In this document: positions 1 to 64,000 of the stretch, in pieces
Position numbering within the stretch: the stretch's first letter is position 1
Layout of the letters: each line of letters opens with the position of its first letter
Assembly (NCBI RefSeq): GCF_026571515.1
Contig: NW_026858315.1
Span: 1 to 64,000, forward strand
DNA: 64,000 nucleotides
Source of the DNA: Ruditapes philippinarum
Lineage: Eukaryota
Reading direction: 5' to 3'
Program-made: the position numbers and the translations under genes
The notes under the pieces: generated by a model
What the model was told of the DNA's origin: nothing
Database searches by the model: none
What the model saw: only the letters and a program-made list of their open reading frames with translations

Positions 1-681
1 TGAAGAGCAAAAAAAAAAATAAAATAATTTTCATTTTTCATAGAACTACAGTTAACTTAAAATTTCCAATTCATATGTCATCTAATAGATATCATTATTT
101 TCTAACTGGGCCTTTTTAGAGGCACTACTTGGAATGGGGCCTTTCCCTTAAAGTGAATAAATCTATATCACTGCTGCCTGCAGTTCACATTGAATTCTAA
201 AAAATAATAAATCCTTGATAACTGTATGAAATAAATATGTTGATATAACTGCAGACATGCACAGATTCAGATATGGATCCAGAAATTCGCTTTTGAGGCT
301 TGCCTGAGTTAAAATACCTTTTTATGCCCTAAAACAAAAAGAATCAAAACTGCATATTGAATGGTAGCTTTTGGTGCATTTTATGTGCATACATGTAATT
401 TGATGATATATTTTCTCAGATAATTATTAAGTTTGTTTAGTCAGCCTTATTTTGCAAATATCAGTATGTACATTTTATTGAAAATATCAAAGGAAGAGAG
501 AAAAGCAGACAAACTACATAGTTTATTCTGACTAAATATCAACATGGCAAAAACATTTTTAAACCATATAAAGCAAGGCTCATTTGTCAGGTCAAGGCTC
601 AAGCAGTTGAGAGCCCAGATTCAGTGGTTGCAAAAACATGACTGATAAAATTTCAGTCATGTATACACAAAAATACACATA

Positions 682-1694
682 CGAGGGTTGTCCTAAAAGG
701 CTGTGACAAATTTTAAAGATGGTTCATTTTTAACGCCAATGGATAATAATTCACACACATTACCGTTGAGTTTTATTATTTAACATTATAACAAATCATT
801 TACAAAATATTTTCTCTTAGTTACTTTGATATTTTCAGTATTAATGACATTGGGTTGAGTTGCCGCACACGTCAAATAATTTGTATTTTGACAGAATAGG
901 CTAAAATTAATTACGTATATTCCAAATATCTGATAATGTGTCTGCACAATGCCACATTGACTTCCTCTGTTGCTATGTTTACATCATCTCAAATTTTAGT
1001 TAAATAACTTAAGAAACGAACAGCCTACGGCCAAATGAAAATATCTCAAAAATTAGGAAAGTTAAAATGGCAACGTTCGAAGAATTTGCGCCGCAGTGAA
1101 CAGGTCATATAAGTTTTGTGACTATTTCGAGATGACACATGTTACGATTTACAACAAATATACCAAATAGAACAGTTTAGAAACATATAATGAGCATTTG
1201 TGTACAAAAGGCATGAACGGAACCAAAGTTCTACACTACAAAAAACGAAAATAAGGAAAGCATGAATAGGAAGACCGATCTCGGTCGCCTATTTTCACAG
1301 CTAAAAGCAGGTGCAACCAGACCGGATGTTCGTGTGTAGAAAAAATTTATGTATGTCATCCAAACTTCAACAGACTTTAACAACCAATGATTTAAGTCTG
1401 TAATTGACGATTTATGGGTAAAGCTGCATCATTATTGCATTGAAAGCCATTGAGAGTATTTGAGAAAGGCGCCTTATATAGATTTAACGCCGTCTTTGAC
1501 CTTTGATGTGCGCTGTGATTCGGATAGTTGCCATGGTATTTACGGCATATGTTTGTTGTTTGTTGATATTTTTCAATGTAAGTTTGTGAAAGCGCTTCAA
1601 TTATATGGGTTTACAACATATTAAAATATCAAATTTGTATCTATTTTAGATAGCTTTTAAACAATCTTGTCACAGAATATTGGGACAACCCTCG
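682..1694. mobile_element. Non-autonomous Tc1/mariner-like element (~1.0 kb)
   Basis: TIRs TA|CGAGGGTTGTCC..TGTGACAA at 682 and TTGTCACA..GGACAACCCTCG|TA at 1694; TA target duplication; no transposase ORF in the track. Confidence 0.8.
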
Positions 1695-2016
1695 TACTTA
1701 GGTATATGTGTGTGTATGGGTTAATGGTATTCTCAATATTTCGACAGAAAGACCGACTGATTTTACAAACTGATATTACATAGATGTTAGTCTTTACCAT
1801 TGATTTAATAAAATGCCCTGGCACACAATATGTTGGGCTTGGCCTACTGGTTAATCGGTCAGACTAGAAACATGTGGTGGCAAGCTGTTGTTTTTACGTG
1901 CAAGAAACTTTACAATTCAGCATGATTTAATCAATTAATTTCAATTTCAATTAATTTCAATTGAAGTTGTGGTTCCCAAGTTAAAAGACATCGCCCATTA
2001 AAAAAATATCTCAATA

Positions 2017-2832
2017 CTGGTTTCCTAGCAGTTTCCGGCCACATATCGCACTTTATAACAAATAAAATAAAAACCAGTCTATGGAGGGATACAAAACTTT
2101 GACAGGACAAAGTTAGGTACCTAGCCAGCATTGCCATGTGTTTAATTTTGCACTTTTATTTTACTTTTTAATTTGAATATAGGCCTGAAATGTAACGATT
2201 TGTTTCACCTTTATTAAAAATTCATTGCAGATTTCCGGACCTTTTTTATTTTGAATATAATTCAGTACCATAAGCAATATTAAGATGGTTCTAAATTCAA
2301 AATTTTACTATTTCATGGTTAAATGTTGAATTCTGCTTAAGCCGGTGCTAGGGGGCGTGGACGGTAACTTGCACTTTCCAGTACCGTCCATGAACAGGCT
2401 CAATCAAACCGAGCCTGCAACATTTTCGATTTTGCCGTGTTGGGCTTTCTTTAGGGATTCTGAATTTATCTATTTTATCAACCAAACAGAACTTTCCAAC
2501 CTATTCTGTGTCGTCTGAAAAAATATTTTCCGAAGTACTATATGTATTGAGTTACCTAAGATGGGGTCTTAGTTATTGCGCATGGATATTCAAACTATAA
2601 TTCCCCAGGTGTTGCTTATTTTTGAATGTCGCATGTACTCTTATGTAACTTTTATTAACAGGCAAAACTTCAAAACATATATATTGTTGTACTATTTTTA
2701 ATGCTGTTTAGCATAGAAAACAAATGTTTCGCTGATTGGATGCCTAACTGGTAAAAATAGACTGTATGATACTGGACGAAAATGATAAAAGGCCGGAAAA
2801 CTGTTAGGGGACGGAAACTGCTATGAAACCTG
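2017..2832. mobile_element. TA-flanked MITE (Tc1/mariner-type)
   Basis: Left TA|CTGGTTTCCTAGCAGTTTCCG, right CGGAAACTGCTATGAAACCTG|TA (inverted, 2 mismatches). Internal ~2290-2465 recurs at ~54013-54190 and in reverse at ~48160-48270 and ~56180-56292. Confidence 0.65.
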
Positions 2833-3715
2833 TATCTCTTTGACAAATCTAATTAGTAATTACATTTAGTTGGACTGTACAGTATGGTTCCAGCAGTGCT
2901 TCAATATGCTGATAGCGCCCAACAAAATCAAAATCAATCTTACGGTATAAACTAAATCCGAATTAGATTCTAGTCAATCAATCAATAACACTGCGCTGAC
3001 ACAGACACATATCCACATCTCTGACAGACAACTAAAAAATTACTTCATTGTTGCTATGCATCCCGCACCCCATCCCGCACCCCTTTCCCCTCTCAATCCT
3101 TTAGTTTTCAGTTGATTCTGTACAGTACCTATGGAAAAACTTACTTACACACGTTACATGATGTGGCTTCGCTTGATAATACACAAAGAGTTACTTATTT
3201 TAAGTATTTTGTTGGATTTACTGAGTATAGTGTTAGTTTTTTTGTAGGTACAAATGGTGTACATATCATGAAGGGAAGTAACTCGCACTTTTCGGAATGG
3301 AGCATATGATAATGTATCTGTTGCAACATTGTTTTTCAACAAACAAGCATATGGTCACCTAGTTGTATCGGAGCAGGAGAGAATATATATTGAATAAATA
3401 ACGATTTAAAATATTTACGAACAACCTCATTTTGTTTATCTTTCCAACAGCTGACTGCAAGTTACCTGGGACTTAAAGTGATATAATTTATTATAGAAAC
3501 AAAATCATTATAAATAAACCTTTGAACTCCTTTCCTGCATTTCCCCTATTTTTGTATTGTTTTATGAATTTCATACAAATAATACAAACGTAATGCTGTA
3601 TGAAAGAGGACATTGTATTTTGATAATTTGTGACCTATTTTGAGGATATTAAATTCAGCTGATCTGCCACCTTCGACATATCATGCTTAATATATATGAA
3701 AGTAGAAATTTAATT

Positions 3716-3931
3716 GAGCCGCGTCACGACAAACCCAACATACATGTACTGCGTTTGCGACCAGCATGGATCTAGACCAACATGCGCGTCCGCGCAGTCT
3801 GATCAGGATCCCTACTGTGCGCTACCAGTTTCTCTACTTGAAATGGAGTTGGTAAGCGAACAGCATGGATCCTGATCAGACTGCGCGGATGGTCGCAAAC
3901 GCACTTTATTGGTTTTGTCGTGACGCTGCTC
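3716..3931. mobile_element. Palindromic Sola-like MITE, copy 1
   Basis: GAGCCGCGTCACGACAAA...TTTGTCGTGACGCTGCTC; long inverted arms; AATT on both flanks. Confidence 0.85.
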
Positions 3932-4134
3932 AATTGTTCTAATATAAGAAGTTCAACGGTGTCATCACATATTATTTGCTCGCTTGTGTTGATTTTGTAT
4001 GCTGGTGAATTGTGCCACCCAACTGCAATAGTTTGGAACTTATATAGGATTGATTGAATTTAATTAAAATAAATAAACGCATGCCTACATTAAAATGAGA
4101 GGGTGAGAGGCCATTCCCAAGAAATAAAATAAAA

Positions 4135-4282
4135 TCAATGAATCAATCTATAATGAATGAATAAATGAATGAATGAATAAATGAATGAATGAACGGAGAA
4201 TGAATTCAAGAAGAATGAATAAATGAATGAACGAAGAATAAATGAAAAAAAGAATGAATGAATGAAAAATGAATAAATAAAT
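4135..4282. repeat. Degenerate (GAAT)n/(AAAT)n microsatellite
   Basis: Runs of atgaatgaataaatgaatgaat. Confidence 0.8.
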
Positions 4283-5008
4283 AGATGTCGTAAACAACAA
4301 CTGACGGTGAACAAACAAATAAAATATTTCAATAGTATGAAGTATGAAGTGACCCGACGGAAAACAAGATAACCCATGTTATCAATCTCAAATCTTGAAC
4401 AACTTCAGTGGCTTTTGTCTGGTCCTCTTTCATCTTTCACGCATATGTAAACCATATACAAACCTTCAACCAGCTTGTTTAATAACAAGTCACGCTATGT
4501 TGAAATGAAAAAAAAAGGAAAAAAAACAGAAAAAAAAAACAACAACACCAGAGTCATCAAATTGGTAATAAAATTCACACAATCAGTGATTATATTTCAT
4601 TTAAATCTCACAAGCTTAAGGATTAAATGTCTACATCTTGTTTTGAATAAGCTCTCAAATTAATAAAAAAAATGAAAAAGGAATATAAAAGAAATTGAAA
4701 CGACCCTCCAATCCTAACGATGTAAATATTTGTATGTCGATCGTGAGAACATTAAAGTGTTTATCATGCATGTAAAATCCGACAAAACAGTGTTAAAGCA
4801 AATAAAATCATTCAAATCTTGCTTAGGAATATAGAGAAACGGAGGTAAAAATACAAAATATGTTTCGTTAATTTTTAAAGTAGATCTAGATCTAACAGAC
4901 AAAGATTGCGCACGATGCAGAGCATGATACATAAATTGTACAAATTAACCATTTAGTAGTGTTAATTGACGATTATAAGTATAGGTAAAAACAAGATTGT
5001 CAGTCAAG

Positions 5009-5305
5009 ATGTGTTCAGTTACGTGTACGTCATATTCTGCAGCGTCATTTTCATCCCATTCGCCCGAGAAATCATTTAACAATGCTGCCTTTGTTGACAT
5101 CAAAGATGAAAAGGAAATAGACATAGACAACGACGACGAGAAGAGCAACAACAAACAGGCTCTCGGCATAGAAAACATTGCCATAGATGAAAAGACAGAC
5201 GACCAAAATGAGGTTAAAAATCAGAAAACAGCTGAAACTTACAGAATGCATTATAAAGTTGGAGATGTTCCCGCTTTTCATCTCACATTCTTGTTTGGTC
5301 TTCAA
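5009..5305 (+). CDS. SLC23 alternative first coding exon 1a
   Basis: MCSVTC...acidic tail...[21 protein letters not shown]|gtaagt; phase 0, compatible with exon 9235. Confidence 0.8.
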
Positions 5306-8300
5306 GTAAGTATCATATATTAAAATGTTTAGTTATTTGTGTTCACATGAAGTTAATAATATACGAGTTGATATCATTATATATATGCACTTTGCATGAC
5401 GATGATAAAACGTGTCATTAAAGCGGATTTATGGCTACAGTTATATCATTTAAATTTCTATTCGTGCAGTTTAAAGAATATCTTCGTAGTCACTAAAATC
5501 TAGGATTTTACGGGTCATGTTTCTTTGCAAAACAGATTATTTCGCATAAATTGATTGCAAGATTATTCTTATAAAAGAAATAAACATTCAAATAGTTAAT
5601 TAATTTTATAAATTGTATACTTATATTCTGGTAAATTACGTTCTATTTGTTATTTATAATGTAATATGTGTCATTACTTATGTACTTGAAAACCCCAGTT
5701 ATGTAGTGTGATGACCTGTTATACGATCAATAAAATATTCCAATTATATGTGGTACCATACAATCATATTTTGCTTACTTTTCTGTCCAATATTGATATC
5801 GTTAAAAATTACATCTTAATAATCAAGGATTACTACATTCACCATATTTCAAATAGCTAGCACCGCGGCGATTCATTATATACGATATTTATTACTTTCA
5901 TTTTATCGTAAAAATATACATGTACGTTTATAATGTATATAAAAAATGATGATCAGTTTGAAATAAACTGAGATAAATTTTAAGTACAGTACACTTGATA
6001 AATATCATTAGTCGCGTGCTAAGCATCGACGACGACGACAACAACAACAAAACAACAACAACAATCCAAATAAATGTTTCGTAAAATGGTTGTTTGAGGA
6101 GATAATCATATTAAAAAGATGGAACTTATTTTGTTTATTAGTGTAACTGACAATCACGAGAATGTGGAAATCTCTCAGAGCTGACGTGTGATATGTGACA
6201 TCTTAAAACATTTCACAGTACGTTATTGTTCGGCGCAAACGCAGTATATACGGGACAATATTGTTTATCTGCGCTATTAATTTACACTAAACTCAATCAT
6301 TGTGCTCATTTGTGTTGGTTACACTTGATATAAACAATTTGGTTTTTTTTAAAGTACACACAGATGCACTCGGAATTTAAACGTTACCAGACGCGGCAGT
6401 GAATAATACAAGCGTCACACATTATGTGAGAAGTACGAGAGTGAAAGTGACTGAGTTGTAACCTTATGAGTGTAAAAATAACATATTCTTTGAGAGAAGA
6501 TCATAGAAAGGAATTTCAGACGTATGATTCTTATATTAAAATCAGGGTCTGTGAAAAGTTCAATGTTTGCTGCAAAAATGTATACATTCGAACTTATGAC
6601 ATACTCATTTGTGGACTATAACTGATACAATACAGACTTGCATAACTTTGATTCACGGCCCGCTTTGTGATGTCTATAAATCTTAATCGACAAAATTACG
6701 TTTCGTCTAAATTATTTCATCACAGAAAACAATGGACAGAAATACTATTCGTTCTTAATATTTCGTCTGTTTTTGATGTGTCGTCGATTATTTACTAAAA
6801 AAGAAGTGGTATGGTGTGATTAACTAGAAGAAAAGGACATTTGTCAATTGATTAATTAGCATATGTGGGGTTTATAAATTAAAATTGTTAATTGCAGACT
6901 GCAAAATATTTTAACAATCACAACAAATAATTCTAGCTACGATGATATTTTTAATTTACAACACGGTCGCTGAATATTTTGACGAAATAAAACTCACCTT
7001 TTTAGTAAAATAAGTGAAAGTAATGTGGTTAATGATGCAAGTATTTCGTTCATTTTATAATAAAAACCTTTTACATCAAAGCATCGGTAATGCATTTGTA
7101 CTCACTATTTCACATTAATGTCACAATAATGCTGGTAAGCTACTTTTCAATATACATGAATATTTCGGTAGCATAAAGTTGATAAGCAGTTTTAAAATTG
7201 CTACATTTGTATATATTTAAAGGTTCAGAACAATTTGCATTATTATCATTCCTTGTTATCCACGAATCTTAATGAACATAATTTTGTGTGTGTGCCTCAT
7301 ATTTTGTGTGTTACCTAAACGAAAAAAGCATTATTATGGGACTATGTTAACCTAGCTTTAACATGTTGACAGTTTATATATACACACAATAATAAATGAT
7401 ATCCCATACAACATTCGTTATAAACAAGGAGCTATTTACACATACAAATGATCGCATGAGACAAGAACCTGTTTCACCTGCTGTTCTTGCTTATAGATAC
7501 AAAATATGGTGTAGGATATAAAATTCTTTATTGATATGCATACGTTTGAAGTAATAAAGTAAGGTAATTTAATTTCAATACGACAGAAACACGTGACGCA
7601 ATTATTTCGTTTGAGAAATTGGTACATGTCCTTTACCGAATACAAAAGAGTTTGTGTGTGGACTTTTTTTTCTTGAAATTCATGAAACTCACTGGTTTTA
7701 GTAAATATGTGTGCAGCTGTATTTAAACCAACTTAAATTTAAAAAAAAAACTAAAATGGAAACCAAGGATCTGTATAAGGACAGATGTTTGCATGAAGAG
7801 AATGGATCTTTATTACCAGACAGCTTTGATGTACACGAGGGAGACTGTGGGTTCGATATTGTTGATGCAAATATGGAATCTGATAACCATATAGGCGATA
7901 AGGTTGTTAATTCTAGATATGACTCTAAATGTGACACAATAGAGGTGAACTTTGAAATAGATAAAGATGAACATGGAATGCATTATAAAGTATCTGATGT
8001 ACCTAATGCCGTCTTGTGTTTTGCATTTGGATTGCAGGTAATTTTATCTGTGCATGCATGGCTATTACTTTTGCTGTTCTTTGTGTAAATAAGTGTCAAT
8101 TTATCTTATGTTATAACCATTCTAAAATAAAATGTATTGAGGATATTGCTAAAATAAAATGTAATGGATAGTTTTTGCCACTATAGAAAATAGAATGTAT
8201 AATGTAAAGGATAGCTCTAAAATGAAATGTTTAGGAATGAGAATAGTTTTTTAACTTACAAGTTAATTTGTCTTATAAATTCAAACATAAAACAAGTAGA

Positions 8301-11300
8301 GACACTTAAAATAAAAGTTGTCCTACTTTGAAAACCAATCAATATCAGTATATTATAAATAAATTTCAACGTTTATAAAATGGGTATTTTCTTAGCTACA
8401 AGAAATAATTATTATGTCATTGTTATGCAAGCATTGCTAAAATTTCTTTTTTTTTGTTCTGAAAACTTAAAAATAGCATAATTTTGCAAATCAATCAATT
8501 TTACTTCGGCCGAGTATCTTTTTAAAGATACTTCTTGTTATTAGTTGGAGTCGGACTAGCTCTATAATGTGTATCTTTAAAGGACAAAAGTAATCTGTTA
8601 TACTAGTAATTCATGTTAATATAACTGTATAAAACAAGCATACATATGAATCTTTTGGATCTACCGTAAATATTTTTTCTGACTGGCATGATTGGTTTTG
8701 TATTATATAAAGCCTAACTGGGAACGAATCACGGCGCATTATTTGTTCGGAAAAGGTGTCTGACAAGTAATTTTGCACATGGGTTGAAGTACCGACAAAA
8801 TGATATCAATTTTAATTTTGTACAGATGGAATTTAAAGTACACACATATATACAACATGAGACATAATTGCATTAATATTTGTTTCCAGGGCGTTGTATC
8901 AAAATTTCTGTGGCATTTCTTTATATTTCAAACAGCTAGCATACCTATTTACTAATTAATACTAATATACCATGTCTTCATAGTATTTTGTACCACTGAT
9001 TTTTGAAAGAGTGCCATACATAAAATTATCAAACCCAGAGACATATTTGAACGTCTCTGTCACGGAAAAAATAATAAGTAACAATAGAACGATTAGTTAG
9101 ACAAAACGGGATAAAGTATGGTTAGAAATCCAACGTTCTATTAAGACTAAACTTAGCCCAAATTTAAGTTTTGATAATGACACCAAGTGGACGGTTACGT
9201 AACATTGATTAATTTTTATTTCTTACTTTTTCAGCAAGTGTTACTAAGTATAAGTTCAACCATTTCTATTCCTTTGATTGTCGCCAATGAGATTTGTGCT
9301 GGTGACCTTGACCTTGTGAAGTCAGAGATCATGTCGACGTTTTTATTTATGTGCGGACTTTGCACCATATTGCAGACGGCTATAGGCGTGAGGTATGCTT
9401 TTATAATGTATATATAGTCATACCAGAATAAGTACTCTGTACTTATTTTTTTCGTGCCTTGCGCATTATTTGTTAAAATAAAGCCAAAAATTAAAGGGAA
9501 TGATTACTGATATTGTACTGTGAATTGATATTACACTGTAAATACGAATTCGTTAAGAAAGGGGACATTTCAGCAGAAATACGTACCCAAATCTCAGGCT
9601 GATACTGGTATTATAAGTCATTTAAGCATTCATGTTTTATTCTTATTTTCTTTCAAATGAGACTTAATGATGTCATTTTATTATTAACATCATGTATCTT
9701 TTTTGTAAAGACTGCCAATAATACAAGGAGGATGTCACAAGTTTATACCTGCAGTTGCCGCACTTATGGCCTTACCCATCTGGAAATGTCCGGATCTAAG
9801 CCAAGTTACAAGTCTGGTTGTCCATGGAAACGGATCGGAATTAAACGAAACATTCGTACCGAGATTTACCGATGATCAGCGGACAGACATGTGGCAAACA
9901 CGAATGAGGGAGGTATAGTATAAACCAACAACATTTCTGCTAAGCACACATGTAATACTTGCTAAATTGACAGATTCTTTGAGGATGCTTTCGCTAAAAA
10001 AAGTATACTCGATGAAATTCATATGACTTGTGGAAGAATACGTTGTATTTATGTAGATCTTATTTCGATTATTGATCTTTTTGGTTCAAATAATGGCCGG
10101 CCCTTTGTTTCAAATTAATTAATCTGAATTGTAAGCGAGATCAAAATTATTTCTGTGTATAACTTATTTCTGCTTATGTAATCAATTTTGCATGATTTCG
10201 GATAAAACACTTCGATGATTTCGTTTTCAAAATGATCATATGATAATTATTCCTATTAAAAAGTGTATCTTTTGTGTGTCAAAATTTAGAACGTCAAAAA
10301 GATGTTGCATAAGTGAATAATTTGTAACTTTCAGAAGAAGTTCAGTCTCATTTGGCTTGAATATTTTATTTTATTAGAACTAATATACAATCGTGGTATT
10401 ATTACTGTATAAATTGTGCTCACATATATATAAGTATTATTTTGAAGTCTCGTAAATTTAATACATGAACATTGAACTAGAGAGATATAAAAATACAAAA
10501 AATATGGTCTTCTTTTAGTTATAGGCTCACCCAGTCTGCATTGCACGAATATACAATTTTACTTACAACAATAGATGTTTTTTCTCTTGGGATTGTTTTG
10601 TTTGAGTTTTGATTTCCCCTGAATCTTCGTATGCACTTTAATATCAAGTAGTGCGTGTAGGGAAAATGAAGGAATCTCATTCATTTGTATTTTAATTAAA
10701 GTAGTGTATTCCTTCAGATGGAAACAATTACAGCACAATTAAAAAGTCGTTGGAAAATATGTTAATTGATCTTATTTGCATACATTTCTAGGAACGTGTA
10801 CTTTTACTCCAAGGTTTTTTGTTTGTTGATCTTGTTTTTTACATACTGTTTTGGTCACATCTTGGCGCTCAGTCCGCCTAACTGGCTTTCCAGTCTAAGA
10901 GAGTGGTGGCCTAGTGGTTAATGTGTCTGCCTCTGAACTCAGGGATCATGTTTGAGCCCTACTCGGGTCACGACCATGTTTCCTCATATGACACCGGTGC
11001 TGGTTGGTGCCAGGAAGAGGGCTACAAGTGATTAGAATAAGTTGCAAGAACAGTATTGTTCAGCAATCAAGCTTAAATATATATGTTTAAACTAAACTAA
11101 ACTGACCAGTCTATACCAATTTATCTGTAAGTGACCGACTACTGATCCAACATGGTTTCCGAACCACCGATGAGAGACAAATGACCATTAGACAGAATGT
11201 CCGAGATAAACTGCCGCTGAGAAATTTCACCTTGTCCGAGGATAAAACCTGTCGCACCCTCAGTTACAAATCTTATGATGCCCTTGTTCAGCTAAGCGGG

Positions 11301-14300
11301 CAAATATGTTAGCCGTTTTATTTGAACATACATATTATTAAAGAAGGTATATTGTTTATTTCTAGAAAACATGGTAAAGTTTGAATCATTGTTTTCACAG
11401 ATTCAAGGGGGAATAATTCTGTCAGCACTTGTACAGGTATTTATAGGATGTACAGGTATTCTTGGTTTGATTTTACATTGTATTGGACCTATAACCATTG
11501 TACCAACTATAACCTTGGTTGGACTATCTCTAATTGACGTAGCACTCCGCTTCTGCCAGGTTCACTGGGGAATTACAAGTTTGTAAGAAATGTTCTTTTT
11601 TTCTTTTTCATAAATCGGATCCATATTCTATTTTTAAGAAAAAGAATTGTACAGGCATATTCCTGATTGTGAATCACTATTCGGCAATCAACACTAATAT
11701 GTATGACGGTGTTTCTGATGACGTGTACAATGATGTCACATTATAAAAATGCCTTTTTCATTTTAGCATATCGGAAATTTTACTTAATGACTTGAACATA
11801 ATATGTAGAAGTACATTTACACGGCCAGGAAGCGGTATGAGCACACCATACACAAATTATTAAAGCTGTATACCTTCAGTTGAGCGAAGAAGTTTTAGTC
11901 AATCAACATTCAGAAAAAATATATATGTGTACTAAGATTTAAAAAAAATATTCAGAATTCAAGGAATGATGTACATGTTATATGAAATAATTGACTGTTT
12001 TTGCAGTATTTATCACCATATCTTTACTGGATAACTAAAACCCCTGTCACACTAGGACGGCGTTCTCACGGCGTCCTAAAAAAATTCAGAACGCCAAGGT
12101 GAGCGCAGTAAGATCGCAAACATCGCCACAGCATCGCCGTAGCATCGTAGTGGCATCGCATAGAACGCCGACCAACGGCGCGCATTTTGAACACGCTCAA
12201 AACAAACGCCGTCACTCGGCGTTCTAAAATGAGCGCAGTAGCATCGCAGTAAGGACGCCGTAGCAACTCAGTAGCATCTTCTACAACGCAACAGGAGCGC
12301 CGCGAAAGCGCAAAAGGAACGCCGAATCAACTCGATGGTTATCCACGGCGCTTGTACCAAGATTGTGCGACGTCTTTACCGCGCTTAGACTGCGTGTGCA
12401 CGGCGCTTTTACGGAGCTTTACTATTTCGACGCAGTGTGAGCGCTGCGAGAGCGTCGTATGAGCGCCGTTAATGCGCAGTGAAAGCGCAAAGAACGTCGT
12501 AGAAGCGCAGTCCGAACGTAGACAATCGCCAACTAAAACGCCGTTGAAGCTCCGTAGCATCGCCATGATCGCCGTGAAGACGCCGTGAAGACGCCGTGAA
12601 GTCTTCATGACATCAACAATATCACATTTTTTACTGCGATCTCGCGGCGTTTTGTTAAATTTAACAACGCCGTGCAAACGCAGTGAAAGCGCATTCTAGT
12701 GTGACAGGGCCTTAACGCAGTAAGGGCTAATTTTCAATATTTTGACCCTTATTTGGTAATTAATGTGTATTGAAAGTGTCGTTTGCAGTGTGTAATTCAC
12801 AATATTTTACTCTTTAATACATTTTCAAAATTTTCATGAAAATTTCATGAATCTGGAGTCTTGCTGCTTAAACGAAGTTTTCCGATTTTCTTTGTCCTGG
12901 TTAGCTCATATTGATGTATGCCGTTTGTATAGACTAATTTTGTATTATCGTAATCACATGAATAAGATAACACTTTTTAGAAATTTTACTTTCAGAACTG
13001 TGTGTCTTGTTTTCCTATTTGCGCTGTACATGAGTGAAATCAAGATTCCGTTTCCAGCATATAACAGACAAAAGAAATGTCATATAATAAAGTATCCAGT
13101 ATTCAAACTACTGCCGGTAAAGTATATGTTTTTATACATGTATATGTTTATCTTATATAAATTACTGAAAGATAAGATAAATATTCCTGATTTTCAGCGT
13201 GTTACAAACGACTGCATAATGCATACATACTTCATTTAAAAGTAAACTTTAAAATTTCAATAATGCAAAAAAAAAAAATAAAAAAATGCTGTAACTTTTC
13301 ATGTACAATTTATTATTTTCGGGTAAGATGTACCTTGATTTACCAATATTTACCCCAGGTGCCGCTAGGTTAAAGAAATACAGACATTATCTTGCATTTC
13401 AGGCGTATAGAAGTCTGAGGGATAGAAATACTTATATTGTAATAATTGCCTCTGTTTGATTTTGAACAGGTGATATTAGCAGTTCTCATTTCTTGGGGAG
13501 TATGTGCCATTTTAACTGTCACCGACAAATTATCATCAGATCCCAAAAGCCAGGAATATTTCACCCGCACAGACTCACGAACACATGTTCTACATGCTGC
13601 TAAATGGTTCTACTTTCCGTACCCAGGTAAAAGATTTGAAATACGGATTTCATTTTCTAAGTTTTTTTAACTAAAGATATGTACTTATTTCTTAAAAATT
13701 GTTCATACTGCGTTAAACTTTATACAAAATTCGAATGGATCTGCACAAAAAATATTTTTCAACCGTTTTAGGTCAATGGGGTCTTCCGACAATTAGTGTT
13801 GCAAGTTTCATGGCAATGCTTGCCGCAACAATGACATCCATAATAGAATCTGTTGGTGATTACTACGCATGCGCAAGAATATCTTGCGTTTCACCACCGC
13901 CTGCGCACGCAGTTAATAGAGGCATCGCCATGGAAGGGTTTGGTAGCATACTATCTGGTATTGTAGGATCAGGAGGGGCGACAACTTCTTACAGCCAAAA
14001 TGTTGGCGCCATTGGATTTACAAAGGTAAGGAACATTTTACTAATTTTTTTAAAATAATTATTGCATGTGATCAAAGGTGCTAGTCGCATTGATTTGACT
14101 GACCTAAAATATGTTTAATTTTGTTATTCATGAAATATAATGTCCATATATTAAAAACACTCCGATTTTTTGTAATATTGTTTAGACTAACAGTATAACG
14201 AAAACCTATTTTTTACTTTTATTTTTTTTTAATAAATGGATATTATATTGCATTAATAAAAACAATATTAAACACACTTTAGGTCAAAATCAATGCGACT

Positions 14301-17300
14301 ATAGCACCTTTGTATGTGATAAGCGGGAAAAAGACAGTCATGTCTTCTTTTTTGAATGTCAAAAGTTTCCACCCAGGTTAATCATTTATGTATAGCGTTA
14401 TCCACTGACAAATGTCAAGTTTGTGTTTATGGGTAATTCACATACCGTACAAATGGTAAACGAAACGACAATGTTCTTATATCAATCAAGTTTACACATA
14501 AAGAGGTCATGCTGTCCAGTTTATGCTCCACTTGTTATAAATTGAAATTATTTAAATGGGCAAAATAGCGCTATAGGTATATACGTGGGTTGTTGGTAAA
14601 GTTTTGAGACTGTCAAAAAGTATTGAAAATAAATCAATGAAAAAGAGCTGTAAGGAGAGACCTTAATGAAAATAACTAACCGGAAATTGCATTCTTTAAA
14701 AGAAAATGGTTGTCAAGACAACTTGTGTAGCGGTTCATGGCGCACTGTCGTATATTTATTATCGATTACACCTATAAATGTAAATCAGTCGAAATGTTTG
14801 ACATAAAAGACGAAATAACGTCAATTAAGTATCATTCTCTTCTGTGTATTTTGGCATCATCTAACGGGGAACAAGTGTGTCACATGAAATAGAAGTAGAC
14901 ACACTCCTTTTAACAAGATGTCGGAAAAAGCAACCTCCAAAGTTGACGTCGGACAATAAGCAGACACTGTGTACGAGTCAGAATGATCCCTACAGATACA
15001 CATACTTATATAAGACGGGGTAAAACAAAACCGATATGTTCCAGGGCACTGGCTTTTGTGTGAGTGATCGTTATAGAGTAGAGATAGACATGAAGAAGTG
15101 AACAATTTTAAGCGGAGCAGCAGTCTTATCCATTGCAAATGAACGTGTCATTGCAAGATTACCAAAGGAGAACAGTGAAATAAATTGGAAACAAAAATCT
15201 GCTGAAATAGATAATTGTGCATATGAAAATGAAAAAAAAAAGAAAGAAAAAAGAAAAGAAACGTTTTGAAAGTAAGTGTCAAACTGGTTTTAGGGCTGTA
15301 ACATGCGCTTTTTAAAAATGTTTATAGAATGTGTCACTTTGCGGTATTTATATTTAAAATTTTTAGAAATACATGTAGTCTTTGTTAAATATGTGTAAAG
15401 TTGGTAGAAATGTTTAGATATATACCGTGAGCAGTTCGATATTTTTATTTAATAAAAAATGATGAAAATCCTTGGATTTACCCACAATCTAGTTTTTCCA
15501 TGTTAACACGTGGCCTTTCACAAAATTTTGGTAAAAAATTGATGTTTTGTGGCATTTTTATTTTTTAATTAACCCTTTACCGCATGCGCATATTGTGAAA
15601 AATGGCCGTTTTCGTTAAAAAGCCACCGTTTACAAGTTCAAACTTCTATGAAACTATGAAAAATACTTCAGTACTGATGAAACTTGGCACAAATGTTGAC
15701 TGGACTATAGCCTCTGTAACAGCATGCTCTGCTCAATCTTTAATTTACTGTTACCATGGCAACGGGTGGACGTCTCAAAATTGCCAAAAATCATTATTTT
15801 GCATTGTTTTTCCCATCAAAACTGATAAAACTGATTTCGAAGTGTTGCAACTTCTCAGTTGATTGAGATAGAGTAAAAGGCCTTTCAGCGTGGGTTACAT
15901 GTTACTTTACGATTGACCTGAGGCCATTTTTAGCCTATCACATGTCCAAAATTTTCTTGGCGATGAGGGGGGCTGTCGCCCTCTTCAAACCCCCGAAAGA
16001 GAAGGGGGCACATCCCCCTTCTGGCAACCCCCTGATGTACCTTTTTGATTGGGGCAATCCCTTTTTTATCACGAAAACATGTGTTTGGAGCCCAAACAGG
16101 ACATTTTGTTCACTATTTGAGGCCTAAAAGAGGGGGGGGGGGGTCGAAAGTGCGTTGTTTCGCGTATATATGAGATAAAGGGTTAAGCAGTCTCAAAACT
16201 TTACGGACAACCCTCGTAATTATTGTAATGTTGTTAAGCGGTGTGATGACGTTAATTGCATAACAGAATTTAATATCATATTGCATGTAGTCAGTATTTG
16301 ACATTAACATATTTTGATGCTGAATAACTTTGGGTCATTCTTAAAATATCTTTATTTCCCCTCCCAGTACCTATGCCGGTTTGGGATGGGTAGGTAGCAA
16401 CATTGTGAGTTTAATATTCCTTTGTATTTAAAATATTTTTATTTAAGAATAATGTATCTATTGAAATGACATAGCATTCAATGAAAGGGGATATGTCGAT
16501 GTATCTTCATTATTTTATCATCTGTTTTTAACCAAAGTTTCTAAGTTTTGTTTTATATAAATCCCAGTTTACATTTTTTACTACTACAAAAAGGACGAAT
16601 AATTATATTTGACAAAAAAAGTTTTGGTAGAGATGCGGGAGGGAAAACAAAATTTATTTTTGGCCGGCCCTGTATGTAAGGCATTATTTTATTCAGGGGC
16701 CGCGTTGTGTAGCAATAATTACATGGATTGAGCTTGAAGCTTATATCCAATCTTTTAGCTTACTTGATAAAAAAATCAAGAGTTATATGCATATGCTGGA
16801 CATTAGTAACCATATAAATGGAAAAGAAAAACTTTAAAAATCCAGAACAAAAATGCATACAGCTGAGATATTTTGAACGTGGCCTTTGGGTTAGCAATCT
16901 CCCCTTTTCGAGTTTTTTTTATACATTACTGATTTTATTCATAAATCACAAAGGCGTATACCAAAGCTTTAGATGACTGTAACAGAAAGAGTAAAATGAT
17001 CAGCACGGCCTTATGATGTACATATAGCCGTTCTCTGCCTGGATCTTTCTTAGATATGCAGATATTACAGTCTTTAAGACCTTGTAATTACTACATTCGC
17101 TCATTGTGTATTGTTAAACACACAGGTGGCAAGTAGAAGAGCATTCCAGGTTGCAGGGTTGATATTTTTAATATGTGGACTATGTGGAAAATTCGGCGCC
17201 TTGTTGACTATGCTACCTGATCCTGTACTAGGTGGTATTGTTCTCGTCAGTTTTGGAATGGTCACAGCTGTAGGACTGTCGAATCTTCAGTTTGTATCAT

Positions 17301-19596
17301 TACAGTCGAGTCGAAATTTGGTGATTATAGGATCCTCGTTGTTGATTGGCTTAATGGCTCCAAAATATATTATATCCAATCCAGGCTGTATAAAAACAGG
17401 TAACCCTTCAATTACATTATCGAAACATTCTTCCAATACTTATTGTCATGAAAGATATTCTGTGCTGTATCATCTAACTTTCTTCAAGATAAGATACGAT
17501 AAAATAAGATAAGTAAATTTTGTTATAGTGACATTGTGTTATGTACATACATAATGAGGAAATAACTGTTTTTTTTTGACAACACCCGGCTCTAAACAGT
17601 TACTAACAGATATCCTTGGAAAGTATTTCTTTTTCTATAAATCAATTTTTACGTCTTTGATTAACTAATACAAGGAGACTCGGAAGTAAGGAAGCTGCCT
17701 GGAAAGGTTTGTTAACAAAGCAATGTGCCAAACTTCATGACTTAGTTTTATAGTTTTGTTTACTTTTATAAGATACATTACAATAGACTTCCTTTGCGCT
17801 AAGCTGACCGCTAATTATTCATTAGAAACAATTACAGAGGAAGCAGTTATACTATGATTTAGAAACCTTCTGTTTTAGTGTAATAGCTTACTAGTGGATG
17901 ATGGTTTGTAATGCATTATAACAGTGGTACCAGAGGTGAACTGCCTTCACTATAGTATAGCTGCAATTCCGTTATTAATCATTCTACATAAACCTTTAAA
18001 GGTAGCGATTACAACAACAAACAAAAGATATACAATTGTCATCGAATGTTTTAAAACAATTTCATTGAGAGTAAACACCCGGTGATTATTGTATGCACAT
18101 AGTTTTAAGCATTTTTAAAAGCAAGTTTTGAGAATATTTCGTTCGATTTTTATTTCAGGAAATGACGAGATAGATCGTGTTTTAACAGTTTTATTGAGCA
18201 CTGCAATGTTTGTGGGTGGTTTTGTAGGATGTGTATTAGACAATACAGTTCCAGGTAATAAACTTAATGACTATATTGCCTATATAACGTTTTTCTCTGT
18301 ATTCATTCCTGTTAAAGTACAGAAAACTAGGCGATAATGATCCTTATTAACATTAAAAACAACAAATTTTAAGTATGATGAATTAATGTTTACAGGTATG
18401 AAATATAGTGTATCTATATCTGTATGAAAGTTCAATGGTAACTGTTGATTAAGTTGTTGTGTTTTTGTTTGTGTGGATTTTTACTGTCTTAAAAGCACAA
18501 AAAGAAGAAGAAAAAAATAGAAGAAAGTGTGTTTTTGACATGACGTTACTGGAAATTGTTAATTTTTCGGGATTTGTCGTCCATTTAATTTATTAATTAA
18601 TGAGGGTCTGGATCATTAATTGCAAAAATTCAGATCTTTCCTTAACTCTGTTTTTCTAGAATTATCCTTTTTTATTGATCAAAATGACCCAAAAATGACA
18701 ATTTAAATGATAATAGAATCGCTATAAATATCACTTCTGAATTCACTTCTGAGTATATTTCATTATTATTTGAGCCGCGTCACGACAAAACCAACATAAT
18801 GGGTTTGCGACCAGCATGGATCCAGGCCAGCCTGTACATCCGCGAAGTCTGATCAGGATTCATGCTGTTCGCTATCAATTTCACTACTTGTAATAGGGTT
18901 TGTAAGCGAAAAGCATGGATCCTGATCAGACTGCGCGGATGCGCAGGCTGGTCTGGATCCATGCTGGTCGCATACGCATTATGTTAGTTTTGTCATGACG
19001 CAGCTCATTTTTTTGCCTTTTTTCCGTTTTAAGTGCACCAGTTGCTCTAAGTAAGATTTTCAATTTTTATATTTTAAGGCTTCTTTACCTCAATAGAGCT
19101 TCTTTTAGAAGAATTTGATACATGTATTAAGTGCATTGAATTGTTTTTTTTTTGTCTATTAACCTGCTTATTTAAATCTGAATCTATTTTTAAACTTCTT
19201 ATAATACGTTTTCTATATTCTAGTCTTTGATTTGATCATCGAAAAGTTATAGAACTTCTTTGCAAACAAATTAAAAGTAATAAATTCAAATATTACTGCA
19301 CTGCTTCTTGACTTTTTTACATAAACTGTTCACATATAATATCAAGACATTTTTTATAATAATTGAAAGGTTCTGATGAAGAAAGGGGTATAAAATCATG
19401 GCGTAAGACATACACGGCAGATGTACCAACTGGTTCTGATTCCGAGGAGGACAACACTTATGATCTACCATTCATTATGAAGTGTCTAAAACGCCAGAGA
19501 TGGGCAGCATATATTCCATTCCTTCCTACATTCCAGTTCAGTATTGGAAAATATTTCAAAGGACTGTGTTCAAAATGTAAAGGCAAATCGTCATGA
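5009..19596 (+). CDS. SLC23A: SLC23/NAT family nucleobase-ascorbate transporter (~655 aa with exon 1a, ~650 aa with exon 1b)
   Basis: Phase-consistent GT-AG exons: 1a 5009-5305 or 1b 7756-8037, then 9235-9392, 9711-9912, 11401-11582, 12996-13116, 13470-13626, 13772-14025, 17126-17399, 18159-18254, 19370-19596. Motifs: [76 protein letters not shown] signature [26 protein letters not shown]. Confidence 0.95.
7756..8037 (+). CDS. SLC23 alternative first coding exon 1b
   Basis: METKDL...acidic tail...[21 protein letters not shown]|gtaatt; phase 0, compatible with exon 9235. Confidence 0.85.
10900..11100 (+). mobile_element. Degenerate tRNA-derived SINE
   Basis: A-box-like GTGGCCTAGTGGTTAA, B-box-like GTTTGAGCCC, (AAACT)n tail; boundaries approximate. 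Confidence 0.5.
12039..12712. mobile_element. PIF/Harbinger-like MITE in SLC23 intron
   Basis: TAA|AACCCCTGTCACACTAG ... CTAGTGTGACAGGGCCT|TAA; 3-bp TAA target duplication; GC-rich interior with many CGCCGT repeats. Confidence 0.8.
14073..14312. mobile_element. MITE with 8-bp target duplication (P- or hAT-like)
   Basis: CAAAGGTGCTAGTCGCATTGATTT ... AAATCAATGCGACTATAGCACCTTTG, flanked by CATGTGAT / TATGTGAT. Confidence 0.7.
14584..16216. mobile_element. Non-autonomous mariner-like element related to 682-1694, carrying a nested insertion
   Basis: TA|CGTGGGTTGTTGGTAAAGTTTTGAGACTG left and CAGTCTCAAAACTTTACGGACAACCCTCG|TA right. Confidence 0.75.
15573..16182. mobile_element. piggyBac-like MITE nested in the mariner-like element
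   Basis: TTAA|CCCTTTACCGCAT ... ATGAGATAAAGGG|TTAA; TTAA duplication and CCC/GGG termini. Confidence 0.7.
18772..19006. mobile_element. Palindromic Sola-like MITE, copy 2
   Basis: Same ~235-bp palindromic family; ATTT on both flanks. Confidence 0.9.
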
Positions 19597-20649
19597 TCAA
19601 GTTGTATTTTTTACATATCCATGTGTGTGAGTGTTTGATATGTTTTGAAAATCATAATTTCACACTTTTTGAAGGGAGTGTTGTTCAAATGTAAATAGTA
19701 TTCATCATAAAAATATTTTTGTTTTATATGCATATCATTTTACAGCATAATAGTTCACGGTTGACTGAAGCGAAGATTATGCTTATTTTGCATCGGACAT
19801 TGATAGATATACAATATAGTTAACAAGTACAGTTTATCATTTAATTAAGCAAATCATCCCCCCATTCTTCCATATTATTTACACGACTTGCACATCATGA
19901 ATTGAAACAACCAGATTACTTCACACCTTATAAACTGTATCATTGAACTACCAGCGTTTGCACCATGCGTTTACCGAATATAAATCATTATTGAATCCCA
20001 GTTTTACCAATTAAGCTAGTCTAAACAAATTATATCAAATAACTGTTGTACTCAATCTACCATTGTTTTCATTTTTCAAGTCCAAAGCATCCATATCAAG
20101 TCACTGTAGTACCTCATCAAGCCTCTTTCCTTTATTCCTTTTCAATGTCAAACATTCCTTTCAAACCATTATTGTATAAGAATTATACAAATTTGACAAA
20201 TTTAAAATAGACCTTTAAAATGATATACTGAAACTCTCCGATGTCCTTATATCAAGTATCATTATAATTGTTCGTTGTAATGAAACATTTAAGAGTTTTT
20301 ACCCTTGTTCTGGTATGCAATGGTCATACATGTATATTATACACTGTGTTATTTTATAGTATAGAATTGTTTTGATATATTCGCTTTAGCAAGATTTGTT
20401 TTATGTTTTTGTAAATGTAGACATATTATGCCAATATTTTTATATAGAACTACAACATCATCAGTGTCGGTAGTGCTAATGAAGATAATAATTAAAGATT
20501 TATAACGAATGATTCTTTTGTTGTTGAATTTTCCATATATCATTTATCATATAATTATGTAGTGCATTTATTAGTACACACGGCAGTATTGGATGTATGT
20601 TATAGTAATCATGATAATCATATAAGAAAGTACACACAGATAATGTAAA

Positions 20650-20905
20650 TCTACCGATAATGTAAACAATCAGTAGGTATTCACCGACAATGTAAGCATA
20701 TATTAAATGTAACAATCAGGTGCGCATGCGCCGATAATGTCAACCTATGCTAGATGATACAATTAGAAAGGCATACGCCGATAATGTAAATCTATGTTAT
20801 CACAAAGAGACTGCGGTGATAATGTAATCACATATATAGTGGCATGCGCCGATAATCTTAACATACATTAATTTTACGAGCAAGAGGCATGCGCCGATAA
20901 TTTAT
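20650..20905. repeat. Degenerate repeats of (GCATG)CGCCGATAATGTAA
   Basis: Motif recurs about 7 times at irregular 30-60 bp spacing upstream of the 21080 gene. Confidence 0.55.
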
Positions 20906-21079
20906 TGAGTCTTGTATTCGGGGCGACAGCTCATTTAATTGGTTTGATACTAAAACACCTAAATATAATACCTAAATATAAGAATGTGAAGGTCGAACTT
21001 GAAAGCAAGATACGTCCATTATACGAATTTAGCGGGGCAATGATAAGAACCTTATAACCTAATTTTGTGATGAATAATT

Positions 21080-23530
21080 ATGAATATAATTAGATTGTAC
21101 GCTATGTTTATTTTGCTATTTATTACGTTAACACTACATGTTATATGCTCTATATCAGGTGAGTTGACACTATGAACTATATCTAAATAGTGATGATCAT
21201 GTACATGCTCTATTTGTAATTGATTTGAATGTGCTGTATTTTAGAAACTTTAGTTTACAACAATCAATGCTATTGTACATTTCGTGTCATATGCTGTTAC
21301 AAATAAGAACAAAGATATCAGAAGAAATGTTACTGAAGCGAAACTTGATTATGTGATTGTCTCTCCCAGAGAGCTGGCACGACTATTACAATTTTACAGT
21401 ATATATGTGTTCACTCTATGCATATGTGCGTATATTCCAACACTCTTGTATACATGCAAACGTAGGTGACAGAGGGCCGGTGTGTTATAGCTGTCAGTCT
21501 GTAAGTGACATTTCATCATGCTCTACCGTGGACAAGTGTAACAAACAACAGGTGTGTTAGCTCTTATCTGGATTTCTTATCATCTAATGAAATCTTACTA
21601 AATAACCTTTCCTGTACTATTTAATTAAACGGATCATAGTTTTAAAGTAGTGGAAATCATAGATTTTTGGCCATATTAACTGTAATGCGCCTCTTTACGT
21701 CCTGTTTAAGCGGAGTCACGCGTTGTCATCTGTTAACAACATTAGATGTACAAATTTTAGAACTTTAGTCACAAATACATATAGGTGACTTGTCTACATC
21801 GTCTCTATCTGTCTAGTAATCTTGTATTTAATGGGACTAAAAACCTTATAAACCTTGAATTTTCCTGGACCAAACTAACAATATGGTTTCTTGCTCAATA
21901 AAAATTTTGGACACTCCCTTGTATGGTTTTAATCCGGAATTGGAACAATCCTTATATCTAGTATGACGCTAAACTGCAATGTAATGTTCAATCGGTCCCT
22001 TCTGTTGATTTTTATCACTTTCATATAGTTTGTGGGAAACCTAACTTTTTTCATGCAACCGGATGATGTAAAGTTTCTTGCAATGCAAGGCTAGCCTTAG
22101 ATGGGGTTGAATCAATAGGCAGCAATCTTATCATACTAATAGACCTTAATGCATTCATCCCCATTGATTTTATCACTAATTCAATGTTTGGGGGTAAACC
22201 TATACTTTGTTTCATTGCAAGGAATGTCAGTTCCTTCAAGTCAGCAGTAGATAGATAAAAAAGTATTGCTAATCTAATCATAATAATCTAATCATCAACT
22301 ATGATTTTATCAAATATATTTCAGGTTTGCTCCATAGAAACTGATTTGCTAAATGCAGGAAAACTTAATCTTGGATGCAAGGATACAAATGTTCGATTTT
22401 ATTTAAATTCTATATTTATCTATATTTTTAAACTTAAGTGAAGAATTGTTTTAAAACAACATTAAAATATATGATAAAAACAAACTAGTTTTGCTTTGCC
22501 ATAGTCACATGTCTGCAATATGTATAAATGTAAACTTTAATTGGTGGAAAGTAATCAAATATTTACTTAAAATCTAACAGCACAAGTACGGTTAAGAACA
22601 TAATACTTTTTTCCAACATGCATAACCGGCGATGTACTATATATATTATCAATTTTGTAGCACACCGATTTTGTACCTAATCTCTACAAATGTAAGTTAA
22701 GAAATTTAATTTTGAGCAAATAAATGTTTATACGTTTTTTTAAAAGAATTGCAGTAATTACAGAACCGACTTTACCTGTAGTTCTTGTTGCCATGGAGAT
22801 CTCTGCAACAATAAAGGATGTGATATCAAAGGTAATGTTCCTGACGCATAACTGAGGGGTAGATGTAAATGACAAATCACATGAACATTTAGAAAAAAGA
22901 ATAAGTATTAAAAATGCATTATTCTTTTCAAAATCTTCCTTTATTTTTTGGCGCCCTGTTACAATTTCCAAAAAAGTTACACATTGGCTGTATGCCTGAT
23001 ACATCTTTTGAATCGTTTGCGTTTTGACAATAAGTTCACTTATAGTGATTTAGTATTTTGTATGGAAGTTAAAACATTTTGCTACCTTTATCATAAATTA
23101 TTCTATTCCATTTATCTTCAAATTTAAGATATTATACTATCATCGGCAGTGTTTAGAGAATTAATCTATCTTAAAAATTACATTGCATATATAAATACAA
23201 TATCACCAAACGGACGGAACTAATTATTGTTATTGTTACGATAAAAATAAACATTCAATCCCATTTATTATTAGATGCTTGATAAGTAAACGTTTTTTCT
23301 CTTTCTCCTGAAGTTATAGAGAATATAACATTATTATTTTCTTTAGAAATGCCGCCTCAACAAGGGCCGATCTGCTACACATGTCACGACCAGTATACAG
23401 CTAATGAATGTTCACAAGTTACCCATTGCGCAGCTGATGAGGCAAGTACTGTGATTAGTCTTATCACCCATCTAACAACACTTTTAAGGTTTCACAATTA
23501 TATCAACACACGTTATACAAGAAGTAGAAG

Positions 23531-23562
<32 letters not shown>

Positions 23563-26500
23563 GCAACATTTATTTACCGGTCTAATAAAAGTTAAAACTC
23601 TCAATGAAATGAACACACGAAATAAATACGGAATTAACAAATTGCTTTAAATAATAATCTTGTTGCTTTAAGTTAAGTTGTAAAATGACAAAAAATAGAA
23701 ATATGTTTCTATGTTATACAGATATATGATATTTTACATATTTACAGTGATCAAATTTGCTTTATTATTGGTAATTAAGAATTTGAATATTGATGATTGA
23801 CAGGCATGTATGTTAGCAAGGGTTTTAACAGGAGACAGTGTCATGTTTAATGGATATTGCGTCAACAAATTTGTAAGTACCATATCATGAACCTAAACTA
23901 GTTCAACCATGATCATCAATACTTTGATTTTATACTACCCATGGTTTTCCATGCTTTGATAAAGTACAACCCATAATCATCCATGCCTAGAGTGACATTA
24001 TGCCCATCCGAGCGTTTATAATGAGTGAACAAATAAAAATCAAACTAAGTTTTCATTTTGCAAAGTTTCCTTCTTATTTTATAATTTACTTTGCATGAAC
24101 GATAAACAAATCACGTAGCTCAAGATTTTTTTTTTATAAATATCCATCGGAATTTTCATGCTACGTCCAATTTATAAAAAGAGTGGACAGTATTTTTATA
24201 TTTTAGGCAGATTTTGATTTTCTAATATCAAACGATGGTCAATCGCCGTTACAACAACAATCCTTTAAGAAATAATATTTATATTATAGTGAATTCAGCT
24301 CAAATTGACAATGAAAAAATGAGTATCTGTTCACTCATTATAAACTCTCGGATGAGTATAATGTCACTTAAATTATACAAATTAACTGATACCAATAGAT
24401 TTTTTATACAATAAATTGTTTATAACGATGAGGCTTAAACTTTAGGCACACAATTCAACAAGGATCTATTTTAAGCTATTGAGATTTGGTGTCGTGACAC
24501 CCCTGATACTGGATACAGGGATAAATAAGAAATCATAATTGATAATTGTTAAAAATATAACTTAAATGTTAGCATTAAAAATAACAATCTTTACGGTGAT
24601 AAAATATACTTGTAATCTAAGACAACAAATATCTATAGGTCTGCCCCTCAGATGAAATGATTGCCGTTGGTAAAAGAGAACTGGAGACGTACAGAAAGAG
24701 ACAAGATTTTACGCTTGACTGCATGAAGTGTTGCTATGACAACCTTTGTAATGATATAGATTGTAATAGTGTTGGAAATACGAACGCACCAGTTATAGAC
24801 AAGCTTACCAGCACAGCACAAACGAGAACTGTCCCAACGACAATGGTATTATCAAGTAAATATACCGAATCATGTTAGTTATTCGGATGTTTGTTGACTT
24901 GTTGAAATATTCTTAAACGTTGACATTTTACTTGTCCGTTTACTAAATGGAACTAAATATATAACTTATCTTATACCATTTAAACGACACACATGTGGTC
25001 ATTTGACTTAATTAATGTATTGTATGTGATGATCGGCATTGAAAAAGACATTTAAGACTAACAATTGTTTACATTTAGTGATTTGTTTCGCCTATTTAAG
25101 GTACAGTGAGTCAAAAGTATGTTTGTGGAAGTTATATCATATTGTCATACCTATTAGAATAATTTTAAAAAAACTTGTAATTTCTACTTTTTTCATTATA
25201 TTTGACTATATAATTTGATGTTTGCCTATATGTGTTTTATATGGTGATTAAACAATTATCAAAGTACGGCACACACGTTCACGCAAACGACTTCATACGC
25301 CACATGGAAAATTGTACTTAACAAAATCATGCTATTTTAATTGAAGCATTGCCCCGACCAGTGGATGGACAGTTTGGAAGTTGGTCCAGCTGGACTCCAT
25401 GTCCGTATAGTTGTGGAAAAGACGGCATCCAACATAGATTTCGTCATTGTGACAACCCAACGCCACAGAACGGAGGAAATAATTGCATTGGACCTAGAAT
25501 TGACACACAATTTTGTCACAATAACCCTTGTTGTACAGGTGGGTTCTCTGTTGAAGGCATAAAGTAGACCAATATATCTGTATCTCCGGGGTGATTTATA
25601 TTTAATCATTTAGTATACTTAATTGCAATACATGTACAAAGATTATATATTGGGTACGCCTATACTAAATTGTTTATAAATTGTAACGTTTTAATGTTTA
25701 TTTTTTTCATACTTAGAACTAACATTCTCAGCTCAAATGTTAGAAAAATAATGTTCGTGAAGTTGGCAGCCTAAACAAAAACGGTCGGAAATGCATAAGT
25801 AGCACTTCCTTAGATCATTTCATGCCTCTTATCAATAACACTGTCTCAGTTATAGTTATACACGTTGGCTCTGTTGTTTGTTTCACCGCACCTTTACGTT
25901 GAACCAGTCGAGATATTGTTAATCCGTGTTGTTCATGACCGTCAACACCTTCTTGTAAGTAAGAGTTCGTTATTCTGTCATAAGGGCGAAATAATTACAC
26001 CCCTTTTTACTTTGATTCAATATCTGCCAATTCTCGAGCACGTTCCCCTTCCGAAGCATCCAAAAGATAAACTGTTATTTAAACATATTTCCAGGACCAC
26101 CAGTCATAACTTATATTGACAAAGATACGTTTGCGCATGCTGGCGACTTTGTGACTATTCATTGCAATGCAACCCACGCGGATAGCATACTTTGGGAAGG
26201 CCCGAAGGTTTGATATTATTTCTATATCACGATTTACTTTCTGGTTAACAAAACAAAAACGGAAGCGTTCTTCACAAGGAATAATTTATTTTATTGACAC
26301 AAATGTGTGTAAAAAAGGGTGCATATTCCACATAGTAATGCCTACTCAAATACAAGATTGTAACAATTTATTAAGGAGTAAAAGAGTTGCAATTAATACA
26401 TTCATGTAACATATAACAACATACAGGTTAAGATCATATATATTTTTTGAAGAACAAAATAAGCACATCTATATGTAATAAAGTATTGAACTTAAATCAC

Positions 26501-27029
26501 ATACACATCCACCTGTGGTGATATTTATATTTAGAGTATGGCGGCTGATTTGTGTCATGTCGTATTTTTGCTTCGAGTGGCGCTAGAGAAAAATATGAAA
26601 ATACGACAGTCACTACTTCGTGGTACTTTCGCTCCGCGGGACACTAGGCAAAAAACACGAAAATACGACCTTGAAACTTGTTCAAGCAAGCAAATTTTGC
26701 TGACAAATTAAAACTGTAATTTTACACGTTTCAAGAGGTATTATAAGTTTAAGTTTTTAACCCTAGTAGGAAGACCTTAAAAAGATTAATACAAGTTTAT
26801 TTCATGCAAGAATTTTTAATAGAAATAAAATTAACCCTGCTTACATTTATATTTGTGCGTATAATTGTAGATAGTTGGGCATCAGTTTCCTGACAACGTG
26901 GAGGTTATATCTGGTGCAAACCTGCTCGTCTTCAGTGGTATTGCCCATGATAATACTGGCATTTACAGATGTGTGGCTCAAAATTCCTGTGGTGTAACAT
27001 CCAGATACGTTAAAGTTGATCTGATTTAG
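21080..27029 (+). CDS. Secreted mosaic protein, 386 aa: signal peptide, 2x Ly6/uPAR (three-finger)-like, Thr-rich linker, TSP1, Ig (I-set-like)
   Basis: Exons 21080-21158 (MNIIRLYAMFILLFITLTLHVICSIS), 21466-21551 (GPVCYSC), 22325-22390, 22747-22831 (CCHGDLCN), 23347-23441 (GPICYTC; GC donor), 23804-23872, 24639-24855 (CCYDNLCN), 25347-25538 (WSSWTPCPYSCG..RFRHCDNPTPQNGG..C), 26095-26207 (VTIHCNA..ILW), 26871-27029 (DNTGIYRCVAQN, TAG). All phases join; AATAAA at ~27075. Confidence 0.85.
23521..23560. repeat. (GAA)n microsatellite
   Basis: Direct reading; source of the poly-Arg in ORF 23349-23585. Confidence 0.95.
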
Positions 27030-27849
27030 TAGTGTAAATGAATACATTTTGTTGTGAAATGCAATTGTAGTTTCAATAAAATTTCTTGAGAAAAGCAAAA
27101 TAATTATCTTTTTATTTTATTATTATTATCGATTATTTGACATGTTTATTTTTGTGTTAACCATTACAGGTGTGTTCAAGTTTATGAAGAAACACTTTAC
27201 CTTTTAGGAACCCATTATTTGTTTATATAGTTGTCTCTTGGTCGACCCTATTTTCATAAACCAGATAATGACGAATTTGGCAATTATTTCAGCATTCCTT
27301 CCATCCATTTCAGAATTCCTGACATATTTTACTTTGTTGTCGTTTTGTATATTGATAAATCAAGACCGTTTTCTATGAGGTAACTGAGGACTTAAACAAA
27401 CATTGGCATTCAATAAATAACAAAAACAAGAAGTATCTTTAAAAAAAAGATACTCGGCCGAACTAAAACTGGTTTATTTGCATATCGTATCTTAAGAAAC
27501 ATGGAAATAGAATCATAAGGACTGTGGTATTAAGCTTACTATTGACTTTAACGTTTAAATGTTAGAAATATTAAAATCATATGCATATGTTGACACAAAC
27601 AAAGTATTTTAAATAGAAAAAAAATGTTAAGTCTGAAGTTAATCCTTTAAAAATAAAGAAGTAAATAAAAACTACAAAAAAAAAACAAAAAAAAACAATT
27701 TATTTCGTACTCATTTTTGTCCGTCTCAGTTCATTTTTACCGTCTTGTATTCTGTTAAAGTAAATGTCGTTTAAGCTGAAATAAAAACACGTAAATAATT
27801 AAAATTTATTCTAATCGAACTTGTAAAAGAAAGTTTATTTATTACATGC

Positions 27850-28280
27850 TTTTCGGTGGTTTATAGAAATATACCAGTGATTTAAAACTGGTAATTTCAC
27901 TGTTTGAAACAGTGAAATTACCACTTTGATAATTTCACTCTTTTGAATTTAAGCCCCTTACGTTGTTTCAGTGAAATACCAGCGAACACAGTCCTAGGTA
28001 CCAACTTAATGACGTGACGTCGTAAATGACGTCACGTTGTATTATTTTTTGGCTCGCTTTTCATTCAGTTTTAGGTTAAATGTCTTTTTAAAACGTTTCT
28101 TTGCATATAATAAAAAGAAAATTTGTTTAGTTTATAGTAAGATTGAAATATATTTCACCTTGTGAACACCAAAAGTTCATATTTCACTCGTGGCTGCGCC
28201 ACTCGTGAAATATACCTTTTGGTGCTCACTCGGTGAAATATATACCGATCTTACACTGAACTAAACAAATATCCTCTATA
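27850..28280. repeat. Dispersed repeat with internal hairpins; 3' part recurs at ~38325-38410
   Basis: ATATTTCACTCGTGGCTGCGCCACTCGTGAAATAT hairpin; the segment ...GGTGCTCACTCGGTGAAATAT...AAATATCCTCTAT is near-identical at 38340-38410. Class not assigned. Confidence 0.6.
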
Positions 28281-29511
28281 TATAAACGACAACGTTTTGT
28301 TGATACGAAAAACCCGAATCAACAGATTTGCAACACCTTCGGAAATAACGACAGAAACCTAGAATACGAAAAAAAAAACAAAATGAATTTTCAAATGAAA
28401 AATACTTTGACAAACATTTATTATAAACAAACCATTCAATCATTGGCGGTTATATAATACTTCAATACCAGATAACTTCGTTTTCTTTTGTGTTTTTCGC
28501 TATTTTCATGAGTATGAAGTAATGCGCATGAGTAAACGGGATCGTGGACGTACTTGTAAGTGGTGGTTTCGTAAATGTTTGACAAAATTTTATAACTCTT
28601 TAATTAAAGAAGCGTAAAATAATCTGTTGGAGGATGCATGGCGATATAGAACTTATAATGTGTAGTAGAAGGCATGATTAAACAGAACTTAAGTACACAT
28701 GTACCTGAAATTAAACTCGATAAAATTTATGAATGTAGATAATTCGTTTCCAGAACTCCTTTAGATCAATTAAAACTTATACGCGTATGTCAGAAATTTT
28801 TTTTATGTTATTTTACTTATTTTACAATTGCATGTGTGTGATATTTTATTTGTAACAATTGTTACCCGTAAAATATAAAATCGAGGTTAATTATCATTCT
28901 GATAATAAGTCGGAACACGTGATAATGCATTTCTAATTTTATACTTCAAATATTATTTAAAGTAAAAGTCTTTTCGCAAATTCAACTAAACATTTTGTTC
29001 ACGTAGGCGTCGTAGTCCTGTTGTTGATAAAGGATTGTTTCATCAAATGGTCCGATCATTTTGATAAAACAAATGGTCCGATCATTTTGATAAGAGCGCT
29101 TTTACCTATATATAAGTGCAAGTGAACTTCGTTTCAAAAATTCAAAATTCATTGTTAGTATGGGCAAGTTGATAAGGTGGAAATAGTCGTTGCAAATTAA
29201 ATCAAACACTTTCAAGTCCGAGCTAACCAGTATGGGTGTTATACCAGGGAACATGGTCGCGACAAAGAATGCTGGAACGCACGATTCCTATTTAAAATGC
29301 AGATATCTTATGCACTAGGCCACTGCCCTTCTTCATTGTTGCAGCAAAAATTATACATTTTTATGCCTTTTATTGATATAAATTCCCTTCTAACTTTGAC
29401 AATCTTATTAAAATCATATCCTAACAATTGCTCTACTTCCCTTCGCTATGTAGCGAAGAGAGTAACGGAGCGAAAACAATGATCTGATTTTAATGAGATT
29501 GACTTCAATAT

Positions 29512-29990
29512 GAACAATAAAAAATTGTAAGGTCAGGACAATAAAAAATTGTAAGGTCTGGACAATAAAAAATTGTAAGGTCTGGACAATAAAAAATTGT
29601 AAGGTCTGGACAATAAAAAATTGTAAGGTCTGAACAATAAAAAAATGTAAGGTCTGGACAATAAAAAATTGTAAGGTCTGGACAATAAAAAAATGTAAGG
29701 TCTGAACAATAAAAAAATGTAAGGTCTGGACAATAAAAAATTGTAAGGTATGGACAATAAAAAATTGTAAGGTCTGGACAATAAAAAATTGTAAGGTCTG
29801 GACAATAAAAAATTGTAAGGTCTGGACAATAAAAAATTGTAAGGTCTGAACAATAAAAAAATGTAAGGTCTGGACAATAAAAAATTGTAAGGTATGGACA
29901 ATAAAAAATTGTAAGGTATGGACAATAAAAAATTGTAAGGTCTGGACAATAAAAAATTGTAAGGTCTGGACAATAAAAAATTGTAAGGTC
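29512..29990. repeat. 24-bp minisatellite, ~20 copies
   Basis: Unit GGACAATAAAAAATTGTAAGGTCT with minor variants. Confidence 0.97.
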
Positions 29991-30733
29991 ATCATCGTTC
30001 CTTGAACACCTCTTTATTGTGTTATAAATTGGCATCGAATGCTATTCATTAAAATTTTTAAAATAGGGACCAAGAAAAGTATACCATTTCTCAAGACCCT
30101 AACACCGGTCCCTGTGCACGAAAATGACCAAATTAATTGGCTCTAATTATGATAATTAAGTTATATCCCAATTTAGTTTCTAGGTGAACCGATTGCATTC
30201 CCTAATTGATAAGATTTCAATATGAAATAGATATATTTAAATTTGTTTAAGATCGTGATCATAGAAAAATTAGTGTTGTTATACTAAGATATGACCGTCA
30301 CGATGATGTGATGTTTGTCATGATTCCTTTATGGTTTATTAACATCTGTTGGAAGACATATATTTCATCCTTGTTTGATGTCATTTTAAGGCTATTAACA
30401 TGCGAGCTTTATCAACACTTTGTTGTCTGACCTACTCTCAAATTCAAGTTTGCGCAATTCTATTTCGAACATAAGGTCAATTGTTCCTAAAATTGAAGAA
30501 AGAACGAAATTTGAAAACTGCCATAGTTAATATTCAGTTTTTTAGATTGTCAAATCAAAATATAACCATACATTTTAACATACAAACTTTCTGTTTTGTA
30601 ATGTATGGTCGATTCCATTGAAAAGTTGGAAAAAGTCTGTAAAGGTGCTTGAGATGAAGTCTTAAACGATATCGTGTTAGGTCGGGTTATTTCAAGATGT
30701 TTTATATGTGATTTTAATTTGAAAAATAAAAAT

Positions 30734-30968
30734 GAGCTGCGTCACGACAAAACCAACATAGTGCGTTTGCGACCAGCATGGATCCAGACCAGCCTGGGCA
30801 TCCGCGCAGTCTGATCAGGATCCATGCTGTTCGCTATCAGTTTCTCTACTTGTTATAGGGTCTGTATGCGAACAGCATGGATCCTGATCAGACTGTGCAG
30901 ATGCGCAGGCTGGTCTGGATCCATGCTGGTCGTAAACCCATTATGTTGGTTTTGTCGTGACGCGGCTC
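30734..30968. mobile_element. Palindromic Sola-like MITE, copy 3
   Basis: AAAT|GAGC...GGCTC|AAAT. Confidence 0.9.
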
Positions 30969-31079
30969 AAATGTTTTCCAACTAATTGATTTATTTTTAT
31001 ATTTGATCTAACTACAAATAATTACAGTCATTTATTGTTATCAGCAGCAGCTATGCAATAAAATTCATTAGTAAAGAAA

Positions 31080-31893
31080 AACTAGAACTGTGTCCAAAGG
31101 ACACGGATGCCCCCACTGACAACATATATATGGTATATAGTGAAAATATCAACAAAGGGCCATAATTCTGTTAAATTTGGTCGCAGAGAAAATTCCTTCC
31201 TTAACTACCATCTACACATTAAGGTTGTTCATCCCTGGAAGTTTAAGCAAAATCTGCCATCCGGTTTAAGAGGAGTTGCGTTCACAAAATTTCTATATGG
31301 TATATAGTGAAAAAATCAACAAAGGGCCATAATTCTGTTAAATTTGGTCGCAGCAAAAATTCCTTCCTTTACTACCATCTACACATTAAGGTTGTTCATC
31401 CCTGGAAGTTTAAGCAAAATCTGCCATCCGGTTTAAGAGGAGTTGCGTTCACAAAATTTCTATATGGTATATAGTGAAAAAATCAACAAAGGGCCATAAT
31501 TCTGTTAAATTTGGTTGCAGCAAAAATTCCTTCCTTTACTACCATCTACACATTAAGGTTGTTCATCCCTGGAAGTTTAAGCAAAATCTGCCATCTGGTT
31601 TAAGAGGAGTTGCGTTCACAAAATTTCTACATAGTATATAGTGAAAAAAATCAACAAAGGGCCATAATTCTGTTAAATTTGGTCGCAGCGAAAATTCCTT
31701 CCTTTACTACCATCTACATATTAAGGTTGTTCATCCCTGAAAGTTTAAGCAAAATCTGCCATCCGGTTTAAGAGGAGTTGCGTTCACAAGATTTCGGGAC
31801 GTACGGACAGACGGACGGACGGACAGACGTACGGCGTGACGGACGGACGGACAAGTGCAACGCTATATGCTCCCACTCTGTGGGGGCATAAAA
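31080..31893 (+). mobile_element. Non-autonomous Helentron (HINE / pearl / DTC84-type) with ~4 x 168-bp internal repeats
   Basis: Left end AACTAGAACTGTGTCC-AAA-GGACAC, four ~168-bp tandem units (31127-31790), (GGAC)n microsatellite, terminal hairpin TATGCTCCCAC..GTGGGGGCATA, within A-runs. Confidence 0.8.
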
Positions 31894-32504
31894 ATGTTTA
31901 AAACCATACGAGTAGTCTAACAAGCCAAAAGATGGATACTGCAAGCAAATGCAACTTAAAGATATACTATGCTCAACTTTGATAGCAGAGAATACTGTTA
32001 ATTGCTTTACAGTCTCTTTGTAAATTTTAAAATAAACTTGTTTGAAATCACACAAAGTGCTATGCTAGTGTTATGCTTAAAATTATATACACTATAGGTG
32101 GTCACAATATGAATATATAATGTCTTTTAGAAATAAGCCAGCATTTTTTTTAAAGAAATGACCAATTTTACTTGGTCTTTGATAGGGAACACAGCTTTCC
32201 ATACATAGTGTTATAAATAAATTTTATGAAGATTTCAATAAATTTATGTGATAAAAATATTTCACTCAAGCTTAATTAGGCTGAGCATAATTTATTTTAA
32301 AGAAAAAAATAGAATAATAAAAAATAACACATTATTAAACTCCCTTTAATGCTGTAAAATTCTATAAATTCTACCCTAAAACTAAATTGAATATTGGTTA
32401 TTGATGACACTTGGTTTGAAAACTTGACATATTTACTCTTTGCCCGGAAAATTGTATCCATTTTATCCCCCGAAATAGAAATTATTGTTAAATATCTTGG
32501 TTGA

Positions 32505-33150
32505 AGAACTCGGTGTCTGGTCGACTTGTGAAGACGAGGAAGTACTTGTCGACTTGTGAAGCCGCTGAAGTACTCGGTGTCTGGTCGTCTTGTGAAGACG
32601 CTGAAGTACTGGGTGTCTTGTCGACTTGTGAAGACGATGAAGTACTCGATGTCTGGTCGACTTGTGAAGACGCTGAAGTACTCGGTGTCTTGTCGACTTG
32701 TAAAGACGCTGAAGTACTCGGTGTCTGGTCGACTTGTGAAGACGCTGAAGTACTCGGTGTCTGGTTGACTTGTGAAGACGCTGAAGTACTCGGTGTCTGG
32801 TCGACTTGTGAAGACGCTGAAGTACTCGTGTCTGGTTGACTTGTGAAGACGAGGAAATACTCGGTGTCTGGTCGACTTGTGAAGACGAGGAAGTACTCGG
32901 TGTCTGGTCGACATGTGAAGACGATGAAGTACTCGGTGTCTGGTCGACTTGTGAAGACGAGGAAGTACTCAGTGTCTGGTCGACTTGTCAAGACGCTGAA
33001 GTACTCGGTATCTGGTCGACTTGTGAAGACGAGGAAGTACTCGATGTCTGGGCGACTTGTGAAGACGCTCAAGTACTCGGTGTCTGGTCGACTTGTGAAG
33101 ACGAGGAAGTACTCGGTGTCTGGTCGACTTGTGAAGACGATGAAGTACTC
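32505..33150. repeat. 36-bp minisatellite, ~18 copies
   Basis: Unit GAAGTACTCGGTGTCTGGTCGACTTGTGAAGACGCT, contiguous with no spacers. Confidence 0.97.
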
Positions 33151-34084
33151 ATTATCTTGTCTGGCTACAAGCTGATTATAAAGGCCAATATGATCACTCG
33201 AAGCAGACTAAGTGTAAAGAAGTATGCAATTCGTATAAAATGCTGATTATAAAAAAAAATAAATATTACATGATACAGTAAATAGGTTGATCAGCTTATT
33301 CCAGATACGTAAAACATATTGACCGGTACAGGTAATTAAATATCATTTAAATGTTATGTTTTGCACTAGTTGTTCAAGAATTTCTTTTTTTTTCAACAAA
33401 AGCTCGGTGAAAGAAATGGTCAGTGACTTACATAAATGAACAGATATTTGTCCAAATGATTGCTTAGATAATTCATTCACATGGCAAAATAATGTGAGCA
33501 TTTGTCATTTAATAATAAAAGTGCAAAACTATTAAAAACAGCGTGTAAAATTTACGCATATATGTAACTGAAATCAAATGAAATGTTGTTTTTTTTTCGT
33601 GCCGGAATGTTTTTTTTGTTCTCCTTTTTATTTTGTTATAAAGTGAAAATATTATCTTTACTTTAATATCAATAGAATGATAGGTGTACAATTGGAAATT
33701 TCCAGTTAAATCGAAAAATCCAAACAGTTTTCTTTCAGTGACAAGTTTCAATCTTTAAGACTTCCAATAAATGAGCATTAATTGTTCCAGAAAATTTGTT
33801 TGATAACAGCAAAAATTAAAATTAAAACTAAAATCATGAAAGGTCGTTTAACACGACAGAATACAAACATGTTGTATTCTTGAGCTGACTGAAGTAATAG
33901 AAAGTAATGAATGTGATTAGGCAGTCTATTGCCAACCCCAGCATCGGCTTAAATGTGTGTACTTGGTCCGGAAGCAACAGGCGAGACTATTTTCTTACTT
34001 GACATAATAATAAATATTTTAGGTATATATTAAACATGACTGGTTAATTTTGTAGCAGTCAGCTGTTTTTTTAAATCATCATAT

Positions 34085-34305
34085 GATCCGCCCCATGACA
34101 AAACCAACACAATACGTTTGCGACCAGCATGGATCAAGACCAGTCTGCGCATCCGCGCAGTCTGATCAGGGTCCATACTGTCCGCTTACAAACGGTATAA
34201 CAAGCAGAGAAACTGATAGCGAACAGCATGGATTCTGATCAGACTGCTGATCTGGATTCATGCTGGTCGCCAACGCATTCTGTTTGTTTTGTCATGGTGC
34301 GGCTC
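34085..34305. mobile_element. Palindromic Sola-like MITE, copy 4
   Basis: ATAT on both flanks; ~100 bp upstream of the peptide gene 1 TATA box. Confidence 0.85.
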
Positions 34306-34405
34306 ATATAATCATCTAATACGTCTCATTGTGATTTTCACTACCGATGTTGTATGCATATGATAACACAGGGTTCGTATCATGCCCTTTTATGTCACAT
34401 TCAAA

Positions 34406-34471
34406 TATAAAAAGGTATCGCATTCTTCCTTGACATTCACACAACTGGCGTCGGACACAGAAAATAAACAG
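34406..34471 (+). promoter_or_regulatory. TATA box and short non-coding exon 1, peptide gene 1
   Basis: TATAAAAAGG at 34406, donor CAG|GTACAC at 34471/34472; homologous to the copy 2 promoter (TATGTCACAT.CAAATATAAAAAGG.ATCGCAT). Confidence 0.7.
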
Positions 34472-34874
34472 GTACACTTGACATTTCATATATACATTGT
34501 ATTTATTTTTATATAAGAGAATGTTATTGAATTGACATTGGAGCCGACAAAATCTGTATGATTTATGTTACTTAACAAGAATGTTTTAATTAAAAAGAAA
34601 CAGTCTTGTAAAGCGTTAGATCAGATAAATATTAAAACACTGAGATTATAAACATTAGGGAAACAATTTACGTACGATTTCTTGACCATTTACAACCTAT
34701 TCCTACAATTAAGTTCAGCTCACGTTTATGAAATCAGAACTTATTTATGTCATCACTGTGTGTTTTGTTCCCTTCAAGATATAAACAAGTATAATGTTAT
34801 ATGCGAAATTTTCCAGATCAATTCAAAAATTAAGTAATAATATCTTTAATATGCTAAATCTATAATTAGGAAAC

Positions 34875-36239
34875 ATGAAGATTGCCATCCTTTTACTTGC
34901 TGTGTTGCCATTTGTACTGAGTGCAAAGATTGACGACAAACGTTTTATTGAGTCCTTGCTAGGCGGATATGACAGTAAGATCTTAGCTTAATAAAACATG
35001 CCCCTTTTCATTATGACTTCTATTTATTGAACAAGAATAATCATATGTTGATATTTTCTATTAATACTTTAAGATTCAGTAGGCTCATCTTTAGGTTAAT
35101 TATAATTATTTATTGGAACTTATAAAACGACTGTTTTTAAATGACATTATATATATATTCATACGGCATGCTGTTTTATCTTACATAGTTGGTAGATTTA
35201 CAGCGGCACACATCTTTTCTGTGTGTACTCAAAATATGTTTATTTGAAATTTTAAAAGAGACTAAATAGCAATTATCGGTATTTTCAAATATCAAATTAG
35301 AGGGAAAAAAGTCTTTTATAAATAGCATACAGTATGCATTAGCTAAAAGTATAGCTAAAAGGTTTATCATCAATATTATTGTTGTTTTGTTTCATTTATG
35401 AAAGTTAAGTAAAAAATTGTGCCTGGAAATATTCAACAAACTAATATTAATATAATTCTTTACTTAAAATTTACAGTTTTGCAACTTGCTGAGCAAGTTC
35501 TTGGTCAGTTTGGATGTGACGAGACCGAAGCTCAGTGTGAAAGCACAATGTGCCCGAGTGTTCTCAACAAAATAGACGGCCACAATACTTTCATCACTAA
35601 TTTAGTTTGTGTCGCCGTTTGCAAAGAGTACGTATACAAATAATTTAGCCGTGTCATGACAAAACCAACAAAATGGGTTTGCGACCAGCATGGATCCAGA
35701 CCAGTCTGCGCATCCGCGCAGTCTGATCAGGATACATGATGTTCGCTATCAGTTTCTCTACTCGTTATAGGGTTTGTAAGCGAACAACATGGATCCTGAT
35801 CATAATGCGCGGATGCGCAGGCTGGTCTGGATCAATGCTGGTCGCAAACGCATTATGTTGGTTTTGTCATGACACGCTCAATTCATCTGAAGTAAAAATG
35901 TCATACGAAATGTAATATTTTTAGTGTTTTAGGAGATTTATTAAATTAGAATATAATCATGTTATGCATCACACTAGAGACTTTTTTTAAACTTGATTGT
36001 CAATCATCTTTGGCGTAAAGACTTTACTTTTTATCGGGAATTGTTTATTTCACATTTCTTTCAAATTCTGAATTCTAAAATGTACGTGGATATTTTATCT
36101 TGAATTTTTTTTTCCGAAATAAATCAAGCATTATCTAGAACATTTATTTCGTTTCAGGGCTCAAGTGCTATCAAAACAATTTGCACATGGTCCAGTAAAT
36201 GGAGTTGACCCATGCACCGGTGGAATTTCTGGACGTTAA
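34875..36239 (+). CDS. Secreted 6-Cys prepro-peptide, copy 1 (110 aa), unassigned family
   Basis: Exons 34875-34974, 35477-35627, 36158-36239: MKIAILLLAVLPFVLSAKIDDKRFIESLLGGYDILQLAEQVLGQFGCDETEAQCESTMCPSVLNKIDGHNTFITNLVCVAVCKEAQVLSKQFAHGPVNGVDPCTGGISGR*; ATTAAA at ~36291. Confidence 0.93.
35646..35879. mobile_element. Palindromic Sola-like MITE, copy 5 (intron of peptide gene 1)
   Basis: AATT on both flanks; 18 nt after the splice donor. Confidence 0.85.
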
Positions 36240-36387
36240 ATACATATATCGAATTAAAATAATTGTTTACATTATTTGTAAACGTCTGATATTAAAGATG
36301 CTTAAAAATTTCTGTTTTTTTTTGTATGTTTAATACTTTCTGTGAATCAGTCATCATTATTTTACTTATGTACTGAACATAAAATTA

Positions 36388-37085
36388 AAACAGTATCGAG
36401 AGCGATCAATGATCATATGTATCGCCTGATTATAGCCAACTGTGTACTGTTATCAGGTTAAAACACATTTTCATTCTATGGCCATAACTCAGTTTGAAAT
36501 CATTTAAGCGATTTAAGCGGAAAAGCCGTGCAATATGCGCAAGGACTTGATCTAGCGATCAATCCTGTAAAGTTTCATTTAATTTGCATAAGAGGTAAAA
36601 GAGACGTAGTCGGAAATAATGTTTAAAAAATAAAAATCATAACAGGGCCATAACTTTGACAAAGTCGTTGAACCAGAACATGCTGACGATAAGCACAATA
36701 AAAGGGACCCCTATAAAGTTGTGGCGACTTTGTAGATGTATCAGCTTCTGTGTAGATGGCTATACAAATTCATTATCAGGCCAGAAACACCTTTTAATCA
36801 AGGGCCATAACTTTGTAAAAATCATTCGAGTGGAAAACCCATGTTAAATGTGCAAATACTTGAACTACCGATCAATCCAGTTAAGTTTTATTGCAATTGC
36901 AGTACTGGTATCCAGACAAATTTTAGAATTAAAAGTAATAAAGGGCCATAAATCTGACAAAAATCATTGGTCTAGAAAGTGTAAATGTCGTCGATATGTA
37001 TTAGAAGATTTGGTACTAATCATTTCTGTAATGTGCAGATGATATTGAAGCACGCGGCACAAAAAATCTAAAACCATAAAGGGGC
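36388..37085. mobile_element. Decayed Helentron/HINE-like remnant
   Basis: GGCCATAA motif recurs at ~145-170 bp period (36481, 36646, 36803, 36943), as in the units of 31080-31893. Confidence 0.45.
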
Positions 37086-37767
37086 TCCTCTAAGGTAGTT
37101 TTTTTTTTAAACAGAAGGGACTGTATTTATTTTCGAGAATTGTGTACCATTCGATGAAGGTCTGAATTGACGTGAACGTACCCTCACTACGTTTTCCCAA
37201 AACATTTTATTATTATTGCGCAAATGATAAAACATTTTTTGAAAAGGGGGCATAGGTTTTAAAGTCTGTATATTACGGATAACCTGTCACACAAAAGACC
37301 ATTTTAAAAAAGTAGACAACATATGCCAATAGCGATATTACAGTATCCAATGGTAGTACTGGAACAACCCAGCTAGATAAAACGCTAAATAAAAAAAAAA
37401 CTAAAATAGCCACAAAACATCAATCATGAAAAGAAAAGAAATATAACAACTCTTACTGAAAGTACGAGGCGACATTTAACGGTCTCAGCACGACACAAAT
37501 AACGCTGACGTAGCGATAAAATAGAGAAAAAAAAAAAAAATTCCTACAGAACGTGCAAAATGGCAAAAATTGAAATATTGCAAGCTCGATTTGGTTGAGC
37601 ATGTTCATGGACGGTTCTTTTAATGTAAAACTTTGAAAAAATCATTGCAATTTGTTTGAAAAAATTCGTGCAGAAACCTTTTACTGCAATCATTTGTCTT
37701 TTAAAGAAACGTAAATGCACTCCCATTGATCTATCAATAATGAATTAATTAACCATGTATTTGCGAT

Positions 37768-37835
37768 TATCATCATCATCATTATTATTATTTTTATCAT
37801 TATTATCAGTATTATTATTATTATTATTATTATTA
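37768..37835. repeat. (ATC)/(ATT)n microsatellite
   Basis: Direct reading. Confidence 0.85.
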
Positions 37836-39463
37836 CCTGTAATATTGATCCTACATATATTTTCATAGAACATTATTTCTCTTTGCGAATGTGATGAATT
37901 TGAAGACACATATCATTACTTTTGCAAGTGTCCACACTTAAATATACATGTAGAACGTGCTAAACTTCTTGAAAATCCAAAATATTACAACTTACAATAC
38001 ATCTATTTGGTGATACTGACCTCTTAAACGAAGCAAAAAGACCCATCTTCTTACATTCACAAAACAAAACAAAAATCAGTTATAAAATAACCCGTTTCTC
38101 CTATTTTCTCTTTCCCCTTCTATTTAACATAGTACTTAAGATAATGTGAATTGTGGCATTAGACACCTAGTCACAGGGATTATTGTGAAATTTGGCTTAC
38201 TTGAAGGTTACTGTATCACACTCATATATTTATCTTAAATAAAAATGGAATAATTCTTGTTCGTTTCTCAAACAGAGTCTACATACTCCATTTTACCAAA
38301 GTGATCACTGCACTTTTTGTACCTCTGCGCCACTCGTGAAATATACCTTTTGGTGCTCACTCGGTGAAATATATTCCGATCTTACACTGAACTAAACAAA
38401 TATCCTCTATGTATTTCTTAAAGTGAGAGATCCTTTAATAACTCTGGATAGTTTGGATAGTTAAAATGATTCATGTTTACTTCTTATTTTGATAAATATA
38501 AAAATGAGTAAACTGACAGATTCTGACGCATATAAATGAAATATATACTTGTAAATGGTATTCGTCTTCAATATCTGAAGAGTTGCAGCCTAACTTTTAT
38601 GTCATTTTCATATCCGTCAGTTTGCACTTTTAAAGCGGCCTTCAATTTTTATTTTCCTTTAATTTTGTGTTGTTTCAAACTAAGTATTTCAGTAATTTTT
38701 TCTTGGTGAAGTGTAATATATCATTGTTAAACCTTCTTCAAGTGTTCCGAGAGCTTTTCATAACGAGTCAGTGACATTCGTGTCTAAAAATAGAAGACCA
38801 GGGCTTAAATAATTGAAATATAGAGAGTATACCGATAGATTATAGATATTGAAGGGTTTCCTTATTGTTTACGTATTTTATCGTCGGCAGATTTCATTTT
38901 GTTTATCTTAATCCTTTTGATTTGACAGTTTCTTAATCTTTTTGATTTGACAGTTATTGTAACAATTTGTCTAAAAATAACATATCTAATCGTTAGAAAA
39001 GCTGAAGGCCGCTTTAAGAATAAAATGCTTATTCGAAATCTAGCTCTACTGAAATAAAATCTATTAGAAAACAATTTGACAAGATTAACATTAACGTTTA
39101 ACACTTCAACACTTTTGGGCAATGCCATAAATAGTGGTACATGACTCCCCAATTTAAAGGATGCCTATGTATTAGACACAGATATTTTGAATGTTTGAAA
39201 GAAAAACTTCCAAAACAAACTGTATTTTTAAAAACATTTTCTTACTTTAAATGCACAGAAACTTAATGTTAGTAAATTTAGGTATAAGCAAAGATGTATA
39301 TTTACATCTTTATATACTCAGTGACAAGGCATAGATGACTAAAATGTTGAAACAATTTGCGCTATCAATATTGCATGTATAATATACACATGCATGTATT
39401 ATGATAACCCTGTAACATTTGTCGTTGGCATTTCTTATCATGCCATGTTATGTCACATACAAA

Positions 39464-39518
39464 TATAAAAAGGGATCGCATGCTCTCTTGTCACACAACT
39501 TGGACTTTCAATAAGCAG
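39464..39518 (+). promoter_or_regulatory. TATA box and non-coding exon 1, peptide gene 2
   Basis: TATAAAAAGG at 39464; donor CAG|GTAAAC at 39518/39519. Confidence 0.7.
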
Positions 39519-39812
39519 GTAAACTAGAAATTTTAGGTATTCATTTTTATATAAGATCATTTATGTTTGAACTCACAAAATCTGTATAGGCAAGAATGTA
39601 TGAGGAAAACCAGAGAAGTTGGGAGTCCCTCATTAATTTATCTAGCGCTGGTCAGCTAAAATATGTTTACAAAATTCATAATATTCTTCACCCCTAAGGC
39701 TCTTTTAACATAGACCTTTTAATACTTATTGTCATACATTTTTTAAATTTCAAACCTTTCCTACAGCATGTTACTCTATTAAGTTATCGTAGTGTTTTCT
39801 GATTAAAGAAAT

Positions 39813-40047
39813 GAGCCGTGTCATGGCAAAAGCAAGATAGTGCGTTTGCAACCAGCACGGATCCAGACCAGCCTGCGCACCCGAGCAGTCTGATCAGGAT
39901 CCATGCTGTTCGCTATCAGTGTCCCTACTCGTTATAGGGTTTGTAAGCGAACAATATGGATCCTGATCAGATTGCGCTGATGCGCAGGCTGGTCTTGATC
40001 CATGCTGGTCGAACAGGCACTATGTTGGTTTTGTCGTGACACGGCTC
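39813..40047. mobile_element. Palindromic Sola-like MITE, copy 6 (5' intron of peptide gene 2)
   Basis: GAGCC...GGCTC; flanks AAAT/ATTT (imperfect duplication). Confidence 0.85.
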
Positions 40048-40411
40048 ATTTATGTATGAGAGATGCTCGAAAGCATTGGAAAAAAAACGAACGTCCATGA
40101 CTAGTCAATTTGATTAAGATTGTCCATTAGAGACAGTAAATATAGTCAAGTCGTAGCTAATGCCTTCAACACTTAAAATGTTCGAATTAAAAATCCAGAA
40201 GGACTATAAAAACATAGAAGTACTAAGATGAAAGACGATACTTTTTACATAAACTTTCTTGTCCATTATTTAATACACTTTCGAACAAATTCGTTCAGTA
40301 GTCATTTAATTATCTTAGTTTTTACAAAACATTTTCTTTGTGATTTACGAGATTTTCCATATCAATGCACAAAATAAGTAATGATATTTAAAATATTTAT
40401 AATTAGGAAAC

Positions 40412-41249
40412 ATGAAGATTGCCATCCTTTTGCTTGCTGTGTTGCCATTTGCATTGAGTGCAAAGATTGACGACAAACGTTTCATTGAGAGTTTACTGGG
40501 CGGATATGACAGTAAGATCTTAGTTGCACCCTTAAATTTAATGTTTTGAACAATCATACTATGTACATTCATGTACCCATTAATATCTTATGATAACTTT
40601 TAAACTGCTACAATCATAAAAATGTACCATTAATATCATGAAAGTTAAATGAATGATTGTGACTGAAAATATCAAACGGATAAATATTTGTTTATAATCC
40701 TTTATATCTATTCACAGTTTTGCAACTTGCTGAACAAGTTCTTGGTCAATTTGGATGTGACGAAACTGAGGCTCAATGTGAAAGCACAATGTGCCCTGAT
40801 GTTGTCAACAAAATAGATGGCCACAATGTTTTCATCACAAATCTACTTTGTGGCGCAGTTTGCAAAGAGTTCGTATACAAATATTTTATTATGAATATGC
40901 TTTCTCTAGTTAAAAAGATCATTTCCGAATTTAAATATTTTGAGTTTAAGGGTGATATTTAGGAACATGTTTTACATATCTTTAGAGACGTATTTTACGA
41001 CTAGATTGTCAATTTACTTAAACGTAAAGAATAAACCTTTTAGAAAGGAAACATTTATTGTTCTTTTCTTGAGAACACTAAATTTTGTTTTAATACATGT
41101 ATGTTCGTAATATAAAGGGATATCTTGAAACTAGTTTGTTTAAAAAAATACATTAATTTTGTTTCAGGGCTCAAGTACTGGCAAAACAATTTGCACATGG
41201 TCCTGTAAATGGAGTAGACCCATGCACCGGTGGAATTTCTGGACGTTAA
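40412..41249 (+). CDS. Secreted 6-Cys prepro-peptide, copy 2 (110 aa)
   Basis: Exons 40412-40511, 40718-40868, 41168-41249: MKIAILLLAVLPFALSAKIDDKRFIESLLGGYDILQLAEQVLGQFGCDETEAQCESTMCPDVVNKIDGHNVFITNLLCGAVCKEAQVLAKQFAHGPVNGVDPCTGGISGR*. Confidence 0.93.
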
Positions 41250-41494
41250 ATACAGTTATCAAATGAAAGTTATTGTTTACATTGCTGGTGTACATCTTAT
41301 ATTAAAGATTATTACAATTCTTCTGTTTGGTTATTTATTTTTCTTCTTGGTCAGACATCATTTTTTTCTTCAACTTTCTTATTTATTAGAAATGTAATTG
41401 ATAGAATATCTAAGGTATTTTACAAACAAACTGAATTACCGTAATATTTTCATGGATGGAATGTCTATTAAAGATGAGAGAAATACTAACAAAC

Positions 41495-41760
41495 GGGGCG
41501 CCCGTGACCAGTGGTAAAGGTCGTTGACTTCAGACCGCTGTGAGTTCGAATATCGACAGGGACTATGTATTCTTTCATATGAGGAAGCTATCTAGCTAGC
41601 TTGCGGAACGCCTATGGTTCTATCCGGTTCCGGTGCCTGAAATAATGCATGGAAGGGCACCTGAAATCTCCCTCAACCAGTGAAGCTGAAACGTCGCCAT
41701 ATGACCTATAAGGTGTCCGTGCGACGTAAAACCCAAGGAACAAAAAACAAACAAAGAAAT
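41495..41760 (+). mobile_element. tRNA-derived SINE
   Basis: A-box-like GTGACCAGTGGTAAAG, B-box-like GAGTTCGAAT, body with GGTGCC..GGCACC and CATATGACCT, (AAAC)n tail; related 3' fragment at ~63290-63445. Confidence 0.75.
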
Positions 41761-41825
41761 AAAACAAAAACAACACACATACAGAAAAACAGTATAAACA
41801 CGAAAAACAAAAACAACAACAGAAA

Positions 41826-41879
41826 CCACACACGCACGCACGCACACACCAACGCACACACACGCACACACACGCACAC

Positions 41880-41918
<39 letters not shown>
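41826..41918. repeat. (CA)n/(CACG)n microsatellite
   Basis: Direct reading. Confidence 0.95.
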
Positions 41919-41923
<5 letters not shown>

Positions 41924-42240
41924 CTAAATTATTAATACATTAAAGATAAAAATAAAAGCTTAAAAATTATATTTGTATTATATTTGTATAAATACGTAAA
42001 ACCAAATTAAAGCACAAAACATTGCAATATGATTAAATAGTGCCGTGTAGGGAAAGTCCTTTCGCTGCAATTTGTCTATTTGATAGAAAGTATTGGCACT
42101 ATTGGTGTTTTTAAGAAAAAGACATTAGTCCTGTATTTGTTATGACATGATCACAATGTCACCTTTAATTAATGTAGGTCATTCAATGCTTATCATGTTG
42201 TCATTTTATGACACTTGTATGTCCTAATTTTTTTATAGAG

Positions 42241-42295
42241 TATAAAAAGGACACATCTCACCTCGGTATATCACTGATAGGACTCCATCTGAAAG
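42241..42295 (+). promoter_or_regulatory. Candidate TATA box and non-coding exon 1, peptide gene 3
   Basis: TATAAAAAGG at 42241, donor AAG|GTAGC at 42295/42296; same TATA-to-donor spacing as copy 2. Confidence 0.55.
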
Positions 42296-43821
42296 GTAGC
42301 AATGATCTTTCTTTCTTTTCTTAATTCTAATAATAATGTTTTAGATTTTTTTAACTGGCATAATAGTTTTGATTATGCTTTGAAGACAGTGCTTATTGAC
42401 GAGTTGTATTTTCTGTTGTTTTTTTATCTAAAAATTTTATTTGTTTCTATAGTTTCAAAGCAATGTTAGTTCCACTAGAAGAGAACAAAACTATTATTTA
42501 GATGTGTATATGTAACTTGAAACATATGGTACTAAATGTAAAAAGACGTACGAAGATAATAAACAATCATTTATTTAAAGTTCAACATTAAATAAAAAAT
42601 TGCATATACATATAGTAAGTGACTCTATAAAACTCTGGATAGTTGAATTATTTCAACTTTAGTATCTGAATTCAATATTTATAAAAATAAATAAACTTAT
42701 AGAATACGGACATTTTATTACATCTTGTTTTGAAATATTTTCTTTTACTTTGAATATCAATGGGATGTACAAATGGAAATGATACTCATCTTCAATATCA
42801 GAAGAACTGAAGCATAACTTTTCTTACATATTTATATTTGTAATATCTGCCAGTTTGTACTCTTAAATGCAAACTAGTTATCCCTAAACTACAAAAATAA
42901 AATCTAAAACATCTTGACAAGATATGACAAGTTCAAACTCAAAAGTACTCAAATGTAGGTTTAACGTTATATAATATCATACACAATTTATAACTTGTCT
43001 TGAAACAATTAATTTAATAGCATACACATTATTAGTAACATACGAAAATAAATAATCATCCGATAGTTTTTTTTCCACTTTTAAAAACAGAATTTTTCTC
43101 TAGATCATTTATCCTGTTTAGAAAGCCCACACTGCCCTTGATTACTTTTGAATTTATGTCAAATACATTATTATCAGAGTTATCATCGTGCAAGAAGCAA
43201 TTGGTTTTCTTAAGAATGTCGCTTACAGAATAATATAAATCAAAATATAAAGACGGACCTTGTTTGTTCAAATAACTATCTATCTACTTTTTCCTCTTTG
43301 ATTGCCATTGTTATTTCAATTTTTCATATTTCACATAATACCAAGGCAACTCATTTTCTCTTCATTTTATACTTAACTGAAATTATTTACATTTCATTTA
43401 TACCGGTTTTATAGAAGTTCTACCATTACGTCTGATGAGCACTTATACAACAACAGTGTACTTATCTTTCTGTCTTATATGGTTGAATATTCCTACCATT
43501 TCCATTGTATTCACATACATTTTGTATATGTATTTACAAGGTATTCTATATGTATGATACAATAAAATCAAAAGTGTCATTTGTTCCATCCATTAATATA
43601 GAATAGTGTGCTTGGAGATTATTTTTCAAGAAAAATTATGCGACTCCAGGCCGATATAATCAGTAAATTTATGAAAATCGTGATGAAATTGTTTAAGAAA
43701 CAAAATCAGATTTTAGAATGTACTAAAAATACTCCGGTTATAAATGATAAATACATATAGTTCGTAATTATTTCATCAAGAGTAATAACTGGTAGTAGTT
43801 CATTCATTTGTAGCTGAAAAC

Positions 43822-44852
43822 ATGAAGATTGCCATCCTTTTACTTGCTGTGTTGCCATTTGCCATGAGTGCAAAGATTGACGACAAACGTTTCATTGAGA
43901 GTTTACTGGGTGGATATGACAGTAAGATTCAGTCCAATAGAAACATTCCTGAAAAAGCCACATTTAGCCTAAAATGAATACATTTTCTTTTGAAGAATTG
44001 GGGAAAATAATACATGTATAGTAGTTCATACTTAGTCTATACATTGTAATAGTGGATTTTGACCATGTTCAATTTAAGCAAATTTTAAAGTGCTCTGGTC
44101 AAGTGTAATAATTTGAACACTGTAACACTCACAATAAGCTTTTAAAAAGTTAAATGATATCATATTAAGTATATCGACTTGTCATTAGGAATACTTAATA
44201 TAGAACATTTAAGCTGCTAGTATTAAAACATGAAAATAATCTATCAATGTTTTTATTTATGAAAGTTGTATTTTATGTATGAAACTATAAAATGTATAAT
44301 CATGTTATAAAATCTTAATTATCACTTTCTTTATAGTTCTTGCCCTTGCCAATCAACTTCTTAGTCAATTTGGATGTGACGAGACTGAAGCACAATGTGA
44401 AAGCACATTGTGTCCACAAGTTCTCAACAAAATAGACGGCCACAATACCCTCATTACAAATCTTGTCTGTACTGGAGTTTGCAAAGAGTTCGTATACACA
44501 CATTACAAAATAAAAATACTATTTTTTTGTCCAAACCTATCTAAAATATTTATTAACTTACAAATTAGACATATGCTGTAAACTATAATATAAGAAACAT
44601 TTCACTTCGTTAAACGAAACACACTATACTACGTCTTTTAAAAGTACTAAATCAAATGTAATTGTATTTTAATCATTGCTAAATATGTTTATTTCCTATT
44701 TTATATGGTAAAACAATAATATTTTCATCAAATTCTAACATAATTTATCAAATATATTTTGTCTTTTCAGGTCTCAAGTGCTAGCAAAACAATTTGCACA
44801 TGGTCCAGTCAATGGGATTGACCCATGCACTGGTGGAATTTCTGGACGTTAA
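43822..44852 (+). CDS. Secreted 6-Cys prepro-peptide, copy 3 (110 aa)
   Basis: Exons 43822-43921, 44337-44487, 44771-44852: MKIAILLLAVLPFAMSAKIDDKRFIESLLGGYDILALANQLLSQFGCDETEAQCESTLCPQVLNKIDGHNTLITNLVCTGVCKESQVLAKQFAHGPVNGIDPCTGGISGR*; AATAAA at ~44875. Absent from the ORF track. Confidence 0.93.
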
Positions 44853-44972
44853 ATATGTTAATATGCAAAAATTGAATAAATAAAATATTCCATATAAACA
44901 TGATTGTTATGTGATTTTTACTAATTTTGGCAAATTAACAATCGTGAATCTTGTCACTCTATGAGAATAAAT

Positions 44973-45204
44973 GTGACGCGTCACGACAAACCAACATAAT
45001 GGGTTTGCGACCAGCATGGATCCAGACCAGCATGCGCATCTGCACAGTCTGATCAGGATCCATGCTGTTCGCTATCAGTTTCTTTACTTGTTATAGGGTC
45101 TGAAAGCGAACAGCATGGATCCTGATCAGACTGCGCGGATGCGCAGGCTGGTCCGGATCCATGCTGGTTGCAAACCCATGGTTGGTTTTGTCGTGATGCG
45201 ACTC
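44973..45204. mobile_element. Palindromic Sola-like MITE, copy 7
   Basis: AAAT on both flanks; the paralogous site at ~48577 is empty. Confidence 0.85.
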
Positions 45205-45983
45205 AAATGTATTACAAATGAATAACGGAAAATGTGTATAATATATCTGCCATTAAATAGATAATTTTGAAGCATTGTCAACCATATCAATTAAAAGCAC
45301 TTTTATCCATCTACAGAACGTTTTAATAAATCAATTATTTGTTAACGTAATGCAGCATTGATGTTATGTCTTTAATCTATGTTTAAGAGTCATTAAAATG
45401 CAACGTTTCTTACGCTTACCATACTAAACTGCAACCGTATCGTTCACCATATGCAACAAGATATTTCAGCAACGTTAAGCAAAATGGTTTTCTTTTTTCT
45501 ATGTTCAATATGTTATAAGTTAAATAGCTAAAACACTCCTGCATTTTATTAACATTCGGATTGAAAATGTCACAGTGTCACTAATCATTATGGCTATTTA
45601 ACAATTGCTGAAATTTTGAAATCATTCGATTATCTTTCATAAAATTATAGTTACTTTATATATCCAAACTACATAACAATTAACAGTCGTTTCAGAACTG
45701 AATGTGGTGAAATCCCTTTCTAAGTTTTACAGTTTCTGATTGAACTTTTTTCACTTGAAAGTGTATATTGTAAGTGTAAATATCCAGCAAGCTGGAATTA
45801 CTGCTCACAAACCAAACCAAACAGAAAACAACACAGTGATCAATCTAAATTACAAATGGTTCTTTTATTATATATTATATGGTATTGACTATTTCTGTTA
45901 AATACTGTTCTGTTCTAGATACCACTGTTTATCACCTGACCTTTACGGAAATTAATGAAGTGCCAGGTCAATATTGTTGGACA

Positions 45984-48400
45984 ATAACGAATCAGTTTGA
46001 ATTACCGTTATTTAACCTTCTTTACTTTCTTTACTTTCTTTAATAGAAGCAATGAGTTCAAACTTTGACTAATTGCAAAATATTTCTATAAACTGAAAGT
46101 TCAAAAAGCAATATACCGAATCACTTTACTCATTGGTAATCTATAGAATAGATTCATTGTCAAAGAAAAAAAATATTGACATACATATCACGTTAATACC
46201 TCCTACTTTAGCTACTTTAATTTAAACATAAAGGTTAAAGATAGGAGAGTGTGGTTATCAAAAGGCTGTCATAAATAAACCTCTATTAATCTCATCAAAA
46301 ACAAAGTACTCAAAACGACACACAATATTAAAGCATAAAAGAGTAAGTTGTATTGAGTAAGTAAAATTGCAAACAAGGATTATACATGTTCTTGCGGAGG
46401 CAGATCAAAGAACGTTTGATAATTAAAATCAAGTTATTTATGTTTCGTATTTCTTGGTTTAGGTTGAGCTTTATTAATGTTTGAACCACAAATTTGTGCA
46501 TCTTGTACTGCTCTTGAAACCATTCAATTTTAAATTCATGTTGGATTAATTTTATGCAATCAAATGAATGTAACTATTAGTGAATTTAAATCAAACATAT
46601 TAAACGAGCTTAATGGCGTGTTTTTAATTGTTTAAGGCTCAAAGTGCATGTTTTTGCATGAATCTGCAGTGATAGCATAAAAAACATTAAAATAGTTTTG
46701 ATAGAGTGTTTACAGTTCGGGGCAAGATTTCTACCCAAGCGTCAGTGGTAATGGCTTGAAAATGGAAAGGCAATAATAAGTTAATTTCTGTCAAAATTTG
46801 GTTTCCATTTTATGGAAAATATGCCCATCTATCCTGGAGTATACAGTTACTTTGCGTCTGACTTGGCCTTAACCGCCGTTTTATTTGGTTATATTTCATT
46901 AAGACACACATATATTTAAAGAATTGAATTGAGCTGAGTGTATGCTAATGATTAATGCTGAGAAATCTAGTATGTTCATTATGTACAATTTTTTTTACAT
47001 TGATATAAACATCAAAACGTTTTAAATTATCTTCTAACATGTGTACCAAAACATTGCTAGTCCGTTCACCCTTGATCTGATAGAGATAACATCTGATTTT
47101 TATAGCGTTTCTTATAAACACACTAGAGTAACATTTACAAAGTTCAGTTTCTTAAGATTTATGTGTTTTATGGCAGTTTTTAAAGATTTTACTATGTAAA
47201 TAGAGGCAATTGATAAATTATATATAATATGAAGACCTTCCTTTCAACGGACCTTGTTGGTATTAATTTACATGTATACAAGTGTTCTTTAACACGTGAT
47301 TATGTAATGCTATTGGAAAATTAAGTGGTCAAAACTTTGTATCAAATATTTAAAATGTAGTACTGTCAATAGGTCTCTATGGTAGATAAACAGAACATAA
47401 CTATGTTAGTTAAAGAAGTGAACAGTTTATGCTTAACTTGTTATCCAAAAGGAAGAGTGAAATATTTCTGTTCTTATGAACTATATGATAGTACTTTATC
47501 ATGTTTTTAAGCAATGAAAAGTGTCTCAATAAATGTGTTTAGATTGGTTTTTACATTTAAATGCTATGTATTTTTTTCATATTGTAATGTGATATGTAAA
47601 AATGAGACAATAAACTATATAAACTATCTAATTTATTTTAAAAGCAAACAAATCATGACTTCATATGACAAAAAATAACAGTGGTCGGCTTTTTGATCCC
47701 TTCACATTATCGCCTACCACATTATGCGAAATTGTCATCACCCACTTAAAACTGCCCACTTTTAAACCTACCGCTTACAATTGAATTAGTTTACTTTCAT
47801 GCAAATTTGCTTAGTTCTTTAACACTGCACTAAAAGGATTTTCGATAATTCGACGCTTGAACTGATTTTAATATAAGTATAAACATACTTAACATTGTGT
47901 TATATTTAGCGCAACTTGCATGACTCAATGCGGTTTAAAGTATATTTTTGACACATGAAAAATTCAACATAATTAAATTCTTTTTGAAAATAAAAGAAAT
48001 CTGTGCGAACTTTAGGTGCACAGCCTTGATTTCAGAAAAATAGGTGGATATGACTAGGTCTTTTGGCATTCTCCATTAATTAAACCTTAGCTTATATGAT
48101 GTTCAAACTTTTCAAATTTATTGTAATTTATTGAAGCATGTTAGGAAAGAGAGAAAATAAGAATCCATAAAAAGCGTCAAAAACGGAAAATGGAAAATGC
48201 TGTAGACTCGGTTTGATTGGGCCTGTTCATGGATGGCACTGGAAAGTGCAAGGTAACGTCCACGCCTCCATACAAAAGTAATGTTAGTATTCTTATATAG
48301 GTTTTTACAATATCAGTTTGTACATATCCGTTATATACTAACGAATAACACAGCATATGTCAAAACTGTTAAGTTTAATTTCAAAGAATACTTTGAACAT
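45984..48400. repeat. Segmental duplication block B, direct repeat of ~54481-56414
   Basis: Collinear identity from ATAACGAATCAGTTTGAATTACC to TACTTTGAACAT, with indels. Confidence 0.9.
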
Positions 48401-48460
48401 TTTGCACATGGTCCAGTCAATGGGGTTGACCCATGCACTGGTGGAATTTCTGGACGTTAA
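48401..48460 (+). pseudogene. Orphan 5'-truncated last exon of peptide gene 3 (FAHGPVNGVDPCTGGISGR*)
   Basis: Near-identical to 44793-44852, no splice acceptor, no upstream exons; starts duplicated block 48401-49648 (copy of ~44793-45900). Confidence 0.88.
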
Positions 48461-48703
48461 ATATGTTTATATGCAAAATTGAATAAATAAAATATTAAAT
48501 ATAAACATAATTTGTCATGCGATTTTTACTCATTTTGGCAAATTAACAATCATGAATCTTAACACTCTATGAGACTAAATGTTTGTCCAATGAATATCGA
48601 AAAATATGTATAATATAACTGCCGTTAAATAAATAATTTTGAAGCATTGTCAACCATATCAATTAAAAGCACTTATGTCCATCTATAGAACGTTTTAACA
48701 AAT

Positions 48704-48929
48704 GAGCCACGTCACGACAAAACCAACATAGTGCGTTTGCGACCAGCATGGATCCAGGCCAGCCTGCGCATCCACAGTCTGATCAGGATCCTGCGCTTAC
48801 CAACTCTATTACAAGAAGAGAAACTGATAGCGAACAGCATGGATCCTGATCAGACTGCGCGGATGCGCAGGCTGGTCTGGATCCATGCTGGTCGCAAACA
48901 CACTATGTTGGTTTGTCGTGACACGGCTC
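48704..48929. mobile_element. Palindromic Sola-like MITE, copy 8
   Basis: AAAT|GAGCC...GGCTC|AAAT; the paralogous site at ~45328 is empty with a single AAAT. Confidence 0.9.
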
Positions 48930-50162
48930 AAATCAATTATTTGTTAACGTAATGCTGCATTGATATTATGTCTTATTTCATGTTTTAGAGTCATTAAAAT
49001 GCAATGTTTCTTACGCTTACGTACATACAATGGGTTAAACAGTATTCAATCGACAACGCTTAAAGAACATTGTAATAAAAATGATGACAACTGACCAGAA
49101 AAATAACAATGATATCGAGTAGGGGACAACGTTTTAAAGCCACCCCCTTGTTGTAACTGGTTGATTTGTATTTCAACCATACTAAACTACAACAGTATCG
49201 TTCACCATATGCAACAAGATATTTCAGCAACGTTAAGCAAAAGGGTTTTCTTTTTTTATGTTCAATATGTTATAAGTTCAATAGCTAAAACACTCCTGCA
49301 TTTTATTAACATTCAGAAGGAAAATGTCGCAGTGTCACTAAGCATTACTATTGCTATTTAACAATGTTGTTTTTTTTTTTAAATCATTCGATTATCATTC
49401 ATAAAATTATAGTTACCTTATACATCCAAACTCTTTAAACATGAACAGTCGTTTCAGAACTGAATGTGGTAAAATCCCTAAGTTTCACAGTTTCTGATTG
49501 AACTTTTTTCATTTGAAAGTGTCTATTGTAAGTGTAAATATCCAGCAAGCTGAAATTACTGCTTTCAAACCAAACAGAAAACAACAAAGTGATCAATCTA
49601 AATTACAAATGGTTCTTATATATTATATGGTATTGACTATTTCTGTTAATATACATATCCTTTAAAGTTGTCCGAATCCTTTTTTACTTCTTAAGAAATT
49701 GAAAATAAAATGATTTCAAATATGAGAATTAATAATTATACTCGTATTTAAACTGCGCACGCTGGTATTCAAGAAAAAACATACATAGAAAGTGCGCGAT
49801 ATAAAAACAGTTTATTGCAATGACGGCCAAATGTCCATTGCAATCGCACATGCACTTGGAAAGCATGGCGAAATGGTTCATTATACGAAATAAAAAAATA
49901 AAGGATTAAGATGTATATTTTTATGCAAGAATATCGCTTACGCACCTTTTTTGTGCACCAACATCTACAGGTTAGTCCTCTGGCTTGGGCTTAAAATGCG
50001 CCCACGTGGGTCTCCAGATGTTAATGCACGAAATATGAGGCATATATATATATTGTTATTCAATGTATATAAATATGGTCAACTCTTGTTATCATTGCAT
50101 CAAATGACCTTTCTTATCGTGTCCATTTTCGACAATTATGTGGCCGGATTTGTTCTCGCCCT

Positions 50163-50227
50163 TATAAAAGGACCGGAGATTCCTTCAAGAATACAAGTAA
50201 ATCATTCTCTCGGACTTACTAAAACAG
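50163..50227 (+). promoter_or_regulatory. TATA box and non-coding exon 1, peptide gene 4
   Basis: TATAAAAGG at 50163; donor CAG|GTAACA at 50227/50228. Confidence 0.65.
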
Positions 50228-50852
50228 GTAACAAGAATATAGATGTTTCAGATAAATAAAAGCATTGATTTATAGAATAGAATACGTAACTTAAACTGTT
50301 TTTGGAATTGAAGAATATTAATCTTTAGAAAATTGGCGAATATGATTAATTATTCTGTGAAAAATGCATACTATTATATCTACTCTTTGTTAGTGTATTA
50401 AGGATATATAGTAATTGTGAATGTTTGTTATAGGCAGAGAGAGAATGAGCAGGTTTTACATGAATTTCTGAAATGGAATATTTTAATAGGGAAAATTTCT
50501 TTTTTTTATTATATTACTTAAATTATGTGCATTAAAATAACGGAGGCAGCATTTCATAAAATTATGTCGAGTTAATTCCACAACATAACTGTTGACGTTT
50601 TTAAATCAAAATTTTATTAGTTTAAATAATAAGTTGTTTTTAATTTGGCTTCATGCCATTTAAGAATTTAATTTGTTCCACCATCTATTAAAAGCCGTTA
50701 ATGTTTCTCTCGTCTAAAACTAAAAAAATAGCTGACGTTGTGTTTCTTTTTTGAGCTCTAACAACACGTTTCTGCATTTTTATTTAATCTTCATATCTAC
50801 ATTATTGTTTATATTGTACTCATAATTACTTTCTCTATGTTCATCAGGAACA

Positions 50853-52572
50853 ATGAAGATTGCTATCTTTTTACTTGCTGTGTTGCCATTTGCCATGAGT
50901 GCAAAGATTGACGACAAACGTTTCATTGAGAGCTTACTGGGAGGATATGACAGTAAGATATGTCTATAAAATGAGCCGCGTCACGACAAGACCAACATAA
51001 TGGGTTTGCGAGCAGTATGGATCTGCGCAGTCTGATCAGGATCCATGCTGTTCGCTATCAGTTTCTCTACTTGTTATAGAGTTTGTAAGCGAACAGCATG
51101 GACCCTGATCAGACTACGCGGATGCGCAGGCTGGTTTGGATCCATGCTGGTCGCAAACGCATTACGTCGGTTTTGTCATGCCGCGGCTCATATTTTATGA
51201 CACAATGCTACAAAACTTACAATACAACCTATATACCAAAATAAATGTAACATGATTGTGTAAAAACTATGTTGTATAAAAATAAAGAATTAGCAAGTAT
51301 ACATATGCATTTAAACGAGAAAAACATCATATCCTTTTAACTTATCATTGTTTTGTACAATTCAGTATATATTCTTCCTACAATGAAAGTACCATAAAAC
51401 AAATGCTGCATTTAAGAAGATGAAGCAATCACCATGTGATAATTCCATGTGAAATATTATCTATTTAATTGTTAAATAATGATCAAAGATAAAATCTCAA
51501 AATTTACAATTGTATTTCATTATCGTCTTTGTTTCGCGAAATATTATTCAAATTATTGAGTTAAATGACATACAATCTTTAGTTTTACAATGCATAAATT
51601 GTTGAAGTATCAAATACTTTCTTATGTGTGCCATACAGATTGACAGAATTCAATTTTTGACTGCAAATATTTAAGCTGAATATATTTATTTTAGTTTCAA
51701 GTTTGTTTTACACAGTTTTTATAGTGAAAAACTTTATAAAATTAGTGAAGAACTTTATAAACAAATTTATCCATTAAAATGCAGGAATATACTTATTAAA
51801 AAAACAGTTGCTAATCGTTATATTTTCTACTTGTTTTAACCATCATCTGTTTTTTACAGTTCTCAATCTGGCCAATCAGCTCCTTAGTCAGTTCGGATGT
51901 GACGAGACTGAAGCTCAGTGTGAAAGAGAATTATGTCCACCACTTCTTGACAAAATTGACGGACACAATGCCCTTATCACCGGACTGGTCTGTGCTGGAG
52001 TCTGCAAAGAGTAAGATTATTTCTATTTTTATGATAAACTAACATTGTTATGAAATTTTTATTAGTGGGTAAAGTAATGTTTTGCAGCAAATATCCAAAT
52101 CATTTTAAAACAATTTTTTTAAAGCGACTATTTGGGAAATCGATATTTTTGTTATTATAGATGAAACCAAACTATAACGGGACACACGGTGCTTAAAATA
52201 AGGTTGAATGTACAGTTTTTGATAAATCATATTAGAAATTTCAGTAATTATATAGTTATTGTAGATTTTGACATACTGGTACATTAGCTGTTAGTCTTTA
52301 CGGCCGATGACGGATGTATATTATCGTGTCTCTTTTTAAGTTATTTTTAAAAATCTGTATATCTTATATCGGAGAATATTAATGGAGATATTCTAGTTCG
52401 ACAAATTGTTCCATTTGATTGTTTAAATTTATATCATAGTTACACGTCATTCCTCATATATTAAAACTTATTTACATTTTATTTCAGAGCACAAGTTCTG
52501 TCAAAACAATTCGCAAATGGTCCCGTAAATGGAGTTGATCCATGTACTGGAACAGCCACCAGTGGTCGTTAA
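50853..52572 (+). CDS. Secreted 6-Cys prepro-peptide, copy 4 (111 aa)
   Basis: Exons 50853-50952, 51860-52010, 52488-52572: MKIAIFLLAVLPFAMSAKIDDKRFIESLLGGYDILNLANQLLSQFGCDETEAQCERELCPPLLDKIDGHNALITGLVCAGVCKEAQVLSKQFANGPVNGVDPCTGTATSGR*; AATAAA at ~52616. Confidence 0.93.
50973..51189. mobile_element. Palindromic Sola-like MITE, copy 9 (intron of peptide gene 4)
   Basis: GAGCC...GGCTC; flanks AAAT/ATAT; 20 nt after the splice donor. Confidence 0.85.
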
Positions 52573-54480
52573 ACATATTATGTTGTGTGATATAATTAAC
52601 TGTGAATTTTACCAAAATAAATTTTAATACATGTACTACTTTTACTCATGTTTTTCTTTTATTCATGATGATATATTACACTACTTCAAACTATGAATTC
52701 ATTAAAAAGTTGAAACCGTGAATTCGTGAATAATGTATGTTGAAATCGTCAAATTGTGAATTCGTGAAGATGAACCCAAAAATTCAAGAAGGTGAAATGT
52801 CACCACCGGTCTTTCGTACTCTTCTAATTCTTCTAATAACAGGTCTATGTTTTCAATACACCTGTGCCAATTATTTTTACCATACATTTATACATACATG
52901 TTTATACACTTAATGATAAGTATATAAGTCAAGTCAGATGAATTGCTTTAAAACAATTGCTGATGTTTATGTTAGTGTCTTGAAGCATAGGAACATTTAT
53001 AATGTTTTATAGTTTATTCTCAGTAAGGGGAGTAAATCTTACCTGTATCTATGTTTACGACATGGAAAACGATTTAAGTTATTTACCCGACAAAAACAAT
53101 ATAAACATTAAACAATTATAAACTTTAATCATGTTCAAACCATGATAAAAGGATTTCTGCATTTGCAATATAAATGCGAAATTGGTGCATGTATACTGCT
53201 TGTTTCGTAAACTCATGTCACGAAGACAGCAATCTTTCTTGAAGACAATATGTTTTTAACTATATGTATATCTTATCTTACACTGGTAATAAAAGAAATG
53301 AAGTAGATCTAACACTGGTTTGAATAAAATTACATGTGAAGTTTTCTGTGATCTATGTCCCGTTTCTATAATTGAATTTGCCTTATTTGACAAAAAATGA
53401 TTTGAAAAAAAAAAGATAAAAACTTATTACTGACGTAACAACTGCAAGGTAATTTTCCCAATCAATCTAGATAAAAAGTTTGCTATTCGGTATAATTTCT
53501 ATTTACACGCATGTTCTTTGTTTGATTGTTACTGTATTTCAACAAATTAATCTTATGATTGAGGACATTTTAAAAACAGTTTGTCCGATAGACGGTCACG
53601 TTATCAGCCATCAATTTAAAAGTTTTTATTATAATTTTCAAGGACAAGTTTCTTTAAAACATAGCCACAGAACCTTGTCTATCAAATGTGTAATTAATCA
53701 TTGTACAGTAAGCACAAGTCCAAAAAAGAACAAAATCACCACGGTGGAGTAGAAGGGTAAAAAATGGTTCACTTAAAATGGCAATAGTATCTAAAATAAA
53801 TAAACTTAAAGCAGAAGTAAAGATGTCAAGATATGAATAGACTTTGATCCCCTTCCAAAATTTAATTTTATTTAGTTCCGCTCATTGTGTTCTTGTTTAG
53901 TGCACACACTTTCTATAACTTGGAGACCATACGCCGCTTTTCATGGAATGTCACGGAAGTGTCACATTAAAGGTTCCATGAAAAATCGCCGTATGTACAC
54001 ATTTGCGGATGTTTCTAAATTCAAAATTTTACCATTTCATGTTTAAATGTTGAATTCTGCTTTAGCCGGTGCTAGAGGGCATGGACGGTAGTTTGCACTT
54101 GACAGTACCATCCATGAACAGGCTCAATCAAACCGAGCCTGCAACATTTTCATTTTTGCCGTTTTAGGGCGTTCTTTAAGGATTCTTATTTTCTCAATTT
54201 GTTCATCTCTCTTTAGATATGATAATCACATTAAATTTAATTGTTAATTATTACTAAACCAGATATAACGTCATATAAACACAGTTTAACTTTAATAAAA
54301 GTGATTTGTAACGTTTGCCGTTCGAAAAGTCATTATGAGTGAATCATTCTTTTCACTGCATTCAATAAACGGTGCGTAAATTACTTTTGAAGGTCGTGTC
54401 ATTCATAAATAGGTGTCATTCACATGATTATGTCAAATCTTCCTTTTCAGTGTCAATGTTTTGATCCCATACATTATCTG

Positions 54481-56414
54481 ATAACGAATCAGTTTGAATT
54501 ACCGGTATTTAACTTTCTTTACTTTCTTTAATAGAAGCAATGAGTTCAAAATTTGACTAATTGCAAAATATTTCTATAAACTGAGGGTTAAAAAACCAAT
54601 ACACTGAATCACTTCACTCATTGGTAATCTATAGAATAGATTCATACACTCCTCTACCTTTAAGTGAATGTCAAAGAAAAAAAATATTGACATACATATC
54701 ACGTTAATACCTCCTACTTTAGATACTTTAATTTAAACATAAAGGTTAAAGATAGGAGAGTGTGGTTATCAAAAGGCTATCATACAATAAACCTCTATTA
54801 ATCTCATCAAAAACAAAGTACTCGAAAACGACACACAATATTAAAGCATAAAAGAGTAAGTTATATTTAGGAAAGTACAAAGAGTAAGTAAAATTGCAAA
54901 CAAGGGTTATACATGTTCTTGAGGAGGCAGATCAAAGAACGTTTAATAATTAAACTAAAGTTATTTATGTTTCGTACTTCTTGGTTAAGGTTGAGCTTAA
55001 TTAATGTTTGGACCACAAATTTGTGAATCTTGTCCTGCACTTTTAACCATTCATCTTTAAATGTATGTTGAATTAATTTTGTGCGGTCAAACTGATGGTG
55101 AATTTAAATCAAACATAACCAATATGAAGTTAAATGCAATCGAAACAATCTGGCACTTTCTTTCAATCTTCGGGGAATGAATTATTATGGATAATCTTCT
55201 GCAAAGGTTATTGTTGTGTTCTTAATTGTTTCAGGCTCAAATTGTATGTTTCTGTTTGAATTTGCAATGCAAGCATATCTGCAAATGAAATTAAATGTTT
55301 TATATGCATATATATATTTAATGATAAGTATAAAGTGCATGAAAGGGGCTATGAAATACATTCATACTTTACATTGTTTGACAAGTAAGTTCGTCAGTTT
55401 GTTTATTTTCTGTTAAAATTTATTACATGTTTCTATTTTAGAGAAATTATATCCATCTGCCCATGAGTATACAGTTACTTTGACTGACTTTGGCCAAAAT
55501 CGCCGTTTTATTTTTGCTATTTCATTTAAACACACAAATATTTTACATGTATTTAAATAATTGAATTACGATAAGCGTATGCTAATAATAAATGGTGTGA
55601 AATCTGGTTCGCTCATTATTCATAATTTATTTTTACATTATTATTAACAGAAAAGTATTTAACTTATCTACTTTATTTTTAAAGTAAACAAACGAATCAT
55701 GACTTCATATTATAAAAAAAATAACATTGGTTAACATTTTTATCCTTTTCACAATATCGCCTACCACATTACGAGAAATTGTCAATGCCCACTTAAAACT
55801 GCCCACTTCAAACCTACTGCTTAAAATTGAATTAGTTTGCTTTCACGCAAAATTGCTTAGTTCTTTAACACTGCACTAAAAGGATTTTCGATAATTCGAC
55901 TTTTGAATAATTTTAATATTAGTATAATCATGCTTAACATTACGTTATATTTAGTTCAACTTGCATGACTCAATGTTTTTTAAAGTATAATTTTGGAAAC
56001 GTAATTACATTGTAATTGAAAAAAAAAGTTGCGGACTTTAAGTGCACAGCCTTGATTTCAGCAAAGTAGGTGGATATGACTAGGTCTTTTGGCATTCTCC
56101 ATAATTAAACCTTAGCTTATATGATGTTAAAACTTTTCAAATTTATTGTTATTTATTGAAGCATGTTAGGAAAGAGAGAAAATAAGAATAAAAAAAGCGT
56201 CAAAAACGGAAAGTGGAAAATGCTGTAGGCTCGGTTTGATTTAGCCTGTTCATGAACGGCACTGGAAAGTGCAAGGTACCGTCCACGCCTCCATGCAAAG
56301 TATTGTTAGTTTTCTTATATAGGTTTTTACAATATCAGTTTGTACACTAACGAATAACACAGCATAAATTATGTCAAAGCGGTTAAGTTTAATTTCAAAG
56401 AGTACTTTGAACAT
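54481..56414. repeat. Segmental duplication block B', direct repeat of 45984-48400
   Basis: Collinear non-coding identity; lacks a segment of roughly 600 bp present in block B (~47030-47620). Confidence 0.9.
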
Positions 56415-58358
56415 AAGTATGTTCATTTATAATAAATATATAGATATAACCTGCGCCTTTCCTATCGAAATGAAATGCATCAATGGAATCAATCGGCTAT
56501 TATATTTATTTGTAATAGGTGCAGCCTTTTTATATTATACAAAGACTTATTTTTCAAGTGCATTATTTCGCAACCTTGTCTCAGAACATTGACATGTCGA
56601 ATAACCCCAAAGTATGACGTCAATTAACCAAATGTTGTCAGGAAAATACTTCAGCATTATATATGACAGTTTGCATTCGTCATTACGTATAGATTTTAGA
56701 ATGGGGATTGATTTGACATCAGACAATATGGTTCTGGTTTATGTTCTGTAGGATTAATCTAAAGACTCAGATCTAAAGCCCATATGATACTTCGCATCTG
56801 AGCTAGAGCAGTTTAATTTTTTACGGCAGCGCCCTAAAATATGATATCATCGTTCTGTACATGTTGAATCAACGTGTATACCATTATTTAATATTCAACT
56901 GTTCTTGTAGAGGTAGGTACTTTAACTGGAAGTAACATGTTGAATACGACGTCATTTTAATATTTATATGATCAAATAAAATAGTTTATTTACGTATCAT
57001 ATACATCACAATCAAAATAAGACAAAATTAATAAGCTGATAAAGTACATATGCCATAAATACAGAATTATATGGTGTTACAAACAAAGCTTACAGAATAA
57101 CATATAAACAATACACACCTCACTTAAAATATGTTTGAAATGCTGTCTATCATTTTAGAACTGGTGTATCACTGGGCTGATGTTATATAAATTCTAATCA
57201 AATTAAATATACTAGAATGTATAGCATACACTTAATTGAAGGAAGTAAACTGTTGCAGATAATTTGTTTTAATCATCGAGATATACAGATATATCGTTGC
57301 AAAGGTCATTGTTAAACTTTATGTTCAAATTACAAATAATACGGATAATAATACTAAATAGACGATTATGTTGATTTATAATGCTTATAATCCATCATTA
57401 ACCATCTTATTGAGTGTTAAGGAATAGAAACTTATACTTACTTTATCAGGCAGTTTTTAACATTAATTTGTTATATAAAGTAGCAAAGTAAATAAATATA
57501 CAAATGAACAAAAGATTGATTGTAAAGATTATTTAAACAGTGATAAAAACTGACGTTTATTTAGATTTATTTGCTTACCACAATCATTAAAACATTATTT
57601 AAATTGAATGTTTTCTTAATTCAACAAAGCAATTAAATTTTTAAGACCGAATTTGATATCATTGTACATATAATCTGTTAACCCTGTGTCTGTATTGATT
57701 TGTATTGAAATGTATACTGCAGTGTATTCAAGCGGGCTTTAAAGTCAGCTCTTACTAATTCATAAGGTCATTGTGGCTTATGTCAAATGTGATCCGAGTA
57801 GGGGTTTAAATATTTTATTTTCAAACGCTTTTGATAGTAATCGAACATGCGTTGAAAGAACTCACTGTACAAAATGAAGTAGAAAAAAAACCTACACGAG
57901 ATTACTCTGGATTTTTTATAACAGCCAGTTATCGTACATTTGTATAAAGAAATAATAATTTATTAATGTATTGAATTATTTACAGAAGCTGAGAAAATAA
58001 AGGTAAATGTTATTGTGTTTTTTTTTCTGATTAAGCAATTAACGGAAAACAAGTTATTTTTTTTTGGTTGAAGTAACAACACAAGTTAATAACCTATATT
58101 AATAAATTTTTTCTATGATTATAGCTCAAGTCTATAAAAATTAAAACAAAAAAGAATTATTGTCTTATTTTCATAACATTTTAGAGTTAATAATTGATAA
58201 TAAAAATTGTATATTAAGACTAAGACACGGTAAAAAATAAAGATTAGAAATATAACTACATGAATGGAGTTTCATTTGAACAGTTTGTAGTTCTATAGCA
58301 ACTATTTATACATTCTACTCTGTCTACAGTTGTTATATAATATATTCATTTGTTTCAG

Positions 58359-60042
58359 ATGGAATTTATCGATACAAAAGCTTCACCAGAATATGCTCTA
58401 CAGTGTATTAAATGGTGCATAGAAAATCTGGAATCAAAAGCTTTAGAGGAACATCTCAAACTACACAAACATCTTCTCAAAGCTGAACTCGTTTCTTTGT
58501 TGCTCGATGTTTTTGCAAAGGGCAAGGTTCAGTGTATGAAGCTAATGCTGTCTGCAATGGACCAGGATATTAGGATAGCAAACCGCCAAAAAGACAATGT
58601 ATATTTACTGCATAAGTTGCTATGTAGTGCAGTGAAAATAGGAGACAACGATATAGTTAAAGACCTAATTGATAAAGGTGCTAATGTGAATGGATTGTTC
58701 AATGGAAAGCCAATCTTGCACTTAGCAGCTAGTTACGGATTTACGGACGTTGCTGCATATTTAGTTAAAGCAGGAGCAGATATACACAGTGTTGACAAAC
58801 GGGGAGATAATGTTATACATTCAATTATATCATCTAAACTCACGAACAAGGTAGATATGTTTTGTTTTTGTTTTTCAGTGTAAAAAGTATAACATAAGAA
58901 ACAGATCATTTAACATTTAAGTATCCATAATCTGTATTATAAGAGATCATGTAAACGACCGACTAATATCAGATTAAAAAAAATAAATCCTAAAACATTA
59001 CTTAAATCGCCTAAAATGATTTCAGAAAAATACAGTCCTGTTATATTCTTACACTCTTTCAGATATGTCTTGTTTTTTTAATAGAAAAAAAGAAACAAAA
59101 GTGCACGATAATCCATAAACCGTTCAAGTTTTAGACTTTTATCCTAACTAATAGTAGAGATACATACTATCAAGTTATCATCCTCAATGTGTACACAATT
59201 AACGATATTGTATATCTAGCAAAGTAACAATTGCTGTTTCAATCAAATTCTCTATGATCTTATTCAGGTATATATTTCCCTGTTATTTGTCAACTTATTT
59301 TGTATACTGGTACGATAAATCTAAATGTAAAACAAATTGAATGTTGCACTTACAATTTATTTGATTATAATACTAAATATTAAACAAATTCAATATTACA
59401 ATATATATTCAGATATATTTGTTTCTTTTATTTAAGGCTGATACAATAAGGCGAGTTGTTTCAATTGGTGCAAACCCTCTAGTCAAGTCTTCTGCAGGAA
59501 GATTGCCAATCCATCTTGCCGCAAAGGATGCACCAGAGGTTCTAGTTGAACTTATACGAGACGGACTAGACGTCAATGTGCCTGATGATATCAATAGTGA
59601 CACCCCTCTGCACATTGCTTGTAGTGCCGCCTGTCGTGAAACTATTTTGACTCTCATACAGTCTGGAAGTCGCTTTAATGCAGAAAATCTCAAAGGACTA
59701 ACACCTTTAGCAAAATTACTCCAATATACACACAATGATCACGACTTTCATACAAAAACAAGGCTTAGTATAGCAAAGGAGCTTACTTCTATTGGATTTC
59801 GAATGTGCCATCCTCGTCGAAAACAGACGTCACATTCATCCTGCAGCAGACGAGACAAATCTTACGATAGATATCACGCGATCAAATTGTCTCTGAAATC
59901 ACCACCGCGTTTACAAAGTATCACCCGATTGACTATTAGAGAATCGCTTACTCATGGAAGATATGTGCAAAAAGAGATTGATAATCTGGAACTTCCATTC
60001 CATTTGAAATCGTTTATCATGTTTAAAGATATGAGATTTTAA
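58359..60042 (+). CDS. Ankyrin repeat and SOCS box protein (ASB-like), ~365 aa
   Basis: Exons 58359-58850 and 59437-60042 (phase 0). Ankyrin motifs LIDKGANVN, GKPILHLAA..G...LVKAGADIH, GRLPIHLAA, DTPLHIAC, GLTPL; C-terminal SOCS box PPRLQSITRLTIRESL...IDNLELPFHLKSFIMF. The ATG directly follows an acceptor AG, so upstream exons are likely. Confidence 0.9.
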
Positions 60043-63000
60043 ATGGGTATTTCTGAAATTCGGGATATATATTTGAACGAAATGTGAAATAACAATGACA
60101 GAATCTCGAGTATTTCTTAATGCTAGTCAAAATGAGTGTTGTTGCATATGCCTTATACTTGAAGTCTTACATATGACACTAGTCAATTACAAATGTAGAA
60201 TCTCACGTTAAATTATTTTATACAATGCTTTTTAGTAATATGTAAAATTCTCACTGCCACGGTTGTGCTATGATCACATTTGCTAGTCTACGTGTTTTAT
60301 TGTTAATCAATTCATATTTTATTATATCAATACTATTATAATAGTACTCCATATAGGGTCTTTTTTGTCTCTCAACAAAATGTATATTGATGGTCTATTT
60401 CTATTTCATTTAACGTTTTGTTCAAATATTTGCTGCCAGAATATTGTTTTCAATATTTGCTAGTCAAATTCAGGTGAATGTATGATTTAAAAAAGTCTTT
60501 TTGATATTAAGAATAGACATTGAAGAGGCGCCTTTTAAATTTCAATACTATCCTTGTTATTTAAAAAAATTGTCTTTTAATTTTGCAAAGGTTTCGTTAA
60601 GCAAGCCTTCAACCTTTTTAGTAGCATTTTTCAAATTTGTATGAACATGATGACAAATATAAGAAAATATATAAGAAAAGATCCAAGAGTGTGTTAATTT
60701 CTGTATTTATTAGAAATAAATTATCTGAAAGAATAACCACATAAATCTATAACCATGAGATTAAATGTCTGTATGATATTGCGTATGTCTGACAATTAGT
60801 CATCAATATTTGCACATGACTTTGCGGGTTGTAATCTGTCGTTGATCTTTACCTCTGTAATGACAAGCAAACTATAACCACAAGACATGCTAGAAGTTAG
60901 TGACTGAAGAACAATTAAGTTAAACAGATTTGTTAATACTACTGAGTTATTAGACAAAACGGTTTATATTTCACCACAGGTTTATACGAAAATTTAAAAT
61001 CACATTTGCTTACATATATACCAACAGTACTACAACATCTCATTTGCACTGACATTAATCAAATTAAGATACTTCTTACAGTCACCAAAAGCTTCAACAG
61101 TTTAATTTGATTCAACTCCCCATTTAACTTAAAAATGTATATCTATTGGTGTTGTACATTATCATTTATTAAAAGCATAAAACATCGTTACTTCAGACAA
61201 TGGCATGAACTAATGTTTCAAATGAAAAAAATATAAATGAATATCATTTGTCAAATATTTAATTAAATGCAAACTTACAACCTGTAAAAAGACATGAAAA
61301 ATCGAACGTCAAGAAATATCACCAGACACAAAACGAACATGTTGACTCAATTGGTTTTCTTTCCACTTAAAACACATTAGAAATATATTGCTCTTGTCTT
61401 ATACAAGATTAATATCATACTTCATACTTATACTATCTTTCAAAGGCACTTCAAAATAACTTCAATATGAACGTTTATATGCAACCAAACTTTCCTGTTC
61501 TTTAGCCTATAATAAGATTGTTTGCGAAGTCAATTGAAGAGTGCAAAGTACAACTAAGTTCATGTTTTACGTTGACTTTTTAGAGTTTGAACATTATAAT
61601 AGCCGTTTTTTTCTTTTTGGTATTGAAATCATATATATCTCAAGATGTCAATTTTGTAAAAGCACTACCTTGGAAATGTTCTTGGTTCATTTCAAAGTTA
61701 TATATTTTCAAATTAAAGCATTTAGTATAAACGCAATTATTGTCGTATGTATTAACATATTTATTAAAAGTTCACATACATTATCAAATCATACAATACA
61801 GTAATATATCTTTGTGCTCTACAAATAATGATGTCATAGTTACTGAATAAAAAAAATCACGTCCAAGTGTTTGTATGTATTCTATGCTAGGTGAATATCC
61901 ATCCGCCCATTAAGACACAAAAAGTAGATTTCACTGTCGAGTATGGTCATGCTCTTCAAGGGTTAATTTTGAAATACAAAGCGGTGATAATTTACCTCGA
62001 TGCATTTTCCACGGAGTATTAATCAAAGATATGAATTGTGAGCCATAAATTGGTCATTGTACGGTGGCCAATGTGAACCTAAATGTGCATTAACCTGAGC
62101 CAATATGGAAAGTATGAGATAGCCTTGAACATGGCTGTTTTGCCTTCTAAGAGTGCCTTTCAAGCCGTCACACTCTGTGCTAGAGGCTCGTTGTTTCAAT
62201 AATTATATGATTGATTCTTGAAACAGTTGTGGGACAGGATGTTTGTGTTATGTAACAAAACACACATGATATTGCACTTAGATACAATGAAATGCTTTGG
62301 AACAAAATATAATGCTGCTATATCTAGTATCTAGAACAGTTTTTACCATTTATCGAAGATTATGTCGATGCGGCATTCCCTCTTGCACATTTATATCAGG
62401 CAGGTATTTTAGAAGTATTCTTTTTCAAATTCAAACACATTTTTTCAACAGACATATAGCTGTATATTATTTAGTGTATTTAAAAAATTACTGAGTATGT
62501 TCCTTATTTTTATTTTAGTAGTCATGTTTGTAACAAGTTGTTTTACGCTTGTTTTACTCGTAACATGCAAGTGTTATATTGAAGTAATTTGTTGTGGCTT
62601 TATTTACCCACTTGTACTGATTAATTGAAAAAAAATAATGTCAGAATGATTCTCATACACTAAAATATGACTTGAACTTCAATATATTGTACTATATTTC
62701 TAAAGATAATTATAAAGCCACATAATTTGATTTATTTAAAGACACGCCTACAAATGCATGCAATATTAAAGAAAATCGTACAAACCCACTTAAGAAATAA
62801 AATGTTTACACACAATTTATGTAAACCTTGCATTTCTATGTCATGTAAACATTTTCTAAAAAGTCTAGTAATACTTGCTGATTTTTAAGCTTTTTCTTGC
62901 ATACTCGGCAAATCTATAATTTGTTAAGAACAAACGCAGTAATTATCGTCTTTTAATTAATGTTATATTTTTGATACAAAATTGAAGATATGGAGTTATA

Positions 63001-63289
63001 TTCATACGTTCTTTTAAAAGTATATCTGTTAAGTAAAGTGCGTTGATTGCATACAATAAAGTAAGCATAATAACGTTATTGTCATTGATTTTGTTTGTAA
63101 AAAGCTAATTGTAATGTAACAATTAAGCTGGAACAAGATATAATAAAATAACTGCTATAGTTTTTGAACATCAGATATATGTTTTGTTTGAATTCATTGT
63201 AGTAAAATAATGCTTCGGTCAGCACATTTTATAGTACATACCATGTACAATGTGTAATAGATACTTCAGGTTATATAGATTGTAATGCA

Positions 63290-63445
63290 TAGGGCTGTGG
63301 TTCTACTAAGATGTTCGCTCGTGCCTGGAACAAAACAATGCATAAATGGGCATCTAGGGGGTTCCTCCACCATTAAAACTATAAAGTTGTCATATGACCT
63401 TTTCAGAGTATGCACGATAAAAAACTCTATACAAACAAACAAGCA
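63290..63445 (+). mobile_element. SINE 3' fragment, same family as 41495-41760
   Basis: GTGGTTCTA..GTGCCTG..AATGCAT..GGGCATCT..CATATGACCT..(AAAC)n. Confidence 0.6.
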
Positions 63446-64000
63446 AAGTTTACAGACGATTTAACCAAAATTTAATATTATAATACACATTGTGAAATAG
63501 CATATAGCTTTGATTAATATGGTAAAACAAAAAAAAACTCATAAAGTAAAGATATTCATGGACTTAAGACGACATAAAGTAGCATTATCATGTCGTAAAT
63601 ATTTATTTTGGTACGCTTACAAATTAATTACTTAACAGTTGCTCTGACTTCAAGCTTCGTATATGATTATCATATTTAGGTGTTATATTAATTAGTTATC
63701 ATTTTATGTATGCCCAAGGAAGTTTTCTGAATTAATAATTTACGTGTTGTATTGTGCGACAATCCAACAGTGAATACTCTATATAACTGGTGAAACTGGT
63801 TTATGGTAGACTATTAATTATTAAATACAAATCAATATCAAATACTTGTATATATCTACTAAAAAAAGAATAGCATGTTCCGTTTCGCATATTCGGTAAC
63901 TTTAAGCAGATTGTTTAGATTAGTTTGTTTCCGCAAAAAAGGGACACAGGTGACTTTTAAGTGGCAAATGCAGCGCCTTTATTTACCCACTCAAGTTCAA

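Follow-up and report, generated by a model that had tools for sequence, protein, structure and literature searches.

What is produced by an array of similarly built genes in the genome of the clam Ruditapes philippinarum, and in what capacity might the product act? The window (the whole stretch of DNA that was analysed, 64,000 nucleotides of contig NW_026858315.1) contains four complete genes in tandem at 34.4-52.6 kb on the + strand, as read from its exons and open reading frames (Table 1). The initial annotation had described four intact paralogs of the same architecture (TATA box, candidate short non-coding exon and coding exons of 100, 151 and 82-85 nt), and all four were re-derived. The coding exons of each copy measure 100, 151 and 82 nt (85 nt for the last exon of copy 4), yielding precursors of 110 amino acids in copies 1-3 and 111 in copy 4, and all introns in the four copies have GT..AG ends and phases 1 and 2. 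In 4/4 copies a conserved promoter block with TATAAAA(A)GG precedes an equally conserved AG/GTA donor by 54-65 nt. The leader, the AKIDDKR pro-piece, the FIESLLGGYD start, the C-x6-C-x4-C-x18-C-x3-C-x20-C framework and the S-G-R-stop ending that had been reported are present in all four products.

Table 1. Features of the gene array, in window coordinates.
Feature	Position	Strand	Evidence or content
Copy 1 TATA box and short 5' non-coding exon	34406..34471	+	TATA 34406; donor AG/GTACAC at 34471; block conserved 4/4 copies
Copy 1 first coding exon	34870..34974 (coding 34875-34974)	+	ATG 34875; signal peptide, AKIDDKR, FIESLLGGYD start
Copy 1 middle exon	35477..35627	+	151 nt; Cys1 to Cys5
Copy 1 last coding exon	36158..36239	+	Cys6, ...GGISGR-stop
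Copy 2 TATA box and 5' non-coding exon	39464..39518	+	promoter/donor block conservation
Copy 2 first coding exon	40407..40511 (coding 40412-40511)	+	ATG 40412; RNA contig ends at 40511
Copy 2 middle exon	40718..40868	+	exon reading; RNA depth
Copy 2 last coding exon	41168..41249	+	exon reading; RNA junction; product = P0035
Copy 3 TATA box and 5' non-coding exon	42241..42295	+	block conservation; RNA contig; P0020 junction
Copy 3 first coding exon	43814..43921 (coding 43822-43921)	+	ATG 43822
Copy 3 middle exon	44337..44487	+	exon reading
Copy 3 last coding exon	44771..44852	+	exon reading; RNA joint
Copy 4 TATA box and 5' non-coding exon	50163..50227	+	block conservation; P0022 junction
Copy 4 first coding exon	50848..50952 (coding 50853-50952)	+	ATG 50853
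Copy 4 middle exon	51860..52010	+	exon reading
Copy 4 last coding exon	52488..52572	+	85 nt; ...GTATSGR-stop
Truncated last-exon relic (fifth copy)	48396..48460	+	homology from TTTGCACATGG onward; open to stop; acceptor absent

Between copies only the exons align, the introns having diverged, and comparison of the gene copies gave dN/dS ratios of 0.11-0.22 at dS 0.4-1.0. Since the exons alone are alignable, with such ratios, and are transcribed and spliced, the array is not a product of chance. It consists of four active genes under purifying selection. The relic of a fifth copy belongs to a segment (48396-49360) that is a 92% identical duplicate of 44788-45600, the 3' flank of copy 3, and at least two further gene copies are located on another R. 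philippinarum contig. The TATA box and non-coding exon of copy 3 sit 1.5 kb upstream of its ATG, and the copy 2 intron that follows the 5' non-coding exon carries a palindromic repeat insertion.

In RNA contigs of two studies, word depths over the exons were 10^4 to 10^5, against 0 in the adjacent introns and spacers; for the middle exon of copy 2 the depth reached ~164,000 in X1, and 0 in the introns on either side. The predicted junctions, including that of the copy 1 5' non-coding exon, are seen in these contigs, which bears out the spliced-transcript model. One contig joins the copy 1 non-coding exon (...AAATAAACAG) to GAAACATG. In copy 2, contigs stop at 40511, at the 40511/40718 junction, and run on with the initial letters of exon 2, and the junction between exons 2 and 3 (40868/41168) is derived from loose contig ends at 40869 and 41168; direct RNA support for the 5' non-coding exon of this copy was not seen in the RNA contigs examined. 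For copy 3, a contig connects ~42289 to ~43812, that is, the non-coding exon to the first coding exon, and a joint from 44487 to 44771 leaves out 283 nt bounded by GT..AG. The abundance of the mRNA is very high and sample-specific: in whole-sample RNA libraries it stands tenfold above the signal pooled over a repeat found genome-wide, and two other RNA runs gave next to no signal for the array exons. Exon words are present in seven RNA studies, which argues against a transcript limited to a few neurons.

The spliced products of copies 1 and 2 match the R. philippinarum RefSeq proteins P0021 and P0035 exactly, and those of copies 3 and 4 are contained within P0020 and P0022, models that use the non-coding exon junctions of copies 3 and 4, respectively. 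In these two models the start codon is an ATG that precedes the TATA box, and the 32-44 extra residues before the signal peptide are probably a modelling artefact. The relevant RefSeq genes (LOC132752778, LOC132752779, LOC132752780 and LOC132752789) are recorded as 'uncharacterized protein', with no name, function or literature attached, and a literature search on the array sequences and gene identifiers found no paper containing them. Thus, these genes are annotated yet unstudied. The proposal of an undescribed family holds insofar as no characterised family was matched by Pfam, PDB sequence or fold searches, but the genes themselves were already in RefSeq.

Homologues were found in molluscs only. 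Single-unit genes occur in the Imparidentia bivalves Mactra, Mercenaria, Mya and Dreissena, whereas Solemya, a scallop and a snail have multi-repeat polyproteins with KR between the units. The polyprotein relatives have the same N-terminal motif after KR, RR or RK at the repeat boundaries, Pro/Ala/Thr-rich linkers, and a C-x3-C ... C-x3-C pattern in two predicted helices. Each species retains 3-7 or more paralogues that vary in the segments between their cysteines; the first ten mature residues show almost no variation in four bivalve families, and a D-G-H-N loop is invariant in the homologue alignment. The six-cysteine framework, present in all four copies, is confined to venerid and mactrid sequences among those found, and the core of the family has four cysteines (Cys2 to Cys5), which are universal. 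Cys1 and Cys6 co-occur, both being found in Ruditapes, Mactra and Mercenaria and neither in Mya and Dreissena, and in one plankton transcript lineage an extra Cys pair is placed differently, in equivalent regions. By sequence comparison, these proteins form a mollusc-restricted, so far uncharacterised family of apparently secreted peptides, whose database entries bear no label other than "uncharacterized".

A leader of 16-17 residues, recognised by inspection (M-K, a hydrophobic run and V/A-x-S at -3/-1 before AKIDDKR) and conserved in all homologues, would direct the ~110-residue precursor into the secretory pathway. A subtilisin-like convertase would then cut after the Arg of AKIDDKR and free the near-invariant FIESLLGGYD N-terminus, a carboxypeptidase would remove the C-terminal Arg, and peptidylglycine alpha-amidating monooxygenase would turn the C-terminal Gly into an amide; the product may leave the cell by the regulated route, as the initial annotation proposed. 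P_proprotein (PF01483) and Cu2_monooxygen (PF01082) domains are encoded at many loci of the same genome, among which the specific enzymes are not singled out. An Arg directly precedes the F[IL][ED]xLL start in 25/25 homologues, within a KR site in 16 and an ER or DR site in the remainder. Mya and several Dreissena genes have a monobasic DR/ER in place of KR, without an upstream basic residue; as judged from sequence, this is not a textbook convertase site and counts against the processing model. As for the proposed amidation signal, the C-terminus is G, GG, GK, GR or GRK in 20 of the 22 homologues that are complete, despite variable tail length and sequence (the terminal Gly is missing in the other two). 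The polyprotein repeats have no Gly ahead of their KR sites, and amidation is therefore not family-wide. That the Arg and the terminal Gly are conserved supports the processing model, and the clam peptide is probably trimmed and amidated.

The predicted product is an acidic, mostly helical peptide of 85-86 residues (~9 kDa, pI ~4.3); computed values are 4.2-4.4 for pI, -6 to -8 for net charge and +0.1 to +0.2 for the GRAVY index. In agreement with the helical structure suggested earlier, both AlphaFold runs placed helices at residues 21-29, 34-45, 51-67 and 71-93, though in models of low confidence (mean pLDDT 56-58), and fold searches with these models returned background scores only. Cys2 to Cys5 would hold the fold, probably by pinning the two central helices as a hairpin, and a lineage-specific Cys1-Cys6 bridge would anchor the tail to the second helix; the latter pairing is proposed because both residues are present or absent together by lineage, and because of the displaced pair in the plankton lineage. 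Neither the window exon products nor P0021 matched any Pfam family at E up to 10, in line with the initial view that defensins, big defensins, macins, insulins and attractins are not matched, and a PDB sequence search gave no match.

Several known systems share features with the clam peptide. Saposin-like proteins (SapB_1/SapB_2) are, as is predicted for the clam peptide, helical, acidic and ~80 residues long with three disulfides, probably nested; prosaposin, like the relatives of the clam family, is a repeat polyprotein cut apart at linkers, and invertebrate saposin-like members are abundant secreted effectors. However, the saposin pattern, with two closely spaced cysteines at either end, is unlike the clam spacing, and to our knowledge saposins are not amidated. 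By profile and Cys pattern, membership in SapB was rejected: P0021 has no Pfam match at the above threshold, and SapB is absent among the matches listed for 27 other relatives. The best saposin-like chain in the fold search, 3s64 (Z 4.4, rank 17), was within background for a low-confidence model, and in view of the model quality and the background fold scores the analogy is one of general properties. Precursors of the crustacean hyperglycaemic hormone (CHH) comprise a signal, a short pro-piece, a basic site, a helical three-disulfide peptide of 70-85 residues and a Gly-basic end. The CHH/ion transport peptide (ITP; Crust_neurohorm) and eclosion hormone families follow the same logic as the clam precursors: their helical six-Cys peptides are 60-85 residues long, and many members also have a Gly-basic signal for amidation. 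These are arthropod neurohormones with other Cys spacings, whereas the clam family conserves only four cysteines and is expressed at levels much too high for a neurohormone. Assignment to CHH/ITP (PF01147) or eclosion hormone (PF04736) was rejected as neither gave a Pfam match, the sole link being an eclosion-hormone cluster ranked third in the ESM Atlas at 0.79, a score that shuffled proteins often reach and that lies below the level of evidence. Plant alpha-hairpinins, which are also excised from multi-unit precursors, and the TMEM59/BSMAP luminal motif (PF12280) show the C-x3-C ... C-x3-C pattern of the polyprotein relatives, whereas the window peptides have C-x4-C ... C-x3-C and extra helices on both sides. 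Two distant relatives match PF12280, and only P0017 from Batillaria passes (30.8 bits, cut-off 25), with a score added up from three partial hits that each cover 37/197 profile positions (18-54). BSMAP/TMEM59 was also rejected, as the window proteins gave no match.

Overall, the explanation that we consider best, with modest confidence, is a tandem array of active genes for a processed, amidated peptide of a mollusc-restricted family. For the role of this peptide, we tentatively favour an abundant extracellular effector of non-neural secretory tissue that may act on lipids, membranes or microbes in a saposin-like manner, rather than a neurohormone. This reading draws on the similar size and acidity, the predicted disulfide-locked helices and the repeat-polyprotein ancestry; against it, most membrane-active defence peptides known to us are not acidic, unlike the clam peptide. 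Strong purifying selection and an N-terminus that hardly changes would be expected of a receptor ligand just as much. A signalling peptide (hormone, growth factor or waterborne pheromone) with a specific receptor, for which FIESLLGGYD and the amide would serve as recognition elements, is nevertheless rather unlikely. Its precursor layout is that of the CHH precursors, the ten N-terminal residues hardly vary in four bivalve families, dN/dS is 0.11-0.22, and the eclosion-hormone cluster ranks third, though with 0.79, below the level of evidence. However, an mRNA tenfold over the pooled repeat and found in seven RNA studies is unusual for a neurohormone, 3-7 or more paralogues per species with variable segments between the cysteines also speak against signalling, and the hormone families gave no Pfam match. 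Moreover, no string from the scallop polyprotein occurs in the main text of a survey of scallop ganglion neuropeptides, and the names of the 13 novel precursors listed there do not point to it. A broader version is a mollusc-wide peptide system in which an ancestral polyprotein that released many copies of a four-Cys helical peptide gave rise to single-unit amidated arrays in Imparidentia, with an extra disulfide in the venerid and mactrid sequences found, and in which the 9 kDa ligand (a hormone, larval or settlement cue, or pheromone) has a dedicated receptor; we regard this as unlikely.

It is improbable that the product is a soluble carrier of small hydrophobic ligands, analogous to insect chemosensory and odorant-binding proteins or plant lipid-transfer proteins. 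An acidic, ~9 kDa, helical, disulfide-stabilised and relatively hydrophobic protein, extremely abundant, encoded in tandem arrays and variable between its cysteines, would be suited to this task, and the core C-x4-C-x18-C-x3-C recalls, as a lead only, the C-x6-C-x18-C-x2-C of arthropod chemosensory proteins. Again no Pfam match was obtained at E up to 10, models with pLDDT <60 do not allow a cavity to be assessed, and we know of no such carrier that needs basic-site cleavage or an amide. Even less probable is a structural component of shell matrix, mucus or other secreted material, with the Arg and Gly as structural residues rather than processing signals. Acidity, strong expression and tandem arrays are consistent with a matrix protein, as are relatives that are repeat polyproteins with Pro/Ala/Thr-rich linkers and an invariant D-G-H-N loop that could bind a metal ion. 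Yet this is no low-complexity sequence, the Arg is retained exactly at the polyprotein repeat boundaries, and a terminal Gly that stays at the very end despite variable tails is hard to explain structurally.

The processing model makes a clear, testable prediction of a 9 kDa product with a FIESLL start, a Ser-amide end and three disulfides. The passage from repeat polyproteins to single-unit tandem-array genes offers a case study of peptide-precursor remodelling. Bivalves are major aquaculture and sentinel species with many abundant secreted products that have no assigned function, and this family is a candidate new effector or signalling molecule in clams.

A six-frame motif scan of the window recovered four first, four middle and five last coding exons, all on the + strand at 34.8-52.6 kb, and placing the splice sites on the DNA yielded four complete genes (copies 1 to 4). 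Their coding exons are 100, 151 and 82 nt long (85 nt for the last exon of copy 4) and are separated by introns of 206-907 nt in phases 1 and 2, with GT..AG at every intron. The ORF products have 110, 110, 110 and 111 residues, and all of them contain a hydrophobic leader, AKIDDKR followed by FIESLLGGYD, the framework C-x6-C-x4-C-x18-C-x3-C-x20-C and a terminal S-G-R-stop. The TATA box and short non-coding exon proposed in the initial annotation are borne out by a conserved promoter block, ending in TATAAAA(A)GG, upstream of every copy, and an AG/GTA donor is conserved 54-65 nt downstream of this block in all four genes. The 3' UTRs are short, with AATAAA or ATTAAA after each stop codon, and the window contains zero N. 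Searches with window sequence were run exon by exon, full-length work used public records equal to the spliced products, and exons were joined locally for translation, substitution rates and peptide properties.

Four RNA runs were mapped over 39400-44950. Two runs belonging to separate studies (X1 and X3) supplied contigs in which word depth over coding exons 1, 2 and 3 of copy 2 reached about 15,000, 164,000 and 60,000 (X1) and 680, 27,000 and 26,000 (X3), values which are pooled over the paralogues and not attributable to single copies because the contigs map at 95% identity. Depth over the copy 2 introns was 0 (X1) and about 20 (X3), and over sampled spacers 0 or close to 0 in both; beside such deep exons, these values identify the signal as RNA rather than contaminating DNA. 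The exons were nearly free of reads in two raw-read RNA runs from other studies, and deep coverage in two runs with almost none in two others indicates strongly sample-dependent expression. Exon words are present in RNA runs of seven studies. The predicted splice joints were found in RNA contigs: contig ends at 40511, 40718, 40869 and 41168 run on into the beginning or end of the adjacent exon, one contig fuses 44487 to 44771 with ends GT..AG, and another joins the final nucleotides of the non-coding exon of copy 1 to GAAACATG, a fusion confirming that this exon ends at 34471. The equivalent junction of copy 3 is represented by a low-depth contig linking about 42289 to about 43812.

Alignment between the copies is possible in the exons and nowhere else. 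The dS (0.4-1.0) and dN/dS (0.11-0.22) values between them indicate old copies, each of which is under purifying selection. The first coding exon shows the least synonymous divergence, and the middle exon has the most frequent replacement changes, its variable positions lying between the cysteines; this agrees with a companion note to the initial annotation. Chance ORFs are ruled out by the RNA evidence, this selection signal and the presence of homologues, and pseudogenes by the intact and constrained state of all four copies. The fifth last exon is an orphan within a duplicated segment. A MITE-like palindromic repeat of about 250 bp, which self-aligns in reverse, is scattered over the array introns and spacers; both of its strands are deeply covered by RNA reads that contain numerous variant letters and strand-switch joints, a signal pooled from many genomic copies. 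A long microsatellite lies between copies 2 and 3, and reads seem to be cut there.

Features of the array and of related sequences
Feature	Sequence	Position	Strand	Details
Orphan fifth last exon	window	about 48396-48460	+	lacks acceptor and first 25 nt; still open to stop
Duplicate	window	48396-49360		92% identical to 44788-45600 (end of copy 3 last exon and 3' flank)
Palindromic repeat	window	44966-45213, 3711-3891, 18768-19013, 30725-30981, 34080-34313		
Palindromic repeat, further copies	window	35639-35881, 39806-40065, 48697-48939, 50969-51193		
Microsatellite	window	41612-41917		(CA/TG)n-rich
Upstream ATG region, copy 3 RefSeq model	window	42208-42295		
Upstream ATG region, copy 4 RefSeq model	window	about 50100-50227		
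Second subfamily	clam genome G000, contigs C9355, C11664, C3980, C9826			loci L010-L013
Second subfamily	contigs C2241, C8325, C3681, C932			
Polyprotein	Solemya velum			585 aa, 6 repeats
Polyprotein	scallop Mizuhopecten			679 aa, 7 repeats
Polyprotein	snail Batillaria			partial, 4 repeats

On the 23,348-bp contig C4839 of the clam genome (loci L009, L007, L008) lies a second array, diverged from that of the window (82-93% identity) and collinear with it in reverse orientation; it is a segmental duplicate or else a strongly diverged haplotype. In its gene LOC132746266 (RefSeq), the 151-nt middle exon is present twice in tandem with 219 bp between the two; one resembles copy 2 and the other copy 1, and using both would break the frame. 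A further first exon at 861-959 of this contig resembles copy 4, with no copy 3 between.

Splicing of copy 1 gives a protein identical to Ruditapes philippinarum XP_060599139.1 (LOC132752779), and splicing of copy 2 one identical to LOC132752780; LOC132752778 includes the whole product of copy 3, and LOC132752789 that of copy 4. These matches identify the window as Manila clam DNA. RefSeq names all four "uncharacterized protein", so the genes are annotated but unstudied. The initial annotation had proposed a candidate undescribed family; no characterised family was matched, but the genes themselves were already in RefSeq. The models for copies 3 and 4 start at an ATG upstream of the TATA box, and the 32-44 extra residues preceding the leader are probably an annotation artefact caused by occasional upstream transcripts; for copy 3, such a transcript is supported by one contig with a depth of 23. 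In a full-text literature search, the sequence strings and the gene ids of the clam, scallop, Mercenaria, Dreissena and Mya genes occurred in no paper, and the scallop polyprotein is absent from the main text of a scallop neuropeptide survey.

A profile of the four middle exons gave 18 matches among 1.84 billion proteins, and the relationship is clear for the short ones. The species in which single-unit homologues were found are all Imparidentia bivalves (Mactra, Mercenaria, Mya, Dreissena), each with several genes; ocean metatranscriptomes and environmental contigs contain related sequences as well. Arg immediately precedes F[IL][ED]xLL in 25/25 proteins, as part of KR in 16 and of ER or DR in the rest, and mature residues 1-10 are nearly invariant. 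Among 22 apparently complete proteins, 20 end in G, GG, GK, GR or GRK, and this glycine ending is kept while the preceding tail varies in length and sequence. Such conservation of Arg and terminal Gly is the footprint that would be expected of endoproteolysis at Arg and C-terminal amidation, and it stands independently of the reasoning by which the initial annotation had proposed KR cleavage and an amide. The predicted processing path is well supported by this comparison: signal peptidase would remove the leader, the precursor would be cut after Arg23, the terminal Arg would be removed and Ser would be amidated with Gly as the donor. The same genome encodes convertase-type and copper monooxygenase-type domains. 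The predicted mature peptides of copies 1 to 4 have 85-86 residues and a computed mass of about 9.0 kDa, at 8,967-9,040 Da before correction for disulfides and the amide, with pI 4.2-4.4, GRAVY +0.1 to +0.2 and a net charge of -6 to -8, which rules out a classical cationic antimicrobial peptide.

Only four cysteines, Cys2 to Cys5 (numbered from the N-terminus of the mature peptide), are universal in the family. Cys1 and Cys6 are both present in Ruditapes, Mactra and Mercenaria and both missing in Mya and Dreissena, and one plankton lineage has the pair placed differently within the Cys1/Cys6 regions. We infer a Cys1-Cys6 bridge from these sequences, which would leave a nested hairpin (2-5 and 3-4) for the remaining four; pairing of adjacent cysteines is a possible alternative to the hairpin. 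AlphaFold2 was run on alignments of 14 and of 28 sequences, with a mean pLDDT of 58 and 56, respectively, and both models have helices at about residues 21-29, 34-45, 51-67 and 71-93 and a non-helical C-terminal tail at 94-110; at these pLDDT values, secondary structure alone was used and the tertiary fold was not trusted.

Foldseek comparison of the model with the PDB gave a best E of 1.3, against ribosomal proteins, and the best Z of VIA-align against 48,161 chains (5.8) was within the background for helical models, as was the Z of 4.4 for a saposin-like protein. In the ESM Atlas, the clam protein scored 0.81 or lower (eclosion hormone, 0.79) and the snail repeat unit had no usable match; a PDB sequence search with the family profile returned zero matches at E up to 10. 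Pfam searches with exon products, full-length homologues and 28 aligned relatives assigned the single-unit proteins to no family. In the wider family, the sole profile match is to PF12280: the snail protein matches its C-x3-C hairpin part, partially and with a score summed over repeats. The earlier statement that the peptide does not fit defensin, macin, insulin or attractin holds, with none of their defining sequence features found, and those of saposins, CHH/ITP and eclosion hormone are likewise absent.

Three relatives are polyproteins built of 4-7 repeats, with a unit of about 90 residues that can be aligned with the clam peptide. The unit combines an N-terminal helix motif, which reads FLESLL in the snail, with G-[ST]-D-x-T-E and C-x3-C ... 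C-x3-C, and the linkers are rich in Pro, Ala and Thr and end in KR, RR or RK, with no Gly before these sites. A second, more divergent subfamily in the clam genome, with copies on at least eight contigs, has G-S-D-P-T-E, the C-x3-C ... C-x3-C spacing and an extra Cys, and seems nearer to the polyprotein type found in other molluscs. A leader exon of its own (MKLFLVCLL...) is located about 1.3 kb upstream. As read from taxonomic distribution rather than a built or rooted tree, the single-unit tandem-array genes of Imparidentia probably derive from a repeat polyprotein. These genes appear to have gained the amidation signal, and the extra disulfide would have arisen later, in the venerid and mactrid sequences found.

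Very high mRNA levels in ordinary whole-sample libraries, multiple paralogues per species and polyprotein ancestry together indicate a product needed in bulk, which suggests an effector rather than a neurohormone. In defence and digestion, invertebrate saposin-like proteins have lipids and membranes as their targets, and the clam peptide resembles them in size, acidity, hydrophobicity, disulfide-locked helices and release from a repeat precursor. On these grounds, an abundant extracellular effector of the saposin-like general kind is the reading that we tentatively favour. The main alternative, a receptor ligand acting as a hormone or pheromone, would account for the near-frozen N-terminus, the predicted amide and the strong constraint; we consider it rather unlikely, and a carrier or structural role is less likely. 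Judged from its sequences, the family is an unnamed, mollusc-restricted one whose products would be a familiar kind of molecule, a processed secretory peptide, and its unusual point is the evolutionary change of precursor architecture.
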